A stretch of 64,000 nt of DNA from an uncultured beta proteobacterium (GCA_963758215.1 CAVWUN010000003.1:923-64922), one strand, 5' to 3'; positions 1-64,000 are shown, counted from the first letter of the stretch. Numbers and translations are program-made. Notes: generated by a model not told the origin, from the sequence alone.

Positions 1-335
1 CGCGCATCGGCGGAAGCCTCGCGCCACTCCATCTGCTGCATCAGGAAATCCGCAGGCATCGACGTGTTGGTCTCCTCACCGGTGTCGAACCCCTTGAGGC
101 CGAGCAGGTAGCGCGCGCGGGCCAGCGGGTCGCGCAGCGTGCGGTACGCCTCGTTCGCCCGCGTGGCCCATTGCATCGCCACCCGCCGCTCCGCTTCGCT
201 ACCGGCGACGAACCGGTCCGGGTGCACCCTGGACTGCAGCTCCCGATAGCGGTCCTCCAGGCGCGACGCGTCCACCGCGTAGCCCACCGGCAGCCCCAGC
301 AACTCGAAGTGGTTCCTCGCGAATTCCGGTGTCAT
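1..335 (-). CDS. hscB: Fe-S assembly co-chaperone HscB (3' end runs off window)
   Basis: Manual translation [16 protein letters not shown]...QVHPDRF...[23 protein letters not shown]; J-domain HPD motif; follows iscA. Confidence 0.93.
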
Positions 336-342
336 CTCGGAC

Positions 343-368
343 AAAAAAGGGGCGGACGCCCGCCCCTT
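343..368 (-). terminator. Intrinsic terminator-like hairpin between iscA and hscB
   Basis: + strand AAGGGGCGG-ACGC-CCGCCCCTT with A-tract 343-348, giving a U-tail on the minus strand. Confidence 0.6.
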
Positions 369-402
369 CTCGCGGCACGGGAGGGCAGAGCCCTCCCGCC
401 GC

Positions 403-726
403 TCATACGTTGAACGATTCGCCGCAGCCGCAGCGGTCCTTCTCGTTGGGATTGTTGAACTTGAAGCCTTCGTTCAGGCCCTCGCGCACGAAATCGAGCT
501 CCGTGCCGTCGAGGTACGCGAGGCTCTTGGGGTCAACGAGCACGCGCACGCCATGGCTTTCGAACTGCGTGTCCTCCGGCAGGGCCTCGTCGGCGAACTC
601 CAGCTTGTAGGCGAGCCCCGAGCAGCCCGTGGTCTTCACGCCCAGGCGCAGGCCCACGCCCTTGCCGCGGCGCTCGATGTAGCGCTGCACGTGCTCCGCG
701 GCACGATCGGTGAGGGTGACAGCCAT
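403..726 (-). CDS. iscA: Fe-S cluster assembly protein IscA
   Basis: C-terminal part of ORF 403..2289: [13 protein letters not shown]...TTGCSG...RCGCGESF. Confidence 0.96.
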
Positions 727-1145
727 CAGTCGGCGGCCTTCTTGTCGGGCGTAGCCGATTCCGCCCCGCCGTACTTCTTGCGATAGTCGGCAACGGCCGC
801 CTTGATGGCATCCTCGGCGAGGATCGAGCAATGGATCTTCACCGGCGGCAGCGCCAGCTCCTCGGCGATCTGCGTGTTCCTGATCGTCGCCGCCTCGTCC
901 ACCGACTTGCCCTTGACCCACTCCGTGACGAGCGAGGAGGAGGCAATCGCGGAGCCGCATCCGTAGGTCTTGAACTTCGCGTCCTCGATGATGCCCTGGC
1001 TGTTCACCTTGATCTGCAGCTTCATCACGTCGCCGCAGGCGGGTGCTCCCACCATGCCGGTGGCCACGCCCTGCTCGTCCTTGCCGAAGGAGCCGACGTT
1101 GCGCGGGTGCTCGTAGTGATCGATGACCTTGTCGCTGTATGCCAT
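726..1145 (-). CDS. iscU: Fe-S scaffold IscU
   Basis: [38 protein letters not shown]. Confidence 0.97.
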
Positions 1146-1154
1146 TGCCGTCTC

Positions 1155-2369
1155 CTAGTGTGCGGCCCACTGAACCGTGTTCAGGTCCACGCCGTCCTTG
1201 TACATTTCCCAGAGCGGGCTCATCTCCCGCAGCTTGCCGATGCGCTCCTTGATGATGCGCACCGCGACGTCGATGTCCTCGGCCGTGGTGAAGCGCCCGA
1301 GGGTGAAGCGAATGGAGCTGTGGGCGAGCTCGTCGTTGCGGCCCAGGGCGCGCAGCACGTACGACGGCTCGAGGCTCGCGGAGGTGCACGCCGAGCCCGA
1401 AGATACCGCCAGCTCCTTCATGCCCATGATGAGCGATTCGCCTTCCACGTAATTGAAGCTCACGTTGAGGTTGTGCGGGACGCGGTGCTCGAGATCGCCG
1501 TTCACGTAGATCTCCTCCATGTCGCGCAGTCCCGCGAGCAGCCGGTCGCGCAGCATGCGGATGCGCTCGTTCTCCGCGGCCATCTCCACGCGCGCGAGCC
1601 GGAACGCCTCTCCCATGCCGATGATCTGGTGCGTGGCGAGCGTGCCGGAGCGCAGGCCCTTCTCGTGCCCACCCCCGTGCATCTGGGCTTCGAGGCGCAC
1701 CCGCGGCTTGCGCCGTACGTAGAGCGCCCCGATGCCCTTCGGGCCGTAGGTCTTGTGGGCCGAGAAGCTCATGAGGTCGACCTTGAGCACTTCCAGGTCG
1801 ATCGCCACCTTGCCGGTGGCCTGCGCCGCGTCGACGTGGAAGATGATGCCCCGCGCGCGGCAGATTTCGCCGATCTCGGCGACGGGCTGGATCACGCCGA
1901 TCTCGTTGTTCACCATCATGATCGAGACGACGATGGTGTCCGGGCGGATCGCGGCCTTGAGCTGCTCCAGGTCGAGCAGCCCGTCGGGCCGTGGATCCAG
2001 GTACGTCACCTCGAAGCCCTCGCGCTCGAGCTCGCGCATCGTGTCGAGCACCGCCTTGTGCTCGGTTTTCAGGGTGATCAGGTGCCGGCCCTTGGTCTTG
2101 TAGAAGTGCGCCGCGCCCTTGAGGGCGAGGTTGTCGCTTTCCGTGGCCCCGGAGGTCCAGACGATTTCCTTCGGGTCGCAGTTCACGAGCTTCGCCACCT
2201 CGGCGCGGGCGTTCTCCACCGCCTGCTCCGCTTCCCAGCCGAACGGGTGGCTGCGCGAGGCGGGATTGCCGAAATGCTCCGTGAGCCACGGGATCATCTT
2301 TTCGGCCACGCGCGGATCGACCGGCGTGGTGGCGGAGTAATCGAGGTAGATGGGCTGCTTGCGTGTCAT
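1155..2369 (-). CDS. iscS: Cysteine desulfurase IscS
   Basis: [20 protein letters not shown] (PLP Lys), SSGSACTS, C-terminal WAAH. Confidence 0.97.
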
Positions 2370-2373
2370 GGTC

Positions 2374-2838
2374 TCAGGCTGATACCGGATGCGGCTCGCG
2401 CGGGCGCGCGGCACGAACGAGGGAAACGGGCTTGGTGCGCTGGCGCTCCACCAGCTGCGAAAGCTTCACCCCGGAGAGGAATCCGTAGACCGCGGTGTTG
2501 AGCTCCTCCCACAGGTCGTGGGTCATGCAGCGCTGGTTCTCGTGGCAGTTCTCGCGCCCGCCGCATTGCGTCGAGTCGATGGTTTCCTCCACCGCCTGGA
2601 TGATGTCGGCGACCGACATGTCGGCCGGGTCGCGCGCGAGGTGGTATCCGCCGCCGGGCCCGCGGACACTCTCCACGAGGCTGCGCCGGCGCAGCTTGCC
2701 GAACAGCTGCTCCAGATAGGACAACGAGATCTTCTGGCGCGCGCTGATGCCCGCCAGCGTGACCGGACCGTCGGCCCCGTGCAGGGCGAGGTCGAGCATC
2801 GCGGTGACCGCGAAGCGCCCCTTGGTCGTGAGTCTCAT
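2374..2838 (-). CDS. iscR: Fe-S cluster regulator IscR (Rrf2 family)
   Basis: [27 protein letters not shown], three Cys plus His ([18 protein letters not shown]). Confidence 0.96.
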
Positions 2839-2869
2839 GTCGTCTGTCCTTGGGTGTCGCGAGCCCGGC

Positions 2870-2922
2870 ATACCCGAGCGATTCGGTCAACTATACGATA
2901 TCCGAGCGTTTCAGTCAAGTAT
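2870..2922 (-). promoter_or_regulatory. Two tandem IscR type-1 binding sites upstream of iscR
   Basis: Minus strand ATACTTGACTGAAACGCTCGGATAT (2922-2898) and ATAGTTGACCGAATCGCTCGGGTAT (2894-2870) resemble the 25-bp type-1 IscR motif. Confidence 0.85.
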
Positions 2923-3647
2923 TAACCGCGCCCCCCGGCGGCGCGCCACTCCGCCCCCGCACCGGCGTCGTCGTGCTCCAGGCCGTCGAGGCGACGCAGG
3001 ATTTCCGCCAGCAGCCCGTCGATGTCGTCCGTGCGCGAGCCCAGCGCGAGCAGTACCTTGTTGACCGGGTCATCCAGGTCCGCGCTCACTGCATAGGCGT
3101 CGAAGGCCGCGCGTGCGGCCTCGGCGGGGCCCGCGCCGGCCTCGACCATGCGCGCGGGAATGCCGACCACCGTCGCGCCGGCCGGGACCGCCTTCACCAC
3201 CACCGAGTTGGAGCCGACTTTCGCGCCGTCGCCCACCACGAAGGGACCGAGGATCTTGGCGCCCGCGCCCACCACCACGCCCTTGCCCAGGGTCGGATGG
3301 CGCTTGCCCTTGTTCCAGGAAACGCCCCCCAGGGTGACCCCGTGGTAGAGCGTGCAATCGTCGCCGATCTCGGCCGTCTCGCCGATCACCACGCCCATCC
3401 CATGGTCGATGAACACGCGCCGACCGATCGAGGCGCCCGGGTGGATCTCGATGCCGGTGAAGAAGCGCGTGAGGTGGGATGAAAAGCGCGCCAGCCAGCG
3501 CAAACCAATGGTCCACATCGCGTGCGAGACGCGGTGCAGCTGCAGCGCGTGGAAGCCCGGGTAGCAGGTCAATACTTCCCAGACGGAGCGTGCGGCCGGA
3601 TCGCGCTCGAACACGCACTGGATGTCTTCGCGGATGCGCCTGAACAT
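2922..3647 (-). CDS. cysE: Serine O-acetyltransferase
   Basis: [49 protein letters not shown] hexapeptide repeats. Confidence 0.95.
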
Positions 3648-3723
3648 GGTGAGCCCCGTGATCCTGCACGCGGAGGTGATGGACGAAGTCTCGCATTCCC
3701 GAGTAAAATTATCAACTATTCCC

Positions 3724-4935
3724 GTGAAGCGCATCGCCCGCAAATACGTCGAGTTCGTCAGCCAGCCCGACGTTGCCCGCCTGCTGATCGTCGCCCTGCT
3801 GGCGAGGATGCCGGTCGGCATGGTGGGCTTTTCCATGCTCATGTTCCTGCGCGAGTCGCTGGGCAATTTCGCGCTCGCGGGATCGGCGGTGGGCATCAAT
3901 TTCGTCGCGCTCGCGGCCGCTGCGCCGATCCAGGGAAGGCTGATCGACCGCCACGGGCCGCGCCGGCTGCTATGGGTGACCGGCATCGTGCAGCCCCTGG
4001 CCCTGCTCGCCGTCCTGGGTTGCGCGCGGGCCCATCTGGGATTTCCGGTGATCGCGGCGAGCGCGGCGCTGGCCGGGGTCTTCGCCTCCCCGATCACCAC
4101 GCTCACGCGCACGCTCTGGCGCCACCGCTTCGAGCGCGACGAGGACCGGCGCACGGCTTTCGCGCTCGATGCGGTCACCATCGAGATCAATTTCACGCTC
4201 GGGCCCGCACTGATCGCCGCGATCCTCGCCACCGCGGGCACGACGGCCGCGTTCTGCGTGGGTATCGCCGCCGTGGCCGCGGCCGCGGCGCTCTTCCTCT
4301 GCTCGCCGGCACTGCGCTACTTCAGGCGCGATGCCGGCGTGCGCCGCCACCTGCTGGGCCCGCTCACGGAGCCGCGCCTGTGGATCCTCTTCGTCGCGAC
4401 CTTCGGGCTTACGATGGGTTTCGGATTCCTCGAAGTCGGGTATCCGGCCTACGCCACGGCGCTGGGCATGCCCGCGCTGGCGGGCATCCTGCTCGCCGTC
4501 AACTCGCTCGGCAGCGCGCTGGGCGGTGCGCTCTACGGGGGATTGCACTTCAAGGTCCCGGTGGAGCGGCAGTTCGCGGGCGCCCTCGCGCTCATGGTGC
4601 TGCCGCTGTTCCTGCACGCGATCGTAGGCCCGGTGGCGCTGTTCGCCCTTGTCGCCTTCCTTGCCGGCGCGCTCATCGCGCCGTCCATCGCCGCGCAGTC
4701 GGTGCTCGTGTCGCGGCTCGCGCCATCGCACCACGCCGCCGAGGCATTCACCTGGTCGTCGACTTTCATCGTGAGCGGCATCGGGGCCGGCATGGCGCTC
4801 GGCGGCCAAGTGGTGGAAGGCCTGGGCGCGCGCTACGCGTTCGCCTGCGCCGCCGCGATCGTGGGCGCCATGGCGCTGGTCGCCCTGGCGCTCGCCCCGC
4901 GCCCGAAAGTCACCCCCGTACGCGCCAACGACTAG
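3724..4935 (+). CDS. MFS transporter
   Basis: About 12 hydrophobic segments, motif A-like [10 protein letters not shown]; start uncertain (GTG 3724 chosen). Confidence 0.85.
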
Positions 4936-4962
4936 CCGGCGCGCCGCGACGCGGTCGGCCCC

Positions 4963-5694
4963 TCAGCGCCGCATGCGCTCCTCGAACGCGGCGAGCATGC
5001 CGCGCAGCAGCTTCACCTCCGAACGCTCGGGATTCGCGCGCGCCAGCAGGCGGCGCAGCCGCTCCATGAGTCGTCCCGGTCGCCCCGGGTCGAGGTAGCC
5101 GCTCTCGGCCATGGCGGCTTCCCAGTGGACGAACAGCGCTTCCACATCCTCGGTGGTGGCCGGCAACCGCCGCGCGGGCTCGCGCGGGGCGAATGCATCG
5201 GCCGCGCTCGCAAGCTCGTAGCAGGCGACCTGCACGGCCGCGGCGAGATTGAGCGACGAATGCGCGGGATCCGCGGGGATGGTCACGAGCATCCGGCAGC
5301 GTCCCAGCTCCCGGTTGGTGAGGCCGAAGGTCTCGTTGCCGAACACCAGCGCCACGGGACCGCCCGCCGCGGCCTCGAGGATCTCCGGAGCGGCTTCGCG
5401 CAGGGCGCGCGGCGCATGGGACAGGTCACGCACGCGCGCGCTCAGGCCCACGGCGAGCACCGCATCGCCGATCGCGTCCTCGAGCCGGCCGCAAACGCGC
5501 GCGCGCTCGAGCACGTCGAGCGCCCCGGTGGCGAGCGCGGTGGCCTGCGGATCGGGAAAGCGGCGCGGCGCGACCAGCCGCAGCTCGCCGAAGCCCATGG
5601 TGCGCATGGCGCGCGCGGCCGCGCCGATGTTGCCGGGATGGCTGGGATGGGAAAGGACGACCGCGATGCGCGCGAGGTAATCGTGCGTGGGCAT
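4963..5694 (-). CDS. trmJ: tRNA (C32/U32-2'-O)-methyltransferase TrmJ (SPOUT)
   Basis: SHPGNIGAAARAM, LVFGNETFGL, SSLNLAAAV; usual suhB/cysE neighbourhood. Confidence 0.9.
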   Translation of the reverse strand: MPTHDYLARIAVVLSHPSHPGNIGAAARAMRTMGFGELRLVAPRRFPDPQATALATGALDVLERARVCGRLEDAIGDAVLAVGLSARVRDLSHAPRALREAAPEILEAAAGGPVALVFGNETFGLTNRELGRCRMLVTIPADPAHSSLNLAAAVQVACYELASAADAFAPREPARRLPATTEDVEALFVHWEAAMAESGYLDPGRPGRLMERLRRLLARANPERSEVKLLRGMLAAFEERMRR

Positions 5695-5759
5695 CGCGGA
5701 ATTCTGCCCGAGAAAGTGCGCCGGGGAGGCCGGCGTTCACGGCGCGGCGGCCGCAGCGC

Positions 5760-5794
5760 AAAAAAAGAGCGGAGTACCGCCCCCGGCACTCCGC
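5760..5794 (-). terminator. Intrinsic terminator on minus strand
   Basis: Minus strand GCGGAGUGCCG-GGGG-CGGUACUCCGC then UCUUUUUUU; the only non-Watson-Crick pair is G-U on this strand. Confidence 0.85.
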
Positions 5795-5856
5795 AGTTGC
5801 GCCCCACAACCTTTGGACCGGCGTCGAACGCACCGGTTTATATCGTGTTGCGATAG
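5760..5856 (-). ncRNA. Putative ~100-nt small RNA (or terminated leader of trmJ)
   Basis: Lies between a near-consensus sigma70 promoter and a strong terminator; has internal hairpins and no convincing ORF. Confidence 0.5.
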
Positions 5857-5892
5857 GATATCGTTATATATCGTACGTCGATATTTTGTCAA
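5840..5892 (-). promoter_or_regulatory. Sigma70-like promoter overlapped by two ATATCG-N5-CGATAT operators
   Basis: -35 TTGACA (5892-5887), 18-nt spacer, -10 TATAAC (5868-5863); palindromes ATATCG-TACGT-CGATAT (5868-5884) and ATATCG-TGTTG-CGATAG (5840-5856). Confidence 0.7.
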
Positions 5893-5942
5893 CGATCGCG
5901 GTATGCTGCAGCAGCGCCGCCCGCGAGGAGACGCACGACACC

Positions 5943-6383
5943 ATGCCCCTCAGCAAAGCCGAATACGAGATGCTTGCGGGGTTCCGCCACCGGCTGCGGC
6001 GGTTCCTGAGCTTCAGCGAGCGCTCGGCGGAACGCGTGGGCCTCACCCAGCACCAGTACCAGGCCCTGCTCGCGGTGCGCGCGCACCCGGGGCCGGGCCT
6101 GCTCACCATCAGCGAGCTCGCCGAGCAGATGCTCATCAAGCACCACAGCGCCGTCGGAATGGTCGACCGGCTGGAGCAGCAGCAGCTCGTGCGCCGCGAG
6201 CACTCGGCCGAAGACCGCCGCAAGGTGGGCATCCGCCTCACGAGCAGCGGCCGCAAGGTGTTCGCGAAGCTCGCGGCGGTGCATCGCGCGGAGTTGCGGC
6301 GCATCGGGCCGGACCTGGCCCGGTTCATGGAGTACTTCGGACGTGCGCCCGCTGCGCCGGCGCGCGGAGCGTCCCGGCGCTGA
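5943..6383 (+). CDS. MarR family transcriptional regulator
   Basis: GLTQHQYQALL, TISELAEQM..HHSAVGMVDRL, EDRRKVGIRLT winged HTH. Confidence 0.9.
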   Translation: MPLSKAEYEMLAGFRHRLRRFLSFSERSAERVGLTQHQYQALLAVRAHPGPGLLTISELAEQMLIKHHSAVGMVDRLEQQQLVRREHSAEDRRKVGIRLTSSGRKVFAKLAAVHRAELRRIGPDLARFMEYFGRAPAAPARGASRR

Positions 6384-6463
6384 TCCCTGCGCGGCGAAGC
6401 GGGTAAAATGACATTCCTCGAGGCCGCGTCCCTCTTCGCGGCCGCCCTTCCCGCCGGTATCCC

Positions 6464-7258
6464 ATGCACCCGATGCTCAACACGGCCGTCAAGGCCGCGC
6501 GCAAGGCCGGCAGCATCATCAGCCGCGCCTCGTTCGATCTCGACAAGCTCACCGTCCGGCGCAAGCGCCAGAACGACTTCGTCTCCGAGGTGGACCACGC
6601 GGCCGAGGAAGCCATCCTCGCCATGCTGCGCGAGGCCTATCCGCGCCACGGCTTCCTCGCCGAGGAGAGCGGCGCGCGCGATACCGGGGCCGACTACGTG
6701 TGGGTGATCGACCCGCTCGACGGCACCACCAATTTCCTGCATGGCTTCCCGCAGTACTGCGTGTCGATCGGGCTGCTGCACAAGGGCGTGCCGCAGCAGG
6801 CGGTGGTCTTCGACCCGAACCGCAACGAGCTCTTCACGGCGAGCCGGGGTGTGGGCGCATACCTCAACGACCGGCGCATCCGCGTGAGCCGGACCGACAA
6901 GCTCGAGGATGCGCTTATGGGCACGGGCTTTCCGTTTCGCGAGGTGTCCGTGATCGACGAGTACCTGGGCATGTTCCGGCGCATGACGCTCAGCTGCTCG
7001 GGCATCCGCCGGCCCGGCGCGGCTGCCCTCGACCTCGCCTGGGTCGCCGCGGGGCGCCTCGACGGCTTCTGGGAGATCGGGCTTTCGCCGTGGGACATGG
7101 CGGCGGGTGCGCTGCTGGTGCGCGAGGCGGGCGGACTGGTGGGCGATTTCGCGGGCGAGGCCGGCTTCCTCGACAGCGGGCGCATCGTGGCCTCGAACGG
7201 AAAGATCTTTGCCTCGATCCTGAAGATCGTGCAGGCGCCATCCCCGGGCACACAGTGA
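6464..7258 (+). CDS. suhB: Inositol monophosphatase SuhB
   Basis: [31 protein letters not shown]. Confidence 0.95.
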
Positions 7259-8571
7259 CCTCGTCCGCCGAGCGCGCAAGGCACCGCGTCGTCGTGGTGG
7301 GCGGGGGCGCCGGCGGGCTCGAGCTCGCCACCCGCCTGGGCGAGCGCCTCGGGGGCCGGGACCGCGCCCACGTGACGCTCGTCGATCGGGGACGCACCCA
7401 CCTGTGGAAGCCGCTGCTGCACGAGGTCGCCGCCGGCAGCATGGACATGCATGCGCACCAGCTCGACTACCTGGCGCAGGCGCGCTGGCACCACTTCACC
7501 TTCGTGCTGGGCGGCCTCGCCGGCCTCGATCGCGCCACCCGCAGCCTCGCGGTGAGCGCCGTGCTCGACGACGAGGGAACCGAGATCCTGCCCGAGCGCC
7601 GCGTGCCCTACGACACGCTGGTGATCGCCATCGGAAGCGAGTCCAATGACTTCAACACGCCGGGCGTGCGCGAGCACGCGTTCACCATCGACAACACGTG
7701 GCAGGCGCACCTTTTCCACCGGCGCCTCGTGAACGCATGCTTTCGCGCCAACTTCGCCGCCGATGAGCGCGTGCTGAACATCGCGATCGTGGGCGCGGGA
7801 GCCACCGGCGTGGAGCTCGCTGCCGAGTTGCACAACACCATCCGCGTGCTCGCCGCCTACGGCCTGGAGCATTTCGACCCCGAGCACCAGATCCGCATCC
7901 GCATCGTCGAAGCGGGCGCGCGCATCCTCCCCGGATTGCCCGAGTACATCGCCACCGAAACCCTGCGCACCCTCGAGGCGCTCCATGTGGAAGTGCTGTG
8001 CGGCGAACGCGTCGTGGAAGCCGGCGCCGGGCGCGTAAGGACCGCCACCGGACGCGAGGTGCCGGCCGATTTCACCGTGTGGGCCGCGGGTATCCGCTGC
8101 GCGCCAGTGCTGGCACAGCTCGACGGACTCGAGACCAACCGCATCCAGCAGCTGGTGGTGGGCCCGACCCTGCAGACCACCCGGGACCCCGACGTCTTCG
8201 CCCTCGGCGATTGCGCGGCCGTGCCTTGGACCATGGAGCGCCTCGTGCCGCCGCGCGCGCAGGCCGCGCACCAGGAAGCCAACCTCCTCGCGAAGACGAT
8301 CGTCGGCCGGCTCTCCGGGAAGCAGCCGGCGGCGTTCCACTACCGCGACTTCGGCTCCCTGGTCTCCCTCGGCAACTACCAGTCGGTGGGCACGCTCATG
8401 GGCTTCATCACCGGGGGCACCCTGCACATGGAGGGGCTGCTCGCCAAGCTCTTCTATATCTCGCTTTACCGCCTGCACATCTGGGCGCTGCACGGCTTCT
8501 GGCGCATGGCGCTCGACACGCTCGCGCGCCTGATCCGCCACCAGACCGAGCCGAAGGTGAAGCTGCACTAG
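7255..8571 (+). CDS. ndh: Type II NADH dehydrogenase
   Basis: [51 protein letters not shown]-terminal VKLH; GTG overlaps suhB stop. Confidence 0.92.
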
Positions 8572-8643
8572 TTGACGGCCATCAAGCGGCGATCGCCGCG
8601 CGCGCCTATGCTCGCTGCGGATCGGCATGGAAGGGACCGCCCG

Positions 8644-9219
8644 GTGGCTCGCGTGCTCATGCTCTACGCCTCGATCGACGGGCAGACGGCCCGCATCGCC
8701 GAGCGCATCGCCGTGCTCCTGCGCGCGCGCGGCCTCGCGGTGACGCTGCTTTCCGCGAACGCGCCCGGCGCGCCCGCGCAGATCGGGTGCCACGACGGCA
8801 TCATCATTGGAGCGTGCATCCGCTACGGGCGCCATCCCGCGTGGCTGGCGAAGCTGGTGCGCGAACGGCGGGCCCAGATCGCGGACCGGCCCAACGCGTT
8901 CTTCTCCGTGTGCCTGAGCGCCGGCGGACCGGGTGCGAGGCCCGCCACCGCGCGCGGCTACCTCGACGACTTCGGGCATCGCACGGGCTGGTCGAGCGAG
9001 CAGTCCGCGAGCTTCGCCGGGGCGCTGCTCTACCGCCGCTATCGCCCGCTCGTGCGCTTCCTGATTCGCTTCATCATGAAAGTCACGGGCGGCGAGACCG
9101 ACGCTTCCCGCGACTACGAGTACACGGATTGGGCCGCGGTGGAGCGCTATGCCGAGGAATTCGCGCGCCGCATGCCGGCGACAAGCGCAAGCGCATCTGC
9201 GCCGAACACCTACCAGTAG
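8644..9219 (+). CDS. hemG: Flavodoxin-type protoporphyrinogen IX oxidase HemG-like
   Basis: LYASIDGQTARIA, GACIRYG, AFFSVCL, FAGALLYRRY, EYTDW; start uncertain. Confidence 0.8.
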   Translation: MARVLMLYASIDGQTARIAERIAVLLRARGLAVTLLSANAPGAPAQIGCHDGIIIGACIRYGRHPAWLAKLVRERRAQIADRPNAFFSVCLSAGGPGARPATARGYLDDFGHRTGWSSEQSASFAGALLYRRYRPLVRFLIRFIMKVTGGETDASRDYEYTDWAAVERYAEEFARRMPATSASASAPNTYQ

Positions 9220-10019
9220 CCCTCGGCCGAGAGCTGGCCGGGCACGCCGCGCCGCCCCGGCACGAGCCCGCGCTCGCGCAGCAGTGCGCGCACATCGCGG
9301 ATCATGTCCGGATTGCCGCACAGCATCGCGCGGGAGGCACCCGGCTCGATCACCTGCCCCGCGGCGCGCTCCATGTCGCCGCTGCGCAGCAACGCGTCCA
9401 CCCGCGTGCCGAATGCGCCCGGCAGCGCCTCCCGGGTCACGATCGGGAAGAACGCGAGGCGCGCGCGATCGGCGTCACCGAAGCGCGCCATCGCCGTGTC
9501 GAGCGCCCCGGTCGCGAGCTCCGCAGCGTAACGCACGTTGTGTGCGAGCACCACGCGGGCGTGGCGCTCCCAGGTGCGCGCGTCGGCCAGCATCGACAGG
9601 AAGGGAGCGATGCCCGTGCCCGTGGCAAGCATCCACAGCGTGCCCCCGGGCGCCACCTGGTCGAGGGTGAGGAATCCGAAGCTGCGCTGGTCGAGGCGGA
9701 TCGCATCGCCCGGCGCGGCCCGCGCGAAGCGCTGCGTGAACGCGCCTCCCGGGACGACGGTGAACTGGAACTCGAGGTACGCGGCATCGGCCGGCGAGGC
9801 GATCGAATACGGCCGCCATGCCATCGTGCCGTCGGCCGCTTCGAGCCCCAGGCGCGCGTAGTGGCCGGGCGTGAAACGGAACTGCGCGGGCCGCGTGATG
9901 CGAAATTCCACCAGCGCGGGCGTACGTTGCACGATCGACACGATGCGCTCCACGCTGCACGCCGGTGCGCTCGCGGACGGGAGCGGCGCTGCGGCCGCGG
10001 GATCGGATGCGCGCAGCAA
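9210..10019 (-). CDS. fpr: Ferredoxin/flavodoxin-NADP+ reductase
   Basis: RPYSIAS, MLATGTGIAPF, MLCGNPDMI, C-terminal EGYW. Confidence 0.9.
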   Translation of the reverse strand: MLRASDPAAAAPLPSASAPACSVERIVSIVQRTPALVEFRITRPAQFRFTPGHYARLGLEAADGTMAWRPYSIASPADAAYLEFQFTVVPGGAFTQRFARAAPGDAIRLDQRSFGFLTLDQVAPGGTLWMLATGTGIAPFLSMLADARTWERHARVVLAHNVRYAAELATGALDTAMARFGDADRARLAFFPIVTREALPGAFGTRVDALLRSGDMERAAGQVIEPGASRAMLCGNPDMIRDVRALLRERGLVPGRRGVPGQLSAEGYW

Positions 10020-10022
10020 TCC

Positions 10023-10475
10023 TCAGCGCCCCCCGCCCGCGGCGCGCGGGAACACGAGCACCCTTGCCAGCCGGCCGCGGGGCGCGAGCAGGTCGGCCAG
10101 GGTATGGCGGTCGAGCACTTCGTAGAAGGCCTCGAGCGCTTCCGAGAGCGCTGCGCGCAGCACGCACGCACGCTCGATCCGGCAACCGCCCGCGCCGCGC
10201 TCGAAGCACTCGACCAGCGCGCCCTGCTCCGCCTCGCGCACCAGCGCGCCCACGTTGATGGCTTGCGGGGCGCGCGCCAGGCGCATGCCGCCGCCCTTCC
10301 CGCGCACCGTCTCGACGTGCCCGCGCAGCGCCAGGTGCTGCACCACCTTCGTCAGGTGGTTCTGCGAGATGCCGTAGGCCGCGGCGATTTCCCCGGCGGT
10401 CGCGAGCCGCCCGCCGTGGACGCCGAGATACAGCAGCACGCGCAGCGAATAGTCCGAGAACGCGGTCAGTCTCAT
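10023..10475 (-). CDS. nsrR: NO-sensing Rrf2 regulator NsrR
   Basis: [33 protein letters not shown], three Cys (VECF...GCRIERAC). Confidence 0.85.
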
Positions 10476-10484
10476 GGATGGCTG

Positions 10485-10507
10485 AAGTGGTATTTCAGAC
10501 ACCTATT
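10485..10507. promoter_or_regulatory. Possible NsrR box
   Basis: AAGTGGTATTT-C-AGACACCTATT, a degenerate 11-1-11 match to the NsrR consensus, just upstream of nsrR. Confidence 0.45.
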
Positions 10508-10555
10508 ATATGCCACCCGGGCACCTCCTGCGCGGCGTCACTTAGAATGTCGAGA

Positions 10556-13129
10556 ATGAGCGCCCCGCTCGCCGCCCATACACCCATGATGCAGCAGTAC
10601 CTGTCCCTCAAGGGACAGTACCCTGACATGCTGCTGTTCTACCGCATGGGGGACTTCTACGAGCTCTTCCACGGCGACGCGGAGCGCGCCTCGAGGCTGC
10701 TCGACATCACCCTCACCACGCGCGGCCAATCGGCGGGCCAGCCGATCCGCATGGCCGGGGTTCCCTTCCACGCCGTCGAGCAGTATCTCGCGAAGCTGGT
10801 GAAGCTGGGCGAATCGGTCGCGATCTGCGAGCAGGTCGGCGACCCGGCGAGCTCCAAGGGTCCGGTCGAGCGCAGGGTGACGCGCATCGTGACGCCGGGC
10901 ACGATCACCGACTCCGCATTGCTTGCCGCCTCGCGCGAGAGCCTGCTGGTCGCCGTGAACGCCGCGGGCGCGGATGCCGGCCTCGCGTGGATCGCGCTCG
11001 CGAGCGGCCGGCTCGCCATCGCGGAGGTGCCGGCGGCGAGGCTCGAAGAGGCGATCGAGCGCCTGCAGCCTGCCGAGATCCTGGCAAGCGCCGACACCAC
11101 CCTCGGAGCGCGGGGCCAGGTTCCGGTGAAGCGGCTGGAGCCATGGCATTTCGCGGCCGACGGGGCACGGCGCGACCTCGCCCGCCAGTTCGGCACGACG
11201 GACCTCGCCGGATTCGGCGTCGAGGGCATGGACCTGGCGCTCGGCGCCGCGGGCGCGTTGCTCGCGTATTGCCGCCACACCCAGCAATCCGCCCTCCCCC
11301 ACGTGACCGGACTGCGCGTGGAGCGCGAGAGCGAGTCGGTGCTGATGGACGCCCATACGCGGCGCAACCTCGAGATCACCGAAACGCTTTCCGGCGCCGA
11401 GTCGCCCACGCTCTTCTCGCTGCTCGATCGCACCGCGACCTCGATGGGCAGCCGGCGCCTGCGCCACTGGCTGCACCATCCGCTGCGCGATACGGCGTTG
11501 CTCGGGGGGCGCCAGGCCGCGATCGAGGCGCTCGCGCATCCCGCCTCGCGATTGCGCCATCCGCGCCTGAAGGAGTTCTTCGCGCAGTGGTCCGACGTGG
11601 AGCGCATCACCGCGCGCGTCGCGCTGCGCACGGCGCGCCCGCGCGACCTGGCGGGCCTGCGGGACACGCTCGCCACGCTGCCGGCGCTGCACGAGGCGCT
11701 CGCGACGAGCGGCCAGCCGGGCCTGGGCGAGGCGGCCGAGGCGCTGCGTCCGGCCGAGGAGCCGCACGCGCGCCTGGCCCGCACGCTGCGCGACGAGCCG
11801 GCGGCGGTGATCCGCGAGGGCGGCGTGATCCGCGCGGGGTGCGACGCCGAGTTGGACGAACTGCGCGCGATCCAGGACGATTGCGGCGCCTTCCTGCTCG
11901 AAATGGAGGGACGGGAGCGCGCCCGCACCGGCATCCCCAACCTGCGCGTCGAGTACAACCGCGTGCACGGATTCTTCATCGAGGTGACGCAGGCCCACCT
12001 CGACAAGGTGCCGGTCGAGTACAAGCGCCGGCAAACGATGAAAAACGCCGAGCGCTACATCACGCCCGAGCTGAAGGCGTTCGAGGACAAGGCGCTCGCC
12101 GCCGGGGAGCGGGCGCTTGCGCGCGAGAAAGCGCTCTATGATGAGCTTCTCGACGCATTGAACGCGCACCTGGACCGGTTGCAGGCGATCGCGGGGGCCG
12201 CTTCCGAGCTCGACGCGCTCGCCGCGCTCGCCGCCTCCGCCGAGGCGCTCGCCCTGGTGCGCCCCGACTTCACTACCGAGGACCGGATCGAGATCGCCGG
12301 GGGCCGCCACCTCGTGGTCGAAAGCCAGGTGGACCCGTTCATCCCCAACGACGCGAGCCTGGCGCGATCGCGCCAGCTGCTGCTCATCACCGGACCCAAC
12401 ATGGGCGGCAAGTCCACCTACATGCGCCAGGTCGCGCAGATCGTGCTCCTCGCCTACTGCGGCAGCTTCGTGCCGGCGCGCTCGGCGCTCGTGGGTCCCA
12501 TCGACCGCATCTTCACGCGCATCGGCGCCTCCGACGACCTCGCGGGTGGCCGCTCGACCTTCATGGTGGAGATGACCGAGGCGGCCTCGATCCTCAACAA
12601 CGCGACCAGCCGCAGCCTGGTGCTCGTGGACGAGATCGGGCGCGGGACCTCGACCTTCGACGGCCTCGCGCTCGCCTATGCCATCGCGCGGCATCTCGCG
12701 CAGGTCGTGCGCTGCCACACGCTCTTCGCGACCCACTACTTCGAGCTCACGCAGCTGGCGGGAGAGTTGCCCAACGTCGCCAACGTGCACCTGGACGCGG
12801 TCGAGCACCGCGACCGCATCGTCTTCCTGCATCGCCTCGAGGGCGGCCCCGCGGACCGCTCATACGGCATCCACGTGGCGCACCTGGCGGGCATTCCCCG
12901 CGACGTGGTGCGCGCCGCGCGCCGCCACCTGGCGGAGCTCGAGCGCCAGCTGCGGCCCGCGGGAGCCCAGCACGACCTGTTCGCGGCCTCCGCGGCCGCG
13001 CCCGTCCCGGCCCCGCCCCATGCAGCGCTCGAGGCCCTGCGCGCGATGGCGCTCGACGAGATGTCCCCCCGGGAGGCGCTCGAGGCGCTCTACCGACTGA
13101 AACAGCTGGGGGATGAAACGCAGGACTAG
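10556..13129 (+). CDS. mutS: DNA mismatch repair protein MutS
   Basis: [40 protein letters not shown]. Confidence 0.98.
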
Positions 13130-13151
13130 CGCGCGCCCGGTGCAGCGCGCT

Positions 13152-13637
13152 TCAGTGGGCCTCGACGCCCAGCGCCCCGTGCACGTGGCCATGGCTGAGC
13201 TCCTCGCGGGTGGCCGCGCGCACGTCCTTCACTTCGCAGCGGAACCAGAGGCGCTCCCCGGCCAGGGGATGGTTACCGTCCACCACCACCGTGTCCGGCG
13301 TGATGTCCGTGACGGTGTAGATGAGGGAATCCTCCTCGCGCTCGCCGGGCACGCCCTCGAAGCGCATGCCGACTTCGACCGCTTCGGGAAATCGCTCGCG
13401 CGGCTCGACCCGCAGCAGCTCGGCGTCGTATTCGCCGAAAGCGTCCAGGGGCTCGAGCGTGAGGTTCACCTCCGCCCCGATCTCCTTGCCCGCGAGCGCT
13501 TCCTCCACCTTGGGAAAGATGTTCCCGTAGCCGCCGTGGAGGTACGCGAGCTCGGCGCCCTCGTCCTCGACCGGCAGGCCGTCGGCATCGCGCAGCTCGT
13601 AGGCGAGCCTCACGACGGTGCCGCGGTCAATTCGCAT
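13152..13637 (-). CDS. slyD: FKBP-type peptidyl-prolyl isomerase (SlyD-like)
   Basis: YLHGGYG, VDGNHPLAG, C-terminal HGHVHG. Confidence 0.9.
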   Translation of the reverse strand: MRIDRGTVVRLAYELRDADGLPVEDEGAELAYLHGGYGNIFPKVEEALAGKEIGAEVNLTLEPLDAFGEYDAELLRVEPRERFPEAVEVGMRFEGVPGEREEDSLIYTVTDITPDTVVVDGNHPLAGERLWFRCEVKDVRAATREELSHGHVHGALGVEAH

Positions 13638-14106
13638 GGCCGTTGAGCGTCTTGCAGACCTTGAGCACCTCGTTCGCGTGGGCGCGCGGATTCACGTCCT
13701 GCAGGATGTGGCGCACCACGCCCTTCTTGTCGATCACGAACGTCGAGCGCAGCAGGTACGACTTCGGGTGCCCGTCGACGATCTTCTCCTGGATCACCTC
13801 GTAGAGGCGGCAGACTTCCTCCTCGGTGTCGGCGAGCAGCTGCACCGTGAGGCCATGCTCGTCCCGGAACGCCTGGTGCGACAGGACGTCGTCGCGGGAC
13901 ACGCCGAAGACCACGGTGTCGAGCTTGGCGAATTCGTCTTCGCGATCGCTGAATCCGATGGCCTGCAGCGTGCAGCCGGGCGTTCCGTCCCTGGGATAGA
14001 AATAGAGCACGACGTTCTTCTTCCCGCGGTAGCTGGAGAGATCCATCATCTCCATGCTGGCATCGGGAAGGGTGAATGACGGAGCCGGTTCGCCTACGTG
14101 TAGCAT
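13627..14106 (-). CDS. bcp: Peroxiredoxin Bcp/PrxQ
   Basis: VLYFYPRDGTPGCT, RSTFVID. Confidence 0.9.
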   Translation of the reverse strand: MLHVGEPAPSFTLPDASMEMMDLSSYRGKKNVVLYFYPRDGTPGCTLQAIGFSDREDEFAKLDTVVFGVSRDDVLSHQAFRDEHGLTVQLLADTEEEVCRLYEVIQEKIVDGHPKSYLLRSTFVIDKKGVVRHILQDVNPRAHANEVLKVCKTLNGHAN

Positions 14107-14152
14107 GGCACCTGCAATCGCTCGACGGTCGAATCGATTCTAGCCCATTTTG

Positions 14153-15286
14153 ATGATGCGCAAGCACCTCGGGAACCTCGACACGGCGGGCTTCATGCAG
14201 CGCTTCTGGCAACGCGAGCCGCTGCTGGTGCGCGCGGCATTCCCGCGCTTTCGCGACCCGCTCTCGCCGCGCGAGGTGCTCGCCCTCGCCACCTCCTCCG
14301 ATGCCACCGCGCGCCTCGTGAGCCGCCGCGCCGCGGCGTGGAACGTCGAGCACGGCCCGTTCGCCGCCGCGCGCTTCAGGCAGCTTCCCGCTCGCGGCTG
14401 GACGGTGCTGGTCCAGGACACGAACCACTTTTCCGCCGCCGCGCGAGAGCTGCTCGCGGCCTTCGATTTCCTCCCGCACGCACGCATCGACGACGTGATG
14501 GTGAGCTACGCGGTGCCCGGCGGCAGCGTCGGCCCCCACGTCGATTCCTACGACGTCTTCCTCGTGCAGGGCCGCGGCCGGCGGCGCTGGCAGATCTCGA
14601 GACAGGAGGACCACGCGTTCGTCCCCGGCCTGGACCTGCGCATCCTCGAGCGCTTCGCACCGGACTGCGAGTGGGTGCTCGAGGCGGGCGACATGCTCTA
14701 CCTTCCCCCGGGCGTGGCGCACCACGGAGTGGCGGAATCGGAGTGCCTCACCTGGTCGATCGGATTTCGCTCCCCGAGCGATCGCGAGCTCGTGGCGGGA
14801 TTCCTCGACTACCTGCACGAATGCCTGGAGCCCGAGGGGCAGTACGCCGACCCCGGCGCGGCGCCGGCCCGGCACCCGGGCGCGATCCCGGCCGCGCTCG
14901 AAAGCCACGTCGCCCGCGTGCTCGAGCGCATCCGGTGGACGCCGGACCAGGCACGCGAGTTCGCCGGGCAGTTTCTTTCGGAGCCCAAGGCGACCGTCTA
15001 CTTCACGGCGCCGCGCAAGCCTCTCACGCGCCGCCAATTTGCGCTGCAAGCCGCGCGCTGCGGGCTCGCGCTCGATCCGCGCGCGCGGCTGCTGTTTTCT
15101 GGCAGGATGTTCTTCCTCAACGGCGAGACCGTGGCTGCGCCCGAGCGGGCGCGCCCCGCGCTGCGGCGGCTCGCGGACGAGCGGCGCCTGCGGGCCCCCG
15201 TCCGCGCGGCGGCCGCGTTCTGGGACACGGCGCACGCCTGGTACGTGCAAGGCTACGTGGACATCGAACGGGAGGACCGGAAATGA
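14153..15286 (+). CDS. roxA: JmjC/cupin ribosomal protein L16 hydroxylase (RoxA/YcfD family)
   Basis: RIDDVMVSYA, VGPHVDSYDVFL, GDMLYLPPGVAHHG. Confidence 0.88.
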   Translation: MMRKHLGNLDTAGFMQRFWQREPLLVRAAFPRFRDPLSPREVLALATSSDATARLVSRRAAAWNVEHGPFAAARFRQLPARGWTVLVQDTNHFSAAARELLAAFDFLPHARIDDVMVSYAVPGGSVGPHVDSYDVFLVQGRGRRRWQISRQEDHAFVPGLDLRILERFAPDCEWVLEAGDMLYLPPGVAHHGVAESECLTWSIGFRSPSDRELVAGFLDYLHECLEPEGQYADPGAAPARHPGAIPAALESHVARVLERIRWTPDQAREFAGQFLSEPKATVYFTAPRKPLTRRQFALQAARCGLALDPRARLLFSGRMFFLNGETVAAPERARPALRRLADERRLRAPVRAAAAFWDTAHAWYVQGYVDIEREDRK

Positions 15287-15789
15287 GCGAACTGCCCAAC
15301 GCACCGCCCAAGCCCGACTATCGGCCGATCTTCGGCACCGTCGATTCGCTCGCGGCCGTGGACGAGGTGATCGCTGCGGCCCGGCGCACCATCCGGGTGT
15401 TCGACGCCTCCCTCACCAATCGCGGCTATAACTCGCCCGCGCGCGCCGAAAGGCTGCGCGCATTCCTGGTCGGGGGGCGCAGCCACCGCCTGCTCATCGC
15501 GCTGCACGAGACGGATGCGCTCGAGCGGGACTGTCCGCGCCTGCTCGCGCTGCTGCGCCAGTTCCCGATGTCCATCGAGATCCACCGCACCCTGGCCCAG
15601 GCGCGCGACGCGAACGACCCCTTCGTGGTGGCCGACGACCACAGCGTGTGGCACCAGCACCACCACGAGCAGCAACGCGCGATTGTTGCATTGCACTCAC
15701 CTGCCGACGCGGCGCCCATCGTGCAGCGCTTCGACGAGATCTGGGAGCTGTCGGAGCCCGCCGTTTCCGCTACGACGCTGGGACTTTGA
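15283..15789 (+). CDS. Conserved hypothetical protein coupled to roxA
   Basis: ATGA overlap with roxA stop; globular-looking sequence in frame of ORF 14338..15789. Confidence 0.7.
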   Translation: MSELPNAPPKPDYRPIFGTVDSLAAVDEVIAAARRTIRVFDASLTNRGYNSPARAERLRAFLVGGRSHRLLIALHETDALERDCPRLLALLRQFPMSIEIHRTLAQARDANDPFVVADDHSVWHQHHHEQQRAIVALHSPADAAPIVQRFDEIWELSEPAVSATTLGL

Positions 15790-15921
15790 GCATCGCTCGG
15801 GTGATTCCGCTACAATTGCCCGCGGCCCGGACCGCTGGCCGCAATTTGTTGCGCCGCGCCACGGGATTCGGCCGACACCGAAGTCTTCGAAGTCCCACCA
15901 TCGACTGAAGGAATTCAGACA

Positions 15922-16155
15922 ATGAAACCGTATGTCCTCGTCGTTCTCCTGGCGGCGGGATTGGTTGCCTGCAGCAAAGAACCCGCCCCCACTCCCGCCC
16001 CACCGCCCCCTGCCGCATCCGAGGCCCCGAAGGCGGCCGAAACGCCCGCACCCGCCGCGGCTGCCCCCGCCGAGGCGGCAAAGCCCGCCGAAGCGCCGGC
16101 TGCCGAAGCCCCCAAGCCCGCGGAAGCCAAGCCCGCCGAGCCCCCCAAGAAGTGA
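15922..16155 (+). CDS. Small Pro/Ala-rich lipoprotein
   Basis: Signal peptide with lipobox LVAC, low-complexity PA(E/K) repeats, followed by a terminator. Confidence 0.8.
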   Translation: MKPYVLVVLLAAGLVACSKEPAPTPAPPPPAASEAPKAAETPAPAAAAPAEAAKPAEAPAAEAPKPAEAKPAEPPKK

Positions 16156-16167
16156 TCCGCACGGCGT

Positions 16168-16201
16168 AAAGAAGCCGGCCCGCGGGCCGGCTTTTTTTTT
16201 T
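16168..16201 (+). terminator. Intrinsic (probably bidirectional) terminator
   Basis: AAGCCGGCC-CGCG-GGCCGGCTT followed by a long T run, between convergent genes. Confidence 0.9.
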
Positions 16202-16224
16202 GCCCCGGGTCGCGCGGCAGAAGG

Positions 16225-16986
16225 CTAGAGGTCGCGCCACCCGAATCCGCCCTCCTGGGTGGCCACCCCGATCCACTCGGGCTCGCAGCCGAGCGCGGAG
16301 GAAAGCGCGGCCACGGCCAGCTCCGGGCGATTGTTCTGCTGCGAGAGGTGCGCCGCGATCAGGTGGCGCAGTCCACTGCGCTCAAGGCCCGCCACCAGGC
16401 TCGCCGCCGTGGCGTTGTCCAGATGCCCGAAGCGCCCCGCGATGCGATGCTTGAGCGCCGGCGGATAGGAGCCGCCCATCAGCATGTCGAGGTCATGGTT
16501 GCACTCGATCACGAGCCCCTGGCAGCCGCAAAGCTTGTCGTGCACGTGCGAGGTGGGCGTGCCGAGGTCGGTGAGCACCCCCAGGCGCGAGGCGCCGTCG
16601 GAAAACACGAACTGGACGGGTTCGGATGCGTCGTGGGGAACCGGAAACGGCTCGACCGCCACGGCATCGATCTCGAAGGGCGCGTGGGAGTCGATGAGAC
16701 GCACCAGCACCGCGGGGAAGTCCTCCGGCAGCCAGCGGGCCGTGCCGCGCGTGAGGTAGACCGGAATCGCGTAGCGCTTGGCGAAGCGCGCCACCCCTCC
16801 GAGGTGATCCTCGTGCTCGTGCGTGACGACCAGTGCGGAGATCTGCGCCGGGGTGAGCCCTGCGCGCGCGAGCCTCTCCCTGGTCGCCCCGAGCGCAAAG
16901 CCGCAGTCCATCATCACACGGGTCGCGCCGCACTCCACGACCAGCCCGTTGCCGGAGCTGCCGCTGCCGAGTGATGCGAAGCGCAC
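16225..16986 (-). CDS. MBL-fold metallo-hydrolase (YycJ-like)
   Basis: SLGSGSSGN, THEHEDH, VPHDA, AHLSQQNN. Confidence 0.88.
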   Translation of the reverse strand: MRFASLGSGSSGNGLVVECGATRVMMDCGFALGATRERLARAGLTPAQISALVVTHEHEDHLGGVARFAKRYAIPVYLTRGTARWLPEDFPAVLVRLIDSHAPFEIDAVAVEPFPVPHDASEPVQFVFSDGASRLGVLTDLGTPTSHVHDKLCGCQGLVIECNHDLDMLMGGSYPPALKHRIAGRFGHLDNATAASLVAGLERSGLRHLIAAHLSQQNNRPELAVAALSSALGCEPEWIGVATQEGGFGWRDL

Positions 16987-18129
16987 TTACTTCAACTGGT
17001 CGTAGAGCAGGCCGAGGATCTTGCGCCCCGTGGGGCTCGTTTCCGGCGCTCCCTTGGAGTTCTGCACCTGGACCTGGGAGGTGCTTCCCCCGGCATCACT
17101 CACCAGGATGCGGTACTGGGGTTGCGGACCCTTGGGCTCCGAGCGCCAGAACTTGAGCCAGTCGAAGAAGCCCTTCTTCTCGGCGCTCTTGATCTCGGCC
17201 TCCGGATCGATGTAGCGCACGAAGAACATGCCCTTGGAGCGATCGCGGTCCTCGACGGTGAAGCCCACGCGGTCAAGCGCCAGGCCTACGCGGCGCCACG
17301 CGCGGTCGAACCCGTCGTTCACCACGAGCGGACCCGCGCCGCCGTTCTCGAGCACGGCATTGAGCGCCTGGGTGGCAGGCGCGCCGAGCGGGCCCTTCGC
17401 CGCAGCGACCTCGGTCTTCGCTTCCTCGCCGCCGAGCTTCACCATGATCCGCGCGAGCATCTCCGCCTCGAGCTCGGGGTCGGAGCCCTTCGGTTGCCAC
17501 GCCGTCGTCGCGGGGTCCTGGCTGGTGTAGACCTCCTCCATCGCGCGGTCGCTCACGTACACCTCGGTGGTGCCGGGCACGGCTCCCCGCTCCAGGCGCG
17601 TGCGGAACTTGTCGCGCCGCGGAGTCGAATACACGTTGTCGATCAGCCGTCCGAGGGTGCGGCGCACGAAGTCCTTGGGAATGCCGGAGCGGTCCTCGTG
17701 CCAGTCGGTCTCCATGATTCCCACTTCGGGGCTCTCGCGGGTCAGGGTGAAGCCCGCGTCCAGCCAGAACTGGCGCACCACGGGCCAGACGCTTTCCGCG
17801 CCGCCCTTCACCACGAGCCAGCGCTCGTCGCCCGCGTGCTCGATGTGCGCGCCCTCGATCTTCGGCAGCACGGTCGACGCCGCGACGCTCTCGCTCGCCA
17901 CGGCCGGGGTGCGCTTGCTGTAGGCCGAGTACGAGGTCTGGGCTCGCGGGTCCGGGACCGAGTAGCGGTCGTCCTGCGTCGGCGCCGTGAGCTCGGGCGG
18001 AATCTCGAGGGGCTTGGCGGATTGCGCCTGCGCGCCCTTGTAGTCCGTGGACTTGAAGCCGAAGCCGGAGCAACCGGCCAGCGACAGCAACACGGCGGCG
18101 GGAAGGGCGAGGCGGCGAAGAAGCATCAT
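16987..18129 (-). CDS. bamC: Outer membrane assembly lipoprotein BamC
   Basis: Lipobox LAGC, LEIPPEL, FDRAWRRVGLALDR; downstream of dapA. Confidence 0.9.
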   Translation of the reverse strand: MMLLRRLALPAAVLLSLAGCSGFGFKSTDYKGAQAQSAKPLEIPPELTAPTQDDRYSVPDPRAQTSYSAYSKRTPAVASESVAASTVLPKIEGAHIEHAGDERWLVVKGGAESVWPVVRQFWLDAGFTLTRESPEVGIMETDWHEDRSGIPKDFVRRTLGRLIDNVYSTPRRDKFRTRLERGAVPGTTEVYVSDRAMEEVYTSQDPATTAWQPKGSDPELEAEMLARIMVKLGGEEAKTEVAAAKGPLGAPATQALNAVLENGGAGPLVVNDGFDRAWRRVGLALDRVGFTVEDRDRSKGMFFVRYIDPEAEIKSAEKKGFFDWLKFWRSEPKGPQPQYRILVSDAGGSTSQVQVQNSKGAPETSPTGRKILGLLYDQLK

Positions 18130-18147
18130 GGACATTCGATCCTTGAT

Positions 18148-19026
18148 TCAGGAGAGGCAGCCGGCGCTGCGCAGTGCGGCGTCGACGGAGGCGTGGAACT
18201 GGGGTGCGAGCGGGGTAAGGGGCAGGCGCAGGCCGTCCGCGATGCGGCCCATGCGGCCCAGAGCCCACTTCACGGGTATCGGGTTGGACTCGACGAACAG
18301 TTGCTTGTGCAGGGGAAGCAGGCGGTTGTTGAGCGCGACGGCCCGGGCGGCATCCCCGGCGCGCGCCGCGGCGCACATCTCGTGCATCAGGCGCGGCGCC
18401 ACGTTGGCCGTCACCGAGACCACCCCGTGGGCGCCCAGCAGGATATAGGCAAGCGCGGAATCGTCGTTGCCGCTGAACACGAGGAAGCCCTCGGGCATGC
18501 GCATCATGAGATCGGTGATGCGCTCGATGTTCGACGTCGACTCCTTGATGCCCACGATGTTGGGCACCTGCGCCAGGCGCAGCACGGTGTCGTTGGAGAG
18601 GTCGGCGACCGTGCGCGACGGTACGTTGTAGAGCAGCAGCGGAATGTCGGCCGCCTCGGCGATCGCGCGGAAGTGCCGGTACAGGCCTTCCTGGGTGGGC
18701 TTGTTGTAGTACGGCACGACCGAGAGCGCATACGCGGCACCCGCCTTGCGCGCGAACTTCGTGAGCTCGATCGCCTCGCGCGTGGAATTGCCGCCGGTGC
18801 CCGCGATCACGGGCACGCGCCCGCGCGCGAACTCCACCGCCGACTCGATCAGCTGGCAGTGCTCGGCCACGTCGACCGTGGGCGACTCGCCCGTGGTCCC
18901 CACGATCACCACCGCGTCGGTGCCTTCCGCGACGTGCCAGTCGATCAGAGCGGCGAGGCGCGGCAGGTCGAGCGCGCCTTCGGTGGTCATCGGGGTGACG
19001 ATGGCGACGATGCTTCCGGAAAGCAT
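18148..19026 (-). CDS. dapA: 4-hydroxy-tetrahydrodipicolinate synthase
   Basis: [33 protein letters not shown]. Confidence 0.97.
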
Positions 19027-19113
19027 GCGGATTGCGAGGCTTTGCGAGGCGGGAAAAGCGGGGATTTTACCCTATGGGACGGTCCAGCGGACCAGGCCCC
19101 CGCGCCCGGAAGC

Positions 19114-19632
19114 TCATTCCTTGCGCGCGGCGAGGCGCTGGATCGCCGCCTGCTTGGGCAGCTCGACGATCCGGTCCTCGTAGGCCAGCACCCGCAACCT
19201 GCCGCGCACCGCCTCGAGCAGCTCGCCGGGCGCGAGCAGGAAGTCGGGATTCGACGGCTTGCCGAAACGCTCGTTGCCGCGCGCGAAGGTCTCGTAGATG
19301 AGCACCCCGTCCTGCTCGAGGCCGTCGCACAGCACGGGAAGCAGCGGGCGGTAAAGATAGTTCGTGACGATGATCGCGTCGAAATGCCGGGCCGCGTAGG
19401 GCCAGGGACCCGCCTCGAGGTCCGCGCCCAGCAGCCGCACGCCCGCGGGCGGATCGGCGAACAGCGCCGGATCGCGATCTACCGCGTCCACCTCGAATCC
19501 CAGCCGTGCGAGCAGGCGCGCATGCCGCCCCGAGCCGCACGCCACGTCGAGCACCGCTCCGCCCGGACGGATCCACGCCGCCCACTGGCGCACCCACGGC
19601 GAGGGCGGAAGATCGAAGGAATGCGCGGCCAT
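19114..19632 (-). CDS. Class I SAM-dependent methyltransferase
   Basis: VLDVACGSGRH, TNYLYRP, YETF. Confidence 0.85.
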   Translation of the reverse strand: MAAHSFDLPPSPWVRQWAAWIRPGGAVLDVACGSGRHARLLARLGFEVDAVDRDPALFADPPAGVRLLGADLEAGPWPYAARHFDAIIVTNYLYRPLLPVLCDGLEQDGVLIYETFARGNERFGKPSNPDFLLAPGELLEAVRGRLRVLAYEDRIVELPKQAAIQRLAARKE

Positions 19633-19678
19633 GCGCGATGCTATCCTCGCCGCACCGGCAGGGGAAGAAAGGGCGGGC

Positions 19679-20584
19679 ATGCGCAGGGCCTGGAAGGTCG
19701 CGGGAGGCGTCGTCGTCGGGCTCGCGATCGTCGCCGCGGCCGCGTTCGCCGCGGCAGTGTGGCTGGGCGAGCGCAAGATGCGGCGCACCGTCGAAGTGAA
19801 GGTCGTCCCGGTGCCTTTCGTCCACGATGCGGCTTCGGTTACGCGCGGCCGGCACCTGTTCGAATCGCGCGGCTGCGCCCATTGCCACGGCGCGGAAGGC
19901 GCGGGCCGCGTGTTCATCGACGAGCCCGGCGGAATGTACGCGAAGGCGCCCAATCTCACGGCCGGCAAGGGAAGCCCGGTGGCCGAGTTCGACGAGGGCG
20001 ACTGGGTGCGCGCCATTCGCCACGGGATCGACCCGCAGGGGCACGCGCTGCTCATCATGCCGAGCGAGGACTACAACCGCATGGACGACACCGACTTCGC
20101 CGACCTGATGGCCTACGTGCGAAGCCTCGCGCCGAAGGAGGGCGGCGGCGCGGTCCTGCGCTTTCCCGCGCTCGCGAAGGCGCTCTACGGGCTGGGCGTG
20201 ATCCGCGATGCCGCCGAGACGATCGACCATCGCCTGCCGCCGCCCGCGCCGGTAGCCGCCGGTCCCACCGCTCAGTACGGGGGCTACCTGGCCGCGATGT
20301 GCGTCGGGTGCCACGGACCGGCGTTTTCCGGCGGCCGCATTCCGGGTGCGCCGCCCGAATGGCCCGCCGCGGCCAACCTCACCCCGGGCGCGGGCAGCGC
20401 GATGGCGCGCTACCCGACGCCGCAGGCGTTCGCCACGATGATGCGCACCGGCCAGCGCGCCGACGGCACGAAGGTAAGCGCGGTGATGCCGTTCGACAGC
20501 CTGGGCCGGCTGGACGACGACGAGCTCGCTGCGATCTACGCCTACCTGAAGACGCTCGCGCCGCGCGCCGCCGGGAACCGCTAA
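19679..20584 (+). CDS. Membrane-anchored diheme cytochrome c
   Basis: N-terminal TM helix, CAHCH and CVGCH, each followed by (A)PNLT/ANLT and an MP motif. Confidence 0.88.
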   Translation: MRRAWKVAGGVVVGLAIVAAAAFAAAVWLGERKMRRTVEVKVVPVPFVHDAASVTRGRHLFESRGCAHCHGAEGAGRVFIDEPGGMYAKAPNLTAGKGSPVAEFDEGDWVRAIRHGIDPQGHALLIMPSEDYNRMDDTDFADLMAYVRSLAPKEGGGAVLRFPALAKALYGLGVIRDAAETIDHRLPPPAPVAAGPTAQYGGYLAAMCVGCHGPAFSGGRIPGAPPEWPAAANLTPGAGSAMARYPTPQAFATMMRTGQRADGTKVSAVMPFDSLGRLDDDELAAIYAYLKTLAPRAAGNR

Positions 20585-20737
20585 GCGCAGCCGAGGTCGA
20601 CACCTACTGCCGCCAGGGTGTCCCGCGATCCATGAAGTGGCCCGGCAACGAGGCCAAGGACCTGCTCGGGCGCGGATTTCGAACGCCGCTTCGCGGAAGC
20701 GCTATAGTTCACATCAGGAATTGCGTCCACCGCCCCC

Positions 20738-21556
20738 ATGGAACCCCTACGCATCGGCGTTTCCGCGCGTCTGCTCTACCCGGATCCCTCGCGCATCTTC
20801 CTGCCCACCAAGTCGGTCCAGTACCTCGAGCAGTCGGTCGCCAGCTGGATCATGTCGGGAGAAGTGCTCGCCTTCATGATCCCGGCGATCAGCCTGGCCT
20901 CGCCGCATTTTCCGCGCGCGCTCAAGCTCAAGCACTATGTCGATGCTCTCGACGGGCTGCTGCTCCAGGGCGGCGCCGACATGGCGCCCAAGAGCTACGG
21001 CGAGACCCCGTTGAACCCGCAGTGGACGGGAGACGCGGTGCGTGATCACTACGAGATCGAGCTGTTCAACGAGTTCGTGGCGCAGGGCAAACCGGTGCTC
21101 GGCATCTGCCGCGGTAACCAGCTGATCAACGTGGCGCTCGGGGGCTCGCTCTACCAGGACATCGCGACCCAGTGCCCGGACAAGGTCTCCCACCGCGACG
21201 AGACCCGCTACGAGAACCACTTCCACGACATGCGCATCCTGCCCGACACCTGGCTCGCGAGCGTCTATCCCGGCGTCACCGTGAAGCGCATCAACACCAT
21301 CCACCACCAGGCCGTGAAGCAGCTGGGCAAGAACCTGGTGGTCGAGGCCGTGAGCGAGCCCGACGGCGTGATCGAGGCGATCCGCTGGACCGGCCACAGC
21401 TTCGTGGTAGGGGTCCAGTGGCACCCGGAGTTCATGAACCCCGACGATCCGGGACTGATCGACAGCAAGCCGCTGCTGCGCGCGTATCTCGCCGCGTGCG
21501 AGGCACGCAAGAAGACCGGCAAGGCGACGCCGTACACCGGCACCAAGGCGGCGTGA
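20738..21556 (+). CDS. Class I glutamine amidotransferase-like hydrolase (peptidase C26, PuuD-like)
   Basis: LLLQGGAD, GICRG, HHQAV, GVQWHPE. Confidence 0.88.
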   Translation: MEPLRIGVSARLLYPDPSRIFLPTKSVQYLEQSVASWIMSGEVLAFMIPAISLASPHFPRALKLKHYVDALDGLLLQGGADMAPKSYGETPLNPQWTGDAVRDHYEIELFNEFVAQGKPVLGICRGNQLINVALGGSLYQDIATQCPDKVSHRDETRYENHFHDMRILPDTWLASVYPGVTVKRINTIHHQAVKQLGKNLVVEAVSEPDGVIEAIRWTGHSFVVGVQWHPEFMNPDDPGLIDSKPLLRAYLAACEARKKTGKATPYTGTKAA

Positions 21557-21689
21557 AGCGGGCGGTGGCCAATCCGGCCACGGGCACCGGCCTCGCGCTC
21601 TCCACATGCGGCAGCGAGACTCCCACGCGCCCGGGGCGTGGCACCTTCGTCCAGGCTGAGGCGACGCGGGCGCGGCGGGGTCCCCGGCT

Positions 21690-22451
21690 TCAGGCCGGAG
21701 AGGCCGGGCGATCGATGCGCGCCAGCACCGCCGTCATGTGCTCGAAGTGGGTACCCTTCCAGTAGATGCGATCGCATCCCGGGCAGCGCTTGAAACGCTC
21801 GTAGAGACCGCGCACCTTCGCGGGCAGCCGGTCGGCGACCGACTCGCGCGGCACCTCCTCGAGCGGCGCGTTGCATTCCCGGCAGCGCGTGAAGGGCGCG
21901 AGCAGCCGCTCGAGCTGCAGCGCGGCCACCACTTCGGGAAGCTGTTCCTCGCTCGCCACCGAGCGTACGAAGTAGCCGCGCTCGACCTGGCTGCGGCGCA
22001 GCATCCCCTTGTCGCGGGTAAGGATCGTGCGCCGCTCGCGCGCCGCGGCCGCGACGATGCGATCGTCGTCCCAATCGTTGCCGTGGAGCGTGTCGAAGCC
22101 CGCCATGCGCAGGTGGCGCGCGAGCTTGCCTAGGTGCGTGTCGGCCACGAAGCGGGGCTCGCGCAGCGGCGCGGGGCGCAGCCGCAGCAAGGGCGCGATG
22201 TCGAGGGACTCGAACATCGGGTAGACCGCGACGCGCTCCCCGCCGCGCAGCACGTGCGCGAAATCCACGGAGACACCGTCGACGATCACCAGGTCCACCT
22301 CGGTGTGCGGCACTCCCGCCGACTCGATCGCATCCTTCACGGAGCGCGCCCGGTCCACCTCGACCGCGAACGCGACACGCCGCCGCCGCTCGGGCAGGAA
22401 GTCGTTCAGCTCCGCGTAGAAACGCAGCTCGACGCTGGGACGGACGGGCAT
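21690..22451 (-). CDS. Ubiquitin-like domain plus Mut7-C RNase (PIN-like) protein
   Basis: RFYAELNDFL, SVKDAIES.GVPHTEVD, FVADTHLGKLARHLR, LTRD, CRECN...CPGC..IYWKGTH. Confidence 0.87.
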   Translation of the reverse strand: MPVRPSVELRFYAELNDFLPERRRRVAFAVEVDRARSVKDAIESAGVPHTEVDLVIVDGVSVDFAHVLRGGERVAVYPMFESLDIAPLLRLRPAPLREPRFVADTHLGKLARHLRMAGFDTLHGNDWDDDRIVAAAARERRTILTRDKGMLRRSQVERGYFVRSVASEEQLPEVVAALQLERLLAPFTRCRECNAPLEEVPRESVADRLPAKVRGLYERFKRCPGCDRIYWKGTHFEHMTAVLARIDRPASPA

Positions 22452-22568
22452 GATCCGGTTAGTATGTCCCCGTCGGCCGCACCTTGACGGAGAGACCATG
22501 CAACAGCGCATCGAACCCATCGCGACGGACCGCGCGTCGCGGGCCCCGCCCGTCCGGGGACGCTGAGC

Positions 22569-23306
22569 ATGCTGGCCGGCAAGGTCGCCGTGGTGACGGG
22601 CGCAGCGGGCAATCTCGGGCTCGCCGCGGTGCGCGCGCTGCTCGAGGAGCGCGCGCAGGTCGCGCTGGTCGACATCGACGCGATGCGCCTGGACGGCCTC
22701 ATCCGCTTCCTGCGTGGAGTGACGATGGCCGTGCCCTGCGACGTGAGCGACCCGGCGGCCGTGCGCGACGCGCTGCAGAAGGTGGAAGCGTCGCTGGGAC
22801 CGGTCGACGTCCTGGTGAACAACGCGACCGTGGATTCGCTCGACCGGATCGAGGCCACGGCCGACTCCGAATGGCGCCGCGTGCTGGCGGTGAACCTCGA
22901 CGGGGCATTCCACTGGTCGCGCGCTGTGGTACCGGGGATGAAGCAGCGCGGGTGGGGGCGCATCGTGAACGTGACCTCGCTCGCCGCGCGGCTCGGCGGA
23001 TCCGGCGCGGGCACGGCCTACGCCACGTCGAAGGGGGCGCTCGCCGCGCTCACCGTCGCGCTGGCGCGCGAAGTGGCCGCCCATGGCGTCACGGTGAACG
23101 GCGTGGCTCCGGCCTGCGTGAAGACGCCGGCCGTCACCGAGGGACTCAACGAGGCGCAGCGCCGCCAGCTCCTGGCGCAGATCCCCGTGGGCCGCTTCTG
23201 CGAGCCGGAGGAGTTCGCCCATGCCGTGCGCTTCCTGGTCTCGCCGCTCGCGGGCTTCGTCACCGGCGAGATCCTCGACGTCGACGGCGGCCTGCACATG
23301 GATTGA
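22569..23306 (+). CDS. Short-chain dehydrogenase/reductase
   Basis: TGAAGNLG, VNNA, YATSK. Confidence 0.9.
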   Translation: MLAGKVAVVTGAAGNLGLAAVRALLEERAQVALVDIDAMRLDGLIRFLRGVTMAVPCDVSDPAAVRDALQKVEASLGPVDVLVNNATVDSLDRIEATADSEWRRVLAVNLDGAFHWSRAVVPGMKQRGWGRIVNVTSLAARLGGSGAGTAYATSKGALAALTVALAREVAAHGVTVNGVAPACVKTPAVTEGLNEAQRRQLLAQIPVGRFCEPEEFAHAVRFLVSPLAGFVTGEILDVDGGLHMD

Positions 23307-23331
23307 CGGCCGCGCGGGCGGCGCGCGGAGC

Positions 23332-25344
23332 TCAGCGTGCGGCGATCGCCTCCGGAATGCGCGCACCCGGCCGCGTGGTGCGCGCCTTCTCCTCGACGAG
23401 GAAGCGCAGCAGCTCGGTCTCCTCGAGGGGCGGGCGGCAGAAATATCCCTGGAACTCGTCGCAGCCTTCCTGGCGCAGCAGGTCGAACTGGTGCTGGTAT
23501 TCCACTCCTTCGGCCACCACGCTCATCTTCAGGCTGTGCGCCATCGCGATCACCGCGCGCGTGATCGCCACGTCGTCGCCGTTGTGGGGCAGGTCGCGCA
23601 CGAAGCTGCGATCTACCTTGAGCCGGTCGATCGGGAAACGCTTGAGGTAGCCGAGCGAGGAGTGCCCGGTGCCGAAGTCGTCGATCGAAAGACGCACGCC
23701 CATCGCCTTGAGCTGCTCCATCACCGCCACCGCGCGCTCCGGATCCCGCATCACCATGCTCTCGGTGATCTCCAGCTCGAGGACGTGGGCCGAAGCGCCG
23801 GTCGCCCGCAGGATGCCGGCGAGCTCCTTCACCAGCTCGGGCTGGTGGAACTGGCTCGCCGAAAGATTCACCGCGACGGTGAGCGCCATGCCCTGCTCGT
23901 TCCAGCGGCGCACCCGCTCGCATACGCGCCGCAGGGTCCAGTAGCCGATCGGCACGATGAGCCCGGTCTCCTCGGCGAGCGGCACGAAGCGGTCCGGCAG
24001 CAGCAGGCCCAGGCTCGGGTGGCGCCAGCGGATCAGCGCCTCGACCCCGCTCACGCGGCCGCTGTCGAACTCGATCTTGGGCTGGTAGTAGACCTCGATC
24101 TCGTCGCGCTCGAGCGCGTGGCGCAGCGCCGCTTCGAGCGACAGGCGCTCCTGGGAAAGCTGGTTCAGCCCCGCGGCATAGAAGCAATGGCGGTTGCGCC
24201 CCTGCTCCTTGGCGCGGTACATGGCGATGTCGGCGTTCGACAGCAGGCTCTGCGCATCGGCGCCGTCGGCCGGATAGGTGCAGATGCCGATGCTCGCCGA
24301 GAGCGCCAGCTCCTGGCCGTCGACGGTGAACGTGGGCCCGAAGCCGGCCAGCACCTTGGAGGCGATGTCCGCGAGGTCCGCGGCGTCGCGGAACTCCTCG
24401 ACCAGCAGCACGAATTCGTCGCCGCCCAGGCGCGCCACGAGATCGCTCGAGCGCACCGCGCTGGTGAGCCGCCGCGCGGCCTCCTGGAGCACGCGGTCGC
24501 CCACGCCGTGCCCGAGGGTGTCGTTGATGTTTTTGAAGCGGTCCATGTCGAGGAAGAAGAGCGCGAGCGAGCGCTGGTGCCGCCCGGCCTGCGCGATGGC
24601 GTGCACCAGCGTCTCGTTGAAGAGCGCGCGGTTGGGCAGCGACGTGAGCGTGTCGTGGGTCGCCATCTTCTGGATCGTGGCGAGCGCGCCCGAGAGCTCG
24701 TCGTTGATGCGGCGCAGGCCCTGGCGCAGCTCGCTGATGTGCCCGCCCACCATCGCGAAGCAGGGCAGCACGAAGGCGAGCGTGATCCACTGGAAAGCCT
24801 CGAGCGGCAGGTCGATCACCGCCGGCTTCATCCACATGAGCAGGTTGATCACCAGCGCGTAGCCGGCGAGCACCAGGCCCGCGGCGGTGAAGAACTCGCG
24901 GGTGCTGAAGCGGAACGCGCCGAACGCGAGCACCACCAGGCACATCATCAGCGCGAGGCCGCGCTCCTTGTCGAAATGGTAGACCGTGAACATCAGCACG
25001 CAGATGGCGAGCATGACCTGCAGCCAGGTAAGGCTCGGATCGCGGAATCGCTCGTTCAGCCCGCTGCGGAACACGAAGTAGATCGCGGCGTTCACGGCTA
25101 CCATGGACGCCGCGATCTTCACGGTAGAAGAAAGCGGCACCATGCCCAGCAGGTGCGCGATGCCCAGCAAGGGGACGCAGGCGCCGTAGGCCGCGGCGGC
25201 GAGCAGGAAGCGGCGAAACCGCACCGCCTGCTTGGTGTTTGCTCCCTTGGAGCGGGCGGCGATGATCAAATGTCCCTCGTCCAGGTCTTGTGGTTGCGCG
25301 GCATTATGTCGATTCGCCGCGCGCGAGGGCGTGAACTGCGTCAC
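23332..25344 (-). CDS. Membrane-bound GGDEF-EAL c-di-GMP enzyme
   Basis: About 6 N-terminal TM segments, RLGGDEF, VEALIRW, IDDFGTG; start uncertain. Confidence 0.9.
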   Translation of the reverse strand: MTQFTPSRAANRHNAAQPQDLDEGHLIIAARSKGANTKQAVRFRRFLLAAAAYGACVPLLGIAHLLGMVPLSSTVKIAASMVAVNAAIYFVFRSGLNERFRDPSLTWLQVMLAICVLMFTVYHFDKERGLALMMCLVVLAFGAFRFSTREFFTAAGLVLAGYALVINLLMWMKPAVIDLPLEAFQWITLAFVLPCFAMVGGHISELRQGLRRINDELSGALATIQKMATHDTLTSLPNRALFNETLVHAIAQAGRHQRSLALFFLDMDRFKNINDTLGHGVGDRVLQEAARRLTSAVRSSDLVARLGGDEFVLLVEEFRDAADLADIASKVLAGFGPTFTVDGQELALSASIGICTYPADGADAQSLLSNADIAMYRAKEQGRNRHCFYAAGLNQLSQERLSLEAALRHALERDEIEVYYQPKIEFDSGRVSGVEALIRWRHPSLGLLLPDRFVPLAEETGLIVPIGYWTLRRVCERVRRWNEQGMALTVAVNLSASQFHQPELVKELAGILRATGASAHVLELEITESMVMRDPERAVAVMEQLKAMGVRLSIDDFGTGHSSLGYLKRFPIDRLKVDRSFVRDLPHNGDDVAITRAVIAMAHSLKMSVVAEGVEYQHQFDLLRQEGCDEFQGYFCRPPLEETELLRFLVEEKARTTRPGARIPEAIAAR

Positions 25345-25360
25345 ATATTGGGCGCCCGCA

Positions 25361-26398
25361 TTACGGGTGTAACGGCCGCGCGGGCAGCAGCGCGCGCAGC
25401 ACGCCGAGCGCGCAGGTGAAGACCGCCACGGCGAGCGCCTGGTGCAGCGCGGCGAGAGGCAGCGGCACGCGCAGCAGCAGCGTGGAGATGCCGGCGCTAA
25501 GCTGCAGCACCACGGCAGCGGCGAGCGCGTTTCCCCAGGCCTTCGCGCCCGGGCCGGCCGCAGGATCGCGCCACACGCGCCACCACAGGGTGAACGCGAC
25601 CGCCGCGATGACCAGGGCGAGCGCGCGGTGGTCGAACTGCACCGTGGCCATGTTGTAGACGAAGTTCTTCCACCACGGATCGAGCTGCATGATCTCCGGG
25701 GGCATCCAATGGCCATCCATCAGTGGCCAGGTGTTGTAGGCGAGCCCGGCATGGATCCCGGCCACGAGCGCTCCGGTGAGCATCATGAGATACACCAGCG
25801 CGGCGAGCGTCGCGGCGTGCCGCTTCGGGCCGGGCGCGGCGCCGGCACGGACGCCCGACAGCAGGCCGAGGGCGAGCCACAGCATCGCCGCGTAGATCGC
25901 GAGCGCGAGCCCCAGGTGCATCGCGAGGCGCAACGAGCTCACGCGCGGGTCGTCCACGAGCCCGCTCTCCACCATGTACCAGCCCACCGCTCCCTGCAGC
26001 CCTCCCAGCGCGAAGACGCCGCCCAGCTTCCACGCGAGCTTCGCGGGGACCGCGCGCCGGGCCAGGAACCACGCGAACGGCACGAAGAACGCGACGCCGA
26101 CCAGCCGCCCGAGCAGGCGGTGGAAGTACTCCCACCAGAAGATGTGCTTGAAGCCCGCGAGCGTCATGTCGTGGTTGCGCAGGCGGAATTCGGGCGTAGC
26201 GCGATACCTCGCGAACGTCTCCTGCCACTGGGCGTCGTCGAGTGGCGGTACCGCTCCCACGAGCGGCTGCCACTCGACGATCGAAAGCCCCGAGTGCGTG
26301 AGGCGCGTGATGCCCCCGACCACCACCATCGCGTAGACGAGCGCGCAGCAGGCCAGCAGCCACGCCGCCATCGCGCGTCGGTGGTGCGGAGCGGTCAA
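25361..26398 (-). CDS. ctaA: Heme A synthase (COX15/CtaA)
   Basis: GGITRLTHSGLSIVEW, WWEYFHRL, QFDHR, ALHQ; TTG overlapping the sod stop chosen as start (alternative ATG 26371). Confidence 0.9.
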   Translation of the reverse strand: MTAPHHRRAMAAWLLACCALVYAMVVVGGITRLTHSGLSIVEWQPLVGAVPPLDDAQWQETFARYRATPEFRLRNHDMTLAGFKHIFWWEYFHRLLGRLVGVAFFVPFAWFLARRAVPAKLAWKLGGVFALGGLQGAVGWYMVESGLVDDPRVSSLRLAMHLGLALAIYAAMLWLALGLLSGVRAGAAPGPKRHAATLAALVYLMMLTGALVAGIHAGLAYNTWPLMDGHWMPPEIMQLDPWWKNFVYNMATVQFDHRALALVIAAVAFTLWWRVWRDPAAGPGAKAWGNALAAAVVLQLSAGISTLLLRVPLPLAALHQALAVAVFTCALGVLRALLPARPLHP

Positions 26399-27024
26399 GC
26401 GGCCTTGCGTTGCTGCGCGGCCTGCTCCATGCGCCGGGCGGCGCACTCCCAGTCGAGCAGCCGCTCGATCACCGCCTTTGCGAACTCGGCGCGGCGGTTC
26501 TCGTAGTCGAGGTAGTAAGCGTGCTCCCAAACGTCGAGCGCCAGCAGAGGCGTCGCCCCGGTCGTGAGCGGCGTGCCGGCGTTGGAGGTGGCGAGGATCT
26601 CGAGCCTGCCGCCGCGCTCGACGAGCCAGGCCCACCCGCTGCCGAAGCAGCTCACGGCGACATCGGCGAAGCGCTGCTTGAAGTTATCGAAACCGCCCAG
26701 CTCCGCATCGATGCGCGCGGCGAGCTTGCCCGTGGGCTTGCCCGCGCCCCTGGGCTGCAGGCTGCCCCAGAAGAACGCGTGGTTCCACGCCTGCGCGGCG
26801 TTGTTGAAGATGTTCTGCTCCCTGCCGACGGTCTGCGCGATGACCTGCTCGAGGGGCAGGTCCGCCAGCTGCGTCCCGGCCACAAGGTCGTTGAGCTTCT
26901 TCACGTAACCGGCATGGTGCTTGCCGTAGTGCAGTCGCATCGTACGCGCCGAGATGACGGGGTCGAGGGCGTCCTCCGCCCAGGGCAGCGGTGCCAACTT
27001 GAACGTTGCGGTTTCGATAGCCAT
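26395..27024 (-). CDS. sodB: Fe/Mn superoxide dismutase (Fe-type signature)
   Basis: HYGKHH, NNAAQAWNH, FGSGWAW, DVWEHAYY. Confidence 0.92.
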   Translation of the reverse strand: MAIETATFKLAPLPWAEDALDPVISARTMRLHYGKHHAGYVKKLNDLVAGTQLADLPLEQVIAQTVGREQNIFNNAAQAWNHAFFWGSLQPRGAGKPTGKLAARIDAELGGFDNFKQRFADVAVSCFGSGWAWLVERGGRLEILATSNAGTPLTTGATPLLALDVWEHAYYLDYENRRAEFAKAVIERLLDWECAARRMEQAAQQRKAA

Positions 27025-27179
27025 TGCGAATCTCCTGACGATTGCTCGTGATCATAGCGGTTGGGGAGACCGCGGCGCCAGCGGGCGGACCGCCGGCCGG
27101 CGTCGCAATCTCCTTACAAGGGACACGGGGCCGGGCCCGAGGGTTCCCGGCGAAATTCAGCCGGGCTGCCGGCGACGCG

Positions 27180-27545
27180 CTACCGGAAGGTGTAGCGCAG
27201 GACCAGGCGGTTGCGGTTCAACGACACGCTATCGGCCGTGAGGCCTTCCATCTTCGGCATGTACTGGCGTGCCGGACGAAACACCACGCGTCGCTCGGCG
27301 AGGTCGTAGCACAGCTCGCGCGCGGCGTTTTCGCAGGCACCGCGCGGGCCCTGGCTCGCCTGCTCGTCGCGCATCCTCATATCCGGGAACGAGTCGCGCG
27401 AGCTGGTGAACGGCGCCTGGATCATGTGGGAGGGGATGGTCGATGCAGCCGCCCTGGATTTCGCGGACAACTCCAGTCCGTCGCTCGCCTCGGCGGCGAG
27501 GCCGAAGCAGGCGAACATCAGGGCGATCCACCACGAGCGGCGCAT
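27180..27545 (-). CDS. Hypothetical secreted protein
   Basis: Signal peptide MRRSWWIALMFACFGLAAEA, Cys pair, C-terminal LVLRYTFR; SD-like GAGG upstream. Confidence 0.6.
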   Translation of the reverse strand: MRRSWWIALMFACFGLAAEASDGLELSAKSRAAASTIPSHMIQAPFTSSRDSFPDMRMRDEQASQGPRGACENAARELCYDLAERRVVFRPARQYMPKMEGLTADSVSLNRNRLVLRYTFR

Positions 27546-27697
27546 CTTGCCTCTCCAGTGCAGCCGGCGAATCCATTCGGCCGCATGGAAATGCTGCGCG
27601 AATTCGCCGGCTGCCGCCAATCGCGGCGACGACCGGGGCCGAACGGCAGACGATCGGTCGGCGTCGTCGATTCACGACATGCGCGATGTGAACTGCA

Positions 27698-28162
27698 TCA
27701 CATCCGCGCCGCGCGTCGACGCTTGAGGTACAGCGCATAGGCCATGACGGCGACCGCAGCCAGGTTCACCGCGAATGCGGCCGCGGGAAACCATCCGGGC
27801 TCGTGCCAGAACCTGCGCACCTCGAACGGCAGGTAGATCGCCCCGCTGCACGCCGCGAGCCATTCCGCCCAGCTGCGCTCGCGCCACAGGCCGTAGGCCT
27901 CGACGAAGCGCACGCATGCATATGCCGCGGCGCCCGCGACCAGGCTGTGGAGATTCGCGCCGCTCACGCGGCCCGCGGCATCGATGAAGATCCGTGGATA
28001 GTGCTTCGCGGGGTTGAGGTGCAGGTGGCGCACTACCTCCTCGGCGGCGTGCTGCACGTCCCGGTGGATGAGGGACAGCAGGCCGAATCCGGCGAGCAGC
28101 ACGAGCGCACCCTTGGCGCCCTCGAGCAGCGCGACCGCGCGAACGGTTTGCGACGTGTTCAT
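27698..28162 (-). CDS. DUF2127-like membrane protein
   Basis: VALLEGAKG, VEAYGLW, WAEW, IYLPFE. Confidence 0.8.
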   Translation of the reverse strand: MNTSQTVRAVALLEGAKGALVLLAGFGLLSLIHRDVQHAAEEVVRHLHLNPAKHYPRIFIDAAGRVSGANLHSLVAGAAAYACVRFVEAYGLWRERSWAEWLAACSGAIYLPFEVRRFWHEPGWFPAAAFAVNLAAVAVMAYALYLKRRRAARM

Positions 28163-28273
28163 GGCCCCGGCCCGGCGAACCTCGATGGGGCGCATTGGAC
28201 ACCAGCGCCGTGGCCGCGTCCATGCGGGCAGGCGCGAGCGGCCCCCGCTCGGGGGCCGTGGGCACGCGGCGGA

Positions 28274-28615
28274 TCACCCTTTGAGGCACGAGACCATGAA
28301 CGCGCGGCGCTCCTCGCCGTGCAGGTTGCGGTCGGCGGCAGCGGCCTTGCAATCGCGGATGCGGTCCTGCCCGCTGTCGTCGGTTGCGGTGTCGTTGCGC
28401 GCTTCGAGGGGCGCGGACGTCGCGCGGCCTTTCAGGCAGTCGCTCATGAACTGGCGGCGCTCCTCGCCCTTGAGTCCTTTCGTTTGGTGCGCGCACGCCG
28501 CGAATTTCTCCTGCTGAGTGGGTGTGCGCGCCTCGGCGTCGGCGGCACGCGCCGGCAACAGGGCCGCGGATGCCGCGATGGCCAATGCGCTGAGGCAAAG
28601 CAGTCGGGTCTTCAT
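28274..28615 (-). CDS. PsiF-repeat periplasmic protein
   Basis: Signal peptide, two repeats Q..(K/R)...C....L.GEERR.FM..CLKG. Confidence 0.85.
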   Translation of the reverse strand: MKTRLLCLSALAIAASAALLPARAADAEARTPTQQEKFAACAHQTKGLKGEERRQFMSDCLKGRATSAPLEARNDTATDDSGQDRIRDCKAAAADRNLHGEERRAFMVSCLKG

Positions 28616-28745
28616 CGTCTCCTCGTCGGTGGTGGTGGAAAACGCCGCCATCAGACCGCCGCGCGCGTGCGCACGCCAGCGAAAATCGCACGGCGGCTCG
28701 CCGGTATTTCCCTCGGACGATTCCTGCCGCGCCGAAGCCGCTGCG

Positions 28746-29886
28746 CTATTCGCTCGAAATGCCGGGCAGGGGCCGGCGCCGCTCGAGGTGGAAGCGCACC
28801 AGCGCCGCGAGCCGGTAGAGCGCGTGCACGAACTTGCCGTACGGCAGGGTGAGGAAGAGCGCGAGCACGAAGCCCAGGTGCACCAACAGCAGCAATCCCA
28901 TCGCGCGCGACTCGCGCAGCGCAAGCAGCAGCAGTCCCGTGAGGCTGGTCGCAAGGAGCAGCGCGATGAATCCCGTGTCCATGCCCGACTGGCTCGCGTC
29001 GGCGAGCTCCGGGTCGCGGCGCGCCTCGAGCCACAACAACCCGAGCGGGCCGGCGAGCAGCCCCAGTCCGCCGGCGGTGCCCAGCAGCACCGGGAGGCTC
29101 CAGAAGGGATACGGCGCCTTCCATCCGAACGCGTAGTGGTACACGGTCGCCAGGGACGTGGCCGCGAAGCACAGCGCGAACCCGTAGAACGTGAGGTGAT
29201 GGAAGCGCCGGCGCGCGAACGAGGGCCGGTCGTCCGGATAGGTGCAGCCGTCCCCTCCCCCATCCAGGTATTTCAGGCGCAGCGCGTCCCACGTCGCGTT
29301 GCCGAAGGGGCCGGCGCGGACGAATTCGCCCAGGCGCTCGCCCATGTCCGGCCAGAAGCGCGCGAAGCTCATCGCGCAGGAGAGCGCGACCAAGAGCGCG
29401 ACGGCGCCGAAGGCCCCCGCCATCACCCCGTGGGGAATCAACGCGTAGAAGGCACCCGCGCGGTCCGGGTGCGCCGCGAAGAGCGCCGCCGGATCCGCGA
29501 GCAGCGCCGCCAGCCCCAGCACGAGCGCGAGGCTCGCCGCCGCCGCGATGCCCACCACGAGGCCGTTGCGCTCGAACAGGCGGCCGAGGAATCCGGGCCA
29601 CGCGTAGCGCCGGTAGGTCTGCATGCGCGCCTGCGCCATCACGCGCGGGAAGTCGAGGGCGAACTCGTGCGGCGGGGCGTACTGGCACGCATACAGGCAC
29701 GCGCCGCAGTTGTGGCACAGGTTGGCGAGGTAGTCGATGTCGTGCACGGTGAATTCGAGCCGGCGCTCGAGCGCGGGGAAGACCGCGCAATAGCCTTCGC
29801 AGTACCGGCACGCGTTGCAGATCGCCAGCACGCGCTGCGCCTCGGCCGACCAGGGCCTCGAGCGTGGGCGCCTCAGCCGCGGACAA
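28746..29886 (-). CDS. tcuB: Tricarballylate utilization 4Fe-4S membrane protein TcuB (one frameshift near 29847)
   Basis: CNACRYCEGYC, LANLCHNCGACLYACQYAPPH, PYGKFVH; N-terminal LSAAEAPTLEALV lies in a different frame from AEAQRV. Confidence 0.88.
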
Positions 29887-31270
29887 GGCGCGCGGCCTCC
29901 TCGCCCGCGATGCGACCGAAGGTGGTGCCGATCGCCATGCCGATGCCGGCGAGATATCCCTTGCCGAGGATGTTGCCCGCCATGATCTCGCCCGCGGCGA
30001 AGACGTTGTGCGCGGCACGCCCGTCGCCGAGCACCATGCGCGCGCGCTCGTCCACGGCCACGCCGAGGTAGGTGAAGGTGAGCCCCGGGCGCAGCGGGTA
30101 CGCGTAGTACGGCGGCGTGTCGATCGCGCGCGCCCAGTGGGTCTTGGGCGGATCGATGCCCTCGGTGCGGCAATCGTCCAGGACCTTGTGATCGAAGGTG
30201 CCGGGGCGCACCGCGCGGTTGAATGCGGCCACCGTGGCCTCGAGCGCCGCTGCGTCGAGCGCGAGGAGCCGCGCCAGTTCGCCGATCGAGTGCGCCTTGA
30301 TCGGCGGAAACACCGGCGGCATGAACCGGCCCATCGACTTGGCGTCGATGATCGAGTAGCCGATCTGGCCGGGCTGGGCGGCGACCAGCCGCCCCCAGAT
30401 CGCGTAGCGCTTGGGCCAGAAGTCCTCGCCCTCGTCGTAGAAGCGCTGCGCCTGCCGGTTCACGACGATGCCCAGCGACACCGCGTCCACGCGCGTCACG
30501 ATGCCGCCGTCGAAGCGCGGGGAGCGCGCGTCGATCGCGACGCAGTGGCCCTGCAGCGGGTCGCTCACCGCTTTCGCGCCCTGTGCAAGCAGCAACTTGA
30601 GCACCTTGCCCATGTTGTACGGCGTGCCGCGCACGATGAAGTTGTCGATCGCGTCTCCCCAGGCTTCCCGCAGCCAGGCGAGGTTGGACTCGAATCCGCC
30701 CGCGGCCGCGACCACCGCCTTCGCGCGCACGTGATGCTCGGTGCCGCGGCGCAGCAGCGTCGCTCCGGTGAAGCGTCCCGCATCGATGGCCAGGGCGACC
30801 ACTTCGCTCTCGTAGGAGATCTGCGCACCCAGCGCCTCCGCGGCGCGGTAATACGCGTTCAGCAGCGCCTTGCCTCCGCCCAGGAAGAATGCGTTGGTGC
30901 GCGCGAGCTGCAGCGTGCCGCCGAGCGGGGCCTGGAAGCGCACGCCGTGGCGCCGCATCCAGGGCAGGTGCTGCTCGGTGTTGCGGATGGTCATGCGCGC
31001 GAGCTTCTCGTCGGTGAGCCCGCCGGTCACCTTGACCAGGTCCTGCCAGTATTCCTCCTCGGGATAGGCGTCGGTGAGGACCTCCAGCGGACCGGCGTGC
31101 ATCGTGCGCATGTTGCGTGTGTGGCGGCTGTTGCCGCCGCGAAACTCGGGCGGCGCGCATTCGACGACCAGGACGCTCGCGCCCGCGCCGCGCGCCGCGA
31201 GCGCCGCGCACAGCGCGGCGTTGCCGCCGCCCAGCACGAGCACATCGTAGGTTCGCGACGCGTCGAGCAT
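29873..31270 (-). CDS. tcuA: FAD-dependent tricarballylate dehydrogenase TcuA
   Basis: DVLVLGGGNAALCAA, RGGNSRHTRN, RTNAFFLGGGK, WPKRYAIWG. Confidence 0.92.
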   Translation of the reverse strand: MLDASRTYDVLVLGGGNAALCAALAARGAGASVLVVECAPPEFRGGNSRHTRNMRTMHAGPLEVLTDAYPEEEYWQDLVKVTGGLTDEKLARMTIRNTEQHLPWMRRHGVRFQAPLGGTLQLARTNAFFLGGGKALLNAYYRAAEALGAQISYESEVVALAIDAGRFTGATLLRRGTEHHVRAKAVVAAAGGFESNLAWLREAWGDAIDNFIVRGTPYNMGKVLKLLLAQGAKAVSDPLQGHCVAIDARSPRFDGGIVTRVDAVSLGIVVNRQAQRFYDEGEDFWPKRYAIWGRLVAAQPGQIGYSIIDAKSMGRFMPPVFPPIKAHSIGELARLLALDAAALEATVAAFNRAVRPGTFDHKVLDDCRTEGIDPPKTHWARAIDTPPYYAYPLRPGLTFTYLGVAVDERARMVLGDGRAAHNVFAAGEIMAGNILGKGYLAGIGMAIGTTFGRIAGEEAARLVRG

Positions 31271-31387
31271 TCGGAGGGGAATCGGGCGCACGGCTGGGGA
31301 GCGAAGCACTCTATCAGCCGGGCGCGCCGCCGTGAAGCCTCGCCGCCGGTGCGGGAGGTAGAATTCGCGCTTACCCGATCCGCTCCC

Positions 31388-32575
31388 ATGACCCAACTTC
31401 GCATCCCGGCCGTCTACATGCGCGGCGGCACGAGCAAGGGCGTGTTCTTCGTTGCCGGCGACCTGCCGCGCGAGGCGGCCGAACGCGACCGCGTCCTGCT
31501 GCGGGTGGTGGGCAGCCCGGACCCCTACGGCAAGCAGATCGACGGCATGGGTGCGGCCACCTCGAGCACCAGCAAGGTCGTGGTGCTCGCGGCCTCCCGG
31601 CGCGCAGGCTACGACGTCGACTACCGGTTCGGGCAGGTGGCCATCGACCGCGCGCTCGTCGACTGGTCGGGCAACTGCGGCAATCTCACGGCGGCGGTGG
31701 GGCCCTTCGCGATCTCCCAGGGCTGGGTAGATGCTCCCGACGACGGCATCGCGGTGGTGCGCATCTGGCAGGAGAACATCGCGCGGCCCATCGTGGCGCA
31801 CGTGCCGATGCGCGGCGGCCAGGTGGTCGAGGAAGGCAACTTCGAGCTGGACGGCGTGACGTTTCCCGCCGCCGAGATCCGCATCGAGTTCCTCGATCCC
31901 GGCGGGCTCGGCGAGGACGGCGCCGGCGCCGGGCGCATGTTCCCGACCGGCCGGCCGGTCGACACGCTCGACGTGCCCGGGGTAGGCACGATCGAGGCGA
32001 CGCTCATCTGCGCTGGCAATCCCACCGTGGTCGTCGAGGCGCGGGCGCTCGGCATCGCGGGCACCGAGCTCGCGGCCGCCATCGACGGCAACGCCGGGCT
32101 GCTGCGCAAGGCGGAATCCATTCGCGCCCATGCCGCCGTCGCGATGGGCCTTGGGCGAACGGCCGCGGAGGTGAGCGCCACGCGGCTGCACACGCCGAAG
32201 ATCGCCTTCGTATCGCCGCCCTGCGCCTATGCCGCATCGAGCGGCAAACCGGTCGCGGCGGGCGACATCGACGTGACGGTGCGCATGCTGTCGATGGGCA
32301 AGACGCACCACGCGGTGACCGGAACCGGCGCCATCGCGCTGGGTGTGGCGGGCGCGATTCCCGGCACTTTGGCCGAACGCGTGCATGGCGGCGGCGCTGA
32401 CGCGCTCAGACTGCGGCTGGGACATCCTTCCGGCGTCGTGGTGGTCGGCGCGGAAGTGGCGCGCTCGGGTGACGAGTGGCGGGTCATCAAGGCGATCATG
32501 AGCCGCAGCGCCCGCCGGCTGATGGAAGGATGGGTGCGGATCCCCGCATCCCCGTGGACCCAGGAGGCAACATGA
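31388..32575 (+). CDS. prpF: PrpF-family (methyl)aconitate isomerase
   Basis: YMRGGTSKGVFF, QIDGMGAATSSTSK, GNCGNL, RSARRLMEG. Confidence 0.9.
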   Translation: MTQLRIPAVYMRGGTSKGVFFVAGDLPREAAERDRVLLRVVGSPDPYGKQIDGMGAATSSTSKVVVLAASRRAGYDVDYRFGQVAIDRALVDWSGNCGNLTAAVGPFAISQGWVDAPDDGIAVVRIWQENIARPIVAHVPMRGGQVVEEGNFELDGVTFPAAEIRIEFLDPGGLGEDGAGAGRMFPTGRPVDTLDVPGVGTIEATLICAGNPTVVVEARALGIAGTELAAAIDGNAGLLRKAESIRAHAAVAMGLGRTAAEVSATRLHTPKIAFVSPPCAYAASSGKPVAAGDIDVTVRMLSMGKTHHAVTGTGAIALGVAGAIPGTLAERVHGGGADALRLRLGHPSGVVVVGAEVARSGDEWRVIKAIMSRSARRLMEGWVRIPASPWTQEAT

Positions 32576-33312
32576 GCTCGGACCAGACCAACGCGACCGC
32601 CGCCGCCGCAGCGGAGCTCGCTCCCGGCGGCACGCTGCGCGCGGGCATCAATGTCGGCAATCCGGTGATCGCGCAGCGCGATCCCGCGGGCGGCGATCCG
32701 CGCGGCGTGGGCGCGGCGCTCGCGCGCGAGCTGGCGCGGCGCATCGGTGCGAAGGTGCAGTTCGTCACCTACGAGACCGCGGGGAAGCTTGCCGACGCGG
32801 CGCGCCAGCGGGCCTGGGACCTGGCCTTCCTGGCGGTCGACCCGGAGCGCGCGGCCGACATCGAATTCTCGCCGCCCTACGTGCATATCGAGGGCACTTA
32901 CATGGTGCGGGCCGATTCGCCGCTGCGCGCCATCGAGGACGTGGACCACATGGGCGTGCGCGTGGCCGTGGGCGTGAAGTCGGCCTATGACCTCTACCTC
33001 ACCCGCCACATGAAGCAGGCCCAGCTGGTGCGCGCCGCGAACACGCCCGCGTCGATCCAGCAGTTCCTCGACGACAACCTCGAGGTGGTGGCGGGCGTAC
33101 GCCAGCCGCTCGAATCGGCGGCGCGCGAGCGCGGCGGCCTGCGCGTGATGGACGGCAATTTCATGGTGATCCGCCAGGCCTCGGGCGTGCCCAAGGGCCG
33201 GCTCGCGGCCCATCGCTACCTGTCCGAATTCATCGAGGACGTGAAGCGCTCCGGGTTCGTCGCCCGCGCGCTCGCCGAGAGCGGCGTGATCGGGGTGACG
33301 ATCGCGCCGTGA
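32572..33312 (+). CDS. Family 3 substrate-binding protein without an obvious signal peptide
   Basis: LAPGGTLRAGINVGNP, WDLAFLAVDPER, SAYDLYL; ATGA overlap with prpF. Confidence 0.8.
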   Translation: MSSDQTNATAAAAAELAPGGTLRAGINVGNPVIAQRDPAGGDPRGVGAALARELARRIGAKVQFVTYETAGKLADAARQRAWDLAFLAVDPERAADIEFSPPYVHIEGTYMVRADSPLRAIEDVDHMGVRVAVGVKSAYDLYLTRHMKQAQLVRAANTPASIQQFLDDNLEVVAGVRQPLESAARERGGLRVMDGNFMVIRQASGVPKGRLAAHRYLSEFIEDVKRSGFVARALAESGVIGVTIAP

Positions 33313-33461
33313 TCCGGACCCGGCGCGCCGCGAATCGTAACGCATTGTGTCGGAGGCCTCCTGCGACACCGCTCGATACAAATGAGGCGTTGCGTGCAAT
33401 GGATCCCTGCCCGGCGAATGATGTAATGGACGCACTTTCCATTCGCACGCAAGGAGCAGTC

Positions 33462-34049
33462 ATGAAACCGTTCCAACGCATTGCCGCCGGCCTCGCCTCG
33501 GCGGTCGCCCTGGCACTCGCCGCCACCGCATTCGCGCAATCGCCCGATCCCGCCGGTCCCGGCATGGAACGCGGCTGGGACCACGGCAAGGACGGCCGGC
33601 CGGGGCCCGAGGGACGCATGCACGGGCCGGGCGAACACGGCCCCAAGGCGCACGCCAATCCCGCCGCGCTCGTCGAGGCGCGCCTTGCTTATCTGAAGAC
33701 CGACCTCGGGATCAGCGCCGCGCAGCAATCCGCGTGGAATGCGTTTGCCGCCCAGGCGCGCAAGCAGGCGCAGGAGCGCCAGGCGATGCACGAGAAGCTG
33801 CGTGCAGAGCATGAAAAGATGCGCGCGGACAAGGAACGGCCCGCGGTCCCCGAGCGCATGGAGCAGCTCGCCGAAGCGATGAAACACCGCGCGGCCGCCA
33901 TGGAGTCCATGGCCGGCTCCGTGCGCGAGCTGTACGCGGCGCTCACACCCGAGCAGAAGAAGATCGCGGACCGCGACTTCGCCTTCGCAGCGCGCCGCTT
34001 CGCCGAGCGCCACCACGGGCCGGAGGGCGGGAACCCCGGGCGGCGCTGA
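33462..34049 (+). CDS. Spy/CpxP-like (LTXXQ) periplasmic protein
   Basis: Signal peptide, His/Gly-rich N-terminus, QQSAWNAF, LYAALTPEQK. Confidence 0.85.
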   Translation: MKPFQRIAAGLASAVALALAATAFAQSPDPAGPGMERGWDHGKDGRPGPEGRMHGPGEHGPKAHANPAALVEARLAYLKTDLGISAAQQSAWNAFAAQARKQAQERQAMHEKLRAEHEKMRADKERPAVPERMEQLAEAMKHRAAAMESMAGSVRELYAALTPEQKKIADRDFAFAARRFAERHHGPEGGNPGRR

Positions 34050-34067
34050 TCGCGCGCGTCCGCCTCC

Positions 34068-35216
34068 CTAGAGGCGCAGCATCCCGCGCCGGGCGAGGTA
34101 GATTGCGGTCATTCCGACCACGAACGCGACGCCCACGTTCCACATCGCGAACGCCGCGGTGAGCAGCGCGACGAACCGCTCGCCCTTGTCCTTGCCGAGA
34201 TCGCAGGAGCCGAGGGCGAGCTGCGCTCCCGCAAGGAACAGGATCACCCCCAGCACCGCGGGAGAAAGCAGCCGGAAGAGCGCCTCTACCGAGGTGCTGA
34301 AGAAGAGCGCGAGGACCAGCAGGGTCACGCCCAGGATGATCGGCGCGCCGCCCGTCCGGGCGCCGAACGCGACGTGCCCCGCCATTCCGCCCGCGCCGTG
34401 GCACATCGGCACGCCGCCCGCGGCAGCGCCGGCGAGGTTCATCAGGCCGGTCGAGATGGCGACCGTATTCTCGGTCACGGGACGGTCCGGAAAGAGGGCG
34501 TTGTTCTCCTCGCGAATCGCGATGACCGCGTTGCCCAGCGTGAGCGGAACCTGCGGCAGCGCGAGCAACGCGGCTCCGGCAGCGAGGTCCGGCCAGGTGA
34601 GCGCCGACAACGCGAAGTGCGGGGTGCGGAAGGCGATCGTGAGACCCGCGAGGCCCTGCAGCGCGTCCGGGTCCTGCGCCACCCCGCAGGCGGCGCCGAA
34701 CAGCAGGAGCAGGAACATCGCGGGCAACGCCCGATTGGTCAGCAGGAGCGCCGTTCCCGCAAGCCCGGTCGCGGCCACCCACCAGTTGCCCGACATCATC
34801 CGGATGCCCTGTAGCATGAATCCCATCCCCAGGCCAAGGACGATGCCGACGACGACCGGGCGCGCCACCAGCCGGGAGATCCGCTGCGCGCCGCCCGTGA
34901 GGCCCAGGACGAGCCAGATGATCCCCGTCACGAGGCTCGCGCCCGCCACCACGGCGGGCGTGATCGCGGCGGTCTGCGCCGCCTGGGTCGCCGCGACCGC
35001 ACCCGCCGCCTTCATGGGCTGCACCGGGAAGGGCGTACGGTAAAAGCTGCCGCAGATCACCATGGCGGCGCCGAAGGAGAAGAGCACGCCGAGCGGGTCC
35101 ATCTTCACCACGCCGATGTAGGCGACGACGAACGGGATCAGGGTCCCGAGGTCGCCGAAGGCGCCCGCCCATTCCATCCGGTCGAAGCGGTTGCGCGCCT
35201 GCAACAGGGCCGTCAT
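34068..35216 (-). CDS. MOT1-family molybdate/oxyanion transporter
   Basis: GAFGDLGT, PVQPMKA, GVPMCHGAGG, FGARTG. Confidence 0.88.
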   Translation of the reverse strand: MTALLQARNRFDRMEWAGAFGDLGTLIPFVVAYIGVVKMDPLGVLFSFGAAMVICGSFYRTPFPVQPMKAAGAVAATQAAQTAAITPAVVAGASLVTGIIWLVLGLTGGAQRISRLVARPVVVGIVLGLGMGFMLQGIRMMSGNWWVAATGLAGTALLLTNRALPAMFLLLLFGAACGVAQDPDALQGLAGLTIAFRTPHFALSALTWPDLAAGAALLALPQVPLTLGNAVIAIREENNALFPDRPVTENTVAISTGLMNLAGAAAGGVPMCHGAGGMAGHVAFGARTGGAPIILGVTLLVLALFFSTSVEALFRLLSPAVLGVILFLAGAQLALGSCDLGKDKGERFVALLTAAFAMWNVGVAFVVGMTAIYLARRGMLRL

Positions 35217-36226
35217 GGCCAGAGCTCGACCGCCTGGCCCCGCGCGCGCAATCCCTCGGAACGCTCCTGGACGTAGCGCTGGAAGCTCGGCTGGCTGCGG
35301 TAGGCGCCACTGGCCACGTAATCGAGCGTCGCGGCGAGGTGGAAGGGCTTGAGATAGCCTTCCGAGCGGAACACCTCGTGCCCACCGGCATCGAAGAAGA
35401 CGAGCGTGGGCGCATACACGACCTGCAGCGCGTGCGCCCAGCGGCGTTCGTCGGTTGCGCCTCCCTCGGGCGTGACGACCTTGCGCGCGCCCGCCAGGTC
35501 GAGGGCCACCACCGAGAACCGGGCGAGCAGCTCGCGAACCTCCGGACGCGAGAACCCTTCGCGACGCAGTTGCGCGCAATCGTCGCATCCGTCGTATTCG
35601 TAGAGCGCGAGGACCGGCTTGCCCGCGTGCAGGATGCGCGGCAGATCGGTCGTGGCGTCGCCGAACGCCCGCCCCCTCGCGCCCGTCCCGGCGCCCTCGC
35701 CGCGCGAGCCGGTGCGCCGCGCGAGATAGTCGGTGAACGACTCGCGGGGCTCCCCGGGCAGGCTCGCGTATTCGAGCGCCACGCGAAAGCTCGCCGGCGG
35801 CAAGTAGCCGTTCAGCCTCAATACCGTCCCGCCCTTCCGGTCGAGGAAGAGCAGCGTCGGCGTGTACTGGATCTTCAACGACCGCGCGAGCGCCTTTTCC
35901 GTCATCGTGCGGCCGTCGACCCAGGTCACCTCGCGATCGCCCCAGAGGTTGAGGGCGATCGAGACGAAATCGCGGCGCGTCCGGGCGACAATGTCCGGCT
36001 GGCCGAAATCCACCGTCATGAGGGCCTTGCAATACGGGCAGCCGTCCTGGCCGACGTAGACCATGACGCGCTTGTGCTCGCGCGCCGCGTCGCGAACCTC
36101 GTCGCGGAAATCGAGGAACGATTCGGCGAACCACTTCGGGATGTCGATGGCGTGAGGGGCGGGCACCTGCGCCCGGGCCGCGAACGCGACACACAGCAGC
36201 GCGCCAGGCAGGAACAGCCGCGCCAT
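35213..36226 (-). CDS. SoxW-like periplasmic tandem thioredoxin protein
   Basis: Signal peptide, WFAESFLD, two thioredoxin folds (GCPYC and GCDDC), each with a PTL..GY motif. Confidence 0.8.
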   Translation of the reverse strand: MARLFLPGALLCVAFAARAQVPAPHAIDIPKWFAESFLDFRDEVRDAAREHKRVMVYVGQDGCPYCKALMTVDFGQPDIVARTRRDFVSIALNLWGDREVTWVDGRTMTEKALARSLKIQYTPTLLFLDRKGGTVLRLNGYLPPASFRVALEYASLPGEPRESFTDYLARRTGSRGEGAGTGARGRAFGDATTDLPRILHAGKPVLALYEYDGCDDCAQLRREGFSRPEVRELLARFSVVALDLAGARKVVTPEGGATDERRWAHALQVVYAPTLVFFDAGGHEVFRSEGYLKPFHLAATLDYVASGAYRSQPSFQRYVQERSEGLRARGQAVELWP

Positions 36227-36783
36227 CACGCGTTCTTCGCGATCCAGGCCGCGAATGACTCCATGAACTTGCCCAGGAATTCGCGCGTGCCGTCGTTCGC
36301 GAGCTTGCCGTCGGCGTCGAACAGCTTGGCCGCGCCGCCGATGTAGGCCTCCGGCTGCTGCAGCGCCGGCATGTCGAGGAACACGAGCGACTGGCGCAGG
36401 TGGTGGTTCGCACCGAAGGCGCCGATCGCACCGGGCGAGACGCTCAGGATCGCTGCCGGCTTGCGGCTCCACACGCTCTTGCCATACGGGCGCGAGCCCA
36501 CGTCGATCGCGTTCTTGAGCGCCCCCGGGACCGAGCGGTTGTACTCCGGCGTCACGAAGAGCACCGCTTCCGATGCGCCCACCGCCGCGCGAAACGCGCT
36601 CCACGCCGCCGGCGGGCCCGCGGCCTCGACGTCCTCGTTGTACAGCGGCAGGGCGCCGATCTCCACGATGGAGAGCGCAAGCGACGCGGGCGCCACGGCG
36701 GCAGCCGCGTGCGCCATCATGCGGCTGTAGGACGCCTTGCGCAGGCTGCCCACCACGACCGCGACCGGGTACGTTCGACTCAT
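36226..36783 (-). CDS. NADPH-dependent FMN reductase (ChrR/chromate reductase family)
   Basis: VGSLRKAS, TPEYNRSVPGALKNAID, GGFG-like GAIGAFGANHHLRQ. Confidence 0.9.
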   Translation of the reverse strand: MSRTYPVAVVVGSLRKASYSRMMAHAAAAVAPASLALSIVEIGALPLYNEDVEAAGPPAAWSAFRAAVGASEAVLFVTPEYNRSVPGALKNAIDVGSRPYGKSVWSRKPAAILSVSPGAIGAFGANHHLRQSLVFLDMPALQQPEAYIGGAAKLFDADGKLANDGTREFLGKFMESFAAWIAKNA

Positions 36784-36990
36784 GGATGTTTCCTCCGCAG
36801 ATTCGCGCGGCCCCATGGATCGGGCGCCGGCGCACGATTGTTGACCATTTTGCCACTCGCCGGTCGTGCAGGGCTCATCCGGCGCCCCTTCCGGCCGCCG
36901 GGCTGATCCGCCGCAAAGAAAAGTCGCCTCCGCCGTGCTACTCTGGCGGCGCCCGGACCCCACCTACGATCCGGCCAAATTCCAAGGTAA

Positions 36991-37999
<1,009 letters not shown>

Positions 38000-38035
38000 C
38001 CGACCGCGGCGCGGCCGACGGCGCGGCCTTGCCGC

Positions 38036-38581
38036 ATGCGCTGGCTCGAGCGGCTCGAGGAAGGCCTCGATCGCCTTCCTGATGGCGGCGATGACGCTGC
38101 TGACCTTCATCCAGGTCGTCGCCCGCTACGTCTTCAACTACAGCTTCGTCTGGGCGCTCGAGCTCAACGGCGTCCTGTTCGCCTGGCTGATCTTCATCGG
38201 CATGTCGTACGGCGTGCGCGTCGGCGCCCACATCGGCATCGACGCCGCTGGTCAAGTCGCTGAGGCCGGCGGCGGCGCGCGCGGTCGGCATGGTCGCCGC
38301 GACGCTGTGCATCGTCTACGCGGTGATCGTCGCGGTCGGCGGCTGGCAGTACGTGCACAAGATGTACGACGTCGGCATCGAGATGCAGGACCTGCCGATC
38401 CCGCAGTGGATTCCGCGCCTCGGTCCTGCCGCTCGGCTTCGCGCTGCTCGCGCTGCGCTTCGCGCAGGCGTTCGTCGCGCCTGGCGCGCGGCGAGAAGAC
38501 CCGCTCCTCGCACGACGAGGCGGCGGAGGCGCTCAAGCTGCGCGAGCAGGCGGCCTGCCGCTCGGCGAGGTGCGCGAATGA
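38036..38581 (+). CDS. dctQ: TRAP small permease DctQ (frameshifted)
   Basis: MRWLERLEEGL, QVVARY, WLIFIGMSYGVRVGAHIGID. Confidence 0.8.
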
Positions 38582-39862
38582 CGACCGCGGCGCTGTTCGC
38601 GATGCTGTTCGTGTTCATGCTGCTCGGCATGCCGGTCGCGGTCGCGCTCGGCCTGTCGTCGCTGCTGACGATCCTGTTCTTCGCGCCAGGACTCGCTCGC
38701 CTCGCTGTCGCTCAAGCTCTACGAGACCTCGGAGCAGTTCACGCTGCTCGCGATCCCGTTCTTCATCCTCGGCGGCACGTTCATGACCACCGGCGGCGTC
38801 GCCAAGCGGATGATCCGCTTCGCCAACGCCTGCATCGGCCACCTGCGCGGCGGCCTGGCGATGGCCTCGGTGCTCGCCTGCATGCTGTTCGCGGCGGTCT
38901 CGGGCTCGTCGCCGGCGACGGTCGTCGCGGTCGGCTCGATCGTCATCGCCGGCATGGTCAAGGCCGGCTACTCCGCAGAACTTCGCCGCCGGCGTGATCT
39001 GCAACGCCGGCACGCTCGGCATCCTGATCCCGCCGTCGATCGTGATGGTCGTCTACGGCGCGGCGACCGAGACCTCGGTCGGCAAGCTGTTCATGGCCGG
39101 CGTCGTCCCGGGCATCGTGCTCGGGCTGATGCTGATGGTGGCGATCTACGTTCGCGCGCGCATGCTCGAAGCTGCCCAAGCAGCCGCGCGCCTCGCTGCG
39201 CGACATCGCTCGTCTCCGGGCGCGATTCGCTGTGGGGGCTGATGCTCATCGTCATCATCCTCGGCGGCATCTACGGCGGCGTCTTCACGCCGACCGAGGC
39301 CGCCGCGGTGGCCGCCGTCTACGCCTTCTTCATCGCCGTCTTCGTCTATCGCGACATCGGCCTGAAGGACGTGCCGCGCGTCCTGGTCGATGCCGGGCAA
39401 GGTGACGGTGATGCTGATGTTCATCATCGCCAATGCGCTGCTGTTCGCGCACGTGCTGACGACCGAGCGCATTCCGCAGGCGATCGCCGAGACGATCGTC
39501 GGCTGGGGCATGGCGCCGTGGCAGTTCCTGATCGTCGTCAACATCCTGCTGCTCATCGCCGGCATGTTCATGGAGCCGACCGGGATCATCCTGATCATGG
39601 CGCCGATCCTCTTCCCGATCGCCCAGCGGCTCGGCATCGACCCGGTGCACCTCGGCATCATCATGGTCGGTGAACCTGGAGATCGGCATGGTGACGCCGC
39701 CGGTCGGCCTCAACCTGTTCGTGACCTCCGGCATCACCGGCATGTCGATCGCGCAGGTGGTGCGCGCCGCGCTGCCGTGGTCGCTCGGTGCTGCTCGTCT
39801 TCCTGGTGATCGTCACCTACGTGCCGCAGCTGTCGCTGTGGCTGCCGAAGATCCTCTTCTGA
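38578..39862 (+). CDS. dctM: TRAP large permease DctM (frameshifted)
   Basis: LLAIPFF, SGSSPAT, GILIPPS, FTPTEAA, TPPVGLNL. Confidence 0.85.
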
Positions 39863-39873
39863 CGCGGCGTCGC

Positions 39874-40500
39874 ATGGCCAAGGCTTCCCATGCCGAGCCG
39901 CGATTCACCGACGACGATGCAGCCCGCGAACATCTCGAGGCGCTGCGCTGGCCGCGCGGTCCCGTCTGCCCCCACTGCGGCGGCACGCGGCGCAACGTGC
40001 GCCTGCAGGGCGCATCCCATCGGCCCGGGCTGCTGTTCTGCGGGGATTGCCGCAGCCAGTTCACCGTGACCGTCGGAACGGCGTTCGAGCGCTCCAAGGT
40101 CCCGCTCCACAAGTGGCTCCTCGCCACCCACCTCATGTGCTCGCCCGACGAGCGGATGTGCGCCCATCGACTGCATCGCACCCTGGGCGTGACCTACAAG
40201 ACCGCGTGGCACATGGCGCACCGCATCCGCGCGTTCATGGGTGATCCCCGGCACGGTTCCATGGGAGCACGTGCCGAGGTGAACGAGTCCGACGAGGCCT
40301 ACTGGTGGACGTTGGACGGACACCCATGATCTCCGCGCCCTCGGAGACCGACGTGCTGCGGCGGATGCTCTCCACGCCCCGGCGGTCGAAGCGCGCCAAG
40401 CCAGGGCTGCCGAAAAGGCCGGCCAAGAAGTAGCGGGGCGAGCGTCCCGACACGGCGGTCGCCAGATCCGGCCGCGCCGCTTGCGTTTGTCACGTATCTA
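39874..40500 (+). mobile_element. IS1595-family (ISXO2-like) transposase remnant
   Basis: ORF 39874..40329 has LRWPRGPVCPHC...CGDCRSQFTVTVGT.FE.SK.PL.KW, GVTYKTAW, and stops just after a degenerate first catalytic motif (ESDEAY); small basic ORF 40326..40433 follows; right boundary approximate. Confidence 0.8.
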
Positions 40501-40759
40501 GACTGTGCCTTATTTGCAACTACCCGCGGTTTCCTATTGATTTCCCGGACTCATTGGATGTACGTTCAGTTTCTAGCCAGTGATACTTAAGTCTGCCACT
40601 AGAAACACGACGTACCTGAGACGGATGGATCACAGGCAGCCTGATGCAGTGATACAGGCCGCCTTCAAGAAAATGACAGGCTGTCCGAGGCTCGTTGCGC
40701 CGTTGCAAGACGGCCATCGGCTCCGAGTTGGCCCGCAGAAACCTGGGAGGAGCACCGTT

Positions 40760-41437
40760 TTGGATTCGGATTGCTCGTGGTTGCGTCTGTCGGCCTTGGC
40801 CTGCGCGGCGGCTTGCGTCGTGCTGGCGGGCTGCAGCGGGATGAGTGAAATCGCTGGCCGGCCCTTCTTCTACAAGCAGGGCCCGGGCGATACGCCGTCC
40901 GAGGTCAAGGATAAGGCGGGCGTGGTGATGAAGGCGCCTGAAGCCGCGCCCGCCGCCGCGATGCCCTCACGTCAGGAGATGGCTCGCTCGCCCGCACCCG
41001 TCGCCGAGCGCCGGGAACCCCAACAGACCCTCGCGCAGGTGACCCCGCGTGCGCCATCCGCCGCGCCGCGAGCCGAAGCCTACGCCAGCGAAGTCCTCGG
41101 CGGATATACCCAGGCTACGCCCTACGGCGATCTCCTCTTCATCTCCGGGCAGATTGCCATTGATCTGCGCAGCGGCGCATTCGACGGCGGCCAGGACATG
41201 ACCGGGCAGACGCGCCAGGTGCTCGAAAACATTCGCACCATCCTTGCAAATAGCCGACTGACCCTCGCGAACGTGGTGTCCACGACGGTCTACCTTTCGA
41301 ACATCAACAATTTTGCATTGCTGGACAGCGAGTACCACGCCTTCTTCAAGGGCATCCCGCCGGCGCGCACCGTGGTCGAGGTTGCACACCTGCCGCGCGG
41401 TGCGCTGGTGGAAATCTCGGTGATTGCCGGCCGATGA
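40760..41437 (+). CDS. Lipoprotein with C-terminal RidA/YjgF domain
   Basis: SD GGGAGG before TTG; lipobox LAGC; Pro/Ala linker; YTQA, LFISGQI, PARTVV (catalytic Arg), LPRGALVEI. Confidence 0.82.
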   Translation: MDSDCSWLRLSALACAAACVVLAGCSGMSEIAGRPFFYKQGPGDTPSEVKDKAGVVMKAPEAAPAAAMPSRQEMARSPAPVAERREPQQTLAQVTPRAPSAAPRAEAYASEVLGGYTQATPYGDLLFISGQIAIDLRSGAFDGGQDMTGQTRQVLENIRTILANSRLTLANVVSTTVYLSNINNFALLDSEYHAFFKGIPPARTVVEVAHLPRGALVEISVIAGR

Positions 41438-41572
41438 TGGAGCATCGATCGGCCGATCGGATGGTTGGGAGTGTTTGCATTAAAGCTGTGTAGGGTCGGA
41501 ACGCGGTGTAGGCGGGGATATGGGGCACCGCGAGCCCTTGACAAAGCGGGCCTTAAACAACAGGAGGACGAC

Positions 41573-41971
41573 GTGAAGGCGAAACCAGCATTAATGGCTG
41601 TTGGGGTTTTCGTGGGTGCCATGGCATGCAGCGTGGGGGTCTATGCGGATACGCCGCTCTTTCCGTCGGCCCAGGTCTCCGGTGAGCATGAAAATTTCCG
41701 CAACCTGTACCGGGAGCGATGCGCTTTGTGCCACGGGGCGAACGGCGAGGGCACGGACAACGACTATCCGCGCTTGGCGCCTGCGCTGAAGGGCAATCCC
41801 TTCGTGCAGCATGCGCCGCCGGCTGCGATCATCGCCGTGATCCGCAAGGGCAGGACAGGCGAGCAAAGGCTCTATCACGAGTCGTACCCCAACATGCCCC
41901 CGTTCGGCGTGGAGATGGTCTTCGACGTGGACGGGTTGGTCCACTTCCTGCAGAACGACTTGCAGCAATAG
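41573..41971 (+). CDS. Periplasmic monoheme class I cytochrome c
   Basis: SD GGAGG before GTG, signal peptide, CALCH, distal Met in NMPPF. Confidence 0.9.
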   Translation: MKAKPALMAVGVFVGAMACSVGVYADTPLFPSAQVSGEHENFRNLYRERCALCHGANGEGTDNDYPRLAPALKGNPFVQHAPPAAIIAVIRKGRTGEQRLYHESYPNMPPFGVEMVFDVDGLVHFLQNDLQQ

Positions 41972-42022
41972 GCGATCCACTGAACGTTGAACCAACCTAC
42001 TCGAACAATGTGGAGGAGAACC

Positions 42023-43441
42023 ATGAAGTGGCATACAAGGTTCACAATCAAGATCGCCACGGCAGCGCTGGTGTTCGCGGCGCCGTTCCTGGCGACGGAG
42101 TCCCAGGCCATGCCGAGCTTCGCCCGGCAGACCGGCATGGTGTGCAATTCCTGCCATATCGGTACCGATAACGTTCCCAACTTCACGCGCACGGGCCGCA
42201 TCTTCGCGATGCGCGGCTACATGCGGCCGGTCGTGCGCGAGAAGCTCCGCACGGAAGGACAGACCGAGGAAGGTGAGCCGCAATATGGCGGGCAGTATGT
42301 CTCGCTCAACTGGACCGACTTCTGGGCGGCGCGGCTGGTCTCCTCGTTCGCCGGCCAATCGAAGACGAACGGGGTGAAGAGCGACGTGACGTCGAGTCCG
42401 CTGTCGCGCATGTCGTTGTTCTACACGGGCCCGATCACGGACTGGCTGGGCCTGTGGTCGGAGATCGGTTACCTCGGGAACGACACGGTGAGATCCGTCA
42501 CCACGGCGAACCCGGGCCCCACCGGAATCAACTTCTTCGCCTACGACGAGTATCGGCTGTCCACCTCGCGCACCATCGGCCCCGACAGCTTCATCGGCGC
42601 ATCACTGGGTAACGAGCCGGGCGACGTGGTTACCCAGTTCGTGTTCCCGCTGGGCATTCCCCGCTTCTTCAACCTGGGACAGGGCGGCGACGGTCATTCG
42701 CTGAACATGAGTACGTTGAGCCTGCACGCGTTCCTGAACGACAGCCTGTGGCTGCAGTTCGCCCCCAACACCGGGGTGACGAACAACAGCTTCTCGAACG
42801 GCTGGCAGCAGTATTACGCTGTCGCCTATGACATGTTCCGCAAAACGGACAACGATCTGTGGCTGGGCCTGGAATACGAGCGCGGCAACGACAACGCGTC
42901 GATCCTGACCCCGACGAAGGTCAGCTTCATCTGCCCAACCACCTGTCCGACCGGCGTGACGGATTCGGCACTGTCGTTCAGCAACACGCTCGGCGGACGC
43001 TCGGTTGCCGGCGCTCCGGTGGAAGTGGTCAAGAACTTCACCACTTACGCGATCCGTGCCGAACATGTGGCCGCCGACCGGGGTCCGCATAGCTGGGTCG
43101 CCATGATCCAGGCAGGCGGCACGAAGCAGGATTATGTGAGCGGGGCGAGCGCGAAGCGCGATGTCATCGGGGCTTACCTGCGCTACTTCTACAAGCGGAC
43201 GTACGGTTTCTACGCGTCGTGGGCCAGGGACACGGAGTACAAGTACACGAGTCCGGCCGGGGTCGAGAGCGACTTTGGCAACGCCGTCACCAAGAACCTC
43301 ACCCTGCTGTGGAATCCGGCGATGAACTTCAGCATGCACTTCAGCTACAGCCCGGATTCCAAGTCGTCGGTGTTCAACAGCGCCACCCAGACCCCGAATA
43401 CGTCTTCGAGCTGGGAGTGGGGCGTGGAGTACAGCTTCTAA
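42023..43441 (+). CDS. cyc2: Cyc2-type outer-membrane cytochrome-porin fusion
   Basis: Signal peptide, then PSFARQTGMVCNSCH...P.F...GR.F...GY; amphipathic beta-strand body; C-terminal beta-signal WGVEYSF. Confidence 0.85.
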   Translation: MKWHTRFTIKIATAALVFAAPFLATESQAMPSFARQTGMVCNSCHIGTDNVPNFTRTGRIFAMRGYMRPVVREKLRTEGQTEEGEPQYGGQYVSLNWTDFWAARLVSSFAGQSKTNGVKSDVTSSPLSRMSLFYTGPITDWLGLWSEIGYLGNDTVRSVTTANPGPTGINFFAYDEYRLSTSRTIGPDSFIGASLGNEPGDVVTQFVFPLGIPRFFNLGQGGDGHSLNMSTLSLHAFLNDSLWLQFAPNTGVTNNSFSNGWQQYYAVAYDMFRKTDNDLWLGLEYERGNDNASILTPTKVSFICPTTCPTGVTDSALSFSNTLGGRSVAGAPVEVVKNFTTYAIRAEHVAADRGPHSWVAMIQAGGTKQDYVSGASAKRDVIGAYLRYFYKRTYGFYASWARDTEYKYTSPAGVESDFGNAVTKNLTLLWNPAMNFSMHFSYSPDSKSSVFNSATQTPNTSSSWEWGVEYSF

Positions 43442-43460
43442 GAAAGATCCATCGACGTTT

Positions 43461-43515
43461 CTCTCCTTCCCGGTCGGATCGCGCTCGATCCGACCGGGTC
43501 GAGGAGAGGTTTGTT
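43461..43515 (+). terminator. Long stem-loop after cyc2 (weak terminator or mRNA stabiliser)
   Basis: 13-bp perfect stem CCCGGTCGGATCG/CGATCCGACCGGG plus outer CTCTCCT/AGGAGAG, then GTTTGTT. Confidence 0.65.
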
Positions 43516-43612
43516 GCTGACTGGCATATGAACGCAGCGGTCCGCCACGGGCCGGCCCTGCGCAACACCAGCGCGCCGACGTGCCGACTAAACCGCCCCC
43601 CTTTTCACCGCG

Positions 43613-44746
43613 ATGGCCGTGCCCACCCGACGTGAGCGCATTTGGGACGCTCCCACGCGGCTGTTCCACTGGAGCCTCGCGACGGCCTTCCTGGGCGACT
43701 GGCTCACGCGCGATGCACGCTATCTCGATATCCACGAATTTCTCGGCTACGCCATCGGCGGCCTCGTCCTGTTCCGCGTCGCCTGGGGCTTCGCCGGGAC
43801 GCGCTGGGCGCGGTTTGCGAGCTTTCCGCTTTCCGCGCCGTCCGGACTGCGCTATCTCGCTGCCCTCTCCCGTGGCCGCCACGGCCATTATCTCGGGCAC
43901 AACCCGGCCGGCAGCCTGTCGATCTATGCCTTGCTCGTCTTGGCCCTCCTGGAGGTCGCCACGGGCGTCCTTGCGCTGGGCGCGGAGAAGCACCAGGGAT
44001 TGCTCGCGGGCAGATTCCGCTACCCGGTGGGAGATGCTGCGCATGCGATTCACCAGTGGCTCGCCTACGGGATGCTCGCGGTCGTGGGGCTGCACATCGC
44101 CGGCGTGCTGGTCGGATCCTTCGCCGACCGCCAGAACCTGGTCGCCGCGATGCTCACCGGATACAAGCGAACGGGCGACGCGCTTGCGGGTGTCGACGCG
44201 AAGCGCGGCATCGCCGGCGCGATCGCGCTGGCCGTGGTTCTCGGCGCCCTCGCGTACTTTCGCGGCTACCTCCTGGCCGGCGCGGGGCACCCCTATCGGC
44301 CCTATGGGTTGCCGGCGCTGCCCATGGACGCCGTCTGGCAGAGCGAGTGCGGCGGCTGCCATCTCGCCTTTCATCCCTCTCTCCTGCCCGCGCGATCCTG
44401 GTCGAAGATGCTCGCGGAGCAGCAGGCGCATTTCGGCGAGGACCTCGGCTTGAGCGCTGAGACCCTGCGTCATCTCGGGGCCTTCGCGGCCGGCAACGCC
44501 GCCGATGCGATCGAGTCTCCCGTGGCGTGGAAGATGGCGACGACCATTCCTGCGGCGTCCGTCCCGTTGCGTATCAGCGCCACGCCGTACTGGGTGGAGC
44601 GCCACTCCCGGCTCGACACGGCGGTCTGGACGCGCGTGCATCGGTCCGAGTGCGAAAGCTGCCACCGTGACGCCGAGGCCGGGACGTTCCTGCCCGGGGC
44701 GATCGCTCTCGATCTGGGCAAATCCACCGCACGCAAAGGGAAATAG
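43613..44746 (+). CDS. Cytochrome b (Ni-hydrogenase b-type) fused to a diheme cytochrome c (DHC) domain
   Basis: IWDAPTRLFHW, GHNPAG, four TM His; C-terminal ECGGCH..F.P.LLP.RSW...HFGEDL and CESCH. Confidence 0.9.
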   Translation: MAVPTRRERIWDAPTRLFHWSLATAFLGDWLTRDARYLDIHEFLGYAIGGLVLFRVAWGFAGTRWARFASFPLSAPSGLRYLAALSRGRHGHYLGHNPAGSLSIYALLVLALLEVATGVLALGAEKHQGLLAGRFRYPVGDAAHAIHQWLAYGMLAVVGLHIAGVLVGSFADRQNLVAAMLTGYKRTGDALAGVDAKRGIAGAIALAVVLGALAYFRGYLLAGAGHPYRPYGLPALPMDAVWQSECGGCHLAFHPSLLPARSWSKMLAEQQAHFGEDLGLSAETLRHLGAFAAGNAADAIESPVAWKMATTIPAASVPLRISATPYWVERHSRLDTAVWTRVHRSECESCHRDAEAGTFLPGAIALDLGKSTARKGK

Positions 44747-44750
44747 CTGG

Positions 44751-45161
44751 ATGTCATCGATGCGAGGCTTCGCAGTCGGGATGACAATCGCGCTGCTGGG
44801 AATGAGCGCGAAGGCCGCGGCGGACCCCGTGGACGAGTTGCTGCAGGTGTTTCGGACGCAAGGCGCGAACGGATTCACCGTTGCGGCCGGGGAGCAGCTC
44901 TGGGAGCGCAACACGACCGATCCCAGGACCGGACAGGTGCGGCGCTGCGCCCTCTGCCACACCACGGACCTCAGGCAGATGGGCAAGCACGCCACTACCG
45001 GCAAGGCGATCGAGCCGATGGCGCCGTCGGTCAATCCGAAGCGTCTGTCCGACAAGGCGAAGATCGAGAAATGGCTGGAGCGCAATTGCAAGTGGACGCT
45101 CGGCCGCGTATGCACGCCGCAGGAGAAGGGCGATGTGCTGACAATGATCCGGAGTCGATAA
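44751..45161 (+). CDS. SHP-like (DUF1924) heme c protein
   Basis: Signal peptide, CALCH, GKAIEPMAPSVNPKR, KIEKWLERNCKWTLGRVCT..EKGD. Confidence 0.88.
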   Translation: MSSMRGFAVGMTIALLGMSAKAAADPVDELLQVFRTQGANGFTVAAGEQLWERNTTDPRTGQVRRCALCHTTDLRQMGKHATTGKAIEPMAPSVNPKRLSDKAKIEKWLERNCKWTLGRVCTPQEKGDVLTMIRSR

Positions 45162-45177
45162 ACATGAAAGGGGAGCA

Positions 45178-45720
45178 ATGAGAACGAAGATCCACCGGCG
45201 CGCCGCGCTTGCGCCCGCCACGGCCGTGCTGCTCATCGTCGGTTCCACGCTTGTGGCGCCGGCCCGCGCAGCATCGGGAACGGTCCTGGTGCCCGAAGAT
45301 GGTGCCTACCTGAAGGAGTGCGGAGCGTGCCACATGGCCTTTTCGCCGGAGCTGCTGCCGGCTTCGTCGTGGCGCAAGCTGATGGGCCGGCTGGACGACC
45401 ATTTCGGCGAATCGGCCAAGCTCGATGCGCCGAACCAGGGCCGGATCACCGGCTACCTGGTGGCGAACGCCGCGGACCGTGCCACGAATTCCGAATCACG
45501 TGCGATCATGGCTTCGCTGCATGCCGACGAGGTGCCGCTGCGCATCACGCAGGTTCCATACATCGCCGGGCTGCATGCCGCAGTGCTGGATCCTGTATGG
45601 AACGGAACGCCGCGGCCCAAGACCCTGACGGAGTGCGGGGTGTGCCACAGCGGCATCCGGTTCGGGGATTTCAGGAGCAAGACGTTCACGGTGAACGACG
45701 AATCGTTCCGGAGCAAATAG
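45178..45720 (+). CDS. Diheme cytochrome c (DHC family)
   Basis: YLKECGACHMAF.P.LLP..SW, DHFGE, RIT..PY, CGVCH. Confidence 0.88.
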   Translation: MRTKIHRRAALAPATAVLLIVGSTLVAPARAASGTVLVPEDGAYLKECGACHMAFSPELLPASSWRKLMGRLDDHFGESAKLDAPNQGRITGYLVANAADRATNSESRAIMASLHADEVPLRITQVPYIAGLHAAVLDPVWNGTPRPKTLTECGVCHSGIRFGDFRSKTFTVNDESFRSK

Positions 45721-45737
45721 TCAGGATAAGCAGCGCC

Positions 45738-46307
45738 ATGGATGCGACCCCTAAGGTGCGAAGGATCTTCGATGCGGCGGCACTTTTGCTTGCATTCTGC
45801 GCCACGTCGGGATCCTTTCCCGCAGCGGCGGTCGACGACCGCTTCGATGCCACCAAGTACGACAAGGGCGGCTTCGCCCCGGCCAAGGATCCCACCTACC
45901 TCAAGGAATGTGGCGCATGCCACTTCGCCTATCTTCCCGGCACGCTGCCGGCCAGGTCGTGGCACGCGATCATGGCCAAGTCCGACGATCACTTCGGGGA
46001 ATCGCTCTCGCTTCCCCCGCATCTCGCCATGCAGATCGAGCAGTACCTGGCGGCGAATGCGGCGGACCATTCGGACTATCGCGGCTCTGCCCTGATCCTT
46101 GACCGGCTCGAGGACAACGTCACGCCGATGAAGATCATCCGGCTGCCATACATCCGGCAGCGCCACCAGGTGATCCGCAAGCTGCTGAACGATCATCCGC
46201 AGAATTCGATCAAGGGACTGAGCAACTGCACCGATTGCCATCCGCGCGCGGCCGAGGGGTCGTTCGTTTACCGCGAGGTTGTGGTGCCCGGCATCATCGA
46301 ACGTTGA
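45738..46307 (+). CDS. Second diheme cytochrome c (DHC family)
   Basis: YLKECGACHFAY.P..LPARSW, DHFGE, SNCTDCH. Confidence 0.88.
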   Translation: MDATPKVRRIFDAAALLLAFCATSGSFPAAAVDDRFDATKYDKGGFAPAKDPTYLKECGACHFAYLPGTLPARSWHAIMAKSDDHFGESLSLPPHLAMQIEQYLAANAADHSDYRGSALILDRLEDNVTPMKIIRLPYIRQRHQVIRKLLNDHPQNSIKGLSNCTDCHPRAAEGSFVYREVVVPGIIER

Positions 46308-46449
46308 GGCTGGCCGTGCTCCGGAATGACAAGGTGCTGCAAGAAGCGTTCGCAATGCTGGTTGCCGTGGCCCCGTGCGACGGGGCTGACCTACGATCCG
46401 AGGGGGTCGGATCATGTTGTAGTATCGAATTCACCAGGAGGTGTTTGCG

Positions 46450-46719
46450 ATGAGCGATGAATCGAAGGTTTCAAGGCGCGTTTTCTTTCGGGGTGCCGCG
46501 ACGCTGGCGGGGGCTGCGCTGGTTGCCGGCGTGATACCGATTCGCGACGCCCGCGCGCAGACGAAGCTCGCCAAGGACGTGATGAAGTACCAGGACACGC
46601 CGAAGGACGGCCAGAAATGCGAGGACTGCACCTACTTCCAGGCGCCTAAGTCCTGCGGCCTGGTCGCGGGCGACATCTCGCCGCAAGGCTGGTGCACCGC
46701 CTACAACAAGAAGAAGTAA
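46450..46719 (+). CDS. Tat-exported small HiPIP, Iro-like
   Basis: SD AGGAGG; SRRVFF twin-arginine signal; YQDTP...CEDC..F.....C..V.G.ISP.GWC. Confidence 0.9.
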   Translation: MSDESKVSRRVFFRGAATLAGAALVAGVIPIRDARAQTKLAKDVMKYQDTPKDGQKCEDCTYFQAPKSCGLVAGDISPQGWCTAYNKKK

Positions 46720-46795
46720 CCGAGCACGGCGGGCGGGCTGCTGCGCCCTCGCCTTCCCGTTTCCCCGGGCCAGCGGCGCCCGGGGAAGCGCCCAT

Positions 46796-47197
46796 CTATC
46801 GGGGCGTGCGCACCGCGCGGTCCTTGCGCCCCACGCAGCCGGCGCAACGCCCGTAGAGGGTGAGGTCGTGGCCCTCGAGCGTGAATCCGCGTGGCGCCAG
46901 GCGCCGCAGGTCGCCCGGGCAACCAGGCACGTCGTACACCCGCCGGCAGACCGAGCACTGGAAGTGATGATGGTGCCCGGCCTCCGCCAGCTCGTAGCGC
47001 GCGCGCTCGCCCGGTAGCGTGATGCCCTGCAAGGTGCCATCGGCCACCAGCAGCTTGAGCGTCCGGTACACCGTGGCCAGCCCCAGGGAGCGCACGACGC
47101 CGCGCGCTCCCTCGAGCACCTCGCGGGGCGACAGCGGCCGCCGCGACGCCCGGATCACCGACATGATCGCATCGCGTTGGCGGGTCGCACGTTCCAT
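46796..47197 (-). CDS. Fur-family metalloregulator
   Basis: TRQRDAI, GLATVYRTL, HHHHFQCSVC, GRCAGC. Confidence 0.9.
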   Translation of the reverse strand: MERATRQRDAIMSVIRASRRPLSPREVLEGARGVVRSLGLATVYRTLKLLVADGTLQGITLPGERARYELAEAGHHHHFQCSVCRRVYDVPGCPGDLRRLAPRGFTLEGHDLTLYGRCAGCVGRKDRAVRTPR

Positions 47198-47226
47198 GGG
47201 CATTTGCGGCACCCCCTTGCGGGCCG

Positions 47227-47260
47227 ATGTTGTAGGATAATGATAAGTGATTCTCAACAT
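47227..47260. promoter_or_regulatory. Fur-box-like operator between the regulator and the metal ABC operon
   Basis: GATAATGATAAGTGATTCTCA (47236-47256), flanked by inverted ATGTTG/CAACAT, AT-rich in a GC-rich background. Confidence 0.65.
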
Positions 47261-47311
47261 GCCGGCGCCCCCCGGTGCAGGCCCGCGCCCAGACTGACAG
47301 ACAATCCGGCA

Positions 47312-48169
47312 ATGCACCGCTTCCTGCTCGCCGCGCTGGTCAGCGCATGCATGGCGCCCCTTGCGTTCGCCGCACCCGTCAGGATCGTGGCGGCGGAAGG
47401 TGTCTATGGCGACATCGCCCGCCAGATCGGCGGCTCGAGCGTCGCGGTGACGAGCCTGCTCGACCGGCCCAGCCAGGACCCCCACGAATTCGAGCCCGGC
47501 GCCGCTGCCGCGCGCAGCATCGCCGACGCGGACCTCGTGGTCTACAACGGCGCCGGCTACGACGCCTGGGCAAGCAGGCTGCTGTCGGCCTCACGCGTGC
47601 CTTCGCGAAAGGTGATCGAAGTGGCCCGGCTTGCCGGCAAGCGCGCCGGTGACAATCCCCATGTCTGGTACGACCCTGCCGCGGTCCTCGCGCTGGGGCG
47701 TGCGCTGGCCGATGCGCTGTCCGCGCTCGATCCGGGCCACCGCATCCAGTACGCGGCGCACCTCGTTACTTTCGAGCATTCGATGCAGGCGCTCGCCGAG
47801 CGCGTCGTGCGCCTGCGCAAGTCGTTCGGCGGCAGCGCGGTCGCCGCCACGGAACCCGTCTTTGGCTACATGGCGGACGCCCTCGGGCTGGAGATGCGCC
47901 ACCGCGGCTTCCAGCTTTCGGTCATGAATGGCACCGAGCCGAGTGCGCGGGACATCGCGGCCCTCGAGAAGGACCTGCGAACGCGCGCGGTAAAGGCTCT
48001 CATCGTCAACGTGCAGACCGGCGGCGCCGTCACCGAACGCATGCGGGCGATCGCGTCGGGCGCCGGAGTGCCCGTGGTCGTCGTGACCGAGATGCCACCT
48101 CCCGGCGTGGAATACCAGCGGTGGATGTCGTCGCAGCTCGATGCGCTCGCACGCGCCCTCGCACCATGA
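47312..48169 (+). CDS. Cluster A-I metal (Zn/Mn/Fe) ABC substrate-binding protein
   Basis: Signal peptide, QDPHEFEP, DNPHVWYDP, TEPVFGY. Confidence 0.9.
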   Translation: MHRFLLAALVSACMAPLAFAAPVRIVAAEGVYGDIARQIGGSSVAVTSLLDRPSQDPHEFEPGAAAARSIADADLVVYNGAGYDAWASRLLSASRVPSRKVIEVARLAGKRAGDNPHVWYDPAAVLALGRALADALSALDPGHRIQYAAHLVTFEHSMQALAERVVRLRKSFGGSAVAATEPVFGYMADALGLEMRHRGFQLSVMNGTEPSARDIAALEKDLRTRAVKALIVNVQTGGAVTERMRAIASGAGVPVVVVTEMPPPGVEYQRWMSSQLDALARALAP

Positions 48170-48965
48170 CCCCGTACGCGATCGAGTTGGACCGGGCAAC
48201 CATCGTGCGCGACGGGCGCACGGTTCTCTCGGACGTGAGCATCGCCGTACGTGCCGGCGAGTTCATCGGGGTATTCGGGCCCAACGGCGCCGGCAAGACG
48301 ACGCTCCTGCACGCGATCCTCGGATTGCTGCGGCCGGCCAGCGGCCGGATCACCGTGCTCGGCGCCCTTCCTTCGCGCGGCAATCCGGCGGCCGGCTACC
48401 TGCCGCAGCACCGCACGTCGGTCGCCGACCTCGGCCTGCGCGGCTGGGACTTCGTGGCGAGCGCGCTGCACGGTGAGCGCTGGGGACTTCCCGCCCTCGA
48501 TACGGCGGGACGCGACGCCGTGGAACGGGCGCTCGCCGCCGTCGAGGCGCAGTCGCTCGCGGCGCGGCGCTGTGCGAGCTGTCCGGGGGCGAGCGCCAGC
48601 GGCTGCTGCTGGCCCAGGCGCTGCTCGGCAATCCGCAGCTCCTGTTGCTCGATGAGCCGCTGCTCAGCCTCGATCCCCATTACCAGCAGGCGACCGTCGC
48701 CCTGGTCCGGCGCATCCAGCAGGCCGAGGGCATCACCGTGCTCTTCACTGCCCACGAGCTCAATCCGCTGCTCGAGGCGATGGACCGCGTACTGTATCTC
48801 GGGCAAGGGCGCGCCGCGCTCGGGTCGGTCGACGAGGTCATGACGAGCGAGGTCTTATCGCGCCTGTACGGCACGCCGATCGAGGTGCTGCGCGTGAATC
48901 ACCGCATCCTGGTGATGTCGGGATTGGGGCTGGTCGAAGCCGACGCCCATCGCCACGATGCTTGA
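48166..48965 (+). CDS. Metal ABC transporter ATPase (one frameshift near 48570)
   Basis: GPNGAGKTT in ORF 48121..48843; LSGGERQR and LLDEP in the frame of ORF 48645..48965. Confidence 0.85.
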
Positions 48966-49773
48966 ATACGAGTTCATGCGCACCGCATTCATGGCGGGCG
49001 GCGTGGTGGCAATCGTCGCCGGAGCGGTGGGATTCTTCCTCGTCTTGCGCAACCTCACCTTCGCGGGGCACGCGCTGTCGCACGTGGGATTCGCGGGGGC
49101 CGCCGGCTCGGTTCTCATCGGCCTGAGCCCCTTGTGGGGATTGCTGTGCTTCACGCTCGCCGCGGCGGTCGCGATGGGGCTGCTCGGCGAGCGCCTGCGC
49201 GGGCGCGACGTCGCCGTGGGCATCATCCTGTCGCTGTCGCTCGGGTTCGGGGTTCTCTTCCTCTACCTGTACTCCACGCACGCGACCCAGGCCACCGCGA
49301 TCCTGTTCGGCAACGTGCTGGGCATCGCGCCCGCAACGGTCTGGACTCTGCTCGCCTTGAGCGGCGCGAGCCTGGTTGCGCTCGCCGCAATGTCCCGGCC
49401 GCTGCTCTTCGCCACGCTCGCGCCGGAAATGGCCGAGGCCAAGGGCGTATCGCTGCGGCTGGTGTCGGTGCTGTTCCTCGCGATCGTCGCCGTCGCGGTC
49501 GCCGAGGCGGCGCAGGTAGTGGGCGTGCTGCTCGTGTTCGCGCTGATGGTCGGACCGGCGGCCGCGGCGCAGCGCCTGACCTCGCGCCTCGCCCCGGGCA
49601 TCGCCCTGTCCGTGGCGCTCGCGTTGGCCGAGACCTGGCTCGGCATCGCCCTCGCCTATGTCACCGACTGGCCGGCCACCTTCTGGATCGTGCTCGTCAG
49701 CTGCGCGGCGTATTTCCTCGCCCTGGCGCGCCCGATGAACGCGGCGCCCCCGGAGGCGGGCCACGCCGCGTAG
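48958..49773 (+). CDS. Metal ABC transporter permease (ZnuB/ABC-3 family)
   Basis: FAGHALSHVGFAG, ILFGNVL, VGVLLVFALMV.P. Confidence 0.9.
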   Translation: MLEYEFMRTAFMAGGVVAIVAGAVGFFLVLRNLTFAGHALSHVGFAGAAGSVLIGLSPLWGLLCFTLAAAVAMGLLGERLRGRDVAVGIILSLSLGFGVLFLYLYSTHATQATAILFGNVLGIAPATVWTLLALSGASLVALAAMSRPLLFATLAPEMAEAKGVSLRLVSVLFLAIVAVAVAEAAQVVGVLLVFALMVGPAAAAQRLTSRLAPGIALSVALALAETWLGIALAYVTDWPATFWIVLVSCAAYFLALARPMNAAPPEAGHAA

Positions 49774-49785
49774 CGCGCTCAGGGA

Positions 49786-50325
49786 TCACTTCACGGTCGC
49801 CGCCCCAGCCTTGCAGGCGACCTCGTCCTGCGAGCCGGTGCCGCCCGAGCAGCCGATCGCACCGATGATCTTGCCGGCTTCGGCGAGCGGTATGCCGCCG
49901 CGCGAAGCGATGACCCCGTCGAGTGTGAGGAGATACTTGAAGTCGCCGAGCTGGATGCCGTTCTCGAACGCCTTGGTTTCACGGCGGTACGTTGCCGAGG
50001 CCCTTGCCTTGTGCTCCGAGATCTGGATCGAGGCGAGCTGCGCGCCGTCCATGCGTTGGAAAGCCACCAGGTTGCCGCCCGAATCCACGACGGCGACATT
50101 CATTTTCCAGTCGTGCCTTTTCGCCTCGGCCACCGCGGCGGCGATAGCGGCCTCGGCGTGCTCGAGCGAGATCGGGGTGCCGTAGGGCACATCGAAGGGC
50201 ATCTTGTCCGGCACGGTGTCGAGGGGATTGTGCACCGGCGGCGATTGGGCGCGAATCGGACTCGCGGCGAGCAGGGCTCCCGCAAGGACGGCGACAGAAA
50301 CGGAGACGGCTCGATTCGGTGACAT
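49786..50325 (-). CDS. Exported GlcG/HbpS-family heme-binding protein
   Basis: Signal peptide, VAVVDSGG, RMDGA, KARAS, GGIPL, GAIGCSGGT..QD. Confidence 0.88.
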   Translation of the reverse strand: MSPNRAVSVSVAVLAGALLAASPIRAQSPPVHNPLDTVPDKMPFDVPYGTPISLEHAEAAIAAAVAEAKRHDWKMNVAVVDSGGNLVAFQRMDGAQLASIQISEHKARASATYRRETKAFENGIQLGDFKYLLTLDGVIASRGGIPLAEAGKIIGAIGCSGGTGSQDEVACKAGAATVK

Positions 50326-50453
50326 CTTGGTTCTCCTCCGAGCATTCGAATGCGGTGAAAAGGGGCTGGCTGTGGGATGCCGCCGCCATACTCTCACGAA
50401 CCGCAGGCTGCCGAAACATGGACGAGGCGCGCGACGACGCGAAGGCGTGCCGA

Positions 50454-53400
50454 TCACGCCGTGCGCACCGCGACCTCCACTCGATGCTCCGCCCGGTCGT
50501 CCACAAGGCGCGCGCGGCCGTCGGCTTGCGCGACGCCATCCAACGACACGCTCGTCTCGCCCGATGTTTCGCCCGCCGCGGCAGGTTCGCGGCGCACCGC
50601 GATCTCGTAGACGGTCGCGCCGTACCGGTAGCGCATCGTGAATGCGGTCCAGTGCGCCGGCAGGAGCGGCGCGAAGCGCAGTCGATCCCCTTCGACGCTT
50701 AGTCCGAGCAGCGATTCCACGATGAGGCGGTACATCCAGCCGGCCGAGCCCGTGTACCAGGTCCAGCCGCCGCGGCCGGTGTGCGGCGCTACCGCGTAGA
50801 CGTCGGCGGCGATCACGTACGGCTCCACCTTGTAGGTCGCGACGTCCTCCGGCGTGCGCGCGTGGTTGACCGGGTTGATCATCGTCGCGAGCTCCCACGC
50901 GCGGCGTGCGTCGCCCAGCGCCGCGAACGCCATCGCCGCCCAGATCGCGCGCGTGCGTGTACTGGCCGCCGTTCTCGCGCACGCCGGGCACATAGCCCTT
51001 GATGTAGCCGGGATCGAGGCTCGACGTGTCGAACGGCGGATCGAGCAGCTGGATCAGCGCGTCGTCGCGGCGCACGAGCCGCTCGTCGACCGCGTCCATC
51101 GCCGTGCGCGCGCGCTCGGCATCGCCCGCGCCCGACAGCACCGACCAGCTCTGCGCGATCGAATCGATCTGGCATTCGGCGTTGCTCGCCGAGCCCAGCG
51201 GCGTGCCGTCGTCGAAGTAGGCGCGCCGGTACCACGCGCCGTCCCAGCCGTGCTGCTCGAGATTGCGGCGCAGCTTGTCGCGCCTCGGCCTCGCAGCGCT
51301 CGGCGAAGGCCGCGTCGCCTCGCGCTGCGCGCGACCTCGGCGAACTGCGTCGAGCACGTCGCACAGGAAGAAGCCGAGCCAGACGCTTTCGCCCTTGCCC
51401 TTGCTCGCCGACCAGGTTCATGCCGTCGTTCCAGTCGCCGGAGCCCATCAGCGGCAGGCCGTGCGCGCCGAAGCGCAGGCCGTGCAGGATCGGCGCGCAC
51501 GCAGTGCTCGTAGAGCGCTGGCCGCTTCCGCGGACCGGCGCGGCAGGTCGTAGTAGGAGTCCTCGCTCGGCGTTGACCGGGCGGCCCTCGAGGAACGGGA
51601 CCGGCTCGTCGAGCACGCCGCTGTCGCCGGTCGCCTCGCACGTAGCGGCACGTCGCCAGCGGCAGCCACAGGTAGTCGTCCGAGCAGTGCGTGCGCACGC
51701 CGCGGCCCGACGGCGGATGCCACCAGTGCTGGACGTCGCCTTCCGCGAACTGGCGGCTCGCGCAGCGCAAGCAGGTGCTCGCGCACGAGCGCCGGGCTCG
51801 GCGTGGACCAGCGCCATCACGTCCTGCAGCTGGTCGCGGAAGCCGAAGGCGCCGCCCGACTGGTAGAAGCCGCTGCGCGCCCAGAGGCGGCACGCCAGCG
51901 TCTGGTAGAGCAGCCAGCCGTTGGCCAGCACGTTGAGCGACGCGTCCGGGCGTTTCCACCTGCACCGCGCCGAGCGTGCGCTTCCAGTGCGCGCGCACCG
52001 CCTCGAGCGCGCCGTGCGGCGGCGGCCGGTCCCGCGGAAGCGCTGCACGAGGCGCGCTCGCGTCGTCGGCATTGCGGCCCGACGCCGAGCCGGAAGACGA
52101 TCTCGCGCTCCTCGCCGTCGGCCAGCTCGAACGCGACCTGGATCGCGCGCGCAGGGATCGAGCGCCGCGCCCACCCTGCCCGACAGCCGCGCGCGCGCCA
52201 TCGCCGCCGGATTGCGCGAGCGCGCCGTTGCGGCCGAGGAACTCGGTGCGGTCGCCGGTCACGCTGCGCGCGGCATCGTCCGACGTCGAAGAACGCGACG
52301 CGCTCGGCGAACTCGGTGTTGTAGGCGTTGCGCGCGAACAGCGCGCCGCTCTTCGGCGTCGATCTCGGTGATCACGTGCATCGCCGTCTTCGGCGCGCAG
52401 GTCGCCCAGCACCCATTCGACGTAGCCGGTGGCGGAGAGCCGGCGCGGCCGGCCCGAGTGCGTTGCGCACCTTCAGCACCGCGAACTTGACCGGCGCGTC
52501 GATCGCCACGATACACCGCACAGCTCGGAGCGATGCCGTCCTCGCTGTGCTCGAAGACGCTGTAGCCGAAGCCGTGCCGCGTGACGTAGGCGCCGGCGCC
52601 GCGGCGCGGCAGCGGCGTCGGGCGACCAGAAGTGGCCGCGTCTCCTCGTCGCGCAGGTAGAACGCCTCGCCGCTCGCGTCGCTCACCGGATCGTTGTGCC
52701 ACGGCGTGAGGCGGAACTCGTGGGCGTTCTCGCTCCAGGTGTAGCGCGATGCCCGCTCTCCGAGATCACGCGTGCCGAAGTGCGGGTTCGCGAGCACGTT
52801 GACCCAGGGCGCCGGCGTCGCCTCGCCCGCCGCGCGTCGTGATGACGTACTCGCGCCCGTCGGGCGTGAAGCCGCCGAGCCCGTTGAACGAGGATCAGAT
52901 CGCGCGCGGCGGCGCGCGACGGCGCGCGGTGTCGACCGGCGCTGGCTGCGCGTCGGCACGAGGCGCGGCACGCGCGCCTCCGCGGCGCCGCGGCGCGTCG
53001 ACCTGCTCGGCGAGCGCTGCCCGCGCCGGTCGGTGATGATGGCGCGCGCCACCGTCTGCAGCAGGATGCGGTCCTCCTCCGCGATCTGCTCCGCGCGCCG
53101 CACGAAGATGCCGCCCGGCCGGTCGATCACGTGCGCTTCGACGCCCGCGGCGATCAGCCCCATGATCTGGTCCTGCAGCACGCTGCCGGTAGCCGCCGCG
53201 ATCCTCGTTCCAGATCACGAGATCGACGGCCAGCCCCTTCAGGCGCCAGTACGCGTGCGCCTGCACGAGCTGGCGCACGAGGTCGATGTTGTCCGCGTCG
53301 CCGATCTGCAGCAGCACGATCGGCAGGTCGCCCGAGATCGCGTAGCCCCACAGCCCCGACTGCCCGCGCCGGTTCCTGAGCGAGGACGCCCGGCTCCGCG

Positions 53401-56400
53401 CGCAGCGACGCATTGGCGTAGATCACCGAGCTCGGCGAGGCGCGCCGTAGAGCTGCGCGTCGGCCTCGGTGGCATTGATCTGGCGCAGCACCACCTGGCT
53501 GTGCGTCCACGCCAGCTCGAACACGCGATCGGCGAGGTGCCGGTCCTGGTATTTCTCGACCAGCCCCAGCGCGGCCTCGCGCGTCTCGGCCGACGCCGGA
53601 GACGATGTCGATCGTCGCCGTCTGCTCCGGCTCGAGCGTCGATGCGATGGCGGATCGCGACGATCGGATCGAGCACCGAGCCCTCGCTGCCCGACAGCGC
53701 TGCCGGCGTCGGTCATCGCCTGCGGCGCGGCGACGCGTGCGGCCGCGACCGATGAAGCGCATGCGATCGGTCTCGTAGGAGACGTCCGCGCGACTCGGCG
53801 CCGTGCACCGCCATCAGGTGGAACATCCACGGCGGCTGCTCGTCGCGCGAGCGCGGCCGGCGCGTGCACAGGATCGCCTGGCGCGCCGCGCACGATCTCG
53901 GTCTGCACGAACAGATTGCTGAACGCCGGATGCAGCGCGTCCGCGGCCGGCGGCGCCAGCACGACCTCCGCGTAGCTCGTGACCTCGATCGTCGCGCCGC
54001 GTGCGCGAGCGGTTGGTGATGCGGACGCGGCGCAGCTCGATGTCGTCTTCCGGCGAGACGGCGATCTCGGTGTGCGTCTCGATGTCGTCGTCGCGGCGGC
54101 GGAATTCGGCGCGCGCCTTCGGTGAAGATCGCCTCGTAGTGCGTCGGCGCGCTTGCAGCGTCGGCTGGTGCGCGGTCGACCAGAACTCGCCGCTCGCCAC
54201 GTCGCGCAGGTAGCAGAACGTGCCCCAGTTGTCGCACGTGGCGTCTTCGCGCCAGCGCGTGACCGCGAGGTCCTTCCAGCGGCTGTAGCCGCCGCCCGCG
54301 TTCGTGACCATGACGTGATAGCGGCCGTTCGACAGCAGCTGCACTTCCGGCATCGGCGTGTCGGGGCTGTCGAAGCACGCGCACCGGCGTCTCCGGCGCC
54401 GCTCGGCGATCGCGCGCATCGTCGACAAGCTCGGCGGCGTGCGAGTAGAGCGCGCGCGGCCTTCGGCACGCGCTCCTGCAGCAGCAGCAGGCGTCGCCTG
54501 GAACAGCGGATCCGACTCGAAGCGCCTCTGCATCGGCCGGTCGAGCAGCACGTAGCGCCAGCGACAGCAGGCTCATGCCCTGGTGATGCGCCATGAACGA
54601 GCGCACGACGGCGCTGGTCTGCCCGCGCGGCAGGCGCGCCGGCGTGTAGTCGATCGCCTCGTAGAAGCCGAATCGCCCGGCGAGCCCTTCGGCCGCGAGC
54701 CGCTGCAGGTTGCGGCACGCTGCCTCGGGCGCGACCATCAGCGCCAGCGCCGACGCGTACGGCGCGACGACCAGGTCCTCGGCGAGCCCGCGCTTGAGTC
54801 CCAGGCCCGGCACGCCGAACGCGCGGTACTGGTAGTTGAGGCTCGCGTCGACCGCGTTGTAGCCGGATTCCGAGATGCCCCACGGCACGCCGCGCTGCTT
54901 GCCGTACTCGATCTGCCGCTCCACCGCCGCGCGGCAGGTCTGGTCGAGCAGCGTGTTCTCGTAGGTCGGCATCACCAGCAGCGGCATCAGGTACTCGAAC
55001 ATCGAGCCGCTCCACGACAGCAGCACCGGCTCGCCCGCCGGCGGTCGTGAGCAGGCGCCCGAGCGCGAACCAGCTCTCCTGCGGCAGCTGGCCCTGCGCG
55101 ATCGCCGACGAAGCTGCGCGAGCCGCGCCTCGGAGGCGAGCAGGTCGTAGTAGCTCGCGTCGCGCCGGCGCTCGCTCGACGTTGTAGCCGATGGCGAGCA
55201 GGTGGCGCGCCTGGTCGTAGAGGAAGTCGTACTCCATGCGCGCGAGCTCGTCGCACTGCAGCGCCAGGCGCTCGATCGCGCGATGCGCTCCGCAGCGCGC
55301 TGGCGCGCCTGCGGCCGGCACGCTCGAGCTCGAGCCATGCGCCGTGCGCCGCGCAGGCGTCGCGCCGCTGTCGACGCCCGCGAGCTCGCCGCCAGCGTCG
55401 GCAGCTCGCGCAGCGTCGGCATCCGCGCGCAGCCGGGAAGTCGTCGCAGCTCGTCGCTGCAGGCTGCGGCCACTGGCGCGAGCGAGGCCAGCGCATCGGC
55501 TCGCAGACAGGCTCGCCGACGTCGCTCGCGTCGGGCACCGCAGCGGCGACGGAATCGCGCCGGGCACCCGCGCTCGATGCGGCGACGCTCGGCGATGCTC
55601 GCGTCCAGCCGCTCGAGCGCACTGCGCGCGCCGCGTCGATCGTCGCGGGCGCGAGTCGGTACGCGCGGCGTCCAGATCGCGCTCGCAGGCGAGCCAGCGG
55701 CGCTGCCGGCGTCGCGCCCGCCGCGTCGCCGAGCACGCGCAGCGTGTCGCCCAGGCCCTCGAACCATCGCGGCGTCGACGATCGGCGTCGTCGGCAAGCG
55801 CGAGCAGGCCCGGCCGCAACGTCAGCAGATGGCCCGCGAGGTTGCCGCTGTCGACCGTCGAGACGTAGCGCGGCGGCAGCGGCTGCAGCGTCTGCGTGTC
55901 GTACCAGTTGTAGAAGTGGCCCTCGTAGCGCTCCAGCGCTGCCATCGTGCCCATCGCGTTCGTCGTGCGCTCGACGAGCTGCCCGGCCGGGACGTAGCCG
56001 AAGTCGTAGGCCGCCAGGTTCGCGAGCAGCGCCAGGCCGATGTTCGTCGGCGACGTGCGATGCGCGACGCGTCGGCGCCGGGATGCTCCTGGAAGTTGTC
56101 CGGCGGCAGCCAGTGGTCGTCCGGGCCGACGAAGGTCTCGAAGAACGCCCAGGTCCTGCGCGCGAGCTTGCGCAGGAAGTGCGTCTGCTCGGCGGTGAGC
56201 TGCGCCTCGCGGCGACGCGAGCGGCCGGCTGATCCACCAGGCGATGGCCGGCGAGGCGAACCACAGCAGCGAGGATCGGCGCGGCGACGCGCCAGCGCGG
56301 CCGGCGCGGACGCGTCAGCCAGGACCGCCGCGGCCGACGGCGATCGACCGGCGCGATCCACATCGACCGGAGTGACGCCGCGAGACCCGTGCGATGCGTG

Positions 56401-59305
56401 CCTCCGCGCTCGGCGATCGGATCGTCGCTGCCGACGGATTCCATTCGAGCAGGCGGCGCTGCGTGACCAGCATCCGCCACGCGGTGCGCACGATCGCGTC
56501 GAGGCTGACAGTCGCCTCGTACGGCAGGAAGGCGAGCGTCAACAGCGGCCTGCGCGAGCTGCACGGCCGGCCGAGCGCGCCGCGGCCGCGAGATGCTGCC
56601 GCAGCAGCACCTCGGCCGGCTTGCGCAGCACGTCCAGGATCGACGGCGCTCGCGGCGGGAAGCAGCGAGGATCGCGATCACCACCAGCGGTCCACGAGCC
56701 AGGCGTGCGCGCAGCACGGTCCACCCGAGCAGCAGCAGCAGCGTCAACGCCGCCGGCACGAGGCTGCGCCGCAGGTTGTCGAAGATCTTCCACCGCGACA
56801 GCGCCGACAGCGGATTGCGCAGCCGGCGCCCGCCGGGGCCGGGCACGCGCGGCAGCAGCCAGCCCGCAATCTGCCAGTCGCCGCGGATCCAGCGGTGCCG
56901 GCGGCTCACGTCCGCGCTGTAGCGTCGACGGATACTCCTCGAACAGCTGCACGTCGCTCAGCAAGCCCGAGCGCGCGTAGCAGCCCTCGAGCAGGTCGTG
57001 GCTGAGGATGCGGTTCTCGGGAAAGCGCCCGCCGAGCGCCCGCTCGAACGCATCGACGTCGTAGATGCCCTTGCCGATGAACGAGCCTTCGCCGAACAGG
57101 TCCTGGTAGACGTCGGAGACGGCGCGCGTGTACGGATCGATGCCCGGCTCGCCCGCCGAACAGGCGCGCGTACCAGGAGCGGTTCGCGCCCGGCAGGCTC
57201 ACGCCGACGCGCGGCTGCAGGATGCCGTAGCCTCGGTCACGCGGTCGCCGCCTTGCCGCGTCGAAGCGCGCGCGGTTCAGCGGATGCGCCATCGCGCCGA
57301 CGAACTGCCGCGCCGCGTCGCGCGGCAGCTGCGTGTCGGTGTCGAGCGTGATGACGTACTTCACGCTCGGACAGCACCGCGGTGTCGCCGACGACGAGCG
57401 AGAAGCGATCGCGGCGCGCCGCCGCGCAGCAGCGCGTTCAGGTCCGCGAGCTTGCCGCGCTTGCGCTCGCAGCCCATCCACACGCCGCTCCCGCGGATTC
57501 CAGCGGCGCGGACGGTGGAAGAGGAAGAACGTGCCGTGCCTGCCGTCGGGCGTTCGCCGGCGCGGTACTTCTCGTTCAGCGCCTCGATGCCGCTTCGCGG
57601 GCGAGTCGCAGCAGCGGCTCGTCCTCCGGCAGCGTTCTGCGCGGCCGCATCGCGGAAATCGGTCAGCAGGGCGAAGTGCAGATGGTCGTCGCGATTGGCC
57701 AGGAAGCGGACCTCGAGCGCTTCGACCAGGTCCTCGACGCCCTGCGCGCTCGCTGAGCATCGTCGGGACCACGACCAGCGTGCGCGACTGCGGCGGGATG
57801 CCCCGCGGAAAAGTCCATGCGCGGCAACGGTCGCGGCGTCACGAGCAGCGTCGCCAGCCAGTTCACCAGCGCGACCGCCAGCTGGCTCGCGCGCAAGCAG
57901 CAGCGAGGATTCCCAGCGCCACGAGCACGCCATCGGCAAGTCCCTCGCGACGCGCGCTCGCCAGCAGGACCACGGCGAGCGCCGCGGTGCACCAGCGCGA
58001 TCGCGCCCAGGTAGAGCGGCAACGGGATCGCGCCGCGCCATCCTGCGCAACCGCTCGAGGACGGATCGGACGTACCGCCGCCGCGCGCTCGAGGCGCGGC
58101 ACGCCCCTTGTCGATCAGGTAGAAGCCGACGTGGGCGCTGCGGTCGTCGTCGCCGCGCTGCGGCCGTGCCGCGCTCGTCGCGCGCGAGCTCGGATCGCCT
58201 TGCGCGCCACCTCGCTCTCCGACAGGCGGCTCGTCCTCGGCGATCGTCTCGACGACGTGGCGGTAGCGGTCGCGGGTCGCGAAGTCCATCCGGCCGTAGA
58301 GCCCGCCCGGATCCTCGCGCAGCGTCTGCTCGACGACGCTCATCGTCTCGACGAACTCGCGCCAGTCCATCGCGCCCAGGAAGCGCAGGCTGCCGATGCT
58401 GTTGCTGATCGAGACCTGGTCGCCGGCCTGCTCCTGGTTTTCCGACTGGACCAGCTGCTCGATCGTGAGGCCCGACTCGGACAAGCCGCTGCTCGATCCA
58501 GGTCAGCGGCAACGCCAGCGCGGCGCTCTGGCCCTGCAGCCGGCGCGCGAGCTCCGCGACGAAGGAGCTCACCATCGGCGGATTCGAGCGCGCCATGTCG
58601 GCGATCACCAGGATCAGGCTCTTCGGATCGCTGCTCGGCGACCTCCATCATCTGGTCGGCCCAGGCGTCCGCGCGATTGCGGTCGATGCGGCCGGCCGGC
58701 GATCCGCACCGCGACGCGGCGCAGGTTCTCGATCAGCGCCAGGCGCAGCATGATCGGAATCGCCCACAGCTCGCCGAGCTTGAGCGGCGTGACCGTCTGG
58801 TAGGCGGCGACGAAACGGCGACAGGCTCTCCGGCGTCGACCCGGCCGTCGCCGTGCGAGATCATCTCGAGCGCGATGTCGTAGACGCGCGGCAGCCCGGC
58901 CGACGGGCCCGTTCGCCAGGCGCGGCAGCTCGCGGCTGTAGCCCTTCGGCAGGTGCCGCTTGGCCGTGCGGATCTGCTCCTCGATCAGGTAGAAGTTGTC
59001 GAGCAGCCACTCGGCGGCCGGCGTGATGCCGCTGCCTTCCGCGACCGCCGCGGTCAGCAGGTCGCAGACGTCCTCCAGGATCGCCTTCGTTCTCGGCCAG
59101 CCGCGACGAGCAGCTGGTCGCGCGCGCGGCCCGGAACGAGCCGGTGCGCGAGGGCGAGGCTCTTGCCATGCTGCTCCATCTGATCGGCGCTGAACAGCAT
59201 CGATCGCAGCGGAGGCTCATCCGTCGCGAATTTGCCGTGCAGGCCGGCATGGCCGAAGCGCGCCGTGATCTGGAGCCATCGCTCGAAGATCGTCCGCTGG
59301 TCCAC
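50454..59305 (-). CDS. ndvB: Cyclic beta-1,2-glucan synthase/phosphorylase (Cgs/NdvB/ChvB), many frameshifts
   Basis: Fragments [91 protein letters not shown]; GTG 59305 has SD AGGAG. Confidence 0.9.
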
Positions 59306-59455
59306 GCTCGGTTCTCCTATCTGCCTGGTCATTCAAGAGCGAACGGCGCCTTGCGGCGCCGTTCGCTCTCGCGCGATGTCAAGCGGTGCCCGGACTCCCA
59401 CCTCGCCGTTCGACGTCCGTCACGCCCGCATGCAGATAGGCAAGGATCCGTTGCC

Positions 59456-60019
59456 TCAACGCTTGATGCGCGTAATCTTGGTTCCCTCGATGCTGAGGCT
59501 GGCCATGAGTCCCTGCTGGTCGAAGATGAACGCGTAGGCATCGTCTTTCATCGTCGAGGACGACAGATTCTTGGCAACGCCCTCATTGACCACGACCACG
59601 TTCGGTCCCGCGCCGATCGACCATCCGTCCGATTTGCTCAGGTACCGCATGGCCTTGTTGTTCATGAGAAACACGACGTAGGCATACGACTCAGCGCCCG
59701 CCTGCCAGCCCCAGGACGCCGAAACGGAGTTGTAGTACCCGGTGACCTTCGAGCCCTTCATCATGACGCCTTCGCCATAGCTGCCGCCGAATACGAGTCC
59801 CGCCTTGATGACCTTGGGAAAGACCAGGATCGCAGTGGCCTTCTTGGCGACACTTTCGGCAACGGGGTTGTGCTTGTACAGGGTTTGCAGGGCAGCGGCG
59901 GCGTCCCGGTCCAGGTCTTCCGCTGATGCGGCATACGCCTGAACGTTGATTGCGCCGAGCAACAATGTCGCGGCGGCGATGCCGAGGAAACCATGCAGAC
60001 TGCGTCGCATATTGATCAT
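59456..60019 (-). CDS. Ysc84/SYLF-domain exported protein
   Basis: Signal peptide, LVFPKVIKAGLVFGGSYGEG, GWQAGA, GLMASLSIEGTKI. Confidence 0.88.
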   Translation of the reverse strand: MINMRRSLHGFLGIAAATLLLGAINVQAYAASAEDLDRDAAAALQTLYKHNPVAESVAKKATAILVFPKVIKAGLVFGGSYGEGVMMKGSKVTGYYNSVSASWGWQAGAESYAYVVFLMNNKAMRYLSKSDGWSIGAGPNVVVVNEGVAKNLSSSTMKDDAYAFIFDQQGLMASLSIEGTKITRIKR

Positions 60020-60141
60020 TTGCTTTTCCTTTGGGGTAGTCACTAAGTGGTCATCGACTCCGCTCGACAATATCGACGGATGCGAGTTCCCTGTCTTGAG
60101 CGGCGATATTGTTCATTCTGCACCCGCGAGCAGGATCTATC

Positions 60142-60271
60142 TGTTCGATGCCGCACACAGGGAAACGCTTCTTGCGGCGCAGGCGGGCGGGGGCGTCGAG
60201 GGCTGCCGGAGTCCGCGCTACTCGGGCTGTTGGCTGCCCGACAGCTCGCACTCAGTGTTCGACAGCGCACA
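60142..60271. promoter_or_regulatory. Two copies of TGTTCG-N4-CGCACA in a divergent intergenic region
   Basis: 60142-60157 TGTTCG-ATGC-CGCACA and 60256-60271 TGTTCG-ACAG-CGCACA; imperfect palindromes with CRP/FNR-like spacing. Confidence 0.6.
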
Positions 60272-60371
60272 GACCCCTTCGTGCGGGATGACGATAATGT
60301 TCATTGCTGGGGCCGCCGGCCGCACGGAACCCTCCATCGACAAGGGCGGCCGAATGCAAGGAGCATCGAAC

Positions 60372-61254
60372 ATGAATCCCATCACTACTTTTCTGGTCTT
60401 CGTCCTCGTCCTCGCGGGCGTTGCCACGGGCCAATGGGTGAATCCTTACATCGCGCTGGTGTTCTTCGGCGCCGCGGCCGTCGATCGCGCTGTCGCTGAA
60501 GATGGCCAACGTCTGGCAGAAGTTCGTGATCCTGAGGATGGGCAAGCTGCAAAGCGTCAAGGGGCCGGGCATGTTCGCCATCATCCCGGTCCTCGACAGC
60601 GTGGTCGCGGTGATCGACGGACGCATCCAGACCACCGCCTTCAACGCCGAGCAGGCGCTGACCAAGGACACGGTCCCGGTCAACGTCGATGCGATCATCT
60701 TCTGGCACGTGCACGACGCCGAGAAGGCCGCACTGGCCATCACCAATTATCGCGAGGCCATCGACCGGGTCGCGCAGACCTCGCTGCGCGAGATGATCGG
60801 CTCGTCGATGCTGGCGGCGCTGTTGTCGGATCGCAAGGAAGCCGACGAGCAGCTGAAGGATCGAGATCGGTCAGAAGACCGCTCCCTGGGGCATATCGGT
60901 GAGCTCGGTGGAGATCCGCGACGTCGCGATCCCGGAGGCGCTGCAGGATGCCATGTCGCGTCAGGCCCAGGCCGAGCGCGAGAAGCAGGCGCGGGTGATT
61001 CTCGGATCCGCCGAGGCGGCGATCGCCGGCAAGTTCGTCGAGGCCGCCGATATCTACGCCGGCCATCCCGTGGCGCTGCAGCTGCGGGCGATGAACATCA
61101 TCTACGAGACCACGAAGGAGCGCGGCGCCACGATCCTGATGCCGAGCTCGATGGTCGACAGCCTGAACCCTTCGCGACGACCCTGGCGCTCGCGCTCGCG
61201 AGCAAGGGAGCGCAGGATCCGGAGGTCGCCCTTCCGTCCAAGGCAGCGGCCTGA
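60372..61254 (+). CDS. SPFH/band 7 (slipin) membrane protein, frameshifted
   Basis: ALTKDTVPVNVDA, AQTSLREMIG, VEIRDV, RQAQAEREKQAR, ALQLR. Confidence 0.85.
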
Positions 61255-61366
61255 GCCAGGGGCGGGAAGGCGTCTTCCGCAAGAAGGGCGGCGAGGAAAG
61301 GCGACTGAAATGGATGGCGCGTTCCGGTTGTGGGCGTGACCGAAGACCGCGTTGGCGGACGATCGC

Positions 61367-62074
61367 ATGAGCGCCGATGAAATCGTGTTCCTGCTCGACG
61401 TGCGACAACACGCTGCTCGACAACGATCGCGTGCAGCGCCGACCTCAGCGCGCACCTCGCGAGCGAGTTCGGCGCCGCGAGCCGCGACCGCTACTGGACG
61501 ATCTTCGAGGCGCTGCGCACCGAGCTGGGTTACGCGGACTACCTCGGCGCACTGCAGCGCTACCGGCTGGGCGCCATGAACGATCCGCGCCTGCTGCGGA
61601 TGTCCTCATTCCTCGTCGACTATCCGTTCGCCGACCGGCTCTATCCGGGCGCGCTCGACGCGATCGGCATCTGCGCCAGTTGGGGACCGACGGTGATCCT
61701 GTCCGACGGCGACGTCGTCTTCCAGCCGCGCAAGATCCAGCGCTCGGGCCTGTGGGAGGCGGTCGAGGGCCGGGTGCTGATCTACATCCACAAGGAGCGG
61801 ATGCTCGACGACGTCGAGCGGCGCTATCCGGCCCGCCACTACGTCATGGTCGACGACAAGCTGCGCATCCTGGCGGCGATGAAGCGAGATCTGGGGCGAG
61901 CGCCTGACGACCGTCTTCCCGCGCCAGGGACATTACGCGCTCGATCCGCGCAACCTCGCGCACTATCCGCCGGCCGACCTGACGATCGAGCACATCGGCG
62001 ATCTGCTCGATTACGATCTTGCCGCATTCCTCGGGTCTCCAAGCACTGTGCACGGGCAACAGGAGACGACATGA
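61367..62074 (+). CDS. HAD-family hydrolase, frameshifted
   Basis: VFLLD(V)DNTLLDND, ILSDGDVVFQPRK, MVDDKLRIL. Confidence 0.8.
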
Positions 62075-63174
62075 ACGCCAACACAGCAACTGCACGATCT
62101 CGGCCAGAGCCTCTGGCTCGACAACATCACGCGCGGGCTGCTGACGAGCGGCACGCTCGCGCCGCTACATCGACGAGTTCTCGGTCACCGGGCTGACGTC
62201 GAACCCGACGATCTTCGATCACGCGATCGAGAACGGCGGCTTCTACGACGACGCGATCCGCGAGAAGGCGCGCGACGGGCAAGTCGGGCGAGGCGCTGTT
62301 CTTCGAGCTCGCGCTCGAGGATCTGACCCAGGCCGCCGACCTGTTCCGGCCGATCCACGACGCGCACGCGGCGGCGTCGACGGCTGGGTGTCGCTCGAAG
62401 TCTCGCCGCTGCTCGCCAACGATACGCCGGCACGATCAAGGCGGCGGCGCAGCTGCATGCGCGCGCGCAGCGCGCCCAATCTCTTCATCAAGATTCCCGG
62501 GCACGCCCGCAGGCATCCCGGCGATCGAGGAATCGATCTTCGCCGGCGTGCCGGTCAACGTCACGCTGCTGTTCTCGCGCGAGCAGTACCTCGCGGCGGC
62601 CGAGGCGTACATGCGCGGCATCGAGCGACGCATCGCCGCCGGCCTCGATCCGAAGGTCGGCTCCGTCGCGTCGATCTTCGTCAGCCGCTGGGACGTGGCG
62701 GTGAAGGACAAGGTGCCGCCCGAGCTGCGCAATCGCCTCGGCATCGCCATCGCCAAGCGCACGTACAAGGCCTACCGCGAGCTGCTCGCCTCGCCGCGCT
62801 GGCAGCAAGCTCGCCGCCGCCGGCGCCCAGCCGCAGCGCCTGCTGTGGGCCAGCACCGGCACCAAGGATCCGGCAGGCGCCCGACATGCTCTACGTCGAG
62901 GCGCTGGCCGCGCCCGACACGATCAACACCATGCCCGAGAAGACGCTGCACGCCTTCGCCGATCACGGCAAGGTGAAGGGCGCGATGCCGGTCGACGGCG
63001 GCGATGCCGAAGCGGTGCTCGCGCGAGTTCACGCACGGCCGGCGTCGACGACGCGGCGCTCGCCGCCGAGCTCCAGCGCGAAGGCGCCGCAGTCGTTCGA
63101 CAAGTCGTGGAGCGATCTGCATGGGCTGCATCGCCGTCGAAGAGCGCAAGCGCCGGCGAAGGCCGATCGCACGC

Positions 63175-63178
<4 letters not shown>
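62071..63178 (+). CDS. tal: Transaldolase, frameshifted
   Basis: GQSLWLDNI, GLTSNPTIF, VSLEVSP, LFIKIP, VNVTLLFS, LWASTG, TINTMP; end approximate. Confidence 0.88.

Positions 63179-64000
<822 letters not shown>

What the first reader, a model, noticed from the sequence alone, without database searches (positions are those of the whole stretch)
40760..46719. Candidate Fe(II)-oxidation/electron-uptake conduit: Cyc2, cytochrome c, cytochrome b-DHC, SHP, two DHCs and HiPIP in one cluster
Seen: eight co-directional exported or membrane genes carrying nine CXXCH motifs, a b-type cytochrome and a 4Fe-4S HiPIP, spanning outer membrane, periplasm and inner membrane. Established: Cyc2 is the fused cytochrome-porin Fe(II) oxidase of Acidithiobacillus, Zetaproteobacteria and Gallionellaceae; HiPIPs (Iro, PioC) act in Fe(II) oxidation; SHP-DHC-cytochrome b is a known operon of unclear role. 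Inference: joining these three modules suggests a complete wire from an extracellular donor to the quinone pool or terminal oxidases, in a host that otherwise looks heterotrophic. I know of no description of this exact architecture. Cyc2 homologues do not by themselves prove iron oxidation.
Basis: partly seen in the sequence, partly recalled or inferred. Interest (0 to 1): 0.9.

Follow-up and report, generated by a model that had tools for sequence, protein, structure and literature searches.

The report
Divergent Cyc2 electron-uptake cassette in soil
This is a conserved eight-gene cassette of soil bacteria that joins a divergent haem-carrying outer-membrane pore (Cyc2 family) to periplasmic electron carriers and an unexpected lipid-anchored imine-hydrolase-type protein; it likely draws electrons from an outside donor such as ferrous iron, which is untested.

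Summary
Observation confirmed: eight co-directional genes, nine CXXCH motifs. The barrel meets the published Cyc2 screening criteria and is predicted to be a 16-strand porin, but lies on a deep branch apart from the Gallionellaceae (cluster 1) proteins. The modules do co-occur elsewhere: the same eight-gene order recurs in three other loci, and the parts stay together through rearrangement. The cassette is modular rather than one wire: a core (Rid, cytochrome c, Cyc2), a dedicated SHP/DHC/cytochrome b lineage, and a variable HiPIP. The host is not plainly heterotrophic: it has Sox and Dsr genes. Precedents exist for pieces (Cyc2 with HiPIP; SHP module beside mtoAB; Fe(II)-induced ircABCD); ten paper searches found no Cyc2-SHP-Rid cluster. 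This scan noted the same core earlier in another genome (e1-3188312). Electron uptake is likely; Fe(II) as donor and the direction through the SHP branch are unproven. New variant of a known kind; interest 0.6.

The parts
40760..41437 (+). Rid-family (RidA/YjgF) lipoprotein: lipobox LAGC, short conserved N-terminal segment, Pro/Ala linker, C-terminal Rid domain with Tyr17, Arg105 and Glu120 equivalents
   Evidence: PF01042 and TIGR00004 over cut-off; lipobox-like motif in 54 of 58 loci, Arg105 equivalent in 49 of 49 distinct sequences; start codon inferred
41573..41971 (+). Monohaem class I cytochrome c, predicted periplasmic, likely first acceptor from Cyc2
   Evidence: PF00034/PF13442; upstream of cyc2 in 57 of 57 metagenome loci with at least 700 bp upstream
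42023..43441 (+). Cyc2-family fused cytochrome-porin, 472 aa, AMPSFARQT-GMV-CNSCH, predicted 16-strand barrel, conserved CxxxC in a long loop
43460..43509 (+). Strong RNA hairpin followed by a U-rich run, likely terminator or stabiliser after cyc2
   Evidence: z -5.7; hairpins with z -2.3 to -4.1 at the same place in 6 of 7 relatives folded
43613..44746 (+). Cytochrome b561 fused to a dihaem cytochrome c (CytB-mDHC)
   Evidence: PF01292 + PF09626
44751..45161 (+). Sphaeroides haem protein (SHP) with Asn sixth ligand, Trp and disulfide cysteines
   Evidence: PF09086; aligns with PDB 1dw0, E 1e-18
45178..45720 (+). Soluble dihaem cytochrome c (DHC 1)
   Evidence: PF09626; PDB 2fw5, E 2e-25
45738..46307 (+). 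Second soluble dihaem cytochrome c (DHC 2)
   Evidence: PF09626
46450..46719 (+). HiPIP with twin-arginine leader, C-x2-C-x8-C-x12-C
   Evidence: PF01355; best PDB match PioC, E 1e-7; 66.9 bits against Iro model, cut-off 100
46758..46790 (+). Hairpin closing the cassette, between HiPIP and the convergent Fur-family gene
   Evidence: z -3.1
39874..40329 (+). Truncated IS1595-family transposase remnant directly upstream
   Evidence: PF12760

Best explanation
The cassette encodes a Cyc2-family haem porin, a partner cytochrome c, an SHP/DHC/cytochrome b module, a HiPIP and a Rid lipoprotein, and it likely works as a modular electron-uptake system for a soluble outside donor, most likely free or organically bound Fe(II). 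Shown: the genes, their families, their conserved linkage and co-inheritance. Predicted: a 16-strand barrel with an N-terminal haem. Inferred: the donor is oxidised at the Cyc2 haem; electrons pass to the adjacent cytochrome c, then through the HiPIP (or a second cytochrome c in loci without HiPIP) to the host's aa3-type oxidase, giving extra energy to a sulfur-oxidising or organotrophic host. The SHP module would be a linked side branch that reduces or binds O2/NO in the periplasm, not necessarily a path to quinone. The membrane-tethered Rid would hydrolyse reactive imines formed in the periplasm during this chemistry. Low GC3, an IS remnant and patchy spread suggest a mobile cassette.
For: Cyc2 criteria met and full-length profile homology to canonical-motif Cyc2-like proteins (HHalign probability 99.9, 351 columns). 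Cyc2 from each of three clusters has been shown to oxidise Fe(II) (passages). Cytochrome c adjacent in 57 of 57 loci; nearly every arrangement carries a HiPIP or a second cytochrome c. HiPIPs of two unrelated types were recruited (window type; L033/L037 type), and the window's best PDB match is PioC. The SHP/DHC/cytochrome b family is Fe(II)-induced in Sideroxydans ES-1 and tracks iron-oxidising ability in CL21. One sub-lineage sits directly beside cbbR-cbbL-cbbS-cbbX (L027, L028). Invariant acidic residues E147, D175, E176, E198 in the barrel (96 of 96). Host has an aa3-type oxidase and narGH. GC3 of the eight genes falls in the lowest 0-7.5% of a 1962-gene reference set.
Against: No characterised Cyc2 is close: the protein is outside cluster 1 and the authors who defined the family call distant homologues uncertain. 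No enrichment of form I RuBisCO (3 of 8 carriers, 15 of 38 others) or dsrA in the genus; the cbb linkage is one sub-lineage. Hosts are soil MAGs with no known iron oxidation. The intact Rid active site points to an organic small molecule. HiPIP is missing from 4 of 8 informative loci, and Rid from L033 and L037. A special kinship to the irc genes is not shown.
Confidence: 0.45

Rival explanations
1. One continuous wire: donor to Cyc2, cytochrome c, DHC/DHC/SHP, CytB-mDHC and the quinone pool, feeding reverse electron transport or nitrate reductase.
For: The same path was proposed for the SHP module beside mtoAB. The linked SHP and DHC proteins form their own lineage (100/99 support) and their distances track those of Cyc2 (Spearman 0.64 SHP, 0.83 cytochrome b). 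One Cyc2 has a measured potential of -130 mV.
Against: Published models run quinol to CytB to DHC to SHP, and a 2026 preprint calls the quinone-reduction idea highly speculative. Hairpin after cyc2, divergent orientation in one sub-lineage, absence in 5 of 5 titled Gammaproteobacteria loci.
Confidence: 0.2
2. The donor is organic: an amino-carboxylate, aminophenol or humic shuttle is oxidised at the haem porin, and the tethered Rid enzyme hydrolyses the resulting imine.
For: Rid lipoprotein in exactly the 8 carriers of 46 genomes and in 19 of 19 metagenome loci with both flanks visible; Arg105 equivalent invariant at identities down to 33%; Rid proteins with this arginine hydrolyse imines from amine oxidases; SHP binds organic amines; titled records are from soil, peat and permafrost collections.
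Against: No flavin enzyme or transporter for an organic substrate is conserved nearby; a single haem does one-electron chemistry; Rid is absent in L033 and L037.
Confidence: 0.17
3. Electrons flow outward: quinol, CytB-mDHC, DHC, cytochrome c, Cyc2, then Fe(III) chelates or humic acceptors (respiration or reductive iron uptake).
For: Matches the accepted quinol-to-DHC direction; many Cyc2 carriers are not known iron oxidisers.
Against: Repeated recruitment of high-potential carriers; every Cyc2 assayed in the papers read acts as an oxidase; the Fur/Znu neighbours of the window are not seen in relatives' loci.
Confidence: 0.1
4. A periplasmic protection island against NO, O2 or reactive amines, with no energy gain.
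For: SHP has O2 binding and reported NO dioxygenase activity; NnrS lies beside the Steroidobacteraceae-type loci; Rid proteins pre-empt metabolite damage.
Against: Does not explain why an outer-membrane haem porin and its cytochrome c are the constant core.
Confidence: 0.08

Closest known systems
Cyc2 fused cytochrome-porins (A. ferrooxidans Cyc2, M. ferrooxydans PV-1 Cyc2, Leptospirillum Cyt572; PMC8406198, PMC7029218)
   Same: Signal peptide, AXPXFAR[QK][TY] motif, single CXXCH, over 365 aa, predicted 16-strand OprP-like barrel.
   Different: Deep separate branch; P-x-F six residues after the haem motif instead of PXL at four; conserved CxxxC loop; travels with a Rid lipoprotein and an SHP module.
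Bradyrhizobium cyc2 cluster with HiPIP and three cytochromes c (described in PMC5566968; original paper not read)
   Same: Cyc2, HiPIP and periplasmic cytochromes in one cluster.
   Different: Partners there are Cyc1/CycA1 homologues; no SHP/DHC/cytochrome b or Rid is described.
SHP-sDHC-CytB/mDHC operon of Rhodobacter sphaeroides (PMC2909971) and its copy beside mtoAB in Ferrigenium straubiae (PMC5566968; bioRxiv 10.64898/2026.01.22.701106)
   Same: Same gene order CytB/mDHC, SHP, sDHC, no two-component system; Asn ligand and disulfide kept.
   Different: Extra DHC; stable linkage to Cyc2 across many genomes, whereas the mtoAB linkage was reported as unique and perhaps coincidental.
ircABCD iron-responsive cluster of Gallionellaceae (Slit_1321-1324; PMC8788666, PMC12442390)
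   Same: Same three families: cytochrome b, SHP-like monohaem, dihaem cytochrome c.
   Different: No IrcC, cytochrome b fused to DHC, separate sequence lineage, and physically joined to cyc2.
PioABC of Rhodopseudomonas palustris and Iro of Acidithiobacillus (PMC13741234)
   Same: Small Tat-exported HiPIP as likely carrier.
   Different: No decahaem or PioB/MtrB porin here or found in the genome; HiPIP below the Iro cut-off.
RidA imine/enamine deaminases (PMC4433059)
   Same: Family model passed; Tyr17, Arg105, Glu120 equivalents kept.
   Different: Lipid-anchored and exported on a long linker, tied to a haem porin; the conserved Asn of solved RidA proteins is mostly Asp.

Membership tests
Cyc2 family | Single CXXCH near the N-terminus after a signal peptide; at least 365 aa | tested here: met
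   472 aa, CNSCH at 41-45; criteria; signal peptide by eye
Cyc2 family | AXPXFAR[Q/K][T/Y] motif upstream of the haem site | tested here: met
   AMPSFARQT
Cyc2 family | 16-strand porin barrel resembling OprP/OprO | tested here: met
   AlphaFold2 pTM 0.79, 16 barrel strands read from the secondary structure; OprP top Foldseek hit, Z 21.0 over 312 residues. Haem domain low confidence.
Cyc2 family | PXL four residues after CXXCH (consensus feature, not one of the authors' screening criteria) | tested here: not met
   P-x-F six residues after CXXCH in 118 of 118 parsed proteins among the 120 closest hits
Cyc2 family | FeGenie Cyc2 HMM score and cluster call | not testable with these tools
   FeGenie models and the reference alignment are not held
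Cyc2 cluster 1 | Groups with Gallionellaceae Cyc2 | tested here: not met
   Six Cyc2 from five genomes of a family whose proteins are named Sideroxydans/Sideroxyarcus form a separate branch (quick tree, SH-aLRT only)
Cyc2 clusters 2 and 3 | Groups with A. ferrooxidans Cyc2 or Cyt572 | not testable with these tools
   No named reference sequence of either was returned by any search
Fe(II) oxidase | Haem reduced by Fe(II); suitable potential | not testable with these tools
   needs biochemistry
SHP | Asn sixth ligand followed by disulfide; distal Trp | tested here: met
   KWLERNC-x7-C aligns with R. sphaeroides SHP
SHP operon | CytB(/mDHC) and sDHC adjacent | tested here: met
ircABCD | IrcC hypothetical gene between cytochrome b and SHP | tested here: not met
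   4 bp gap in the window; present in irc-type loci L170, L171
ircABCD | Orthology (sister grouping) with Irc proteins | tested here: inconclusive
   irc-type SHPs are the four best hits outside the clade among 401 genomes, but unrooted SHP, DHC and cytochrome b trees show separate lineages and the cytochrome b tree does not join them
Iro iron oxidase | NCBIfam NF041615 cut-off 100 bits | tested here: not met
   66.9 bits
PioABC / MtoAB | Decahaem cytochrome plus PioB/MtrB porin | tested here: not met
   none in the cassette; PF11854 not found in the 63% complete genome
Rid family, arginine-bearing | TIGR00004 over cut-off and Arg105 equivalent | tested here: met
   113.2 bits against 106.25; Arg in 49 of 49

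The most novel reading that the evidence does not exclude
An undescribed deep lineage of Cyc2, spread as a mobile cassette among common soil Beta- and Gammaproteobacteria, lets hosts not known as iron oxidisers harvest electrons from organically bound Fe(II) or amine-bearing soil shuttles; it carries its own periplasmic imine hydrolase to clear the oxidation products, and it places on one 6-kb cassette the Cyc2 oxidase and the Irc-like carriers whose connection has so far been guessed from expression alone.
Probability: 0.3. Interest if true: 0.85.

Novelty: new variant of a known kind. Interest (0 to 1): 0.6.

Why it matters
The periplasmic and inner-membrane steps downstream of Cyc2 are an open gap in neutrophilic iron oxidation, and the role of the SHP/DHC/cytochrome b operon has been unresolved for decades. 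A conserved, co-inherited cassette holding both makes the link directly testable in one cloned fragment. If it oxidises Fe(II) or humic-bound donors, abundant uncultured soil bacteria would join the iron cycle. An exported, catalytically intact Rid protein tied to a haem porin has no precedent in the searches made here and may point to new periplasmic chemistry.

Tried and rejected
No sequence match to solved structures for the barrel and no Pfam/NCBIfam family. The Atlas search on homologue P0032 gave only unnamed porin/cytochrome clusters. Two cluster look-ups on 20 distant Cyc2-like proteins gave almost no names. Complex prediction of Cyc2 with the Rid lipoprotein: no verdict, score 0.10 against a mark of 0.32. 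Single-sequence fold of the cytochrome c was unusable, pLDDT 43. No RNA holder listed; one DNA soil run at low share holds three short identical pieces and may be the source. No sigma-70 promoter or FNR box found in the cassette. Link to autotrophy or sulfur oxidation across the genus rejected: no enrichment. One search mislabelled seven Cyc2-locus SHPs as stand-alone and its correlation failed; redone. The idea that the linked module is sister to the irc genes was not upheld. A search for the Rid N-terminal region found only 2 proteins. Chance adjacency of the SHP operon rejected: the linked SHPs (NCKW motif, 30 of 30) differ from the seven stand-alone, sensor-kinase type operons of the genus (NCNDV).
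Full report
Observation. Window 40760-46719 holds eight + strand genes with nine CXXCH motifs. Pfam and NCBIfam give, in order: Rid-family protein, cytochrome c, a 472-aa protein with no family hit, cytochrome b561-DHC fusion, SHP (DUF1924), two DHCs and a HiPIP. All eight frames are intact, although the flanking TRAP genes and many genes elsewhere in this assembly are frameshifted, likely assembly errors. The genome has 3.06 Mb in 27 contigs and is 63% complete; the host genus is inferred to be Usitatibacter from titled records with like loci.

The barrel. It meets the screening criteria of Keffer et al. 2021 (PMC8406198, passages): AMPSFARQT before a single CNSCH and over 365 aa. AlphaFold2 on a 96-row alignment gives a 16-strand barrel (pTM 0.79; haem domain low confidence); OprP is the top Foldseek hit and ties for best in the wide search, as reported for Cyc2. 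A profile of 40 lineage members aligns over 351 columns with 37 canonical-motif Cyc2-like proteins (probability 99.9). It is divergent: P-x-F six residues after the haem motif in 118 of 118 parsed close homologues, and a separate deep branch in two quick trees (77 rows; 62 rows after dropping 22 near-redundant rows). Six Cyc2 from five genomes whose family yields Sideroxydans/Sideroxyarcus names branch elsewhere, so it is not cluster 1. Both sequence sets were drawn by similarity and lack named cluster 2 and 3 references, so those clusters could not be tested.

Conservation. 199 homologues were found, the best 120 at 49-80% identity apart from itself. The close clade is in 8 of 46 genomes of the genus (one more has a 30% relative) and, beyond the own genome, only that distant relative was found in 400 genomes across the order. 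Of 13 titled genome loci, 8 of 8 Betaproteobacteria carry the cytochrome b/SHP module as far as their contigs reach and 0 of 5 Gammaproteobacteria do; Rid is in 10 of 13, missing from L033, L037 and the short L036. Among the best 80 of 89 metagenome loci, cytochrome c is upstream in 57 of 57 with enough sequence, Rid in 19 of 19 with both flanks, SHP in 8 of 10, HiPIP in 4 of 8 (other loci too short for each test). Three layouts occur: co-directional as in the window (identical eight-gene order in L021, L069, L080); SHP module flipped upstream with ccm genes downstream; and cytc-cyc2-Rid-HiPIP without the SHP module. Pairwise distances of SHP, Rid, cytochrome c and cytochrome b track those of Cyc2 (Spearman 0.64-0.83, 25-64 loci, 0 of 499 permutations; kin are not independent).

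Dedicated partners. In the genus the Rid lipoprotein is found in exactly the 8 carriers and 0 of 38 others at E 1e-22. The close SHP type is in 7 of the 8 (the eighth contig ends early) and none of the others; seven genomes have a different SHP-DHC-cytochrome b operon, six of them followed by a response regulator and kinase as far as seen. Linked SHPs and DHCs form one lineage each (100/99). The SHP keeps the Asn ligand and disulfide. The Rid domain keeps Arg105 in 49 of 49, Tyr17 in 43 and Glu120 in 45 distinct sequences, with a lipobox-like motif in 54 of 58 loci; arginine-bearing Rid proteins hydrolyse imines (PMC4433059, passages). A strong hairpin follows cyc2 in the window and in 6 of 7 relatives folded. 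Together with the flipped layout this argues for a core (Rid, cytochrome c, Cyc2) plus accessory modules.

Host. SoxA, SoxX, SoxB pass cut-offs; dsr genes, an FccB-like gene, narGH and an aa3-type oxidase are present. Only a RuBisCO-like protein was found, and no phosphoribulokinase; incompleteness forbids a claim of absence. In one sub-lineage the cassette abuts cbbR-cbbL-cbbS-cbbX (L027, L028), but in the genus form I RuBisCO is in 3 of 8 carriers and 15 of 38 others, and dsrA shows no enrichment. These genus counts include G001, an unpublished genome, as a non-carrier. Low GC3 (reference set biased to well-scoring genes), an IS1595 remnant and differing flanks suggest mobility.

Literature. 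Cyc2 clustered with a HiPIP and cytochromes c is described for Bradyrhizobium, and an SHP module beside mtoAB was proposed to reach the quinone pool (PMC5566968, passages). A 2026 preprint calls that highly speculative, finds the mtoAB linkage unique and favours quinol oxidation (10.64898/2026.01.22.701106, passages and part 2 of one section; its supplements, including SHP neighbourhood figures, were not seen). The classic model is quinol to CytB to DHC to SHP (PMC2909971, first fifth and passages). The same three families form ircABCD, induced by Fe(II) in ES-1 and tracking iron oxidation in CL21 (PMC8788666, PMC12442390, passages; supplements of the latter hold no Usitatibacter, Casimicrobi- or Steroidobacter entry). 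Measured Cyc2 potentials are +208 and -130 mV. Passages of PMC7029218, PMC13741234, PMC11412304, PMC5371394, PMC10654088 and 10.1101/2021.03.22.436458 added no such cluster. Ten searches found no description of Cyc2 with an SHP module or a Rid protein; the library lacks most subscription papers. Irc-type SHPs are the four best hits outside the clade in 401 genomes, but unrooted trees do not establish special kinship.

Mechanism. Shown: composition, linkage, co-inheritance, motif retention. Predicted: barrel fold. Inferred: a soluble donor, most likely Fe(II) free or bound to organics, reduces the Cyc2 haem; cytochrome c and HiPIP carry electrons to the aa3 oxidase; the SHP module is a side branch handling O2 or NO; Rid clears imines (0.45). 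Rivals: single wire to quinone (0.2), organic amine-bearing donor (0.17), outward flow (0.1), protection only (0.08). That HiPIPs are high-potential carriers and class I cytochromes feed terminal oxidases is established knowledge, not tested here.

Verdict. A real, conserved, apparently undescribed arrangement of known parts around a divergent Cyc2, with one strange part, the exported Rid. The scan noted the same core in another genome (e1-3188312); my reading was recorded before seeing it and was tested independently. New variant of a known kind, interest 0.6.

Noticed in passing
window 37000-39800 and about 51000-59400: TRAP transporter genes and a long downstream gene are broken by many frameshifts, as are dsrA, coxA and nar genes elsewhere; likely uncorrected assembly errors.
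   Followed up: partly
window 46796-49773: Fur-family regulator divergent from a znuA/ATPase/permease operon, with a GATAATGAT box at 47236; not seen beside relatives' cassettes.
   Followed up: partly
L065:2950-4488 (G030): A second copy of this Rid type fused to a periplasmic binding-protein domain (PF01497), beside the ccm operon.
   Followed up: partly
L152 (G000:C11:183001-192000): ExtI-type porin over NCBIfam cut-off beside fragmented multihaem cytochrome genes: a second possible porin-cytochrome system in this host.
   Followed up: partly
L057, L055, L056: A different, canonical-motif Cyc2 with a dihaem cytochrome occurs in other genus members: directly behind cbbR-cbbL (L057), with a HiPIP (L055), or near a multihaem/NrfD cluster (L056).
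   Followed up: partly
L024:11664-13201; L141: Flavocytochrome c sulfide dehydrogenase subunit directly after the second cytochrome c of the cassette.
   Followed up: no
L032, L033, L037, L116, L121, L122, L140: NnrS genes lie near the Steroidobacteraceae-type cyc2 loci.
   Followed up: no
window Cyc2 residues 304-308: C-x3-C pair conserved in 95-96 of 96 homologues in a long loop; disulfide or metal site unknown.
   Followed up: no
G000:C20:118434-119117: RuBisCO-like protein, 26% identical to form I, cut by the contig end.
   Followed up: yes
P0128-P0158, L049: A wider unnamed lineage of P-x-F haem porins at about 30% identity; L049 is flanked by two cytochromes c without Rid.
   Followed up: partly
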